DNA of 64,000 bases from Microthyrium microscopicum (Eukaryota), in contig MU004231.1 of NCBI GenBank assembly GCA_010405405.1, positions 1,309,784 through 1,373,783 of the forward strand, written 5' to 3'. The notes beneath the pieces are model-generated. The model saw only the letters and a list, made by a program, of their open reading frames with translations. It did not search any database and was not told the origin of the DNA. Within the stretch, counting starts at the first letter, position 1. Each line of letters begins with the position of its first letter. Shown in pieces: positions 1-64,000 of this stretch. Both the position numbers and the translations under genes were made by a program.

Positions 1-2340
1 TTTACTATTCTAAGTATAGTAATAATAAGTAAAAGTAAATATATTAAAAAATAACTACTAAAATAAATAGAGATACTAAAAGTAATCTCTACTATCTTAA
101 AGTAGATTAGTAAATAATAAAGTAAATTTAGGACTTACTTAAAGTATATATTATAAGCTTAAATCTAGCAAAGGATAGCCTATAATACGCTTTTTATATT
201 TTTATTTTTATTAATTATAATATATAAAATATAAGCCTACTATTCTATACTCCTAAATATTCTAAATAAACCCTTAGTTTATTCTTAAAGTTATTAATTA
301 TTACTAGGTAATAAGGTAGATAAATATATAAGCTTTATAAATTAAAAGTTTAACTACTTAGATTTTATAATATCCCTTTATAAATAAGCGTAATAACTAG
401 TTAGTAACTACTATAATTAGTAATATATTTTTAGATATTAGCTAACTCTAAGTTACTCTTTTACTACTTAATTATCTAGTATTTAGATATATATTATAAT
501 TACTACTTTTACTTACTAAAGACTAGTACTTTTTAACTTAAGAAGAATACTACTTAAATAAAGATATTTAGAAGTAGTTAACTAGCCTACCTCTATATAT
601 TAATAAATTAATAATAATATTTATTAATATTTATTTATATTATTTAGTATATATTAATAAAAAGTATATTTTTACCTTTCTTATAATATACTATTAATTA
701 TATACTAAGTAATAAAGTTTCTTTATTTTTTTAAAGGTTTTTATATCTACGTTCTTTTAATAATAATATTTACTACTTTAGATTAATAATATATACTAAA
801 ATTTCTATCTAAGAAAAAATTAAGTATATCTAAAGTATAACTACTAGCTAATAAATAATATAGTTAAATTACTTTAATAAAGCTACCTAGAGTCCTTACT
901 TAATAAACTTAACTTTCTTAAAAAAGATATATACTTTATATTAAAGTAAAGAGTATAACCTTTATTATACGTTAAGGCTAACGTATTAGATATACTTATT
1001 AATACTAGATTAAAGTAGGATTACTTTTTATAAATAAGAATACTCTTAGTAAAATTAAGAGCTTATAGTTTATATAGGTTAATAATTTTATAACTTACTT
1101 ATACTATTTATATTATTCTTAATATAGTACTTATACTTTTTAAGAATATAAGATAGTATATAGAATTATCTCTATATATAATAATAATAAGGCTATAATA
1201 ATATTAGAAAGTCTTTAGAGAGCTTAGTTTAAATAAAAATTATAGTAAAAAATTATAGTAGTTAGCTTTAGTTTTTAGGCTTTACCTTTCTTCTAATTAT
1301 TAACTTGCTAGTATTTAGTTTAAATAGTATTTAAATAATATACTAGTTTTTAACTAACTTTTTCTTATATTATAAAATATAAGCTCCTTTAATATATAAA
1401 ATAACCTAATTACTATACCCTAAACTAGAGTATAACTACTATATAAGCATAATAGGTTATATAAAACTATAGCCTTAGGAGAGTATTATTAGTAAAATAA
1501 GTAAAGAAAGAATAAGATTAGACTTAAAAGATATACTAGAATTACTCTATTATAACTAGTAAGCCTATCTATAAAATAAAATCTCTAAATAAGAAGATAA
1601 TTAGTTATTATTAATAAGCCTACTATAAATAGTAATCTATAGTAGGCTATAATTAATAAAGGATAGTAATATTATTTATATTCTATATATAGTATCTCTA
1701 GATAATAAGTAGTTATAGTATTTAGTATAACTAAAATACTAATTAATTAATAGTTAAAAATTATTTATATTACTATAGATTAACCTAGCGTAATATAATA
1801 TATTAATATAAAATATATTAATATTAAAGATATTAAGACTTTTTTTTAAAAGAAAAAAATTAATATAAAAAATACTTTACTATTTTAATCTTCTTTAGAA
1901 AGTATATTAAAGAAGGGTAATTAATAAAGTATAATAAAATATCTTTAATAATAAATACTAAAGTATAAATAGTTATAAAGATTATTATAATATTATTATT
2001 CTAAAAGGATTTTAATATTAATTAAGATTTATTAAGATGCTTTTATAGCAATTTTACTAAGTATTAGTATAAATATACTACTTAATAAGCTTTATTATAG
2101 AAAGCTTTACTTACTTAAGTAATATATAGTATTAAATAATACTACTTAGTAATAGAAAGGCTTTATAGCTATCCTAATTAGTTAATACTTATATATCTAG
2201 AAAACTAGACTAAGTTATAAAGATAGGTTAGATTAGTAATTTCTACTAGTTTTAGCTACTTTAAAGCTAAGTAATTATTAAATAGTACTTTAAAAAGTAA
2301 CTATAAGTTATTCTTTTTGTTTTACTAAAATAAATATATA

Positions 2341-2404
2341 TAATAAGTAAAATAATATCTTAATTCCTTATATAATAAATAAAATAATATCTTAATCTCT
2401 TATA
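2341..2404. repeat. 32-bp imperfect direct tandem duplication in the RIP block
   Basis: taataagtaaaataatatcttaattccttata followed by taataaataaaataatatcttaatctcttata. Confidence 0.8.
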
Positions 2405-4246
2405 TAAGGCATTTCTTTATAAAAAGTAAATACCTTATATATTCTAATAAGTTATTTATAAAGCGTACGCTATAAGTAAAATACTAAGTATTTTATTATA
2501 AGATATCTTACTATATATATTTTCTTAAGTAGTTTTTAAAAAAGAATAGTATAGTAAGCTTTATAATTAATTTTATATATATAGAAATATACTATATTAG
2601 AGAGTATAAAATTAGAAGTAGAGAGAGCCTTTTAGCTAAGAAGGCTTATTCTATAGTAATAGAACGTTATTTTTAAAGTAATACTTATTACTAGATTATT
2701 ATAATAAGACTATATAGGTATAAAACTACTATATAGTATAAGCTTAAATAATTACTATAAATTTTATATAATTTTAAATTATATAAAATTTTTTAAATAA
2801 TTATAGATAATATTTTTTCTTTTTTTTATAAAATAGCTAAAAAAAAATTATTTCTTTACTAACTTAGCTTTTAATATAGCTATAAAGAAACTTAATAAGA
2901 CTTAAGTATATATACTACTTATTATATAAACTAGCTTAGTATTACTTAGATATAATAGCTAGATTAGAATTATAGTTTTTTTCTTATTTAATACTAAAAA
3001 ATTTTACTTTACTAAACCTTTTTTATTATAATTCTATTACTTAATTATATTAGTTATACTTAATTTAATAAAGAAAAATAAACTTATATATAATTTAGCT
3101 TTATAAGATTATTATATAGTAGTACTAACTATTCTAGCGCTAATCTTATGCTATTTCTTTACTTTTTTTATATTTTTATAAGTATAGTATTCTATAATAG
3201 TAAGCTAGCCCCTTAAATATTTAAATATAAATATATTTTATAAGATAATTAGTATTTATAAAGAATACTTACGCCTCTAGCGTTAGTAGTTTTACTAATT
3301 AGTAAGCTAAATAGTATATATAATAGTTTAGTATATAAGCTAAGGAATATAGACTTACTAAAATATAACTTTACTTTATATAATATAAATAGAGAAGTCT
3401 AAAATACTCTATATTAATATCTTAAAGCTTATATAATTATATTAAAAGCTAGAAATTACTTTTAAAGATATAAATTAGTAATAAAAAAGTATTAGAAAAC
3501 GTTATAGCTAAAGAGATAGAAGTTTTTAGTAACTTAGACTTACTAAAAGTTAGTAAAATAGTTATAAGTAAAAAGAATAACGCGCTAAAATAATATTATT
3601 TAGTAAAGAATTATATCCTTCTTACTATTAAGATATAATACCTAACCTAAAAGGATAATATATAAAGAAATAATCTAAGAACTTATAAAAGAAATAATAT
3701 CCTAAAAGAGATATTATAGCTAAAGCTTACTTATAAATTAATTTAGTAAAGAACTACTACTACTAAGCTTTACTAAACTTTACTATAGTTATAAATCTAT
3801 AACTTTACTTTTATTCTTTTAAGAAAGAAGCCCTATAGTACTTATTCTAATTAAAACTCTTAAGTAGTATTATTTTATTTATTAAAGCTATTTTAGAGAA
3901 GATATTATAAGTATAGTCTTCTTAAAGAATATTTCTTTACTAAATTTAATAAGCTTCCCTATAAACTAATATTTTTATTTATAATATATCTTTATAATTA
4001 TACTAAAATCTATATATAACCTACTAGACTCTTCTATATAAGCTATAGTATTATATAAGAATATTACTTTACTAAATATTAGTAACTTTATTATAAATAA
4101 AGATAATTTCTACTACTAAAATATAAAAAATAATTATTACTAAAAATACTATCTAAAGATAGCTCTAACTAAGAGTAAAGTAGAATAAGTATTAGAATTA
4201 TTATTAACGAGGGCTAACGTCGCTAATATAGTAATATAGTAACGTA

Positions 4247-4278
4247 TTTAGAAGTTTAGAAGTTTAGAAGTTTAGAAG
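4247..4278. repeat. (TTTAGAAG)x4 tandem repeat at the AT/GC boundary
   Basis: Four perfect 8-bp units. Confidence 0.95.
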
Positions 4279-4502
4279 TTCTTATCTTGAGCGGTGTTGG
4301 CGGTAATGCGCCGTCATATTCTGACCCGTAGCTTGAGGAACGCAGGCGGACCGTCCCGCTAGTCTGACTTAGCGCCCTTCAGTTCTTCCAACTTCCAGAA
4401 ATCTATCATGCGTCGTCACGTCTAGTTTGCAGACAATTGAAGTACAAAATCATCCAGGGTCTGACCAAAGTACATCAGATGCTGAGCAAGTGCTGATTTA
4501 TT

Positions 4503-6286
4503 CTACGGTAACCTCAATCTGTCTGTTCGGCCTAACCAAGGCTGACATATCCCAGACCAACTCAATCCATCGAGAGGGTAGAAGACCTGTGGCTCCCCCT
4601 TGGTCATATTCACACTCAAGACGCCGTCTTGCCCGACCATTGCCTCTTGGCAAGCGACGACGTCCATCAGTTTCGTGCTAGCTGCATATCCAGGATTCGA
4701 CACTTTCACAGTTTCGAGAGACATATTCTCACCTTTGTTCGTCAATAGTGCTACAACTTGTCCTTTGCGCATGGCTAGAGCGTTTGAGTCGTTCCAGACG
4801 ACTTCACTCATGGCATTCCAGTAGCTAGACTCCTTCCGTCCTGCCCAGCTTCTTAGCTTATTCAGTGTCTGTATCATCGTGTAAAGTGGTGCTGTCTTGT
4901 CGAAACCAGAAACCCACACTGCCTCTCTGTTATCTGGATCAGATCGTCCAGAGAAGCTTTGCTCGTCGCCTTGGTATAATGTCGGAATACCGTCCGACAT
5001 CATTGTATAAGCGAGAGCGTTTTTCCGAAGCGCAAGAGAGGGAGTAAGAGCTGCTAACCGAGGCTGGTCGTGATTGGACGCAAACGTGAGTAAGCTCTTT
5101 GGACTTTTACAGCTTTTCTGTATCTGTTGATGTATACTTATGAGACCAGACATGTTCTTCGTAGTAGAGGAGAATGTCTGAGTCAGGGGATAGTATCTGC
5201 ATATTCATATCAGCATCAGTCGAAGGACTCAAAAGAGCATGCGACACTCACATTGCATAGTTCAGCAAGCTATCAAGATAATTTTGATAGTCACACAAAT
5301 AATCGACGTTGCCGCTGAGAACCTCGCCTGTGGAGAACACCCCAGCATCTTTGTTGAAAGCTGGCCAAAACGACTTATGAACATGTTTTGCAGTATCAAT
5401 GCGTAGGCCATCGACTAAAACCGGGTCAGTGAGTCTTCAAATGAAAGGGTGAGCTCAAGGGATCAAACTCACTAGAGTAATTCGACACAAGAGACGAAAT
5501 CCAGCCCTGGAATGTGCTGACCACTCTTGAATCTTCAGTATTTACATCCACAAGTTCTACATTTTTGTCCCCAAGCCAGCATTGTTCGACCATAGTTTGA
5601 TTGTCGTAGTCCGAAACTATACAATATGGGTGAAAGAAAGATGCGCTATCGAAAGTCGCAAACTTAGAATAGACAACCTCGTTCGCTGGCCCAGGCCAGG
5701 CGAAGTGGTTGACCACAATATCGACCATGAGATACTGGGTTCAAGATATCAGCGACTAGTAAACTTGCACTCATAACTCCGCTTACCATTTTGCGACGAT
5801 GCAACTCATCTGATAGGTCTTTCAGATCTTCTACCGAGCCGAAATGACTGTTCAGCTTGAATAAATCTTGCTGCCAGTAGCCATGGTATGCTTCTCCCCA
5901 GCCTGTTGTTCCCTCAATATTGTAAGTGATGGGAGATATCCATATCTATAAACGCGGTTAGAGGTAAAAATTTCTGAGATTTTCAACAGAGATGTCTCTT
6001 ACCGCGGAGAAGCCCATGTCTGCAATGTAGTCCAGATTGTTGATCACTCCACGATATGTTCCTCCACAATAGACTCGCTCTGTTGTGTTGCATTTCGCAG
6101 AATGGTTGTTATCTGTTCGTGCATATCTATATGAGATCAGATATGCAGCTTATGCTTCTCGAAAGAAATATATTACCGATCCGTTAGCACCTGATAGATT
6201 GATCTTTGCGTCCATTGCTCAGGTGTTGCGCAATGGATTTGCGTCCACAACAGAGCGAAAGCGAAAATTATTATGTTCAAAAGCAT
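4503..6286 (-). CDS. Secreted alpha-amylase (GH13, Taka-amylase-like), multi-exon
   Basis: Signal peptide MLLNIIIFAFALLW..., then WTQRSIYQVLTDR, AYHGYW, MVDIVVNH, DGLRIDTAKHV, GEV, NHDQPR, DGIPTLYQG, DPDNRE. Confidence 0.93.
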
Positions 6287-7315
6287 CGCAGACTGCTCTT
6301 TCAAGATATATTCAGAGACGGTCGACAGCCAACGATGTTGTCGAATCCAAAACAGATTGTCAAAACACTGTGCTGGAAGAAGAAATGGTCAGAAAATAGC
6401 TTTGTTGTTTGGCTCAAGGGTATAGAAGCTAAAGATATAATATCTTGCTTGGAAGCCTTAAACGTACACAGCCAAAGGAGTGAAATTGCCTTTATCCCCG
6501 AGAAATGTGACCATCAGTAGACATTCGACAAGCAGAAAGTAACAAAGGAAGGTTGAGGTCAAATGCAAGGAGACACCATTTTTACGCTGGTATTGGTGAT
6601 TGATATGAAAGCAACCACAAAAAAGGAAGTTCCAAGTGACAGCTGGAAGCGGCTTACCTGAGAAAATGGCGAAACTAATGTTGAGCTTTTGGTAAATTCA
6701 TTGGCTCAACTTCATGGCGGCGATAGCATCCACGGAAAGCGGTCCAAGTTTACTGACCTTGTTGGCCAGAAATTTCAGGATGCGAGTCTTCATTGGAGCC
6801 CATGTCGTTTGAAGATCCCACAGTAGAGAGTTTCCTCTGAAATATAGGGTCAGAGAATCAAACATTCTTTTTCATAAACTGGCATCCGTCGAAGGATCCA
6901 GTTGGAATGACGCGATAGATTTGAAGGATTTATGCCATTTGTAATCCCTGCGAGGCGATATTACCATCAGAAGATGGTGGATATGTACAAGCCTATTTAC
7001 AAGTACTCATAGTCGAAAGAGCCGCAATTTAATTTGCACAAACATCCTTGCGAACAGTAGTTCTCCCAATTCGTGTTGTTTGATTACATTCTTGGTGCTC
7101 CTATCAAGCATGAATTCCGGCATAAAGTCTTGATTCTCATGTCTATCAAAGTCCTTACACTATATCAGAGTTATTATGCTTCGCTCTCAAATCCCAAAAG
7201 TATGCGAAAAAAGGCTTGCCATATTTCGAAACTTCTGGCTCCATGAACACACGATTCCTAACGATATTCAAGCATCAAATTCTACCAGAACTTGTAATCG
7301 TTGAGTTCAGAACAT

Positions 7316-9557
7316 ATGCGGAAGTGCAAGCCGTCTGGGGGCTGGACACGACTATTCATATGCCAGCATCTTGCTCTTTTAGCTCTGGCAAAGACACCTC
7401 CAATAAGTATAGATGTTAGCTGGGCCGATAACTCATTGCATAGATTATTCTGATTTCTAAATAGGGCAACCACTTATTCTATGCTAACGGATCACAATTC
7501 TTCGTTCGCGGCGTCGCATATCAAGACGGCGGAGCCAGAGCTGTACGTTCGAGTGTCGCGAAACCTTACATTGATCCGCTGAGCGATATTTCGAAATGCG
7601 AACGAGACATCCCAGAAATGATCAAATTAGGTATCAACTTGATCCGAGTCTACGCACTCAATGCATCATCAGATCATTCTGCGTGTATGAGATCCTTTGA
7701 TGACGTTGGCATCTACGCGCTAATCGAGCTCGGAAATGGCATCGAGGATATCTTCCAAACTCAACGGTCAACCTGGACTCACGTATTACAAGACAGATTC
7801 GAGAAGCTTGTTGACGATTTTCACGAATACACCAATGTACTTGGATTCATAGTCGCTAGTGAAGTTGTCACTGACAGAAATCGAACGACGGCAATGCCTT
7901 TCGTAAAAGCGGCGGTCAGGGATACCAAAACTTACATAAAGGCAAAGGGGCACAGGAACATTCCAGTTGGCTATACTGGCAGCGATGATGTGGCTGTCTC
8001 TAAAGTACCATCATATCTCGTATGCGCAGATGTATGGTCTACTCCGACGATCGACTTTTATGGTGTGTCACTTTATGGCTGGTGTGGTGAATCAAATCTC
8101 GAAGCCTCTGGCTACCAGCGGCAAATTCAGGCTTTTCAAGCATACCCAAAGCCCGTCATCATCTCGGAATACGGCTGTAAAAAGCCTTCCCCTCGAGCAT
8201 TCAAGGAGGTTTCAGCCATATATGGGGAGAAGAGCATGACTGATGTATTTTCTGGCGCTATTGTGTACCAGTACTATAATGATTCTTACAACTCTGGTAA
8301 GTCTTTCCCCCTGATTCGGTTCACAACACATCAACATCGTCTAGAAGGCAGAAAGGCATAACACAGACTAATAGAATTAGGCTTGATTAATGTGATGGGC
8401 AACAACGTTGAAGAAACGCTAGATTACACAGCCTTATCTTCACAGCTCGCTTTGTATACACCATCTAGCACTTCTATCGGTAAATGGCCTTCGGTTACAT
8501 CAAGAAGCCAAATCCCATGCCCTACAATAGACAGTGCTTTCTTCGCTGGTACGCAGTGGCCTATAACTCCAAACAAAGGCATATGCACTTGTATGCTCCA
8601 GTCGTTAGCATGTGCTGGGGATCCTAATAATGTAGAGCAAACGAGCCTTGACGCGTTAGAATTACTCTGTGGTGAGAGTGAAATCAACCCCAAATGCGCG
8701 GGTATAACCGGCAATTCCACTACTGACATGTACGGCACATTAGGTACAGGTACGATGTCCGCTTTTGGAAAAACATTTCTGACCTTAAATTTTGGCTGAT
8801 TTCCCGTAGCATGTGTAGCCCTAGCGAACGCTTTTTCTTCGTTCAAAATCAGTTTTATGTCTCACAAGCAGATGTAGCCAAACCTCCAGAGGAACGCTGT
8901 AGTTCGCTTCATGGTACTATTCAGAGCCCGCAGGCAACTCGATCAGTTTCCAATGCATGTCAAATTGTGCTGCGACAGGCCGGTCCTCAAGGAACTGGAA
9001 CCATAACATCTACACCCATGAATCTGCCTACAGCAAATAGACGAAGCTCAGCTTTGGTTGCTATAGAACCAGAGTCGAATCTCAGCTCTGGCGCAAAGGC
9101 AGGAATCATCACTCCAGTTGTATTGGTTACTATTTTATTCGTAGCCGGAGGAATCTGGATGTTCATTCGACGCAAAAACCGAGTAAGAGTTCCACCAGAT
9201 GGCAGGACTACTGTCCCAGCGATCGAAGAAGAAAGTGACTCGTCCGAGCCAGCGCACACAACTCGACGGGGAACAGTTGCCAGTGAACTCACATCTGCGT
9301 CTGGGCCAGAGATGGATTCGAGTGCTATCATGCCAATTTCTCGACAGAATACAGATATCAGTGCGTATATTCCATACGAGGACAACATAATGGAGGCCGA
9401 CAGTACACCAATTATTGAGCTTCATGAGACTTCCATCGCTGAGCTCCACGAGACTACTGTCCCGGTGGTTTCAGAACTGTCAGATGAACAACAAATCTTT
9501 GAACTATCGGGCGAAAACAGCGCTGTGGTTGGAGGTCTACGAAAAGATAAAAGGTAG
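7316..9557 (+). CDS. GH72 beta-1,3-glucanosyltransferase (Gas/Gel family) with Cys-rich X8-like region, TM helix and cytoplasmic tail
   Basis: FFVRGVAYQ, DPL, LGINLIRVY, ASEV, KAAVRD, IPVGY, YGWCG, SEYGC. Introns 7415-7464 and 8297-8380, and a third ending at 8809 whose donor is uncertain. TM segment GAKAGIITPVVLVTILFVAGGIWMFI followed by RRK. Confidence 0.85.
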
Positions 9558-9749
9558 GCTGGCCAGTTTGATTTTCTGTTATTATATGAGGCAGGGAGGC
9601 TCTGCTATGTCGCACACTAACGGTTATGATTGGTTTAATAGGAGAGGAGCGACTGTTAAGGCAACTTTGATACCCACAATATATATGATCGAAATTCTGT
9701 ACTTGCATCCACGTGGAGGTTTACAAAGTCATATTAAGTCGTACCGAAA

Positions 9750-11428
9750 CTACAAACCGATTAACCCATCCTCTACCCCAACACACTGCCAATCACCCAT
9801 ATTTGTCGATCTAACGACCGCATCGTCCGGCCTCTTTGCCCCACGATATACGTTCCGCTTCGGGTACTTACAATGCTTTCTTTGGAAAACTGGCCCATCC
9901 ACAGCAGACGCCGCACTGCTACCCATCAGTGACTCCGGCGCATTCCCCTTTTCAACCCAGTCCACAATAGCGGCCAAAACGTTACTCTCTGGCTCAAATG
10001 GTGACGCTGATGAGCTTTGCCCAATTTTCCACGCACCAGGTCCGCCAGCACAGTGTCCCATTCCACTGATCCGGAAGAAGCGTATGTACTCGTCCAATTG
10101 GGCGGGCGTTGATCGTGTGCTAGCCATAAGATGCTCATACCAGCGCTGCGTGTTCAGACTAGTAATTTGCTGATCCTGCTGTCCGTGGTATGTTATCATC
10201 TTACCGCCGTTGGACTTGAAGGTGTCGAGATTGTCGGGGAACGTCTTCACGTTGGACGGATTGGCGTCGCGGGAGGCGGCAGCATCTTTGAGGGAAAACT
10301 TGAAAGGGTCCCAGGTTGGATCGGAGTAGATTACATAGCGGAACCAGTCGCGCGAGTCAGTGAATGGTTGGCCGGAGTAGAGACGGTCGATGGCGCGCAT
10401 TTCAGAGCCAGGGTTCATGGCGGAGTAGATGACTGTCCCGTCGTCATAGGTGAGCGGGCTCAAGACACGTCGGACTATGTCAACTTGTTTGGTTGATAGA
10501 CAGTTGGCTGTGGCGCCAGATTTGCAGGCGAGGGGGGTTGGATCGAATTTGCAGAGGTCGGGGCTTTCTATGATACCGTCGCGGACACCGTCGATGGCAT
10601 CGCATTGACGCATGACCTCGTCGTGTATAAGGCCCGTCCATACTTCGGGTTTGATGAAGTCTGGTGATGCTTTCGGGCCTGTGATGGGGAAGAAATGGGC
10701 TCGCCAGGAGATGAGGTTATTGAAATCCAGCGCTGGTGAACCTGCGACGATGCCGTCAAAGTCTTTCGCGTACTTTTCAGCAGCGCCGACACCTTGACGA
10801 CCGCCTTGTGAGCATCCGAAGTAGTAAGACTTGGAATGCGGTTTGCTATAGAACTGCTTCACTACGTCCTTTCCTATGACGGCAATAGTATGGAGGCTAC
10901 CTCTGATTAGGTTTGAAAGATTTTGGCAAGTGGGTTGACTTACGAGTTTCCAGCAAAATCATCAACAACAGCAGGATTATGATAAAACGAGTTTCCGGTG
11001 CTGCCATTATGTCCATTATTAGAGCCAACAGCCGCAAACCCGTGCTGTGTCGTATATGTCAAGTCGCCATACCCGATACATCCTCCAATACCACCATTTC
11101 CTGTAGCCAGAAAGCGTTGATTCCAGGTCTTCGGCAACCATGCTTCAAATTGGACACCAGATCGGACAGATGTTTTCAGATACATTGCCACTCGACACAC
11201 GTCTTGCGCAACTTTCCCAGAGGCTCCAGGCCCACCACATGTTGCATCTCTATACTTCAAGTCGGCGGTCTTTCCAGAAGGTAGATATTCAGCAAACTCA
11301 AAGTTGGCATTGTCTATCCTCGGTCTAAATGCAGCACATCTTTTTGCAAACTCATCATCCGATGCAGTTGTTTGGCCGAATCCTTGGCCAGCAAAAAAAC
11401 CGGCCAAATATATCTTGAAAACTAACAT
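9750..11428 (-). CDS. Secreted tannase/feruloyl esterase family protein
   Basis: EAWLP, RFLATGNGG, GCSQGGRQG nucleophile motif, GGKMITYHGQQD, GMGHCAGG; intron about 10897-10943. Confidence 0.93.
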
Positions 11429-11961
11429 TGCTAAAGCTGTCGAAGAGGGCACGTTAGCAACCGCGAACTTCAATATTTGAACCGCGAAAGATCACCCGTA
11501 CATACCAAGAGTGAAGATCAGATAGTATAGAAACCGCGCAACTTCTTCAAAATCACCATTTCGTCTCATGAACGGTTTGGTCATGTCTGTGTAGTCATTG
11601 GGATAAGTAATATGCGCTCATCAATTTAAGGGATAGGGATTAGACGGAAATAGACCGGTCGCAATCAAAGTAGAGATTGTTTGTGCCCCGCATGAACAAC
11701 ACACTCGTGGAAGCATTAAAGCTTGAGCTGAATAAAGATAATGGACTGGTTCTGCTGTGAAACGAGGTTTCTACACCGCCCTGTTGGACGGAACCGATCT
11801 GATTTGCAGGCCAATCGCAGCCCTGGAGTCGAATTATATGTTGCATTTTATGTCCCAATGTTTGAATAAGGAAATTCTTGAGTGAAAATTTCAAGAAACT
11901 CTCATAAATTGAGCTTTGGGATTCCAGTGACGATTTGCGTAGAGAGTGGAAGTTTGATGCT

Positions 11962-13446
11962 TCATATCTCAACTCCTTCGGTAAGATGCCCCGAACGATT
12001 TATTGTATGGTGCCTTAAGCCCCCAGTCTCTCTGTCGTAGTCTGGCCTTATTGTTCTGCTCCGTAGTGGCCAGCTAGAATCATTCAAATTATGTTCTCGA
12101 TGATGGACTTCTTCCACGTCAATGAGGGTCAAATCTTGTTCCAGGCCCCAGCCAACCTGCCACGAGAAATGCAGGCCAAAAAAGTCAGCCATCTCGCTCC
12201 TGATCTGCTGTCTTATCTCTGCATTTTCTGCATCTCCTTCATACACCAATCGCGGCTTGGTCTCCTTAGCCCACAGTGTATCTGCAGACGGGAGTTTTGG
12301 AAAGTCGCAGTGGGGTCCAGATGGAGACTCGTGCCTCGTGTGCGTCGAGGCATGACCATCATATGTGTGTGCTACCACGACTGCGACAAAAGGTTGTCTT
12401 GTAAAGGGCGGCTCGACAATCTCCGACGGACCCCGTTCGCAAGTCCAATGAATCTGGGTGGCGCATTGCGTGCATCGCGCAGCATATGCCGTTCCCACAG
12501 TATAGTCTGTAGGCAGCTGGACCGCGTGCTGTAATCCGTCGCTTGAAAGCTCTAACGGATCCCAACCCGGTTTGAGGTCAAGCTGGATATCTTCCCTCTT
12601 CTCCGACGTAGATGCTAACATGTGGTGTGGACATACGTCGAGCGCAATCTTGCTGTGAGACCAGGATTCGTTTGCGGCACGGTATTTGTAATAGCGCAAT
12701 ACAATCGCTTTGGAGCGGAAGATTCGAGTTGTTACTTTAACGAGGCCGAGGTATGACGGATTGCCAATACTACGTTTCCAGATATGTTCGGCTATATCAA
12801 TATGCGGCAATCCCTGCATACCGGACCAGGACAAGTTTTTCAGGGGCGAGAGGACACATTCTTTTGGCTGTGATGTCTCGTAGTGGGATCGGAGGTAAGG
12901 AAGGAGGTAGAAACGCAAGTAGGACTTCACCATCCCATGAGGGACGGCATTGCAGTCATTGCCAGGCCGAACTCTTGGATCGTATCCCAAGGGGTCACCA
13001 CCAAGGACAAAATCCCCATCGCCAGCTTGAGGTACATATTGGTACGGATGGAGGCAGACACAAGTGGCGCAGATCCAGTACCTTTGAGGCGCATCTCGCT
13101 GAAGTAAATGCAAGAGGCAGAGCGTATCGATTCGTGTAGTATCATCAGACAGGTTGTTTCGACCTCGGAGTCTACGCCAGCAGTCTGTCCCAAGCTTTTC
13201 ACATAAAGCTCGACATGTTAAGCTTAGGACAGCCTCTGAAACTGGTGAAAGTTGAGATGTGATGTCTACCAGGATTTCCGCTGGTAGGCTGAGAAGCCCC
13301 GGAACGGGAGATGTGCCGGTCGAGAGATCTGGATCTGGATCTGGGATTCTCTGATATCGATGCGTATAGCCATGAGGCCAAAGAATATTGCAGATTCGCT
13401 GGAGCAAAGACATGGCTTTCAACAGGGGGTCACTGTGCCAGCTCAC
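11962..13446 (-). CDS. F-box domain protein
   Basis: 494-aa ORF with LLSLPAEILVDITSQL...VLSLTCRAL and a downstream CxxCxxxH. Confidence 0.8.
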   Translation of the reverse strand: MSWHSDPLLKAMSLLQRICNILWPHGYTHRYQRIPDPDPDLSTGTSPVPGLLSLPAEILVDITSQLSPVSEAVLSLTCRALCEKLGTDCWRRLRGRNNLSDDTTRIDTLCLLHLLQRDAPQRYWICATCVCLHPYQYVPQAGDGDFVLGGDPLGYDPRVRPGNDCNAVPHGMVKSYLRFYLLPYLRSHYETSQPKECVLSPLKNLSWSGMQGLPHIDIAEHIWKRSIGNPSYLGLVKVTTRIFRSKAIVLRYYKYRAANESWSHSKIALDVCPHHMLASTSEKREDIQLDLKPGWDPLELSSDGLQHAVQLPTDYTVGTAYAARCTQCATQIHWTCERGPSEIVEPPFTRQPFVAVVVAHTYDGHASTHTRHESPSGPHCDFPKLPSADTLWAKETKPRLVYEGDAENAEIRQQIRSEMADFFGLHFSWQVGWGLEQDLTLIDVEEVHHREHNLNDSSWPLRSRTIRPDYDRETGGLRHHTINRSGHLTEGVEI

Positions 13447-13937
13447 ATGGTGGGATCACTCAGATATGTAAGATATATCTGGGAGATTTGGTCCTTGGCA
13501 GTAGCCTGCATTGTGACTGGGATTGGATGAGGGGCATGGATCTGAGGATTTGGTTAGCGGTCTGAGTCGTTTCATGAACCATTGTGAGATCAACGAGTGG
13601 TAAGGGCACTTGGATCGTGCATAATTAGCTTTGATGGCATAGAAATAGCAACAGGTGGAACCACATTTCATGTGGCGCTATGTGACCACGTTGGATTCCA
13701 CGTGGTAGAAGGATTTCTGCATCATGCAAGTCGGGGCTCCGGAGCATTCTAGAAGAATGACCTTCCTAGAGCGGCAAAGATGTGAGCTTGGTGATTTTCA
13801 AATCTCTCCATTTGTGCCCGGTCAGCGCTTACAGATTGATTTCTCATGCTTTGGTGCACATTCTGATCCTGGCGTAGACCTTATAAGAAGAACCTTGAAA
13901 TATCATTGGAAGCATCGTGTGATAAGTAAGTCCTTTG

Positions 13938-15158
13938 CTAAACAAATCCTATTTTCACTGCAAGATTCTCTAGTTCCTCACTCCACCAGATACTCCAGAA
14001 ACCAGTTTTGGAACTCGGAATCTCACTGGTAAAGCAATCGGCCCAAAGAGGCTGGCCAAACCTGCCCGTGTCGGCACTTCCATCAACAATGCTGAGGCTC
14101 AGAGGATGTACTTCCGTATAGATATGTAGTGGTACAGATACCACAATAATGATGAACATCAGCGAGAAAATGATTTTCAAAAAGCTAGTGTTTCCTTTGA
14201 GATGTGTCGTCGAAAGCGGAAACCATTCTTGCTTCTTGAACAGGCTCTTGATGGATATTTCCAGGCCCCGGGTTATTTCGTCGCCAAGGTCGTGTCGATC
14301 AGGTCCGTTGAGTCTTGCGTCTAGCTCTTCCTTTACTCGAGCATCTATCGTTCCAAGCAAAGCAAAAACGCATGCGCCACCGATAACCAGGCAAATATAT
14401 GGGACTATGACCTCGAATTGAGCGAGGTGATTCGAGCTTTGGCTTACGCCTCTATCATAGCTGATGCAATAGAAGCTGTTTTTCAGGCTGAGAGCTTTCT
14501 CGGTCTGACAGTCCGGGACCGAGATGGGGCACACTGTGTGAGTTGGCACCCAAGCACCATACTGATCCCAGCCTTCTTTGATGCCTGGAGAGATGGATGC
14601 GCAGACCGCTATATAAAGAAGCACAAGGTCAATATAGAGCAGAAGCCGTAGGTGAGTAATCCAGTATATTCCTTTGTAGTTGTTAAGATATGGCAGGATT
14701 GATAAAAAGGAGACAAAAGCCATGGATGGCGCAATTCGTGCACCGCCTCTGGCAACTTCATGAGCAGCCCCTGCCCCAAGATGAGGATTTCCTTTGATAG
14801 CAGAGACGAAGGTCGATATGGCACGAATCGTGATTATGAGGTATTTTGCCAAATCCAGAGCAATAGATGAACGACTTGGTCGCTTGTTTGGGTCATTTTT
14901 GCCGGATTCAAGCTGCTTGTGTGCATTTCTGCTAGAAATCAATGCCCACACAGCAAATCCGACTGATATAGAGAAGCTGATCAACACGTAAGGCCAAGGA
15001 CGTGGGAGTGATTGTGGACTGTATTTCACAGAAAACTTTGATATATGTGACTGATTCCATAGTCCATAGCTAGGAGAGCCGGTACCGAACGGGGATGAGG
15101 TGGCCATTGTTGCAAGTAATGAGAGCAGTTCGCGAAATCTTTGGTGAGCGTTTGCCAT
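13938..15158 (-). CDS. Hypothetical multi-pass membrane protein
   Basis: 406-aa ORF with about six hydrophobic segments; family not recognised. Confidence 0.7.
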   Translation of the reverse strand: MANAHQRFRELLSLLATMATSSPFGTGSPSYGLWNQSHISKFSVKYSPQSLPRPWPYVLISFSISVGFAVWALISSRNAHKQLESGKNDPNKRPSRSSIALDLAKYLIITIRAISTFVSAIKGNPHLGAGAAHEVARGGARIAPSMAFVSFLSILPYLNNYKGIYWITHLRLLLYIDLVLLYIAVCASISPGIKEGWDQYGAWVPTHTVCPISVPDCQTEKALSLKNSFYCISYDRGVSQSSNHLAQFEVIVPYICLVIGGACVFALLGTIDARVKEELDARLNGPDRHDLGDEITRGLEISIKSLFKKQEWFPLSTTHLKGNTSFLKIIFSLMFIIIVVSVPLHIYTEVHPLSLSIVDGSADTGRFGQPLWADCFTSEIPSSKTGFWSIWWSEELENLAVKIGFV

Positions 15159-15990
15159 ATAAGGGGATTTTATATCAGGCTGTTTTGATTACCTAAAGCT
15201 TTTGCTTGATACAGTGCCAACCGCGCGTTGGAATGATAACTGGTTGAGATCACGATGTAGCCGCTCAAGGCGCTTTTCTTGGCTTCAATAATCATGCGCC
15301 AAGGAGATTCACACTCCAGTAAGCACGATGAGGCGGTGGCTGCGTGCTTACCCCTTTCGAGGGTAAAGATAGATAGCAGCCAGGAAGTTTCGAATGGAGC
15401 TGCATCGGCGATGCATAAAATGGGCCTATTCGGGTTGATGCTCAACATAATAATGCAATGACACGAGCTGAGGCCGCACGCTTGCATTGTGACATGAATT
15501 ACAAACATACAACAAACCACATTATCAGAGAATCCTAAACCAGTGGTACAGGCTCTTACCAACAGCTTTCTTCCGAGAAGGTATCAAGACGCATCGTCTT
15601 CACCTAGAAACGCGTATGATTTTCGCCTAAGATGCTCGCTGGATGTATTCGTACCCAGACTAGCCTTGAGTGCTCGAGCATACCTTCAGCAATGCGGTAC
15701 AGTACGCGAGCGCCAGCCATCTAGTATGAGCTGTGAGGTCATGGTACTGTGAGGTAATGGAAGATACTCCATGGAGAAAGTCCATAACAGGTGGGAAATA
15801 ACATGAGGAAAATTGAACGAAGAGGAGGAACAATTAAGAATTTTAGAGGGAGTTATGTTTGCACTAATCCCGTTTAGGTCTAGTCATTAAATTGTCAAGA
15901 TCTCATCACTTCCCTTCATCAAGCTAAAGTCGCCTGTCGCAAGCTTAAACCCTTCATCCAACCCTCATCTCCATTACTGCTTCCTCCTTC

Positions 15991-17617
15991 ATGGCTTCTC
16001 ATCAGCTGGCCATCGCAAAGGCAACTTTCGCGGCATCTCTATTACGCCCGGACTCGACCTGCAGCATCATTCCTCATGACTCTGTTGACGACTTTCATCA
16101 ACTCCTCGACTCCGCATTCAGTCGCTGCTCGCCAGCGAATGTCCAGGTCTGATTTATATGCTCTTTTGCCTGTTTTCAAAACCCGCGCTAAACTTGTCTT
16201 TGGAGCCGACTAGGCCTGTAGAGAATGGTTGACCCAAAATATCCTTCCATCCAAGGCGCGCTCCGCTGCTTGGGGTAAATTCCTGGCAGTACGCTCTGCT
16301 TCATTTACTGAGCAAGATGGCTCTGTAAACACAAGTCGCGCTCTCTCACCCAGACGAGCAAGACTACACGTGCTCTATATCATAAACGATGTTCTTCATT
16401 GGAACAAATACCACAACCGGGACTATAAGCCAGACGTTTTTGTCACGTCAATTGAGAACCATCTCAAAAGCCTTCTGGCCTCTGCAACAGCCTTTGATGC
16501 CGCGAAATACAAGCGACACCATGCTAAAATATTACAACTCTTGGACTTATGGGATGGGTGTAGATACTTTTCACTCGCACTGACCAAGTCCCTCAGACAA
16601 GTATTCGAGAAAACGAGAGCTAGCGGAGTAGAGACTGTCGATGATGGGCCGGCACCAGCATCGACGCTCATTGCTTCCATGGGCAAGGAGGCTCCATGGG
16701 CAATGCCGCCTACACATGGAGATCCTGCAGCGCCCTACTACGATCTCCCAGCTGGTAACCTCATACCACACATCATACCCAATTCATCTCGTCCTGTGAA
16801 CGCTCAGGCAATCAAGCCAGTCCAGTTTCCCCCTGGCCCAGCAGACCCCAGCCTCGTATCAGCCGTCGAACTCTTCCTCAAAGACGCCAACAAAATCTTT
16901 GACGTTCAAGAAGACGATAGCACCGTCCCCGATATCGACGCCATGGGCCAAGCGTTAATACTAGATGAGATGGGAGAGCGCATCGACAGCGACACCTACT
17001 ACGGCTGGTCTCGAGCTTTCTGCGAGCAGATGAACAAACGACAATCCCAGGCCAAACTACAAAGTCGCAGTCCATCTAGAAGTCGGAGCAGGAGCTACTC
17101 GACTGACCGCAGTCGAAGCTACAGTCCTCGCAAACGACGCCGCTCCACAAGCTCCTTTCGCGGACGTTCGCGCTCACCTTCACCAAATCGCAACCGTATG
17201 CAAAGTCGCTCTCCCATTCATCCTCCTCCCACAAACTATCCACCGCCTACCAACTATCCTCCTCCTCCTCCTGCTGCTCTAATAAATTCTTCTTCAAACT
17301 ATCCTCCACCTAATATGCGTCCTCCTCCATTCCAACAAGCACAACCGCCACCACCACCACCTCTTCCTGCGGCGATAGTTCACAGTATGCGGCCGCATGG
17401 ATGGACAGGTCCTTGGCCACCGCCTCCACCTGGCCATATGTTCAACGGCGGAGGGTTTCCAGTACCGCCTCCGCCTCCGCCGCCTGCGCCAGGCCAGTTT
17501 ATGAATGCGCCGGGCTTTATACCGCCGCCACCGCCTGGCTGGACGCCCCCTATGCCGCCGGCGTGGCAAAGTGGGCGAGGGAGGGGGAATATGCGGGGCA
17601 ATGGACGAGGATATTGA
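15991..17617 (+). CDS. CID/RPR (RNA Pol II CTD-interacting) domain protein with RS-rich and Pro-rich regions
   Basis: MASHQLAIAKATFAASLLRP, intron about 16147-16213, RLHVLYIINDVLH, LLDLW, YYGWSRAFCEQM, RSRS repeats, poly-Pro, RG-rich tail. Confidence 0.85.
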
Positions 17618-18113
17618 GGATGTATAGTCTTTGTAGGATTGATGTATGAGTAGTATAGGGAATGTGAATTGATACGAAAATCTAGTAGCAATTTCTTGCA
17701 ACGCCTAATCATGAAGTGCCATGGCGATCCGCGATAATTATGTGATATAGTTCTTCAATAGCACCACCGAGTAGAAAGTGATTAAGGAAGGGTGTATTTC
17801 CAGTCTATTAATGCACTGAATGCACAAATCGGCCACTCTATTAGTCCCCAATGATCCAGATCTAATGCCCAATCTACAGCACGCTTGCGCCAGTTATGTA
17901 TGCAGTTTAAACCATGTTCTTCTACCTCTGATATCGAGAACGCCAATATTAGCAGGTCTAAGTCTACGTAACCTAATCAGCCGCCCACGGGGAAAACAGC
18001 GGGCGCTTTACTGCCAATTACCTGCTCTCATAGGCACTGTTCTCTCCCTAAGTAATTTCAAATTGGTCGAAAGGATGTATAGTTTGTCATTCTGCCCTAC
18101 CGAACTCTTGGAC

Positions 18114-20323
18114 TTACTTTGTTTCGTTCAGTAACAGATCCCAGATAGCGTTCGCCTCTAGGTAGTTGTGGTGCACAATGTTTAGCAGCCAGTAGTCTGA
18201 TTCAATGTCTTTGAGTAGTTGTGCTGTTGGACTGCGTGGTGGGTAGATATGCTGCCATTCTCGCCATATGCTGAATGCTTCGTCGCGCCAGGCACGGAAT
18301 GATTCTGCTTCGATTATTGTTGGTGTGATGATTCTGAAATTCTTGTTAGCATGATGGCTAATCTGAGAGAAGACGGGATGGCCTACTCTTTGCCCGCAAA
18401 GGTACCCCACGTCACAGGATTGACAGCCTCAGAGTCACTGGCCTCAAAGGCGCCAGCACTATTGGAAGCAAAGTACGTGACTTCGGGGTGTTTGTCGAGG
18501 ACTTCACGGAATGCTTTCCAGGAGGTATTGGAAATGAAGAATTCGACAAACGGCTTTTGGAAGACAAAGCCGCTTCGAGGACCCCAGCCGAAGACGGGAT
18601 CAGAGCTCTTTACGCCGTTGACGGCTGGCTGACTTGCAACCGTCCACCAGCCTTTTGCATTTAGAGCGAGTAGGTGTTCTTTGATGGTAGAGGTTTCGGG
18701 ATTAAGGCCTTCTTCGCTCCAAGGTATAGCTCTTAGCTCTCCGGATACGTGTTTTTGGAAGATAGTGTTGATGTCGTTAGTAGTTACGGGAAATCCCCAA
18801 AGTTTGATGGCTTCGGGAATTGATACGTGGAGGGAGACACCATAACCGTCAATCTCGCCAAAGGCTATAGCAATTGTTAGTACATGACACTGGGGCATCA
18901 GCATAATTGCATGATGAACAGCACTCACCTGGAGAACGAGCATCACCCCAACGACCATTGGGAAAGTCATCCCACGTCGCTTCACGACCCAATGATCCTT
19001 CCCCTTCTGAGATCTCAAGCGCAGTCTTCGGTGCTAACGGCTTATCATCGCGCTTGCCAGCATCTTTCTGTGTAATTTCATAGTCTTGGTTGCTCAAAGC
19101 AGTCAACTTCTCAACCACCACCCTGTTTTGGGGACCTGACGACAGTCTTCGTCGATCAAAGGATCCCAACTCTGGGGGAGTCAATGTAGAAGAAGGTGAA
19201 ACAATCACTTCCGACGGTAGGTCTTCCACTGTGAGCTCCTTGATCAGATGGTTGCGCTCCACAATCTGAGACACTGCTTTCTCCAGATTGAGTGTGTAGA
19301 AATGGAAGCCTTGTTTTCCAGGAGTTCCCATCTTTTTCAAACCCTCGATAATCTCACTCAAGATATCGACACCAACTTTCTTGACTTCTTCGTCATCGCT
19401 TTTCACAGCATCTAGTCTAGTCATCAACTCTGCTGGAACCTTCGCGTGGCTCAACTTCGCAACGCGCCGTACGACTTGATAGCTCTGTATTGGCATCAAG
19501 CCCGGAATAATCGGTATCCCCTTAAACACCCCCGACTCATCGCCCCTCAACATCGCTTCAAACTTCCGATACGCCTCCACATCAAAGAACAACTGCGTCA
19601 TGATGAAGTCCGCACCAGCTTTTGTCTTCTCCACCAAGTACGGCAAATCAAACTCCGCATCCTGTCTTTCCGGGTGACTCGTATCCGCATGGCCATCCGG
19701 ATACGCAGCCACACCAATGCAGAAATAGTCCCCGTATTGTTCTCGTATGTATTTGACGAGATCCACAGCCCAGACAAACTGCTGCTGGGCACCTTCATTT
19801 GGATCACCGTATTCGGCGTTGCGTGGTGGATCACCACGTAGGGCGAGTATGTTGCGGATGCCGAGAGTTTTGGCGCGTGACAGGGCTTCGTCGATGAGGC
19901 GTTGGCTCATGTTGGTGCAGGTCAGGTGAAGACATGTTGTTAGACCGAGTTGTTGTTGGGTGAATTCGGCGAGTTCGAGAGATTTGCTAGATGTGGAGCC
20001 ACCGGCGCCCTGGTGCTGATTAGCGATGGTGACTCGCATATGTCATGATAGCCATCTAGTGCTAAGGGTCTCATTGAATGCTATGAACGCGCAGATCTGA
20101 AGGGAAAGCTTACCCAAGTGATATTGACGAAAAGCGGCCGCAAGGCCTGGGACATTCGCGCAAGACGAGCCTGTAGATTCGATAGACCCTATGAATGATT
20201 AACACCAGATCTATCAGAGCACGGAGAATATTATACAGCTGCAGTCTTTGGTGGAAAGAACTCTAAAGAGAAAAAGGGCGTGTCATCGGCCAACGCGGCG
20301 ATTTTATCTGTGATCTTCTCCAT
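18114..20323 (-). CDS. MET12: Methylenetetrahydrofolate reductase (Met12-like), multi-exon
   Basis: SLEFFPPKT, HLTCTN, NILALRGDPP, GADFIMTQLFFD, HFYTLNLEK, WDDFPNGRWGD, FQKPFVEFF, NPVTWG. Confidence 0.9.
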
Positions 20324-20755
20324 GGCTTCGGCTTGGGGTATCTTGCGGAGGCCAATTGATGGTGAGGCGGGACTGGTCAGTACAGAGATGATTCATGCTA
20401 TATCAATTGAGCGAAGTGGCAAGAACATGACTGAGTGACGTGCTGGTTGACAGAGTCGGTGGTGGAAAATGGTATCTTCGGTTAGGTGGGGCAATACGCG
20501 GTGAGAGCCATTGAGACGAGTCGCAACCGCGTTGTGGAGCCTTGAAGTACTTAACCTTCATTTGTCTTGCGCGTTTGTCTTGCGCGTTTGCCTTGCCTCC
20601 TATATTGAAGTTAGAGTATAACATCTTGAGGCACAAGAAACAGAAAGTGGTGGTACAGGATGTATATTCCATGACAGATCTAGATCCACTGCATCACAGC
20701 GCTTTGTTCTCCTACCACCGAGCACAAGCTGCCCATACACAACAGAGATGCAAGT

Positions 20756-23700
20756 CTAGTCCTCCAGGGCCCCAGATATTAAGCTCTGCAGTACAAAGTC
20801 ATCATCCACGAGCCAGCAATTGTCTGCTTCGAACTTCACTTTCGCTTCCTTCATCTGTTCCTCTGAGTCGACATATATCCAGTCCCAGTCTTCTGTTGCC
20901 TCCCTGTACACTCGATAAGCCTCTTCTAGGTCTGCCACGCGTTGAATTGCTTTCACCCCGAGTGCAACCGTCAAGAACATGAACACTTTGCGCTTCTTAG
21001 GCAAACGCTTCCCTGCTGACACGAATAGTATACGTTCCCCGCTAAAGAGCTGATCACGTCGAGAGAGGGTGCGCGCTAATTGAGCTTCAGGCGAGTCTGG
21101 CGCGTAGGGCACAAGTGTGCGTGAGAGAATCGCGCCTTGCAATGATTTTGATTCACCAGCTGCCAAAGCATAGCGAGCCCACGGAAGAGGACGGCCCTGG
21201 GCGGCGCTGTCGATTGCCCATCGGTAATGTAAGACTGGAATTGCGAGTGCAAGAGCCTGCATATGCTTGGCGCGACGCGAATGTTGATCGGCCAGAACTG
21301 CGGTGAAACCTATGTTTTGTGCAACCGCGGAAAGATGCAGCTGTGGACGAGTCTGCGTGCTAGATGAAGCAGTCGAGTCGGCGAAAAGCGTTGTTGGCAG
21401 GTCAAAAAGTTCCTCAAATCCATGTTCGACCAGAGAACCACCGTTTGTTCGAAGAGCCTTCTTGACAGCTTTAGCATCCTCCTCTGGGATGTTACTCAAT
21501 GCAAACGACATGTTGCCAAAGACGCCCGATGCTTCCGCGATTGCTTCTTGCACATCTTGGACTGGGCTTGCTGCTCGTTCTGAGGCATGCACTGATCTGC
21601 GACTATTGTCGAAGACTGGCGTAGACACTCGAGATCGGCTACTTGTACTCAATGGTGTGGGTACAGTACTTGCGGTCGGAATGTTCAAACTCGGTATGTA
21701 TTTTCGACTTTCGAGCTTTTCGAATTCTTGAGGTGCGATCTTGATCTTGGAAACCGGGATATCAATGATTTGCGCTACCTCTACGGTGGAAGAAATGCTG
21801 TCCCTTGATTTTGTAGTCACACAGACAGTCTGATAGCCAAAGACATCCATGGTAGGAACTTGCACAGATGGTTCAGCTTCCAACGGATTAAATTTGTTTT
21901 TGAGGCCAACAACCACGTAGTTCTTTCCTCGCATTCTAGGAAGCTCGACTTTGACAAAGTCACCAGGGCGGAGTTCCAGGCGAAATATCCATTTATTTGC
22001 ATCAACTGCCGATGTCGATCCATCGTCCCATAAAACGTCAAGCGACACTGCTCCTCGCGCGATGGCTACCTCCTTTTTGCAGGTGCCAGGGTAACAAGCG
22101 TTATATTGTCCAGGAAAGTAGCCAAATATGCGATCTGTATAGACTAGATTTTCTTGACTCAAATCTGTGATCATGTCCTCGCCTGTGACTACTTCAGATT
22201 GAAAGGCCCCTTTCTCTGGCTCCGGTTGCTTCGAGCTTTCGAAAGGTGTCACTGGATGAGACGCGCTGAGGGTTCCAGTGGAAGTCAGACCGTATTGTGA
22301 CTCCTCCACATCAAATACACTGCCCATCTTGCTTTTGGCCGCTTGTCTTTTCTCGCGATCTCGTGCCGTAGAATTGAAGAACTTTTTGGGTCTTGTAAGT
22401 CTTCCTCTCCCGAGAACATTACTCCCGGCAGGGGTAGCAAATTGGTGTACCGTAGCAGAGCTGATTTCTACTCCAGCCTGTTCGGATCCATTGGGTTGCT
22501 CAACTACTTCGGTGCTTCGTGTCGATAGTGGTACCATTTCTTTATCTTCTTGGGCGTCCTTTCGCCCAGGAGAACTGATTTTCTGACGTTTCCGTCCATG
22601 CCAATTGACGGGCGATGATCCAGAAAGAATAAGTTTCTCGGGGATCTCACTGGATAGCTCGTCCAATTCGTCGTCGGAAATTTCCAGATATTTTCTCCGT
22701 TGCGTATGTAGGTCTGATAGAGGGGACGAAGTACTCCCGTTAGGAGCAGACGCAATTCTTGACTCGGCCGTTTGGTAGTCTGTTCCATTTGACGTATCTG
22801 GAGCGTCTTGAATTAATGATATCGAGTTGTCTTCGCCCTCTATTATCTCTGAATCACCTACGTCCTCCAACCGCAGGGGCTCATTTAGCATATGACTTGC
22901 CTCTTGCTGGGTATGAGGATCAACAGAAGCTATTTGGGATGCGAAGTTGTTGACTCCAAGATCAATGATATTCGCTGGCGGGCGGAGCTCGTCATCTTCG
23001 ATCTCGTCTTGCCCTTGACTGAGATTTAGGACGCGAACTTGCGAATAACTTGAGCTTTTCTGTGAGGTACCATTGGTCAAGGGCAGCTCCTCGCGGACAA
23101 CAGGTGGACTACTTGGCACTGGACTCTGTGACTCGGGGCCGCTGTCTTTGAGAGTCGGAGGTCTCTGTGGCGACGAGGTATTTAAAGCAGCCTGAGTCGT
23201 CGTTCCCAGCTTCGCCTTTTGACTGGAGGCCAAGTGGGAATAAATTGATTCTAGTGGCCCAGTATCAGGGCGGCCAGATGGCGAAGAAGGAATTGGAGGT
23301 CTTTCAAGATCATGGGGCGTACATTGTGAATCCGTAACTCGGTCTGTATGCTGTGTACCAGACATTCTCGGCACTTTAAAGAATAGGTGAACATCCTCTG
23401 GCGTTCCAGCGATTTTCAAATTTCCTTGTTTGTGACTTTGTGCACCCTCATCTTCATTCATAGCATCCACACTCTCATCAATTGTTGAGCTAAGCGGAAT
23501 GCGTGCACTGATTATTCGGGGCTTGGTGACAGTAATAGGTGGTTCAGCATCAGATTCGTCGTCATCCTCTATAACAATAGGTTCAGCTGAGCTTCTAGCA
23601 CGTGAAACTCCAGCAGCTCGTGCTTGATCATCCTTTAACAGTTGCTCTTTGGCTACTGGACCCGGAAGCTTCGCAAGAGTAGCTAGATGATGGGCCGACA

Positions 23701-24466
23701 GGCGATTGACAGGCGCGGGAGGCATAGGGGTGCGAATTTCTATCTCATCGAAATCCTGGGATGTATCGTCCAAGTTCTTGAATGTCGGCTGAGCTGGTGT
23801 GGACGCAAAGTATTTTGCGGGCGTCCGTTGTTGAGTGTGGTAGTCGGGAGAGGGACGATCAAATACGGGATCTGATCTCGGTGCGTTGGCAGGCGAAGTT
23901 CCGAGCTGTGTGGTTGCAAATGCCTGTGTCAATTCGACCCCAGCGCCGAATCCACCAAACATCCTCTTCAATTCAGATCCAGGGGTCTTTGTCGCCGAGC
24001 GAGATGGACGGGTGTCACTCGTTAGTAATCGCGATTCATTTTTGCCTGAAGTCACCGGTGTCTGGGGATTCACCACTGGCATTTTACGCTGTGGAAGGTC
24101 CGGAGGGTCTGTGACGAGATTTTCTAATTCATCGCCAGAGTCAGCATGAGCGAGACTATTCTCGTCATCTGGACCTCGTAATGGTAAAGAAGAGTCTCCA
24201 GCCTCATCGTTCATGTTATAGTCCTGAGTTTCCACCAACTGTGTATCACCTCGTGAGCTGTCTGCGAATTGTCTAAATGACTTGTTCATGAGCGCGGCAT
24301 GAGTCTCGACTAGGAATTGGGGCGATGGAGATTTGGCCCGATGCGCTTTTTCTCTTCGGGTCTGTCGTTGATTGACACGGGAAGAGTCTTGACTTTCTTC
24401 ATTCTCCGATTGCTGGACATTGGCAGACTGAGCCAAACGGGCGCGCTTGGAAGGGCGAGTACTCAT
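20756..24466 (-). CDS. rad9: DNA-damage checkpoint adaptor Rad9/Crb2-like (SQ/TQ-rich N-terminus, Tudor-like region, BRCT)
   Basis: 1236-aa ORF; low-complexity SQ/TQ region, YPGTC...WDDGS...LELRPGDFVKV, and BRCT-like ADQHSRRAKHMQALALAIPVLHYRW...YALAAGES. Confidence 0.85.
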   Translation of the reverse strand: MSTRPSKRARLAQSANVQQSENEESQDSSRVNQRQTRREKAHRAKSPSPQFLVETHAALMNKSFRQFADSSRGDTQLVETQDYNMNDEAGDSSLPLRGPDDENSLAHADSGDELENLVTDPPDLPQRKMPVVNPQTPVTSGKNESRLLTSDTRPSRSATKTPGSELKRMFGGFGAGVELTQAFATTQLGTSPANAPRSDPVFDRPSPDYHTQQRTPAKYFASTPAQPTFKNLDDTSQDFDEIEIRTPMPPAPVNRLSAHHLATLAKLPGPVAKEQLLKDDQARAAGVSRARSSAEPIVIEDDDESDAEPPITVTKPRIISARIPLSSTIDESVDAMNEDEGAQSHKQGNLKIAGTPEDVHLFFKVPRMSGTQHTDRVTDSQCTPHDLERPPIPSSPSGRPDTGPLESIYSHLASSQKAKLGTTTQAALNTSSPQRPPTLKDSGPESQSPVPSSPPVVREELPLTNGTSQKSSSYSQVRVLNLSQGQDEIEDDELRPPANIIDLGVNNFASQIASVDPHTQQEASHMLNEPLRLEDVGDSEIIEGEDNSISLIQDAPDTSNGTDYQTAESRIASAPNGSTSSPLSDLHTQRRKYLEISDDELDELSSEIPEKLILSGSSPVNWHGRKRQKISSPGRKDAQEDKEMVPLSTRSTEVVEQPNGSEQAGVEISSATVHQFATPAGSNVLGRGRLTRPKKFFNSTARDREKRQAAKSKMGSVFDVEESQYGLTSTGTLSASHPVTPFESSKQPEPEKGAFQSEVVTGEDMITDLSQENLVYTDRIFGYFPGQYNACYPGTCKKEVAIARGAVSLDVLWDDGSTSAVDANKWIFRLELRPGDFVKVELPRMRGKNYVVVGLKNKFNPLEAEPSVQVPTMDVFGYQTVCVTTKSRDSISSTVEVAQIIDIPVSKIKIAPQEFEKLESRKYIPSLNIPTASTVPTPLSTSSRSRVSTPVFDNSRRSVHASERAASPVQDVQEAIAEASGVFGNMSFALSNIPEEDAKAVKKALRTNGGSLVEHGFEELFDLPTTLFADSTASSSTQTRPQLHLSAVAQNIGFTAVLADQHSRRAKHMQALALAIPVLHYRWAIDSAAQGRPLPWARYALAAGESKSLQGAILSRTLVPYAPDSPEAQLARTLSRRDQLFSGERILFVSAGKRLPKKRKVFMFLTVALGVKAIQRVADLEEAYRVYREATEDWDWIYVDSEEQMKEAKVKFEADNCWLVDDDFVLQSLISGALED

Positions 24467-24798
24467 GATGGGAGCATTATTCGTGGGTATGTTTGGAATC
24501 CTCGGGTCGTGGCGTCAGTGAAATGGTGGGAGGAGCATTGATCCGAGGAAGAGAATTCCGGTCTCTATGGCAGCTCAAGAGAATGGGCGATTTGAAGGTG
24601 GGTCGAAGGTGATGAATCGGGGTGGCGTCCTGACGTGTGAGCTGTGAACTGTCTCAAAAAAAGATTCAACAACATCAGTTCGGTCCTTAGAGCATACGAA
24701 TATTCCAATTCAGCGATAAAGCCAGACAAAATGATATTTTACTTGTTTTAAAGTGCAAATCTTTGCATCCAGTCTCAACCTCATCGAGCTACGTAGAA

Positions 24799-24822
24799 GC
24801 GCGTATTCAGGTTCTCACGCGA
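24799..24822. promoter_or_regulatory. MCB-like elements upstream of rad9
   Basis: GCGCGT at 24799 and ACGCGA at 24817. Confidence 0.4.
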
Positions 24823-25195
24823 AGCGCACTAGAGTGAAAGAAGCAGTTGCGGGCCGTTCCTTAGCTTAGCAAGGATCCTACCACCAACGCCGGGACAAGA
24901 CCTCCATTTGGAGTTTACATACGTATAGCGTGCAAAGTCAAAACAATATTATTTCGCTTTTGGGTTTGATATTAAGGACTTATGGTTAAAGCCGCATTAC
25001 CCGAAGCATAATGAGCTGAAAATCAGTAGCAGAACGGAGCAATTAATAACTCCGGAGAGCGGGGCACCAACATTGTACTATTTCAGCCTCAGCCTTGCGG
25101 TTACAACAGATTCCAGAATACTATAAAATCTGGGTGGTCCCGGCTATATCTATTCTCAAACTCACTTTCTTAGTTAGCATATCAGTTTTGATAAA

Positions 25196-26043
25196 ATGGC
25201 AGCACAGCAAAAAATCATCCTGGTTACTGGAGGCAAGGCATCTCTTGTAGCTTTACAATCTACAATGGCGCTAACTAATTCTCATAGGCAATGGAGGAAT
25301 CGGATATGAATTAGTGGCTCAAATGGCAGCTACTTCCTCCAACCATGTCCTTCTTGGTAGTCGATCAGTGGAAAAAGGCTCTACTGCTGTCGATGAGCTG
25401 TCTTCCAAAGGTCTTGCAGGCACCGTAGAGCTTCTCCAGCTCGATGTCACGGATGAGAAATCCATCGCTGAGGCTGTTAAACAGGTAGAAAGCAAGCATG
25501 GGCGGTATGTTCGGCTGTCCACTTCGGTAAACCATCCACTGACCAATTTTTCACAGACTCGATGCTCTAGTCAACAACGCAGGAGTTAGCACTGCTGATG
25601 GCACTCTCACAGCTCGAATGAACTGGACCTTCCAAGTAAACGCTACTGGACCAGCCGCCATCGTTGAAGCATTCGAGCCACTGCTCAAGAAGTCAACTGG
25701 AACAGTTCGCATTGTCAACGTATCTTCTGGCGCTGGCTCAATTACAACACGCCTGATTGCAACCAACCCGTTCTATGAAATGAAGGTGGTCGACTACCGC
25801 GTCAGCAAAGCTGCATTGAATATGGTCACAGCATGTCAAGCAGCTGAGTATGGCAAACTGGGCTGGAAAGTGTTTGCATTCTGTCCAGGCTACACTGTGT
25901 CGAAGTTGTCGAATCAGAACACGGAAGAATATGGTGCTCAGCCTACCAGCAAGGGGGCGGCTCCAATTGTAGACATATTGAATGGAAAGAGAGATGAAGA
26001 ACACGGTCGATTTTTAAACGCCACTGGGCAGTTCCCATGGTAG
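25196..26043 (+). CDS. Short-chain dehydrogenase/reductase; first intron GC-AG
   Basis: TGGNGGIG (after splicing 25233-25287), LDVT, NNAG, NVSSGAGS, YRVSK (YxxxK), CPG. Confidence 0.9.
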
Positions 26044-26363
26044 GGCGACTGTACCGCATTACATTTGAAAACAATGGCACGAGTTTTGAGAATTGGAATA
26101 GATCAGGATTTTCAAGAACGAAGGCTCCCCTCTTAATTCTTTTAAAACCATGAAGAATCGTGGAAAGCTTCTGTGCATTGTAAAATGGAATCAAGTATTT
26201 GAATTGCAAGCTAAATTGCCAGCATTTTTGTTAGATTTTAGGGAGCAATTACAAAGCTGTTACCCCAGGTACAATTCCCATCCTCCTGTAAACCTAGCGA
26301 GCCCATCGCAAGGCTAGTCAGGCCACTGCCAGCCATTCCTCCACTAAGCCCGAGCGATGAGAT

Positions 26364-27053
26364 CTACAACTTTCCTTCTGGAGCGGCAGCTCCGGCGTCA
26401 CCAGAGGCAGGTGCTGGAGATGTTGCTGGAGCAGCTGGTGCAGGAGCCGATGGGTGAGTAGGAGGGAGGTGGTTGAGGATATCGTCAACAGTTGGTGGGA
26501 TCTCAAGCACAGCAGTGTCTAGAAGAACACCTGGAGACTGGCGCTTCTCGGGAGCTGGCGATGATGGGCCGGGCGCAGATTCACCAGTAAGCTCGCCAAC
26601 AAGATCAGTAACCTCAGACAAGTCGAGGCCTGGGAGCCCACCACGTTTCTGAGCAGGGATGGGTGCCGATGGTTTGGGTGCAAGTCCTCCAGTAAGCTCG
26701 CCAACGAGATCGGTGACCTCGGATAAGTCAAGCTCGGGGAGCTCGCCGCGCTTGACAGGAGCGGCTGGTGCTGCCGGTGGGTGGACAGCAAGGTGGTTCT
26801 CTAGGTCATCGAGAATGGGAGCGACTTCGAGGGTTGCAGTGTCGAGGATGACGCCTGGTGATTGGCGTTTGCCCAAGAGGTGGTTTTCGACGTCGTCAAG
26901 AACTGGTGGGACTTCGAGGACGAGAGTGTCCACAACTAATGGGAGATCGAGAGGGTCGGCTGGAGGACCTGCTGGTGGTGCAGCGGTAGGAGCCTCCTGA
27001 GGAGTTGGCAGTGCGGAGACAGCCGCTATGAGGGCGAAGATTGCGTAACGCAT
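26364..27053 (-). CDS. Secreted Kex2-processed repeat protein (KEP), peptide precursor
   Basis: Signal peptide MRYAIFALIAAVSA; four KR sites separating five repeats of two types. Confidence 0.88.
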   Translation of the reverse strand: MRYAIFALIAAVSALPTPQEAPTAAPPAGPPADPLDLPLVVDTLVLEVPPVLDDVENHLLGKRQSPGVILDTATLEVAPILDDLENHLAVHPPAAPAAPVKRGELPELDLSEVTDLVGELTGGLAPKPSAPIPAQKRGGLPGLDLSEVTDLVGELTGESAPGPSSPAPEKRQSPGVLLDTAVLEIPPTVDDILNHLPPTHPSAPAPAAPATSPAPASGDAGAAAPEGKL

Positions 27054-27888
27054 TTTGATATCGTGCTTTGAATAAAAGAATGTGTGAAGTTGGTTGACAA
27101 ACGAATGACTGGAAGCAATGAAGCAGAAAGAAGCGAGAATTGGATATCTGATGGAGGTTGAAGAGGGGAGATGATTTGCCTGAAGACGATCTTCTAGATA
27201 TATGCCTTTCAGAGGCCCCTAATCCAAATATCTTATCATATTCATCACTCATGGGAAAAGACGGGAGCCTCAGGTCGCCCTGGAAGCCTTCTTGAAGCCA
27301 GAAATGGCTATCACCGTTAAACACTGATGTCTTGGTGGAGCATGCTCTGAATCAACCGCTGTTAGCATCATCTGAATGAAGAGAGTAGCAATGTTGATTA
27401 CCGTTTCGAGATGTCTTCTCCTATGCCTTGTTGAAGATCGGATCGTCGTGGCGTTCTCTGGCGGGCGTTTTCTGACAAGGCGGATCTGATCGACAGGATT
27501 GACGTGCCGATCTCAACCAAAACAACAAGCTTTTTAAGTGTAATTTCCAAGACTGTGGAAAATAAACACTGGCGCACCTGCGGCTCAAGTAAAAAGGCGT
27601 TTCAAAGGAACAATTAGTTCCAACTCTATAATATGACAGCCAATGGATCTCATATCTGGGAAAATTCGTTGCGGCATAGTGTCAGATCATGCTCAGACTT
27701 GACTTCTCAGGCCCGTAGCGGGAGCATGTGAGTCGCCAATCGAGATTAAATTCTGTCCTGAGGTTGTGGGCTTCACAGATATGCAGAACTTTCAAGGCGA
27801 CTGCAAATCATTAGGAGTTTGACTTTGGGTATTATTATGTGCAGCGTGTTGGGCAGTCTCTATATCAACAATACTCTAGTTTAGACCG

Positions 27889-30221
27889 CTATAGAAGATC
27901 AATATCACCATACTTTTGAGAAAACATTCCCAGCGCTTTCATCGGAAAGATGAACTTGTAGTTGGGATACGAAATCATACTAAATCACGCACGTCAGCCG
28001 TCATCGAAGTTACGAAAGCACAAACAGTACTTACCAGCTCTTGTTGAACACCCCTTCAATAGCCTCTTGTAACCACTCTCCGTTCTTCTGCTGCCGCTCC
28101 ATAATCATCTTCAATGCCTTCTTGATCGGCGCCACGTCGGGATACCCAGCCTCTATCAATCCAATCACCACCCATGCAGTCTGCACCACTTGACTCTTCT
28201 CATGAGGTGTATACACGCCCGTCTCACAGCTACGATAACTCTCACCCCACCCACCGTCCTCCATCTGTCGGTCGATGAAGAATTGGCAACCTCGTCGAGC
28301 ACGCTCGCTGTTCTCGTAGGTCTCGCCAATCAATCGCAGAGACTCCAGCGCAAACATGCCTGCGTATGTGAAACAGATGCCCCAGCTACCGTACCAGCTA
28401 CCGTCCGGCCGTTGCGCTTTGCGAATATAATCCACACAGCCTTTGAGGAATGCCTCGATATCGGCGGTGCGGTAATCGGGATAGTGTGCTTGGAAGATCT
28501 TGAGGGCTGTGACGCATGCTGTTGTGCATTCGGGGTAGTCATATTCGACCATAATACGTCCGAACACCTCGGCTGCGTTCAGGTACTCCATGTACTCAGA
28601 GCCACGCGTAGGTTCGTAAGAAGCGCAACCACCGCTAGAGTTTTGATATGTGAGGATAATGTCAATGGCGAGTTTGATGCGGTCGTCCGGGATGAGCTTG
28701 GGGTACCCAGGAATGGCTTGTAGCAAAATGACTGATTTGACTGCTTCAGCTGTGCAATCGCTGACGGCGTAGCCTTGGTCTTTGTTGCTGAAACCCCAAG
28801 CTCCTTTTGTTGGATGACGGTAGCACTTTTCTTGCTCAACGCGGTTTTCTAGCGTCTGTTGAGATTCAAGATATTCGAGAGCTTTGAGAAGCATTGGCTT
28901 CCATTTGGGACTTTCTGCCAATCCAGCTTCCATCACGGCCTGGATCAAAAATGCTGTATCCCAGTTCTGAACTCCGTTCGTACCATTCATCAGCATACCC
29001 TCATCCTTGACCCACAAAAAGTCCTCCATGCGCTCGCGATGACGGTGGACTGAGTATGCACTTGGCCCTTCTTGGATATAACAGGCCAGAAGGTTCATAG
29101 GGCCATTGACTGGGCCAAGATTTGCAAAGTCTGTGTTCTGATCTTCCCATTTGATGAGCTGCCAGGTCCAAGCTTCAGCAGAATCAGCGATTGACTTCGT
29201 TCTCAGATATGGATTGTAAATGTTGACCAAGAGCCAGTTGAGAGAGTTAAGTACCCAAGTTTTGGGATGGTAGTTGTCACGGGGTGAAATGCTGTTTCTA
29301 TGGTATGCAAAGTCGATCTTCTCATAGTCCTCCGTAAACAACTCTTTTCTCAGCTCCTTGATCAGAGTCGTTTCTGGATATGTCCACTTCTTTGACCAGA
29401 TGAAGGACATGGGTAAAAATACTTGACGCATGTGTATCCACCATCTCCACGGAGCTATAGGAACCCAATCGGGGAGAAGCCATAGCTCAGGAGGAGTTGG
29501 GTTTGCAACCTCCCACTTGGTAACACCAAGAACAGAAAGCCAGAATTTTGTCCAGTGTGGTCCACATACTGCTCCACCAAGCGAGTGTAGGACTCCTCTG
29601 GCTTTTATCATTCTTGGATCCTCCGCACTCACGCCCAGTATCCGAAGCGTTGTGTAGTTCATCGAAGTCCCGAATGCAGTACTTTCTCCTTCAATATGCA
29701 GCCCCCATCCCCCCTCTGCTTCTTGACGTGCGAAGAGGTAATTTATGATTTCGATAGAGTGTGCTTCGGGTATTGGTGTTTCTGTCACATACCAGGTAAT
29801 GACCAGACCAGGCAAAAGAAACATGGGACCACCGTATTCGCATCCCCAGTTGCCCGGGGGTAGTTGAAGTTTCGAGAAAAATTCAAGTCCATTGTCAATT
29901 GATTGGAGTGGAGTTTTGGCTGGGGCAAGGTCGGGGAGATTCTGTGTAATATTAGTATCGCGTAACGCAAGTAGTTACGGATGTTCATACAGTCGGCATG
30001 CCAAGATGATATTTGTCGGCAGTAGACTGTGGCCACTCTTTCTCTTCCTCGTCGGTCCTCAGGTAATGCCATGTTTGCCTGCCATCTTCATCGAGCAGGC
30101 GCCACTTGGAATAGTCGGTCTTGCGATCCTTGCCAATGCGCCCGTTCTGGATCTTGCGTTGCTTTGCCATTGGCGACGGGGTCGCGCCATTGGTCTTTTT
30201 CTCGGACCTTGTAGTGACCAT
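27889..30221 (-). CDS. ERG7: Lanosterol synthase (oxidosqualene cyclase), 3 exons
   Basis: [31 protein letters not shown] catalytic motif, [20 protein letters not shown] and MISYPNYKF. Confidence 0.96.
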
Positions 30222-31950
30222 TCCGAGTATTTTGGAGTTCCGGAGAGGTTCGATGAAGTAGAAAACCAGAGGTAGGTATCAATGGTCTTTAGCCGAGTCG
30301 AGTACATGGGAGATGTAGTTGAAGGATCTCATCCAAATAAGGCAGGAGCACCCGCAGACCCCTGCAACTTCTGCTCTCTTTCAGCCCCATGTAATTGACG
30401 AGCCATGGTTTGGGGTCCAAAACATCCAACTACACCTCATCATTCACAAACTATAAGTTTCGTATATACCATTCAGCTCATCAAAGTAGGCCACGGAGGG
30501 AAAGGTCAATTCTCAAGAGCCATTGACGAGAGACACAGTGCTGATCTGCAAGCATATACGGAGTAAGCACGGCGTACTTCAAAGTCTTCAACTGTCCTTA
30601 GCCACAGAGAAAGAGCTTGGTAACTGCCGACTGCCAAGTAGTGGCAGATATTCAAAAAGAAGTCGATCCCGCGACTCTTGTTTTCTTTCATTGTGTCATG
30701 CTTGTTCTTCTCTGGGATCTTGCAGAGCCGAGCAGTGGTTGGAATTTCGAAGGTTCAATCATTGGCTATTCCATGGACCAGCCATATGATCGATTTGATC
30801 GATGGGATAAAACCATGGAAAATAACATTTTGAACTTAGGGCACTCGAACGATGATTTTAATAGTTGGCATCGGTACTACACCAAGCTAGAGGAATATGA
30901 GAGTACGAGAGAAGGCTTCCATTCAGAGGTTTTGGACCGCCAAAATCGAGTCTAAAGTTGTTGATGTCATTATTCAGTCACTACATGGTAAGTATGTGCA
31001 GTAACCAAGTATGGCACCCCCATAGATTGAGAAGATTACTGATGTGCTGTCATCATCTTTCCATGGCTCCCAACAACACTTCTAACAATGAGTCCTACAT
31101 CTACCATCTCACCTGACAAGAGCGCAACAAATTAGCACCGTGTTCTGGGAAATAATGAAGCGTAGCAGATGGGAGTCATTGAAGCCAAGTTTGATGACGA
31201 TGATAAGTACGATGACAATGATACGTCAGATATATTATCTGGCAGCCAGCATTCATCAATTCAACGAGAGCGTATTGTTTGCCTTACTTGCCTGATGGGT
31301 TGGCTTTATTCCTCTAGTTCAGTCGCGCCATCATCTTCTTTTCTTCCCTATGAGGTGGAACACGCTAATCAATGCTTTGAGGTTGCTCAAGCGTTACTTA
31401 AGGTAGCTTGCTGGAGGAGTCACTCGACACACCTTGCAAATCTACACCTTACCAATTGGCACTCTCATTAATCAATGCCGAGCAGATTTACCATAGGGGT
31501 GCACTGGTACTTAAGCCGTCTTCCTGTCGACCTTTTTACGCAGTGAGCCTTCTCCCCAACTTTCTCCATCACCGCAACTTTCCACTATCATCACAACTTG
31601 CCACCGTCACGCTCTTCAACTGCCACAAATTACTTCATCGACAAAGTCTTCAATCGCTGCTTCAAAGCACACAATTACCAGGACCTCGAACTCGTATATA
31701 GTATCTCCCTTTCAGCAATATGGCAATCTCTGGGGACGAGGTACTGGTTCGCTCCGAAGAGACCGGTAAGATCTCCGATGCAAAATCTTCCGGGAGGCTT
31801 TTAAAGCGCCTTGTTGCAGGATCCTTATCGCCCATCCTTACATCTTTATTGCTCAAGTCAAGTCTTATTTGCTCTAACGTATAGTAGGTCAACTCGCCGT
31901 AATTGATTACGACTTCAGAGGACTACGAAACGGACAAACTGAGCCTCGAC

Positions 31951-33547
31951 CATTCGCGTATCGCCGGCCTCCATTCTTACGACAAACCCACCTATGAGGT
32001 CGTCGACGCAACAATGAACTGTTCATCGAGGACCTGCATGGTTCAATCCGGAAATCACAGAGCTCCAGCCTCTTGAGCCTGCCAACAAAATTTGTTACTA
32101 TGATTATCTCAATGGCCTCGATGAAGCAAAAATATGTATCGTCAGCCAGTCAAAAGGCTTGTCAAATTTGCCCTACTTATATACACACAAAGGCAATCTC
32201 TCAAGTCTGTTACGACTTCTGGCAGATCTCGCGTCGTTTTACGTTCTCCGCAATTCGACTGCGTCTTCTACAGTCACCCGAAGGGTCCATTGGTGTCCAC
32301 CAACTCTATGCAACCATTTTGGAGAGCCCAGATATTTGGCATCTTTGTCGGTCATTGCATTTGTATACTAAAGAGGCAATTATCTTGCCTACACGCCAGC
32401 CAGTAAACCTCAGCACCTTGATGGAAAGCCTCTTGAGTAAGGTTAAATGTTTTGCCATTGACGACAGCACTCGGCCCGCTCCTGGCCTTCCCATTCATTT
32501 CACCGACGTACTCACGAGACTTACTTCGAACCTTCCTGGGCTTACCCATTTCAGTTGTAACAAGGTTCACTTCACAAACATTATGTTTAGAGAAACCTTG
32601 CGTCCCATCAAGGCCTTAGAGTCTCTTCGTGTCTCGCAACCCCGGAGCTTGGATCTAACAACCCTGTTCTGGGAATGTAACACAGCATCTCTAAAGCATT
32701 TAGAGTTCTCACGTCTCGGTGATGACACGGTCCAAAAAAGCATCAACTCGCTTCGTCGCCGAAATTTGGCAGGTTCTCCCCGCTTATAGTCATATAATTT
32801 CTGACCAGAGCTAGAATCTTCCTCAAGTGAAAGTATTGCGTATGGATTGTGACCGCAAGCTCTTCAAAGAAGGCTTCGTGAACCAATTTCTGACTCCGCA
32901 GCTCCATACTTTGATCCTGAACCCCGCTGATGTCTTCGTGTTCGGTTTCAAGGATAGTGATGAGCTCAGCTTGACCGAGTTCATGACTGGAGTGGTGAAG
33001 AGCAACTCATTGTTGAAGACCATTGACCTCTCGAATGTCTTCCGGGATGGATTGTTACGAACGCGTAGTGGCTGGAAGCTCAGAGCTGGCTTTCTGCAGA
33101 AATATCGTGAGAATACTAAAGGCATGAAAAGCTTCGAGCTGACAGGTAACTCCGCTTTTGTTATATCAGTACAATTTCACACTAATGAACTTAGATCTTC
33201 GAGCTCCCCAAAACCCATACGAGCGATCGAAGAATATTGCTCGTGCCGGGCAGGATCTTGGCTTGGCGGCGATGGATCTCACGAAGCCTATGAACGACGC
33301 AACCTGGTTGGAGCTGAAAGTGGATTTGGTCCTTCTCTGGAACCTCGCGGACGACTGGTGCTGGGAAGAGGCCGTGACTGGCTATCTCATGCGCGACCCT
33401 AACTTGTGCGATTACTGGGAGATAGATATTGAAGACTGGGAGTTGGAAGCCGTTGGATATGGGTATGATGTATCGAATATGATCCACCTTCGAGGTTTGG
33501 ACTACCAAGCTGCGAGAGAGAGGTATATGGAGCGTAAATTTCATTAG
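31951..33547 (+). pseudogene. F-box/LRR-like paralog copy 1, probable pseudogene
   Basis: Homologous to copies 2 and 3 (RQTHL, SQSSSLLSLP, ISQVC, QNPY, LKVDLVLLW). In-frame TGA at 31995-31997 where the paralogs have Gly; no clean splice solution at about 32770-32814. Confidence 0.7.
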
Positions 33548-34498
33548 ACAAATGACTAGTACGCGAAGGTGTATCTTCTCACCTTGTTGGACCATGGCAA
33601 ATATTCGGTACTCAATGGAATAGGTAGTGTGTATATGAAGATCAGTTGGATGCCGTCCATGAGAGGTGGGTTACTTACATACGACGTAGATCAATAGTCA
33701 GGACTTGTTACGACAGCACTTCAGTACAGGTCATTAGGCAATCGAGACAATGCCCTTCATTAGCCGCACTCTGTGATAAATTCCTTCCTTTTATTCCGGC
33801 TGCGAGATATCGCACTATCCTTGGCAGGTGACATGCTAGCTGACACGACCTTTGAGGTTGCAAAGGCATGTGAGGTGACTGCTAGGCTGATTGACCACAA
33901 GTCACTCGATGAATTTCACTCTCAAGCGTGTGGTATAATCGTGTTGGTAGTAAAGGCGTCAACTTGCTTTGCCAAACTTTCCTATCACCCGTCTTCTTCA
34001 CTTTACAATCTCCCACCATCACAACTTTCCTTAGAACATCCTTTTGCTGAATATTGTTTCTATCATAGCGATTCTTTCTCATAACTGCATTTGCCCTGCA
34101 TCGCGAACCAGCCGTCAAAGGAGTATCCAACCGTGAAATTCGTCATTCAGCACATCCACGTAACCGTCACAGTTTTGAAAGCGCGCGTGGATTTCAAGAC
34201 TTGCATCACGGTAAACACCTACCGAAGTACCGAAGAACTCGCTTCGCAAATATGGTCTTCAGTACTTACTTGGTAAAGGACATTAGCGGTAAGTTGTCCG
34301 TACAGCGTACATTGGTCAGGCGGCCCACTAATGAAGAGGGTGCTCCCATAATACTATGTCTGCAGCTCATCGCAGCGTATCGTAAATAGTTACGTCTACT
34401 ACAAGGACTTTCTTAGCCCTCGTCACTGGCTAAGCACTCTATGGCTGCCGACCATTTCTTCCCTACGCTTGAAGTCCATTTTATGGTCATACTAACAG

Positions 34499-36244
34499 AT
34501 GTCAGGTCAGCTACAAATTGGACACAAAGACACCCGAGATATTTATCATATTTCCCGAACCCCAGATTATTTTAGGGAGCCGCGCATGATTTGCAAACCT
34601 ACCATGTACCCGTCCCAGCCAATTCTGCGGCAAACCCACCTTGGTTGGGATCGCCGCACCCATCGATTGGCGATCATTGATTTTCAAGGCGCGCCTCATG
34701 TCTCCCAGAGCTCTCATCTCCTGGAGCTGCCAAATGAGATCCTTCTAAACATTGTCTCACTTGCTGCTGTCCAGGAGCCCCATGTTTCAGCATACGACAC
34801 AGAATACGACAGTCCAATAGAAGAGCGATGGGATACTAGTCCAATTTGTGATAAGCATCCCAATACGCGGAACATATCTAAGGTCTGCTACCGGTTGTGG
34901 CAATGCTCTCGCATATTTACCTTCCGCACAATCAAGGTGTCCCTCGCGGCGCAGACTTGGAGTTCTTACTTGTATGTGCGTCCCTTCTATAGACGACTAC
35001 TAGAATACCCGGATCTATGGCGCTTCTGTCGTTCCCTTGTCATATCTGTGGACTTGGGGATAGGGGCCGGGGGGCAGACACTCCAAAATCCTGATATCAG
35101 CAGTATGTTGCGAGAACGGCTCAGCAATGTGAAGTGTCTGAGCTTCAAAGGTGAGGTCGATAGCAACGTACTCGCCGCCATAACCAGCCAAATGCCCAGC
35201 CTGCAGCATGTGAGCTGTGAAGAACCACCAGACTGTTGGGAAGGCGATATGACAGTTCCACGATACCAAGACTTTTTGAAGCCTATCAAGCAATTGAAAT
35301 GTCTTCGCGTCTCAGGCCCTGGGACTTCCAGCTTGAAACAAGATTCACTTCTATCGGAAGCTCACAAGCAAACGATTCAGCGTTTGGAGCTGCTTAGTCT
35401 AGGGGATCATGCCGATACCCAGACTATCTACTCGCATTATAAACCTACGGATGTTCCTCACTTGCGAGTTTGGCATATTGATTATTCTCACGAGCTGTTT
35501 GTTGATACTGATCGCTTCATCGAACAGTTTCTAGGCACACACACTCAAACTTTAATGCTGAATCTGACTAAAATCTTTCTGTTCGATTTTGACGAGACCG
35601 ACGAAGCGGATTTGATTTGCTTTCTGACACAAGCAGCTCAGTGTCGACCAGAATTCAAAACTCTGGAAATTTTTCACCCGTTTCGAGGTTCATATCTGTC
35701 CGAAGGAGGTGCACCCGTTCAGGATCGTGATGGGAAACTACGTTTTTGGATGGAAGAACACTCTGGTGATCAGCCCGATGATTTTGGCTTAGAAGGTATG
35801 CACTGGCTGCCACATAGTGGACATGAAAACAGCAAGGACTTTGAGCTAACAGGTATAGAATTGAAAAACTACCAGAACCCCTGGAAGCGGTTTGCTAATG
35901 TGGCTCGAGCTGGTGAGGCTCTTGGGCTAATTGTCAAATGCTCCTCATCAACCTTGGACGAAGAAAACTTTCTGAGGGCGAAACTCGACTTGGTCCTAAT
36001 GTGGGATCTGGGCCAAGGTTGGGACTGGAACAATTCGATCAGTAGCTACCTCACGGGTATTCCCGATGCGGAAGATCCCTGGTATTACCCGTTCGAAAAG
36101 GAGGACCTAGATAGGTTGGGGTGGGATTACCCCATAGACGCGGTGAAGCAGTCGAAGGTCAGATTAGAAGATTACGTCGAGGCGGTCAGAGAGTTCCCGA
36201 AGGAACAGGAGAACTTTAGCATCAATTCGCGATTTCTTCTTTAG
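34499..36244 (+). CDS. F-box/LRR-like paralog copy 2 (intact ORF; true start may be a later ATG)
   Basis: 581-aa ORF; F-box-like LLELPNEILLNIV and ISKVC; LxxLxL-like repeats. Confidence 0.82.
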   Translation: MSGQLQIGHKDTRDIYHISRTPDYFREPRMICKPTMYPSQPILRQTHLGWDRRTHRLAIIDFQGAPHVSQSSHLLELPNEILLNIVSLAAVQEPHVSAYDTEYDSPIEERWDTSPICDKHPNTRNISKVCYRLWQCSRIFTFRTIKVSLAAQTWSSYLYVRPFYRRLLEYPDLWRFCRSLVISVDLGIGAGGQTLQNPDISSMLRERLSNVKCLSFKGEVDSNVLAAITSQMPSLQHVSCEEPPDCWEGDMTVPRYQDFLKPIKQLKCLRVSGPGTSSLKQDSLLSEAHKQTIQRLELLSLGDHADTQTIYSHYKPTDVPHLRVWHIDYSHELFVDTDRFIEQFLGTHTQTLMLNLTKIFLFDFDETDEADLICFLTQAAQCRPEFKTLEIFHPFRGSYLSEGGAPVQDRDGKLRFWMEEHSGDQPDDFGLEGMHWLPHSGHENSKDFELTGIELKNYQNPWKRFANVARAGEALGLIVKCSSSTLDEENFLRAKLDLVLMWDLGQGWDWNNSISSYLTGIPDAEDPWYYPFEKEDLDRLGWDYPIDAVKQSKVRLEDYVEAVREFPKEQENFSINSRFLL

Positions 36245-36928
36245 ACGGTCTTGCTCCCAAAAACAGATATTTTCGGGATTGGCAAATGTATAAAGTGCCA
36301 GACATATAAATATCCAAGGTAGGCGGGTACCTCTGCATGAATAGAACAATATCAATACAATACCATCCACCAGTCAAGGGGTGCATAGAGAATACATGTA
36401 GGTACCTTACGCGGAAGGGTGGCTAGAAGACATGATCCTTAGGCAGTGGATTCAGTATTATTGCATGTGTATTAGGATCACAATATCACTTTCGTAATTC
36501 ACAATTTGTTGAGGAAAGTACTTTCCTGAATTCGAAGACATTCTTCCCGAGTGGACGCCCAGTATGTAGGGACATAAGGTCCAGTCTAAAGGAATCGAAC
36601 CTGCCACAACAAGCAGCTCAGAATGAGTTAGTTGAGTAATCCAAGTATTACTGTATTCGCAAGGGCCCATAGCAATTTTCGGAAATGGCAAAGCTTTTCT
36701 TTGTTGAGATTTGGTTGACAAACTCAGCTATGGTCAAATGCTCAATCGCTGAAGAGTTCAGATGGTGACTGGAAGTCTGCCGAGAAGCTTCCACAGCTCT
36801 CTACTGTTTCGCTGGTATTAAACTGCAGAGCGTCTATCCAAGTCCCCTTGATAAGTTTTCTGTGCCATCTTGTCCGCGAAGTTTTGACTTTCTTCATTAA
36901 TCTATCTCCACGAAAACCTTCCTGCAAG

Positions 36929-38914
36929 ATGGGAACCCTTCGCCCTACCTACTTGGCAGGCTATGGAATGAAACGTCAGCTATCGATCTTCCGTCGTCCA
37001 AGAAGAAAAGCGCCGACCAAATCCTATCGGTTTCAATGGCCGCCACTTCCAGCTCTTCAACAGGCCTACCTTGGAAGCGATAAGCAGCTGTTATCATTCA
37101 TTCGTCGTCGTCCAAAAAAGGCGCCATCTACATCTTATCCATTTCAATACCCGCCACTTCCAGTCCTCCGACAGACTCACCTGGGACGCGATGCGAACTA
37201 CAATATACTAATTACCGACCTTGGCGGTCTGATACGAGTCTCACAAAGCTCCAAGCTCCTCGCCTTGCCATCGGAGATTTTGCAAAAGATCGTTGAATGG
37301 GCTGCTATTAAAGAGTCCTGCATACGGTTAAGTGAGTCCACCGTGTTTCTTCAAATTATCATTCATTTAATACTAACGATTTCAGGAACCGGCTCAATCA
37401 TAGAGAAAGAGGACTGCTCCTGCGAAATATGTTACGCCTATGCAAACACCAAAACCCTCTCGCAAGTCTGTTTTCAATTCTGGCGATGTGCGCGAATCAT
37501 TGCCTTTCACACCGTGAGGATTGACATCCCAGTACTTACCTCTGAGATTGGCTCCGAATCTTACTATGATACAAAGGAGGATGGATTTGAGTTCGAACGA
37601 TTACATGAGAAACTACTGCGACTCTCATATATCTGGCGGTACTGTCGCTCCGTCTTTCTCAGCACCACAACTTATGGCCAGCATAAGGGTGGTCGTTCAC
37701 GACGGAATACGAGCTTAGAAAGAATTATCCGCAAAGCATTCCGAACAGTCAAGTGTCTCACTATCTGCAACATAACAAGAGGACGTCAGGGAATCTTCAC
37801 CAAGTTCGTTGCAATGGCCGCAGCAGAGATGCCTCGACTTTCTCACGTCAACTTCATGAACGGGGAAGCAGCCTTTACGGAGGCACAGCATGAATCAATT
37901 CTGGAGTCAGTCAAAAGTTTGCAATCTCTTCGTATTGCTCGGCGTGACACGGATTTTTGGGCCAGGGTAAGATTGCGTGGTGAATAAATATGATCTGATG
38001 GTGCAGTAGAACATTGTGGCCCTCACAACACTCTATGGCTACCCTGAAGCATGAGGGGATGTTGCGCTGAAGAGACCAAATGGTCTTTTCAGCGCCTCTC
38101 AGATGGCGAAACGCTCTTCCTTGATCATACACTAACATATTGGCAGACACTGCTGACTGGACATAATCTACAGTCACTTCAGCGATTAGAAGTCCGCCGT
38201 AGATATGGTGAAGCCATCGGGGAAGATGCCTACTCGCTGTTCAAGCCAAAAGATGTCCCTCAGCTAAGAGTTCTGCTCATTGAATACGAACGAGAGCTTA
38301 TGACGAACGCTCCATACTTCATAAGCCAATTCATAGGCCTGAACACCCATACATTGACCCTCAGCCTTGCCGAAACCTTTCTTTTCGACTTCGATGCCGA
38401 GGATGAAGCGCGGCTCATCACATTCATGGAAGAAGCAGTGCGCACTCGACCTGCTTTCAAGACTCTCGACTTATCCATGGCCTTCCAGGATAGCTTTTCG
38501 AAAGAAGGAACGCGGAGAACCGGCAAATTCCAGCTTGATGCTGGGACATGCAGTATGTTCCGCGTACACAGCCATCGAATGCAAGTGGATAATTTCAACC
38601 TTTCAGGTACGTGACTGCGATATCTCTCACCGCACTTGGTGTGAGGTGCGCCATTTTTGGAGCGGGAAGATAACTTTCGTGAAAAAATAGATCTCAAAGC
38701 TTTCCAAAATCCATGGACGCGTTTCGCCAACCTCGTTCAGGTCGGAAAAGAACTCGGAGTGACCGTCAAAACTCCCATCACCACATTGGACCATGCGTCT
38801 TTCCTGGATTTGAAGTTCGACTTGGCACTTCTATGGGATATTGGGGGTGACCAGTTGAGTTGGAGAGGCGATAAAGCGACCCAAATTGCGCGATGGTTGG
38901 GACAGACCTCGTGA
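36929..38914 (+). CDS. F-box/LRR-like paralog copy 3 (multi-exon; 3' part possibly disabled)
   Basis: LLALPSEILQKIV, LSQVC, FLFDFDAEDEA, QNPWTRFAN, LKFDLALLWD. In-frame TGAs at 38612 and about 38642 unless removed by an intron with a non-YAG acceptor. Confidence 0.65.
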
Positions 38915-39402
38915 AGTGATTGGTAAACCAAGCCCGAGTCAGTCGATCAAGAATTGCTTGTCATAGTGAGTGTCGATGAGCAAGTTGCATGGCTGAGAAA
39001 TATAGCTTTCCAAGCTGCTCCTCTTGTCGAAATATGTAGCAACGGTCTGGATTGAAAGGAAAATCGATCGAACATGAAGGTCCACAGTCAAAAAACGGAA
39101 TTGGTAGTTTGAAAGAAATGAAAAGGGGTGTCAAAGTTGCGCCATTTACAGTCGAAACGGGGGTAGAGTAGTAGTCCGGCTTTGAAAGACCAGTCCAATC
39201 TTCTGCAGAGTAAGAACGCAACAAAGTTCGACATATTGCTAATTGAAATATCTCAAATATTCATCTCTACACCAGTGAACGACCTATATGCTAATGATCG
39301 TGAAGTCCATCCCGCCATGCAATCTCGGGTATATAATTTTAATCCAATCCAACACCAAACAATGCAATGAATGACTATCCTCCACTCCCTTCTTTAGGCG
39401 CA

Positions 39403-40986
39403 TTATTGTGTATCAAACCGTCTCAAACTCGCCGGCTTCCCATTACTCGACATGCTCGACCTCGAACTCCCCTCACTCATCGGACTAACCGCCCTCTCCC
39501 GCTCCCCAATCTGCAACACCGGCTTATACGCCGACGGAATCTGCACCGGTGGCAACATCGGACTGAGTCTCCGCATCTCCATGCCCTCCATCTTTCTCTT
39601 CGCTGCCATCTCTTCCTCCTGCCACCTCCTCTGCTGCTCCTGTACGGCTCGACGCCGTCGATGCGTGAGGATAAATGCCCAGATTGCAGCGGCTATAGCG
39701 AGGCCGCCAACAGTTCCACCTACCACGGCACCGACGAGACCGTATTTCTGGAAGTTTGATGCACTCACGGAATAGTCGTGTGGTACCGGTATAGAGTTTG
39801 GACAGAAGGTTCGTGGCATTATGTAGCGTGCTTCTTGGATGATGGGCGCGAGGTGGAATTTGTTAGCGTCGAAATCGAGCATGAGGTAGACTTGGGTGAG
39901 GAAAGAGGTGGAGAGATAGTATGGGCCTGCGTAGTCTTGCGGCATGTATTCGATGGGTGAGAGGCCAGAGATGTTGTAGATCATGGAAGTAGGGAATGTT
40001 ACGTTAAACCCATCCGAGAGCTGTATGGTCATGGTGCCGTTGAAGGGGCGGGTGAGCGTGAGGGAGTTGTCGCTATTGTTGGCCGGGACGGCAGACATGG
40101 CGGCCATGAAGCGATGGGTGACATCGTAGGGAAGACGCATGGGATATTGGTCAGTGCTGATTCTGGCTTGAAAGGGTCCGTCGTTCACGATGGAGAGTCT
40201 TTGGCGAGTTGGGTCGGAAGAGTCGTCGATGATGATATCTGATACAGTGACTGGGAGATAGTCTGGTTGACTTGTATCCATGGAGTAGGTATGAACGGGT
40301 TTCTTGAAGCGACCAGCATCGTAGCCTCCAAATGTGTTGCTGCCATTGATAACACCTCCAGCTCGATCGAATCCAGTCCCAATGTATAATGAGTATGTGT
40401 TGGCCCCAATGATGTTCGTATCTACAAGTTTCTTCAGAGTTGAAGAAGTTGATCCCATGCCTACAACTCCTGGACTTTTGTTTCCACTTTGTGCAATTCT
40501 GACTGGCGTGTCTGATACATTCGTTGACCAAGCTCCATCGGTTTGGAAGTAATGTGTATACATATGAACAAGATCATGACCTGCGAGATATGTACCACTG
40601 CTATTGGCTATAGTAGTTGTCTCATTTCCATCCTGCTTCCATCTAATTTCTGTTAGTGGTGTCTGATATCGGAGACGAGTGGCCTACGTTATAGACTGGG
40701 CTGGATCGAAATCTCCTCCTGTAGAAGTCGAGCAGTTGGTGAGATTACTATTGAAACAGAATGTTGAAGCCGCGAACGAAAGTTCGTTTTGCGTTAAACT
40801 TGGCCATACGCTTTGGTTTTGTGCTGGTGCTCCAATCCCAATGAAGCTGCCATACTGGAATATCGGCGTTCCGTGAACTTCTCTCTTGTGAATATCGACA
40901 TAAAGTGGCGTCTGCGAACAGTTCGTTGCAGATGTAATTTGCAGTAAGCATACCAGTGCTACCGATCCGATAAATATCTTCGCCAT
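39403..40986 (-). CDS. Pepsin-like (A1) membrane protein, probably catalytically inactive
   Basis: Signal peptide, IGIGAPAQ, YSLYIG, NTFGGYDAGRF, FLTQVYLMLDFDANKFHLA, TM segment GLVGAVVGGTVGGLAIAAAIWAFIL then HRRRR; no D[TS]G motif seen. Confidence 0.8.
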
Positions 40987-42164
40987 CTTTCCCAATAGTG
41001 CATTTGATAGAATCTACCACTACGCAGACGATAACAGTGGTGGAGGAGAGGTTGAGCCGCAATATCTCGGGGCGCGAAGCTTACTTGTTCATTCATTTGA
41101 ATGAAGGCGGAGTATTTCATATTACTACCCGTAGTACTGAAGACAAGGCTGATGGCCGGCCCAAGCATGCAGTCAGCACATAAGCCCTAAGCAGCATCGA
41201 TAGGCGATCAAAGGCACCCCAGGTCCAACCTACAAGCTCCAGGGTCGCCAACAAGGTAGATCTACGGGTAGTTAGCATACTTAAACCTTTATTTAGCTCA
41301 CCTAAAACCTACTGGCCTTCTGATTCGACTTGTGGTACATGTTGTGGCCAATTACACCCTTGTCTCCTCGGCCTCACTATACTATGTCTTGTAGGTTGTC
41401 AAACTGTTGCACGCAGAAGCCAGGGTCGGCTAAAAATAACGAGTCTTGCCACACGTTGATATTGCTGCGCAATATATAGTAATTGTCTAGTACCCATGTA
41501 CCACGATAACGTTCCGTTTCGAGCCTGGATATGGTAATGTCAACCTCTTGGAAAGCTCGATCGACAGCACCGTCGAACCACGAATCTGGGCGCCACTAGT
41601 AATTACCAAAATAGGTAGCAGTTACTGACTACCAATGGACATTCAGTCTAGCAGAATTTACATATTGCGATGTCCGACGACAGCTTGATATTTGGTTCCA
41701 GTTCTTGTCGGGATCGAATTCTCCGCAAAAGAAGCCTCCTCGCAGGAACAAAGCATTCTACAAGAACACTAAAGCCAAGGTTGCAGCTGTTGTTAGCGAG
41801 TATGAGAAGTCAAAAAGGGAACAAGGTACTCGTCGAAAAGAGTGATATTCATCTCTACCTGAAAAGCTCGGTAGTAGCACTTCTTGCAGCGTCCCACAAC
41901 ACCATTTTATACCGGAGAGCTCATAAGCTTGTATTCCACGCCGAACGATGCTGCTGGTTGAACTTCTTAGTCGCTAAATGCTCAAAGAATGCTGATTTAT
42001 GCAATGCTGCTTCTGTTGGTAAAAACGCCCCCTGTACCGGACCCATCCTCAGTATCTTCTGTGAGCCTAAACTCCACCATGCAGATCAAAACCGAAAGCG
42101 AGTAAAGGTGGAGTATTTCGTTGGCCTGGATGTTCATATGCTGTAGTGCCATGTGGCTGAGGTC

Positions 42165-44051
42165 TCATGAAACAGCGATAAGATGCCACTTTGCGTCTGA
42201 TTTCTTCGATTCTCGTTTTGCAATAAGCCCGAGCGTATTAGTGATTGCGTCTTTGCTGTGCTTGGGAAACCTTTTACTGTTAGTACAGGCCATGGAGCAA
42301 AACATGACAGACTTACAGCTTCTTTAGATGCTCGATCATGTGGGTTTTGGTCATGTCTTGGCCCACGATTGCGGCCTTGAATGCATCCATGTCTTCCGTG
42401 GGGACAGTTCTGAGGACCTTGTATAAGCCGCCTGAGGTCGCAGCGGGTATGACACTGTTCATTTTACGTGTTTTGTCGAGGAGTGCTGGACGGGGTCCCG
42501 CAAGACCATTCACGCTCTTCTTCTTTGGAGAAGCATGGGTAGGGTCCGCGCTCCAGTATTTGGTAGAAAAGGGGTCGATGCTGCCTGAAAAGTTGGCCAA
42601 GAGACAGCCCATTTGTAGCTCCGCAAAGTCTGCTTTTGCATAGGAAGGATCGGCGGGGCATAAGTGGCCTTCGTCATCCTCCCATTGTATACCAGAACAC
42701 GTTGGAGGAATATCACGAATGAACGCAGGTCGAATGGCATCAACAACATCGTCGTCCACGAAATCAGGTAGATTTTCCTCATCCTCGACTGACTCGTCAT
42801 CGTCGTCCGAATGAAGATCTTCACCTTCCTCGGGTTCTTCCCATTCGGCCTCCGAATCTTCATCATAGTCTAGACCTTGATATTTGTATTCACAAGGGTT
42901 GCGTTTCAGGTGATTCATTTCCGTCGTAGAAATTGGCTTTGACCACGTTCCGCAGTATGGGGGCCGATGATCTTCTACGAAATGGAGATACCTTACCGGC
43001 ACTCTCTGGAAATCCTCCAAAGCTTTCGCGTGGGCGCGGCCATAAGCTTCGGATGTCAAATCAATTGGGTTTTCAGATGTGCCATGCAGAACATCGAAGA
43101 TTTGGCGCAAGTCTACTTCCTCGGTGGATTCTTGATTGACATGCTGGAAGGCCTTGAGATTGAAATCCTCTGCAATACAAACTTCCAGTGAGATAACAGT
43201 GGATGCACCTTTTGATGAATCGAAGAACCGATTGATTGGGGCGAGCTGAGTATTGGATTTGAGCGCAAATGGCAGGAACGTAGCATCGAATTCATAGGTC
43301 GGCTTCGGTTGACTGGAGCCTGTAATAGATTTGGAGGTTAGCATGTGCCATGACCTAGAGCTTGAATGTTTGGTGGTTAAGTATAATAAAATAAGACATA
43401 CTAGCAATAGATCCTGTCGAGTTAGTAGGATGTTCAGGATTGGGCGTACGAATCTTATCCTTCAAAGAAGGCTTTGCCGTGAAGAAGGTGTTCATGCGAA
43501 GTTGAGCCTTTGAACAATTGTTAGCTTGTTGTGTATAACCATACCACTGCAGAACTCGCCTTGTCTTTCTTGTCCTGTTCTTCTTGCTTTCGCTGCTTTT
43601 CTTGCTCTTTGGCCTGTTTCTCGGCATCCTTAATGGCTTTCTTCTGGTCGCGTTCGGCTTGCTTCTTGGCCCGCTCCTCCTCTTTCACTCGATCCTCTTC
43701 TTCCTTTTTTCGCTTCTTCTCCTCTCTCTCGAGTTGTAAAGCAGCTTTCTTGGCTTCCTTCGCCGCTTTCTCTTGTTCAATTTCCTCTTTGGAGCGCTTT
43801 TTCTTTTTCGAAGCGTCACCAAATGACTTGGAGCCTCCTGGAGTACTAGTTGATCCAGGCATAGGTGAAGCAATAGAGGGCAAAGCAGATAAGGGCGTCA
43901 AGGCAGGGCTGTCAATTTGCGTTGAGCGAGGCGTATGTGGTGAGCCTGGAGACTGATCCAGTTTGATTAGTTTGCTAGGAGACATTGGAGATATGGCGTC
44001 TTCTGCTGAGCGCTTCAGTGATGACGAAGGGGAGATGGTGTCGGCTGCCAT
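42165..44051 (-). CDS. RLF2: Chromatin assembly factor 1 large subunit (Cac1/Rlf2/p150)
   Basis: KER coiled coil, PIP-like QLRMNTFF, LHFVEDHRPPYCGTW, DYDEDSEAEWEEPEEGEDL, short C-terminal winged-helix-like exon. Confidence 0.92.
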
Positions 44052-44211
44052 GATGGCGACGCAAACAAGAGAGCCTTAAGTAGCTGGAGAATCAAAAGCA
44101 TACACGACTCTAGCGTTAGGTAGGCGAGACAGAGACGATAGAGCTTACGGGATAGGTGAAAAATCAATGGGGAAAGCAAGCAATGAATTGAAGTTGAGGT
44201 TGAGGATCAGA

Positions 44212-44240
44212 ACGCGTCGAGTTGGGGAGCAACTGCGCGT
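44212..44240. promoter_or_regulatory. MCB elements in the CAF-1/SPO11 divergent promoter
   Basis: ACGCGT at 44212 and GCGCGT at 44235. Confidence 0.6.
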
Positions 44241-44417
44241 TTACGTGCCGCACTAAGCTAGTTTAGAACTAGCTCCAATTAGCAACCACTTTGTCTGCAT
44301 CCTCTAACTCTGCAACTTCAACCTTCTACCATACAGTAACACCACAAAATCGGACACTTTCGTCTCATATCAACACAGTATGAAGAAGGGTTCAATTCTT
44401 GTCGATTTTGAGTGTTA

Positions 44418-46207
44418 ATGGCACCTGAAAGCATGGACATCCTTGAAGACAGTTGCGACCTTCTGCTCGACTCCTCTGGCCCTGCCAATGAAGTAGACAA
44501 TTCACTCGATCAAGCCGATCATGAAGTGGATGTTGATTTATTCGACATTGATCACCGAGATACTGATGGCCACGAGGATTTCCTGTCCGATAAGGAATCC
44601 CTTGGCGACGACTATGAGGATGACTTTGACTTTTGGGAAGTCGGCGCTTTGCCACACGACAGCAGCGGCCACGACCTGATGCTGGACTTTGAAGCATGTC
44701 ACCATGAACCTCATACTCGGTTTGAGCATCTGCATTAGCACATTATCATTCTGTCTACTATCTACTAATAATCCATAGACAATCAATTATCGAAAATATT
44801 GAAAGATCTCTTGAAGAATGGGTTGATGTGCTATTACAACAAAGTGATTCATTATCCGTGAATTTGGCAACCCGCGCCAAACAGCCCCAATCCATAATGC
44901 AACACAATACATCTCCTTTTCTATCCCGTACCTACTGCTACCCTGGGAAGGGAATCGACGAAGCTCGACGTTTTAGTTGGGAATCCTGAGGATATTCGCC
45001 TGACTAAACTAATGGTCTCTAGCCATTGTATTTCGCCTCCTTGAAATGATCCATGAGACTCTCACGCAAAGTATCGTGTTGACCAAACGGTTAGTCGTAC
45101 CTGCTACTTTTCAAACATACCTAAACATTGTCAGGGACTTGTACTACCGAGATCCTGCATTATTTGAAAATCAAGAGACGGTAGATCGATATGTTGATTC
45201 CATTGCTCGAACATTCGGCGTGACTAGATCACTTCTCAATATTGTATTTACATTCGAGTATTCAGCTTTAAGCATCTAACCTATGTGCACAGTCTGCAAC
45301 TGCCAAAGGCCTTGTTGTTGGCGCATTTACTCTGCAAAGAGGCGATGGCACATCCATAGAAGGATGCTCTTCAAGATCAGTACGTTTCTTTGATCCCCAT
45401 CCACATGAAATATACTAATAACTACTAGGGTATACTCATTACAGCTCTAGCTCCGGAAGACACCATCGAGATGAGCATGGTAAGATGGATACTAGTCGTA
45501 GAAAAAGATGTAAGTCTCTCCTCAAAAGTTCCAAAGTTAGCACAAACTGACATTACCAGGCTACCTTCCGCGCACTTGTCGAGTCTCCATTTTGGGCCGA
45601 GATATCACAGGAAGGAATGCTCATCAGTGTAACAACTCCTCTCTGCCCTGAATCCTTGGTCAATTCACTAACTTAAACAAAGGCAAAAGGCTACCCCGAC
45701 ATACTAACCCGCCAATTCCTTCACCTAGCAAGTACACCATCTCCTACTCGCCCCAATCCACCTCCAGTCTATGGCCTTTTCGACTACGATCCAGATGGTC
45801 TTGCAATCCTCAACACCTACAAATACAGCTCCGCCAACCTGCAGCACGAATCCGCCGTGAATGGAGCTGCTACAGGTCAATTGATTGCCCTCGAATGTTC
45901 ATCCATGCGCTGGCTTGGCGTACGTAGCTCAGCACTACAACCCGCCATAACAGGCGATCAACATGGCCTTTTACCTCTCACGCCGCGCGATCGGCGTAAG
46001 GCGACTTTGATGCTGAACCGTGAGCCGTTTTGCCAAGGTGGAAGCGAGCCGGAGTGGCGGAGAGAATTGCAGAAGATGCTGATGCTGAATATCAAGGCGG
46101 AGATTCAGATTTTAGAAGAAAGAGAGGGTGGCTTGAGTGAGTGGTTGATGGAGCAGGAGCTAGGAGACTTGGGGTTTGAGAGTTTATTCGAGGACGAGGT
46201 TACTTGA
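44418..46207 (+). CDS. SPO11: Meiotic recombination protein Spo11 (about 8 exons)
   Basis: After splicing: KRDLYY (catalytic Tyr), ATAKGLV, ILVVEKDATF, AKGYPD, DYDPDG (Toprim), KAEIQIL. Start codon approximate. Confidence 0.93.
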
Positions 46208-46552
46208 GATGGTTCTCGAATTTCCGTTGAAACTGAGGGATGCAGGCAGAATTGAGAAATATGGTTTTCAATTTCAAGATTTAGCCTTACTTTCTTCCAA
46301 TGCGTTCACTCTTGTAGGAATACAAGGCATTGTGGCTTTAAACACCCAGTTGTTTGATAGGCAGTTTTTGATCCTACGAGGCGGCTTAGCTAAAGTCCTC
46401 GTCCTCCATCATTCGAGCATGGCAATGACATACACGATTGCAATATTTAAATCGGCAATCATTCAACTCTCAGATGCAATCTCATAATCGGTGCTATTCC
46501 AAAATTGGCCGAAATCAAATATCTGAGCTTTATCGTAAGGCTTGCGTCAACA

Positions 46553-46878
46553 ATGTCAATCATCGCAATTTCCAGAGGTGGTGTGAAACTCACCACCGGA
46601 TTTCCCACCGATAACAAACGACTAGATGGATTACTTTTCGTACGATTTCACAGCTCTAACCACTCTTTCGCTAATAAAATTACCAGATACCAACAGACGA
46701 TGTGGATCCAAAATACCTGGAAGAGTCAGACAAAGTGGCAGACCACGAGCGCTACGGGACCATGCGCTACTATAATCTGGTGTTCGGCAAGAAGAAGGGA
46801 TTGGAGAATGGAGCGGTATACTTTGATGATGAGAAGAAAGCTAAAGATATGAAGGGTTGGATTGGCTTTAGTAAGTGA
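46553..46878 (+). CDS. Small two-exon hypothetical protein (92 aa)
   Basis: caacaATG context; intron 46640-46686 (GTACGA...GCTAAT...CAG) joins two exons in frame. Confidence 0.55.
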
Positions 46879-48764
46879 TAATTGTCACGCTTTTATGCTT
46901 GAAGTGATTCTGAAAGTCGTAGAAATCACCCGTAGTGGAGATCCAGGAAATCCTCATTATCATCTTTTTGACGAGCCAGAGGGGGATGGGGTGACTGAGG
47001 AGCAATGTTGGTTTGGCTAGAACAATCTCTTATTTTCTAAGACTTATGATTTTGTTTGACATGATTTGGAGTATTTGTACAGAATGAGACAAAGTCTCTC
47101 CCAGAAAGAAGCGATATCTTCCAAGGTGGAGTAGAGTACTCATCATATCGACGTGTACAGAGACGTACTTTTTGGCTATTTGATGTATGGCATCCGAAGA
47201 ACGAATTGCAAAATTCAGGAGCGGTATGGTGCAAGTGGGATTTGCCAGAAATCAATTTTTGCGTACGTGTTGGCTATCGTGGCCTGCTCCAAACCCACAT
47301 GGCAACAAATATAATATAGAAGAATTTTCTTATTGAAATTTTCACACTTTAGGTAATAGTCATAAGGTATTTCATGATTTTGTATGCTCGTGTCAACAGT
47401 CATATTCTTCATTGGTTGTAGTTGAGCAAATTTACAAGAAGCTCAGACTTTGACACGATATCCTCCTGGATGGTGCCTGGCAGCAAAGTGGATTATTTAG
47501 TCACATTTACTACTTCCAATACTCTAGTGCTTCCTAGCAATTTCTAGAATTCACGATGTATCCGTGCCTAAGCGAGTAAATCTTCATGATTTTTGGTCGG
47601 AATCAGGAGTTGGCCGAAAAGTGAAAAAGTGGCCGGCTTCGGAGCTTTCATGGCCTCGTTGATGTAAAATCGGAGATAAATTATTCTACATCACGATGTT
47701 TGGTGTGAAAGTGACTAAGGAATTTTCGGGCCTCAAAAAAAATTGCCGAGTTTGACGGTAATCAGATGGGTGGTGACCAAAGGGACAACCATCATACATG
47801 CTCGAAAACAACAACAAATTTCGCGGGGCGATTATTCTGTAAACCGGAAACAGACTGGCAACGAATAGTATTGCGAAGCTGAAACATGACGATCAATGAT
47901 CAAGATGTATTTCCAATTTTCGCAAATGATTGCCATATGAGGATGTCATGTCAAAAGGGAGCGAGGCTGTTCAGCAAAGGGCGTGGTTGTAATGTCTTTG
48001 GGAGCAATATGCTGACAAAAGATCAAAGATGCCATGTTGCGGCATCAGGGCAATTGATTTCGGACCATTCACAAGAACATCTGATTCCGAGAGTGTATGT
48101 ATGATTGGTCTACCGCAATGCCGCATGAAAAGCCTGGGAAAAGTCTGTAAGCAAGGATTTCAGCAATGTTGGCTGGTGCAGTGAAGAATTTTAAGTAATC
48201 AAGCCTCTAAAGTCAAGTCGACGCTGTACAATACCCACCTATTACTAACAGATCGCGAGGGCTCTACGTACACTGAATAGCGGCCTTTCAGTGGTCAATA
48301 TTGGTGTCATCAAATCAGTGTACGTTAAGTACAGCCGTTTCAGAAACTCGATGTTGATCGCTAATAGTAGTTTTACACGCCCTGGCGCATCCATGTTCCA
48401 CGCTAGCCACCCGCTTGTACATCCGCTCTCTAAATTTGCGTGCTGAAAGGGCGTGTTTTCCATCATTCTACGGCAGCCAGATTTATCATCCATTGACTGG
48501 TGACTCAATACCTTTTTACGCCCACGATGTCATAACATCTAATGGCATTTACAGGCGATTGATTTTGTCTATATAAGGATCCTCAATCATCCTCCAATAT
48601 TTTATTTCTTCTCATCACAACATCATACAATCAAACAAGCAATTCAATCAACAATCTTCTCAAACATCTCAGCCTTATCCACAGCCTTGTCTACCAAACT
48701 ACACATCAACAACATACAACCAACACAACTTTTCCAAACACCACCACCAACCAAACAAATCAAA

Positions 48765-49094
48765 ATGTCTTCCATCCGCAACAACTCCACCTCCTCCACC
48801 TCCTCTTCCCGCCGCGCCTCCGTCATGAACACCCTAAAGGAGCACCACCGCGCATCCAACGCTGCCTTCCAGGCCCTCTACGGCGTACCAGTCCAACAGC
48901 CAACCACCACCCGCAACAACTCTGCTGCCTCTGCTCACTCCAACGCCAGCACTGAGAGCCTCGACTCCCAGAAGAAGAGCAAGCGCAGCTCCTGGGCTTC
49001 CGTCAAGTCTGCTGTCCAGGCTAACCGCAAGGCAGCCAACGCTGCCTACCTCACCTACTATGGAGTTGGAACCAACCCAGTTCGCTCTCCATAG
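48765..49094 (+). CDS. Small basic Ser/Ala-rich protein (109 aa) with two NAA(F/Y)xxxYG repeats
   Basis: TATATAA near 48570, CA-rich leader, caaaATG, strong bias to C-ending codons. Confidence 0.85.
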   Translation: MSSIRNNSTSSTSSSRRASVMNTLKEHHRASNAAFQALYGVPVQQPTTTRNNSAASAHSNASTESLDSQKKSKRSSWASVKSAVQANRKAANAAYLTYYGVGTNPVRSP

Positions 49095-49684
49095 GTCATC
49101 AAAAGTTCATCGACATTCAAATGCATCGCAGAGGAGTTTTTGATTTTATGATTTTATAACGATATAACCAACATTTTGGAGCATTGTGCTCATGGCTGGG
49201 ATAAATTAATACGCATTGAAATGGGAAGTTTTTGGGACTTGGACTTATTGGTCTTTCGGGTGGCTTTGCTTTTTACGATATGACGAATAAATAGTAATAC
49301 ATCTTCAAATAATCTCAAACTTGATTTTTCTATTCATCTGTGATAACTGATCTTATTCTTGTCCTTCTCGGATATTACTTATCATCCATCTTTTGCCCAG
49401 CGATAGAATAACATGCCCATCGCATGACCCTTGCTTTGTACTCTATCAGCACTAACAATTCTGTTATTTTGCCTGTGACAACCAATAATCCAGTCATAAG
49501 TGAGCTATTATTATATTCCAGATACTGAACCTTTTTATAACGACACCTTACAAGCATCCTACGATATGCGAACTGAATATAGATTTGAACATTACAGCTA
49601 TAGTATCGCGATCAACGCCATCAATGCATAAAACACACAAGCTACATACATCATCCAGCCATACAAGCATACAATCCCGCATCA

Positions 49685-51899
49685 TTACACACCACTCCGA
49701 TAAATCTGGCTTCCACCATGCCGAATCTGCACTGTATCTCGCCGCTGCAGCACCACCAGCGCGCGGTTGAGCGCCTGCTCCGTATATCCCCTACCATCCA
49801 CAAACTCTCGCTTCAAGGTAGCCAAACTCGTGCTCCAGCCAATTGGCAGTCGCCGTCTGAGTTCATCTTCCACTTTGCTAACCTCCTCCATCATCTCCCG
49901 TGAACCTTGGCCCTCGCCCTGCGTGACAGCGTCCATGGTGGACGCAAGGAAGAGGCGAATTGCCTCGTCGACATGGGCCTCGGTGGCAATATGTGAGAGG
50001 GACAGTTTGGCGAGAGACTCGGTGATGCGGACGATGGCTTCGAGCTGGCGCACGGTGATGGGGATGGAGGAGCGCGCGTTGGCGGAGAGTTCAGCGGCGT
50101 GAACTTGTCGGCGGATGGAGACGAAGTGGGAGGATAGTTTTTCGGCTGCTTCTTCGGAGAGACGGGGTGCGCATTTTCTTTTGCGAGGGTTAGTGGTAAG
50201 ATCGGTGGCAGTTCGGATTCTAGGTAACTCACTGCTTGCAATAGCTGATATAGCGCTTCATCTTGTCGACTGGAATTTCAGCTTCGACTTGCTCTTCTGC
50301 TCCACGTCCTCCCATGGCTAGACCCATGACGTGCTTGGCCATGCGCTCGTCACGTCCTCGATCGTGGTCATCGCGTACGATGAAGATCATGTCGAAACGG
50401 GATAAGATGGTGGTTTGGAAGTCAATGTTCTCGCCTGGTGTTTTGAGGTCATCATAGCGACCAAAGATTGGATTGGCTGCTGCGAGGACTGACGTTCTGG
50501 CGTTTAGGATGGTGGTGATACCTGCTTTGGCAATGGAAATGGTTTGCTGTTCCATAGCTTCATGAATGGCTACACGATCTTCGTCTCTCATCTTGTCGAA
50601 TTCGTCTATACACACCACACCACCATCGGCCAAAACCATAGCTCCACCTTCTAGATAGAACTCACGAGTTGTCGCATCACGTTGAACTGAAGCTGTTAAA
50701 CCTGCCGCACTGGATCCCTTTCCAGAGGTGTAAATGGCAATTGGCGCCACCTTCTCAACAAACTTCAAAAGCTGCGACTTTGCTGTACCAGGATCACCGA
50801 GTAACAGGACATTGATGTCTCCTCTCAGTCTCATGCCGTCGGGAAGAATCTTCTTGGATCCACCCATTAGCAGACAGGCAATTGCCTTCTTGATATCTGC
50901 ATTTCCATAGATGGAGGGAGCAATGCAGCTGGCAAACACATCGTAAAGATCCGGTCGTCGAGACATCTCCAGAAATTCCTGCTCTTCTTCTTCTGTAAAT
51001 GTAGCGCTTCCCTTCATTGAATGATCTACATCGGCTTGGATACCAACAGCTCGTAGGTAAGGATTGCGGAGCGCGACTGCGTTATTTCCTTTGGCTGCCT
51101 TGGCTTGGTAGATGGAGAAAACTCCCATGATTGTGCATCTTGATCCAGGTACGACTTTGTTGGTCAAATACCGATCGGCTGAGATGAGAATATGGCGAGG
51201 AAGTTCACCAACGGGAACTTGATCAGGGGCTTCTTGTAGCTTGAGAACTTGCTGATCAATGAATTCGCACTTCTCATGAACAACAAAATATGGATCCATT
51301 GGACATTTTGGTGCCTCCTCGCCAGGTTGTCTCTGTCTCGAACATGTGCGCGGAAGCGAAACACCAGCGATGCCACCCGAAACCGTGATAGTATCTGTGT
51401 GCTCACAGTTTCTGCATTGTATAACCAGCGCTGTGGCTTTTGAGGATAGGGTGGATGCGCCAATGACAATTCCGGGGATGCGCACCAGGCGCGAGACGCT
51501 GTCTGAGGTAAGATCGCGAATGGAGGTGGTCAATGCATCGGAGTGAAGAAGAAGTTGGTGCTGAGGTAGTCGAATGTCTCGCTGAGATGGATATACAATT
51601 CTTTGTGTGCATCTTCGTAGTGCTGATTCGAAGATTGGAATGATCTCTGCGGGTTCACTGGCCAGACGGTGGGCTAGTTCTTCGTTGTATGAGATGATGT
51701 GCGAGACATTGACGTCGCAGGCATACTTTTTGGCGAGTACGTTTTCTCTGATTTGGTCTCGGTATATGAATTGATTGTCCACTCGATATTCGAGAATGAA
51801 GTTGATCAATTGGGTTTGAACCTTTGATCGCGACTCCTCCTCGTTTCCGGTGGTGGAGCCAAGACCAATGCTCAGGGTATAAACAGACTCTCTGTCCAT
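49685..51899 (-). CDS. MCM5: DNA replication licensing factor Mcm5
   Basis: [33 protein letters not shown], Mcm5-type C-terminus [10 protein letters not shown]; one intron about 50176-50231. Confidence 0.96.
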
Positions 51900-52023
51900 G
51901 GTTGATGTCTAATATGAAAGGGAGGCTTTCGGAATGATCAGAGGTAACAACTTTGAGCTGAAAGATTGATTGCGAGGTGAGTTGATGCTGCTTGAAAAGC
52001 GATAAACGAGCGAGGGGTTGAGA

Positions 52024-52051
52024 ACGCGCCTGGGTTGACGCGACGACGCGT
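52024..52051. promoter_or_regulatory. Cluster of three MCB-like elements upstream of MCM5
   Basis: ACGCGC at 52024, ACGCGA at 52038, ACGCGT at 52046. Confidence 0.7.
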
Positions 52052-54128
52052 TATTCAATTTCCATCTCTTTTGGGATAGCGTGTTTCCATGCCCGATATT
52101 CTGCCGAAGTCTGGACCTAAGGCAGTTTTGGGATAGCCTAGTACCAGTATGGATTAGCGCAGCAAACGCTTTATTTCATGTCTATGATTGGCTGAGTAGT
52201 CAACACACATTTTTGGCTTTCGGCTTTCAATTGTTCGTTGCCTGTTAGGTTGTCATGAAGTAATGGGTTAACTGGGTTATTGAAGCCCGGTATCATATCT
52301 GGTATGAAACTTCGGAACTCGCAATAGTTCGCTCACTATGCTTTGCTCACTATGCTTTGACCTAATTTACTACGATTCTACAACTTTATAGTGCTAGTTG
52401 CGGCGCGGGATAGGAATAAGACAGTCGCTATTGAGAAGGTTGCCAGGATTTTGTTAGATACGGGTTTGTGAAATGCTTTTGTTGTGTTAAATATTTGGTA
52501 TGTCTACACGTTTTTTTAGTCGTCATGAACGCCTTCAAAGAGTAGTTCTTGCGCAAAGCGTGGTCCAAAATGGCTGAGGTTGTGAGCCCACCGTATGCCA
52601 AGTCGTACAGATCACATATGGGTAAACTCCCAAGCCTTGGAAATCCAGATATCAATTAGCCACGCATCTAAAATTCTAGGCAAAACCTTAGGTGATGCGA
52701 AACTGAGATTTCTAGAAGGTCTTGCCACCTTGATCTTGCGTGGGCTTTAAAGGGCGAAGGAGTTATTGCCGCAGCTTATAGCAATGTAGTTGGGTTCCCT
52801 TGCCCTCGAGTCTTGCTGGGTAGTCGAGCACGCGAGTTGAATGGCATGATTCCTCACAAGGGCTTCGGATGTTCCGTGTAAACCTCTCACAGACATATCC
52901 CACGTCACATAAACTATAGGGTATTCGCGCGCCAATCAGAGTCGATTTAGTTATGATCTGGGGCATAAATGTGGCTGTCAATTGGAGTCAAAGACAGAAA
53001 TCTCACAGTCGCCATCAGTTCTAGATCATTGCGACTAGAGAACATCTCAAGCAGATCCTGCTTGAAAACTACCAAGCTCTCAGTTGTGGCGTAGGAGTAT
53101 TTCGCATCTGTCCTAATTTGCTCCACGAGCGTCCACCTGCATCTTTGTTCGGCAATAATGCCGTATAACATGATCATACTTATAGTAGCGGTACTTACCT
53201 AGACAACAGAGACAGATCACATTGAGCTGCTTCCATGTCACTGGCTCAGACTCAATAGGTCCCATACTTGATTGGAATGTAAACCTGTCAGATCAAGGAC
53301 GAATTTCTTCAGGGACCCTGTTCATCTCGCCTATATGAAATGGACATATTCATATGAACCTTTGCGGTTGTTGAACTGGCACGCGAGCTAATTATCTTCA
53401 AATCTACGAAAAGAGTCTTGCTAGGGTATAGCCTGGCATTATCGATGGGAAAATCATATCTGGGTAGATCTCGCCGCCTAGTTTACCCTTACTCTAATCA
53501 TCTTTTCGATTCTCTATTCGTTCTTATGGCACTGCTTAAATTTTAATCATATTACTTGAGAACCTGGAAGCCTCTCAAGCTTTGATCCGGACCTATCGGA
53601 ATGATCCAACAGCAAATAAGCATTATACGGGATTATCAAGTCCTAGAGTTCCCTGTTCAATACCTGCATCTTTTTGCGAAATAAATTTTACCAATAGAAT
53701 TTCTCTCCGCACCTATCGGAAATATTGAGTAGGAATCAAGCATTCTGAAGATAAGCAATCTATACATACAATGAACCCTCAATTCATCTGTGCTTTCCAT
53801 GGTTAGCTTCATGTGAGGCTCCATGTGCTTTCAGGGCCCACAAAATTTACGTCGTCTGAGCTTTCGGAATTCATAAGAGATGAGGGGTGTTATTGCAATA
53901 CTCTCGAAACGGTAGGCCTCTAAGTAGACCCTCTAAGTTTCAGGTCGACAATAAACTACTGTAGCAGACAGAAGTGAAGCTATAGACAAGGGTAAATTAG
54001 CGTGCAAGACTAGTCTTGTCAATGGTTGGAGATATAGATATTACCTACTCCGCTATACAACATAGTCTTTTATCGTTTGCTCGCCTTCAATTCATTTCTA
54101 GACATTCTCAATTGAACTACCTGTCAGG

Positions 54129-55542
54129 ATGAAGGGACTTCTCGCGCTCGTTGCGACTGCGTCGCTAGCAAATGCCGCAGCTATCAAGGCCAATGTCAAC
54201 AATGGCAAGATGTCGGATGCTGAAGTCCTCCAGGATATTCTTCAGCACAAATGGCTCCTGCCCGACAGCAGTAAGCTGAACCAACAATTCTTTGCTGCTC
54301 GAAATTGCTCACAAATGTAGTGTACCGAAGCCTAGCTGCGAGAGCTCAGGGTATTTCCAAGCGTTCACCACAAAAGATTCCAGACATACAGGACACTCCA
54401 CTACCTGGATTATCAAATCTTCTTGCCTACGAGGTTCCTAAAGGAGCACCAAAGTCCACTGTCCCAGAGATCACAGAAACCAAGACCGATATGTGGGAAT
54501 CGCAACACTCGAAGCGCGTCAAGGTTCGGTACGGACCATATCGGATTCCGCCAATTTCAGAGGCCAACTTTCAATCGACGTACATGAATGTCCAGGGAAT
54601 GGCCGATGCATTCATGTTCAGCGCCAAGAAGCCTTGCTCCGGAGATTGCATGATCTTGAGGCTCGATGCTGATCTAGAATATGCTGACGGATCAGCTGCC
54701 AACAATTCCAATGGCGTAAGTTCCCACGCAGCGCCCAAACGTTAAATCATATCTAACTCAAATAGGCTTGGTTACATCACGCAGTGGTGTTCAACTCAGG
54801 ACCTGGTGTTGTTGAACCAACTTGTGGAACTGGCCGCGTTGAGAACATCTATATGGTCGGCAATGAACGCACAACTGGACAATTTTCACTGCCAAAGTCT
54901 GAAATCAAATCAGGATACCCACTCACAGCCGAGAACAGCCTTGTTCTTTCTACTGAGCTCATGAACATGCACGATAAAGAACAGTTTGTGTGGGTCGCTG
55001 TCAACTACGACATTGTTGATGGTCACCAGCCAGAATACAAGGCTGGACGAACGGTATGGATGACCATTGGCGGCGTCAGCTACTGTGGATCAATCTATAA
55101 CCCTTTCGGCATGTCCAACTTAACACTCATGGGGCAACCCAAAGTCAAAGCATTCTCTGAACATTCTGTTCCATGGATTGCACCAAAGGACGGTTTCATC
55201 ATGTCCACTGGTGGCCACATGCACGACGGTGGTGTCAGCATTGAAGTCGTCCGCAACAACGAAGTCATCTGCACGTCGAAGCCCGACTACAGCAAAGAAG
55301 GTGGCCACTCTCATGGCATGAAGAGCAAGCGTCAAATGCCTGGTGGAGATCATACCAATAACGACATCGAACATATTGCTAGCCAAGGAATATGTCTTTT
55401 CCCAGAAGGAGTTCCATTCAAGAAGGGCGACAAGATGTACATTCAAGCCAACTATGACTTTGATAAGCATCCAGGAATGAAAAACAAGAATGGTGAGCTA
55501 GACGAAGTCATGGGCATAACTGGAGCCTTGGTTGTTTGGTAG
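54129..55542 (+). CDS. Secreted 437-aa protein with a PHM/DBH-like copper monooxygenase ligand pattern
   Basis: Exons 54129-54270, 54321-54715 and 54766-55542 join in frame; signal peptide; WLHH, GGHMHDGG, DEVMG. Confidence 0.8.
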
Positions 55543-56965
55543 TTCGTCAGCATTATAGATTGTACATATTTTTTCTTCCATTCCCACATTATATCCAGGT
55601 AAATAAATTTTGTTTTCTATTGAAAAACTTCTGTCATTTCTCGCGCCACTGTAATCATTTCTGAGGAGCACATGCTACAACAGTTGCGCTGTTTCGTACT
55701 GTGCGTACAAAGGAATCAGATCTACGAGCCTTATTGAGATGGATCGGCGAGAGAAGCTTTTGCTGGGGAGTATGGAAGGCTGCTTTCTCACCTGTAGCAC
55801 AATATTAAGTTGTCGGATCGTCTTCCCGGCCGTGAACCGCTGGACGAGGGATATCCGACAATATTGATGACCCAATATAGTGGAAACATATTACTAGTTC
55901 ACGAGAGTCTTCTAGCTTGCTCTCTGGACCTTCCACTCTAAAGATGTGTCTACCTCACCCGCGTTTACTAATGCAGGATAAATTGGCATCCCCAGTTTTT
56001 TCATAATCCCCGCGGACAATTCTGTCCCTGCAGGTGCTTCCTAGAGCTTTGATGATCGCTGCTATAGACGTGTCAAACCTCACCTTCATCATGTAGTCGT
56101 AACATATCACAAGATCAAATTGAGAAGATCTGCGTGGACAAATTCATTGAGCAATGATAATTTAAGGCGGTCGCATTTTTATGGTTACCTCATAGTGTCT
56201 TTCTGATTCAGCAATGGACAGAAACAAGCGCCTTCCTCGACCTGGGCATTGAATATAATTTAAGATTTGGTGCCTAATATATCACTGAATCGGCCCTTTC
56301 GACCTTTTTCGAAATCGAGAACGTAGAATTTGTATACAGGATGATCGCAGCGAAGCAATCTTCTATCTTCTTACTGCGTATAAAATGTGATTCTTTCCAT
56401 CTTTTCTTTAAGAAGTGCGATGGGAGACATCATACTTGATGGGAGTGCGCCATTATTTTTGTCGCCCTGTTGACTTTCAGAGTCGTCATTGATGAAACCA
56501 TATGAGTATCTTGAGATGGGCAAATTTGGACGTAGTTTTTGGGTTAAAAGCACTTTTGGGAAAGACCTCTGGACTGCATCTTAGAGTAGAGACCTAGGAT
56601 TTTATACCAGTAGGCTGAAAAGGGGCCGAAATAGGGGCACAAAATAGGGGCTACCGGCCTACCACAAGCTGTAAACAAACATACATACTTTTGATTACAA
56701 AAGCGTTTTATAACTATATCTCTCAAGGTCTACCAATGCTTATTTTATAAATGAAATGACGCCTACTCTACCTATGTTTTGATGGTTGAAAAAGATTGTC
56801 GGAAGGATCAGCTCCAAATCGCGACTTGGGTCAACAACGTTGACAGCTGATCAAGATCTTCCTCCAACGTATCTCCACTCCAACAACAACCGACAACCGA
56901 AAATGCAATAACTTTCCATCACCGCTCTCCAGCGGTCGATTCATACCACCGAAAAATCTGCCATC

Positions 56966-58472
56966 ATGTCCTCCGCCGACGACAAAAACTCCAAGCTCGC
57001 CCCCTGGTCTGAGCCCAGCTTCAACCACCTCCACTCCCCTTACTACACCCCCTCCCATCTCCGTCTCCGCGACGCGCTCGCCACCTATCTCGAAACCCAC
57101 ATCCTACCCAATGCACTCGCCTGGGAAGCTGATGGCACCGCACCACGCGCTGAAGCACTCCGTTGGGCGCGCTCCGGCTTCGCCTTCGCTGACATTCCCA
57201 CCGCCTACCGCCCTGCCGACCTCCCCCAGCCAGCGGACATACCAGCCTCAGAGCTCGACGCGTTCCATCTGCTGGTCAGTACAGACCAAAGTTCGCGCGT
57301 ACCAGGCGGCGTGATGACAAGCTTAGCCGGCGCAAGCGTAATCGGTGCACCACCTATAATCGCACACGGCACGGATGCACAGAAGGAACGCTGGCTGCCG
57401 GGCTTGTTTACCTGGGAGACGAGCTTTAGTCTGGGCATCACGGAGCCTGGCGCAGGCAGCGATGTAGCAGGTCTACGGACGACGGCTGTTCGAGAGGGCA
57501 GTGTGTATGTGGTGAATGGTTATAAGAAGTGGATTACAGGCACACCATGGGCGACGCATATGACTACTGCGGTACGGACGGGAGGCGCGGGCATGGGCGG
57601 AATAAGCATCTTGGTCATTCCACTGGATTCAGCGGGTGTGTCCTGGAAACGCATTCCCAACAGTGGACAGAATGCTGGTGGAGCGAGTTTGATCACGTTG
57701 GATAATGTGCGGGTGCCTGTGGAGAATCTGCTAGGGCAGGAGAATGAGGGTTTCAAGATCATTATGACGAATTTCAATAGGGAGCGGTTCGTGTTAGCGG
57801 TGGGGAGTAATCGTATGGCGAGGGATTGCTTGTCAGAGTCGCTGAGATATGCTCATGATAGAGAGACATTTGGAAAGCCGTTGATTGCGAATCAGATCAT
57901 AAGACATAAGATTGCCACTATGGCGAGAGGAGTGGAAGCTCATTGGGCTTGGCTTGAGCAGATTGCCTATCACGTCCAAAAGTCAACCCAAGGCTGGAAT
58001 AGCACGGAAGTTGCTTCACGAATCGCATTGGCTAAGGTCACAGGAGGCAAACTGGTTGAGAAAGCCTCTCGCGAAGCACAGCAGATCTTTGGAGGTGCTG
58101 GGTATCAAAGAGGAGGTGTTGGTGCCAAAATTGAGCAGATCAGTCGAGACCTGAGGATGATGGTAGTGGGAGGTAAGACTTTCCCGTTTGAAATCGCACA
58201 TCTTCTGACGACATCCGATGAACCCACAAACATTCTTTTCCCAGCGCGTGCTATGGCTGCCATAGGATGCATTTCTGATTGCGTGTCATGGCTCCCACCG
58301 AATGCGATGAGTCTTTTACGGTTTCACATTAAAGGCCCAATGGTCTTTCCGGCGCGTAGCTCCAATCTTGGTCTTATACTGACAAGTTTCAGGCGGGAGC
58401 GAAGAAATCTTGAATGATCTTGCTGTGCGTATGGAGCTATTCAACTCGACTAAGAAGGGATGGAAGCTATGA
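56966..58472 (+). CDS. Acyl-CoA dehydrogenase
   Basis: LGITEPGAGSDV, NGYKKWIT, RETFGKPL, QIFGGAG; intron 58173-58392 restores VGGGSEEI; protein ends GWKL. Confidence 0.93.
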
Positions 58473-58473
58473 G

Positions 58474-60665
58474 CTACTCCATTCCTTTGCCCTCTTTGAC
58501 GAGAGTCTGGCCAGTTTCTCGGAGCTTGAACTTCTGTATCTTGCCACTGGCAGTCTTCGGATAGCCGTTTACCCAAAAGACGTATTTTGGGACTATCAAG
58601 TTAGCATCATACCTAGGACTCGACGAGGATGAACACGTACCTAAGTGGTGACTTAATCTATCTCGTACCCAACTTCTGATTTCTTCCGCTGAAACCAATA
58701 TAGAGCCTTCTGGAGACTTTCTCGGAACCACAAAGGCTGCCACCGCCTCGCCATACCTCTCATCAGGCAAACCAACCACTGAAACCTCCGCAACCTGAGG
58801 ATGAGCAAATAAACAGTTCTCAACTTCCAATGGATGGATATTCTCGCCTCCCTTGATGATCAAGTCCTTAATGCGGCCAGTAATGGTAACATACCCATCC
58901 TCATCAATCGACGCCTCATCGCCCGTCTATGTACCCGGTCAGCCACATATCCAATATTACACTATGAGGAAGGTCACTTGCATGCATCCAAACCACACCA
59001 TCCTCATCAGTCCCAAATACTTCCTTCGTCCGCTTCTCATCCTCCCAATACCCCTTCATAACCAAATAACCACTCACCGCCAATTCACCCCTCTCTCCTA
59101 CGCCTAGTACCCTGTTCCAATCGCCCGGATCCACGATCTTGACATCAACATGCGGCAAGGCCCGACCTACCGTCTCAACCCTCTTAATCAGCGGATCGTC
59201 AGTCGTGGTCATTGCGCTGACCGGGCTCGTCTCCGTCATGCCATAGCAGATTGTCAGTTCCGTCAAATGCAACTCGCGATGTAACCGCTTCATTAGTTCT
59301 GCCGGTATACTGCTGCCAGCAGCAATACCAGTGCGCAACTGACTTAGTCCCTCACGGGATTCAACGCCAGAGGACAAAAGGTCCAGTTCAGCAAGAAACA
59401 TGGTGGGCACGCCGTAGAGTGCTGTACACGAGTGTTCGCGTACGGTGGCAAGGGTGGCGCTGGGCGAGAAAGCTTCAGATGGAAAAGCGATGGCGGAGGC
59501 GTGAGTTGCTGTTGCCATGTAGCCGAGAATGCAGCCGAAGCAACTATGGAGATGTTAGAAGAGAGCGATAAATCGCTAGTAGGTGACTTACTGGAAGAGT
59601 GGGGGTGGGCAGCAGACTATATCGTTGGGAGTGAGGCGCATGCGGTCTCCGATGCTATTGCCGTTGTTGAGGATGTTGCGGTGGGACAGACATGCGGCTT
59701 TGGGCATACTTGTCGTGCCGGAGGTGAATTGTATATTGACGATGTCGTTAGCATCCAGAGGAGCGTCGGTGGTTACGGCGCTTCGGCTGGAGTCGCCACT
59801 GTGGAGGACATCCTGGTACGATATGGCTTTGGCGAGTTGGGTACGAGTATCGATTCGGCCTTGGGCGTTATCTATTATGATTATATCTTGCAGTGATGGA
59901 ACTGCTTGAGACTGAAGAGTTGAGTTGGAGCGTGAGCTGGATATATTAGGAACAAGTTCCGTCAATAGCGATACGTTGGACCTTGGTTGCTTTCGAGGAA
60001 GATTTGTTTCGGCGCTGACGATGTAATGAGTTGCAGATAGGTGATTGAGTGCTGCTATTACTTGAGGAGAATTAAAGGCTGGATTCAGGGGTACCTGGAC
60101 AGATCAGCCACAGTATACATGGTGCTAAACTTGTGCATATAATACCAGAACAGCGCCAAGTTTGAAGATAGCATAAGTCAACTAGATGAAAATATTAGAA
60201 TCAATAAGGTAATATATGTCTGTTGGTTCTTACTGTTGCAAACTCAACATTATTTCCTAAGCTGACTGCACAGCGATCTCCTTTTCTTACGCCTAGGCGC
60301 TGGAGACCTTTGGCTAGACGGGTACTGTCCGCATCCAACTGATCATATGTCAATTTGATGCTTTGATGATGAGATATGACCCTGTCGATTTATTAGTCAA
60401 CTCTATAAAAGTTCCTATACTCAATAATGTAGAAATGAATTTGAGAGTTTCTTTATGCTCAAAAAAAGGAGGATTCTCACGCCAATCGGTCACCATATTC
60501 CTTCACGACCCGCCCAAAATGTTCCCCAATAGTCATTTCTAGTAATGGCGGTTCAGTGGGACCTTTCGCAAAGGCTCGAGTCAGAAATCCACGGCATTGC
60601 GGTCTCATAACCTGGCGCACACCAGCAATGCGACTGGCCGCAGCTCGAATTAGCAACCACCGCAT
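58474..60665 (-). CDS. Acyl-CoA synthetase (AMP-binding, ACSF2-like), possibly with mitochondrial presequence, multi-exon
   Basis: FTSGTTSMPK, YGMTETSP, IIKGGENIHPLEVE, PKTASGKIQK; Arg-rich N-terminus lacking acidic residues. Confidence 0.92.
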
Positions 60666-60880
60666 ATTGGTATTTGATGGATAAAGGATGCCATTCGAAG
60701 AGGTTCCAATGAGTCAAACAATATACCAACAGAATATGAAATAAAAGTGAAAGACAATTGCTACATGCGAATGACCACTGTTGAATTTCAACTTCTCAAG
60801 TGACTCCGGCGGTCCGAATGCACACTAAGAGCGGTTTGAAGCGGGGAAAGTCACAATTCATTCTCAGTTACCTCAGCGTG

Positions 60881-60955
60881 CTCAGGCTCTAATTCAGGTT
60901 TAGCGTCTGATTATTAACGGTCGCTACGCTCCCTAACCCTAAATTAGAGCCTAAG
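60881..60955. repeat. 23-bp inverted repeat (hairpin) at the GC/AT boundary
   Basis: Arms 60881-60903 and 60933-60955 pair at 20 of 23 positions. Confidence 0.85.
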
Positions 60956-63900
60956 AGACACTTCTACTATTTACACTATAACTGCCTTAATAGATTTTTA
61001 GATTTCTATTTATTCTTTAATAGCACTACTACTATATATAAATTATTAAATATTTTTATAAAAGGCTACTAAGCAAGTAATTATATATATAAAAATTAGG
61101 TTTATTTTAAGATTTAATCCTAACTATATTCTCTAAAAATCTCTTTATTTTATTATGCTTTAGGAGGCCTAGCTTAATAAAAGTTAATAATTATATAATC
61201 TTTTATATATACGTATATAACTACTATTTACTATTACTACTTATAATATATTTTTATCTCTTTTTTTATACTTAGTATATTTATAAAATATATTTATAAC
61301 GCTTTATTCTATATTATTAGCTAGTAATACTATTAGCTTTTCTATTATTACTTTTAATAGTAATACTACTAGTAAGTTTGTATTAGTTATAGCTTTATAC
61401 TTTTACTATTCTCTTTACGTATCTATCTTAATCTTAGAGTCTATATTATATAAATATATATTAATTATATTATATAATACGTTAAATTATTCTAACTACA
61501 TATAAGCCCTTCTAAATAACGCGCTAGATATTATTAAAGACGTATTAAATATATTTAAAAACGTATTAAACGTATTTAAAGACGTATTAAACGTATCTAA
61601 AGACGTATTAAACGTTTATTATAATATATTAAATATTTATTATATCTTACTAAACGTTAGTTATATCTTATTAAACGTTTATTATAACGTATTAAATATT
61701 TCTATAACGTATTAAATATTTCTAAAGTATTAAAACTTTTACTAATTATTTATTAGATGTTTTATGTATTCTAAATATTTTATAATGTCTATACTAGATA
61801 AAAGTATTAAATATTAACCCTTATCTACTACTTTATATATAAATATTATACGTTAGTATTACTAATATAGATATAGTTAATTAGAGACTTACGTATTATT
61901 ATTATACTTAGTACTAAGTACAAACGTAAAATAAGGTATAAAAAGGATATAAGCTAGTCTAAGGGCTAGACTAAGGATTAACGTTATTATAATGTAAAGG
62001 CAATTTAGATAGATCTATCTAATAGTCCTAAGTAGGATATATTTTTCCTTAGCTCTATTAATAGACGTACTTATTCTACTCTCTATAGCCCTATACTATC
62101 TATAGCTACTAAATCTAACGAATTTACTACTAGTAGTTAGGGTAATAATATAGCTAGTAATTATAGTAATACTACTTATAGTAATAGTAATAGTAATAGA
62201 AATAGTAATGCTAGTAGCTATATTAGTAAGGATATAGCTAGTAATATAGCTAATAGTATTAGTACTAGTACTTATAATAATATATCTAATAATAATCTTA
62301 TTAGTAGTAATAACGCTATTAGTATTAATCTTATTATATATTTATTTAGTCTATAGTACGCTACTATATTAAATAAGTAGATAGAGTACTTATAAGATTT
62401 TAATACTATAATTAAAGTTTTTATACTTTTAGCTATCTTTACTAATATACTTGCCTAAGAGGATAATAAAGCTAGTATTAATATTACCTCTCTAGGCTAA
62501 TAATATTATAAAGATCTTATAAAAGCTTTACTTAAAAGATTACTATATATATAAGAAGATAAAAGGTTAGAAGCTAAGCTAGGGTAGGTAGAATCTTTAT
62601 ATTATATAATTTTTAAGTAATAAGATATTATACTTATTACTAAGACTAGATATAGTAAGAGTATTATTTTTTAAGCTTTTAGTATTCTTACTAGTAAGGT
62701 TACTCTTTAGGCTATTTTCCTTACTTTACTAAATTTAGAGTAGTATAAAGATATTATATAGCTCTCTAGTATAAACTTAGTTATTATTTATTTAGGGTTA
62801 ATACTTAATAAATATGCTTAAGTCTATTATAGGTTACTTAATAGTACTATTACGTATTATTTACTTTCTTCTAAATAATTAATTAGTAAGTATATATAAA
62901 AACTACTTTAAGATCCTTAATTCTAAAATAGACTTAGTCTAATTACTATTAATAAGAAATATTTTATTAAGAACTAGGGGAAATCCTTTTAAAAGGAATA
63001 TTCTTAGCTTTATATACTTTAAGATATTATTTCTTATTTTATTATTTAGTTTAGTTACTTAGGGACTTTAATAGCAAAAGCTAAGAAGTTTTTACTTAAT
63101 AAAGGAGGATTCTAGCTATATAAGGAATACTAAGATATTACTTATACTACTAGGTTTATCTATACTATTATTAATAGGCTAGATTTAGGTCTTTAACTCT
63201 TATATATTCTAAAAGAGAAGCTTAGTAATTAGTTAAGGTTAAACGTAGCCTTTAGTTAGGCTATTTAGAATTCTACTAATAGAGATTTATTTATAATACC
63301 TAAGTTTATACTATTAATTATAATTTTCTTAGATAAGCTATTAGATATAATATTTATTCTTAATTATCTATAATAAGCTCTAGTAAAGTTATATTCTAAC
63401 TTTACTTAGAGTAATTAGCTTTTTTTAGCTAGTATTTATACTATTATTTAATAATATACTAGACTAACTTAGAATTTTAATTAAGATTTATAATATATTT
63501 AGCTTAAGTAGTTTAATTTATTTTGCTATATTATAGTTATTATAACTATCCTTAATATAGGCGTTAATATTCTAAATATATATTACGTTATAATATAGAG
63601 TCTTCTATAAGGTAAAGTATTAGCTAATCTAGTTTAGAAGATTAGTTAAGTTAGTTATCCTAAAGCTAGTTATATTCTTTCTCTTTTACTAAAAATAGGT
63701 TTAGACTTACTACTACTTATCTTACCTAATCTAGATAACTAAACTTTCTTTAGAGTTAGGCTATTTAATTATATTCCTTCTTATCTACTAGTTATTATTT
63801 TTTTACTATACTAGTTATTTAATACTTAAGAGTAGTATTTAGTGCTAAAGTTTTCTTATAAGAAAGTAGATAATATATATATAGTAATAACTACTCTCTA

Positions 63901-64000
63901 GACTAGTATTAGTAAAGTTAATACTAAGGGCTATTTATTATTAGCTTTTAAGTTACTCTACGTAATATAAAATACTAATTTTACTACCTAACTAAGTACT
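60956..64000. mobile_element. RIP-degraded repeat block, class unrecognisable
   Basis: AT-rich, TpA-saturated, CpA/TpG depleted, no ORFs. Confidence 0.8.
61536..61735. repeat. Degenerate 21-bp tandem array (about 9 units)
   Basis: Units resembling aaagacgtattaaacgtattt. Confidence 0.8.

Follow-up and report, generated by a model that had tools for sequence, protein, structure and literature searches.

In fungi, KEX2-processed repeat proteins (KEPs) are defined by a signal peptide, repeats of 8–100 amino acids (aa) separated by Lys-Arg (KR) and the lack of an anchor (Le Marquer 2019, PMC6339444; Umemura 2020, PMC7329392; Vogt 2022, PMC9769878). Published counts put stand-alone KEPs at 2560 of 7878 (PMC7329392) and two-motif KEPs at 77 of 1193 (PMC6339444). 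Ustilago maydis Rep1 is described as giving Kex2-cut, amphipathic peptides of 35–53 aa (PMC4617103), Hum3 similar peptides of 31–36 aa, and Ece1 of Candida albicans is described as a KR-cut precursor of differing peptides, candidalysin and seven others (PMC12153327). Dikaritin precursors (ustiloxin, phomopsin, asperipin-2a) carry a signal peptide and KR-separated repeats, and alpha-type pheromone precursors combine Kex2 sites with a run of X-Pro/X-Ala dipeptides open to trimming by Ste13. In Coprinopsis, six kep knockouts showed no change in growth, and the study leans towards roles in biotic interactions (PMC9769878).

Here we analyse a window of 64,000 nucleotides of contig MU004231.1 of Microthyrium microscopicum. 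It contains a gene (P0001) for a predicted precursor that shares with KEPs a signal peptide, no anchor, Gln after KR, orphan status and two motif types, and that, judged from its sequence, is best explained as a lineage-restricted KEP with two unrelated types of repeat. The features of the gene and of its two neighbours are as follows.

26364..27053, minus strand: KEP precursor gene, single exon, predicted secreted protein of 229 aa (open reading frame and contigs of run X1)
27012..27053, minus strand: predicted signal peptide, residues 1–14 (hydropathy, -3/-1 rule)
26952..27011, minus strand: Pro/Ala leader, residues 15–34 (dipeptide phase)
26871..26951, minus strand: A1 core, residues 35–61, with C-terminal Leu-Gly (core alignment)
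26865..26870, minus strand: KR site 1, residues 62–63 (sequence)
26754..26864, minus strand: peptide A2, residues 64–100, core 64–88, then Pro/Ala tail (sequence, core alignment)
26748..26753, minus strand: KR site 2, residues 101–102 (sequence)
26649..26747, minus strand: peptide B1, residues 103–135, core 103–122 (sequence, core alignment)
26643..26648, minus strand: KR site 3, residues 136–137 (sequence)
26547..26642, minus strand: peptide B2, residues 138–169, core 138–157 (sequence, core alignment)
26541..26546, minus strand: KR site 4, residues 170–171 (sequence)
26367..26540, minus strand: peptide A3, residues 172–229, core 172–196, long Pro/Ala tail, no hydrophobic anchor (sequence)
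27054..27210, minus strand: likely 5' leader and promoter, a pyrimidine-rich stretch with a TATA-like ATATAT (sequence reading)
25196..26043, plus strand: short-chain dehydrogenase (SDR), convergent neighbour (Pfam adh_short; introns skipped in X1)
28031..29941, minus strand: main exon of lanosterol synthase (ERG7), upstream neighbour (Pfam, relatives)

The 229-aa frame bears out the layout that an earlier note had read from the letters: a signal peptide and five segments in the order A-A-B-B-A, cut by four KR sites. The start ATG has A at position -3, and the signal peptide is predicted on two criteria, hydropathy and the -3/-1 rule, from a basic n-region, an 8-residue hydropathy of 3.15, Val at -3 and Ala at -1. 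After its 14 residues the segments measure 47, 37, 33, 32 and 58 residues; all five are acidic, with net charges of -5 to -8 (-8 for segment 1 without the signal's Arg), a pI near 4.1 and GRAVY values of -0.16 to 0.39. Tyr, Phe, Trp, Cys and Met are all missing from the mature chain, as is any N-glycosylation site (the sole Tyr, residue 3, lies inside the signal peptide), and Pro and Ala make up 73 of the 229 residues. No hydrophobic tail, transmembrane segment or GPI-type anchor was found, the top 10-residue hydropathy in the last 30 residues being 0.27. Further details of the earlier reading hold as well: A2 and A3 both start with Gln-Ser-Pro-Gly, LP-TP precedes Gln19, and segment 1 ends in Leu-Gly before KR. 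The Pro/Ala spacers that it described are present, but they trail the cores (segment 1 excepted) and do not come after KR, where the residues are QSPG, GELP, GGLP and QSPG.

The KR pairs begin at residues 62, 101, 136 and 170 and account for all four Arg of the mature chain; none of 200,000 composition shuffles reached four KR. Shuffle tests also confirm the two repeat types, A in three copies and B in two with an identical core. The A cores align pairwise with scores of 74–94 (0 of 5000 shuffles for each pair) and the B cores with a score of 85 (0 of 5000), sharing 15 identical residues (LDLSEVTDLVGELTG); a direct-repeat search recovers the same families. A copies are identical at 12–13 of 20 positions, and D-T, L-E, P, D-D and N-H-L are invariant in all three. 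A common origin of A and B was rejected, as all six A-B pairs score at chance level in both protein and DNA (1193–3421 of 5000 shuffles).

The claim that the peptides are amphipathic stands in part. On the Eisenberg scale the helical moment exceeds that of shuffles in B1 (91 of 5000), B2 (44 of 5000) and A3 (115 of 5000), the two B results being one test because the core is common, and it does not in A1 (663 of 5000) or A2 (636 of 5000). As a helix, the B core would set a Leu/Val face opposite an acidic face; the A helix would be shorter, with Asp83 and His87 of A2 on one face. Structure models of the precursor are low-confidence and mostly coil: AlphaFold2 without an alignment gave a pLDDT of 48 and a pTM of 0.14, and a modelled complex of A2 and B1 scored 0.02.

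The internal copies were compared by Nei–Gojobori counts and Fisher tests, on alignments picked by protein likeness, a choice that favours low pN. Between B1 and B2, pS is 0.65 and pN 0.05 (p 3e-7), with seven silent and no replacement changes in the 15-residue core; the values are 0.87 and 0.18 for A2/A3 (p 6e-8) and 0.66 and 0.20 for A1/A2 (p 0.0015), and for A1/A3 the signal is not significant (p 0.25). KR codons, too, differ silently from copy to copy. The B spacers carry no purifying signal (p 0.17 and 0.34), and that in the tail shared by A2 and A3 is weak (p 0.02). Silent sites are near saturation, so the copies are old and their protein has been kept. The cores and the KR cut sites are under purifying selection; because conservation begins at KR and fades past the core, it is the cut site and the N-terminal 20–27 residues that matter.

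This copy-to-copy selection is stronger evidence for a gene than the contigs of sequencing run X1, which span the frame without an internal joint and which also skip five introns in neighbouring genes, four of them with canonical ends. Run X1 is RNA by guess only, its contigs carry no strand or level, and the culture sampled may be the one that gave the genome; contig depth and an uncovered bin at 24771–25137 were left out of the evidence. One X1 contig, 25556–26454, joins the SDR to the 3' end of the convergent precursor gene, which hints that the 3' ends of the two genes may overlap, the contigs being unstranded. A second run, X2, yielded a single identical piece of 186 nucleotides at depth 2.6, which was not accepted as an orthologue.

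Set against published KEP criteria, the precursor has a signal peptide, no anchor and a Kex2 in the same organism; five KR-bounded fragments of 32–58 aa, where at least four of 8–100 aa cut at KR/RR are asked for; three similar repeats of type A, counting the C-terminal fragment, where at least three are asked for; and repeats covering 28% (A) or 47% (A and B) of the protein, against a threshold of 15%. Without the C-terminal fragment, the internal ones are two A and two B only, and the filter described by Le Marquer requires three similar fragments (PMC6339444), which the precursor would probably miss. Microthyrium does not appear in the tables of either KEP catalogue, the comparison covering those tables; a distant relative may still be among the catalogued KEPs.

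The genome contains one Kex2 locus (S8 and P domains, acidic tail) and a membrane-type, Ste13-like DPP IV with an N-terminal hydrophobic segment, which support the KEP architecture proposed earlier. Acidic residues at P1' or P2' are reported to be enriched at Kex2 cut sites, and one in three predicted Kex2 substrates was not cleaved in vitro (PMC2515848); just one of the four KR sites here has such an acidic residue. We consider cleavage of the precursor by Kex2 very probable.

Read in pairs from residue 15, the leader is X-Pro or X-Ala in nine of its ten dipeptides (LP TP QE AP TA AP PA GP PA DP), a phase with a post hoc hypergeometric p of 0.029; the other four spacers have no phase bias. 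The run stops at Leu35. In the alignment this residue faces Gln64, the first of A2, and Gln172, the first of A3, and full trimming of the leader would equalise the length of A1 with those of A2 and A3. Against full trimming, QE interrupts the run and two of the cuts would fall just before a Pro (P1'), where DPP IV enzymes are not known to act; a stop at Gln19 is the simpler outcome. Pyroglutamate on N-terminal Gln, as suggested before, is plausible, and elsewhere among fungi KEP peptides have been observed in linear form and with pyroglutamate (PMC9769878). The monoisotopic masses calculated for the peptides without modification are 3750.98 for A2 (3733.96 with pyroglutamate), 3312.73 for B1, 3047.48 for B2, 5579.88 for A3 (5562.85 with pyroglutamate) and 4403.32 for A1 starting at Gln19 (4386.29 with pyroglutamate). 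In a class II hydrophobin of this genome (L091, G000:C4:1094721-1094948) the pro-peptide ends with RR and the next residue is Gln, so the KEP is not alone in this fungus in having Gln behind a dibasic site. Amidation, the other modification raised by the earlier note, is not supported: Gly precedes KR at one of the four sites, A2 and A3 lack that Gly, and PAM is reported missing throughout fungi (PMC6529398). A genome search with PF01082 gave no match, its control being silent as well. SURNod19 (PF07712) has twelve matches in the genome, on 9 contigs, nine of them over the cut-off, a sizeable family.

Searches for relatives of the precursor and its repeats found none, in keeping with the suggestion that the peptide set is undescribed. 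Word searches with the whole protein, and with residues 36–125 at E 10, found no homologue among proteins of 125–401 aa; phmmer over 1.84 billion representatives gave 0 matches at E 0.001, with the protein itself also unmatched and hence no positive control; and none of 599 pattern matches in metagenome contigs was confirmed. Pfam gave no match, hence none to a metal-binding family; three globin rows among PDB sequences (E 0.17–0.22) were judged chance; and the best Atlas score was 0.79, with no usable match for residues 34–200. The gene is single-copy in its own genome, in a search that could miss paralogues with short exons; one extra match (L005, E 0.36) is weak and lies in an unrelated frame. 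The exact protein is present in Atlas and absent from a 15-billion-protein collection that holds two of nine other window frames tested, from NCBI and UniRef, so the gene may be missing from public annotation. 'Orphan' here means that none was found, since low complexity and thin sampling limit search sensitivity. ERG7 matches a Microthyrium microscopicum record at 100% identity and the best other named records at 75–77%, and sampling as thin as this may be why the precursor looks like an orphan. A literature search found no publication combining Microthyrium and Kex2. Venturia Cin3 was dropped as a relative: the literature search found no paper naming Venturia, Kex2 and Cin3 together, and the passages on it gave no function.

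Among the 27 of 42 long window frames that were scanned, the neighbours are housekeeping genes (SDR, ERG7, a Crb2/Rad9-like gene and MTHFR), and no functional link between the precursor gene and the SDR emerged. At 20756–29974, the precursor gene and the SDR sit between ERG7 and the Crb2/Rad9-like gene. We compared 80 metagenome ERG7 loci, 50 of which carry at least 1.4 kb downstream. A Crb2-like gene was matched at six: directly next to ERG7, within about 0.9 kb after it and on the same strand, in L039/L041 (near-identical), L076 and L084, and about 5 kb away and inverted in L059/L060 (near-identical). A protein like the precursor was absent from all 80. We infer that the precursor gene and the SDR entered an old ERG7–Crb2 junction in this lineage. 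Elsewhere in the window, 31998–38614 (plus strand) holds at least three tandem frames that Pfam does not match and that open, judged by eye, with a common F-box-like stretch (LLxLPxEIL-type); they probably form an F-box-like array specific to the lineage, and a genuine F-box gene is present at 11962–13413 (minus strand). At 54129–55542 (plus strand), an exon for a signal peptide precedes a frame of 258 aa without a Pfam match and predicts another uncharacterised secreted protein, and 13938–15158 (minus strand) encodes a multi-pass membrane protein of 406 aa, also without a Pfam match.

Our preferred reading, to which we give a rough probability of 0.42, is that the precursor yields linear, acid-switched, surface-active peptides that work like the Ustilago Rep1 repellents; if cleavage is granted, a surface-active function has slightly less than even odds. 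The precursor would enter the endoplasmic reticulum, Kex2 would cut after the four KR sites and Kex1 trim the ends, releasing five linear peptides of 32–58 residues with net charges of -5 to -8. The N-terminal Gln of A2 and A3 would probably become pyroglutamate, and a Ste13-like enzyme may trim the A1 leader. The working parts would be the cores of 20–27 residues, with the Pro/Ala tails as spacers: the B core as one amphipathic helix, the A core as a strand rich in Val, Ile and Thr, followed by a kink at proline and a short helix with Asn-His-Leu at its end. Such anionic peptides would be soluble at neutral pH; acid or cations would screen their charge, letting them fold and adsorb at hydrophobic surfaces such as leaf wax or the air–water interface, and coat hyphae as Rep1 repellents do.

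We count in support of this reading as a whole the KR excess, the selection between copies, the presence of the enzymes, the helical moment in B1, B2 and A3, the size and amphipathy of Rep1 peptides, the linear and pyroglutamated peptides of other KEPs and the habit of the Microthyriales, described as thyriothecial leaf-surface Dothideomycetes near Venturiales that fruit above the leaf cuticle (bioRxiv 2020.03.13.989582). Against it we count that no search found an orthologue in which to compare the KR sites, that A1/A3 gives no significant selection signal, that the helical moments of A1 and A2 do not exceed those of shuffles, and the uncut Kex2 substrates and Coprinopsis knockouts cited above. 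Protein database searches gave no sequence likeness to any repellent. Rep1 and Hum3 also differ in coming from a basidiomycete, in having 12–17 repeats and in the lack of Pro/Ala tails in the accounts cited. Hydrophobins are still encoded in this genome, at two class II loci, so their replacement is not needed; a PF01185 search gave no match, with its control silent as well. A more specific version is speculative and improbable: an ascomycete repellent of two components that arose independently, in which A and B, supplied at 3:2 by the single precursor, would co-assemble only once acid on the leaf surface or cations neutralise their charge and would fix the fungus to the waxy cuticle, with A1 acquiring an N-terminus equal to that of A2 and A3 by stepwise dipeptide trimming rather than a KR cut. 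A literature search found no two-component repellent system of this kind for an ascomycete.

After the same processing, the peptides could instead serve as signals or effectors whose target is the fungus itself, plants or microbes, which we regard as unlikely. Conservation of exact residues, as in the identical B core, would suit a receptor ligand and blocked N-termini a long-lived signal, and KEP peptides characterised to date are said to act mostly in biotic interactions (PMC9769878). However, the segments are longer than alpha-type pheromones (given as 9–24 aa in PMC6339444), they contain no aromatic residues or Cys, the A copies agree at only 12–13 of 20 positions, and no receptor-like gene was seen among the 27 window frames scanned. 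Unlike alpha-pheromone precursors, this one has its X-Pro/X-Ala run before the first copy only and no such spacer after any KR, encodes two unrelated types of peptide and has neither the Cys pair nor the PYG-type motif reported in pheromones of Dothideomycetes (PMC6339444). It is distinctly unlikely that the protein stays whole or is partly cut and serves as a disordered, O-mannosylated Pro/Ala protein of wall or matrix with sticky acidic patches: its composition, its mostly coiled models and the uncut third of predicted Kex2 substrates (PMC2515848) are in favour, but KR has been kept through silent divergence and stands exactly at the repeat starts, a disordered chain would expose it, and no GPI-type tail is present.

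Binding of metal or calcium, in which the invariant Asp-Asp-x-x-Asn-His of A and the acidic face of B would chelate cations for scavenging or as a trigger of assembly, seems to us improbable; the residues invariant in all three A copies and the shared face of Asp83 and His87 fit it, but neither Pfam nor PDB sequences matched a metal-binding family, and invariance in three copies is silent on the ligand. Anionic amphipathic helices can insert into bilayers once protonated, and there is a slim chance that the peptides disrupt the membranes of competitors on acid activation. They would then be loose analogues of candidalysin, whose precursor Ece1 has the same KR-polyprotein layout (PMC12153327), yet the precursor has no very hydrophobic, toxin-like or cationic segment, all five peptides are acidic with GRAVY no higher than 0.39, and the helices are short for a bilayer. 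Cyclisation by UstYa oxidases into dikaritin-type RiPPs is extremely improbable. UstYa has 22 matches in the genome, but the nearest on this contig lies about 665 kb off (at contig position 671 kb or so, the precursor gene being at 1336 kb), and none of the 27 of 42 long window frames scanned is a UstYa/DUF3328 gene, which dikaritin clusters place within about 15 genes. The cores also lack the Tyr required by known cyclisations, and the segments are far longer than the known repeats of 8–14 aa (PMC7329392). As the mature chain contains none of Tyr, Phe, Trp and Cys, the earlier preference for linear over dikaritin products is upheld. By the features tested, the predicted precursor is not of the dikaritin, alpha-pheromone or candidalysin type.

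The precursor design is known in fungi; the predicted A and B sequences match nothing else in the searches run. A mosaic precursor of this sort, in which each type has two internal copies, could escape a published KEP filter. Most KEPs have no known function, and this one offers internal evidence on which residues matter, which makes five defined synthetic peptides testable together. If the peptides are not surface-active, the gene is one orphan KEP among thousands. If they are, the range of repellent-type peptides would reach beyond smut fungi to an ascomycete of leaf surfaces, and the precursor would be a source of small, cysteine-free, pH-switched surfactants.
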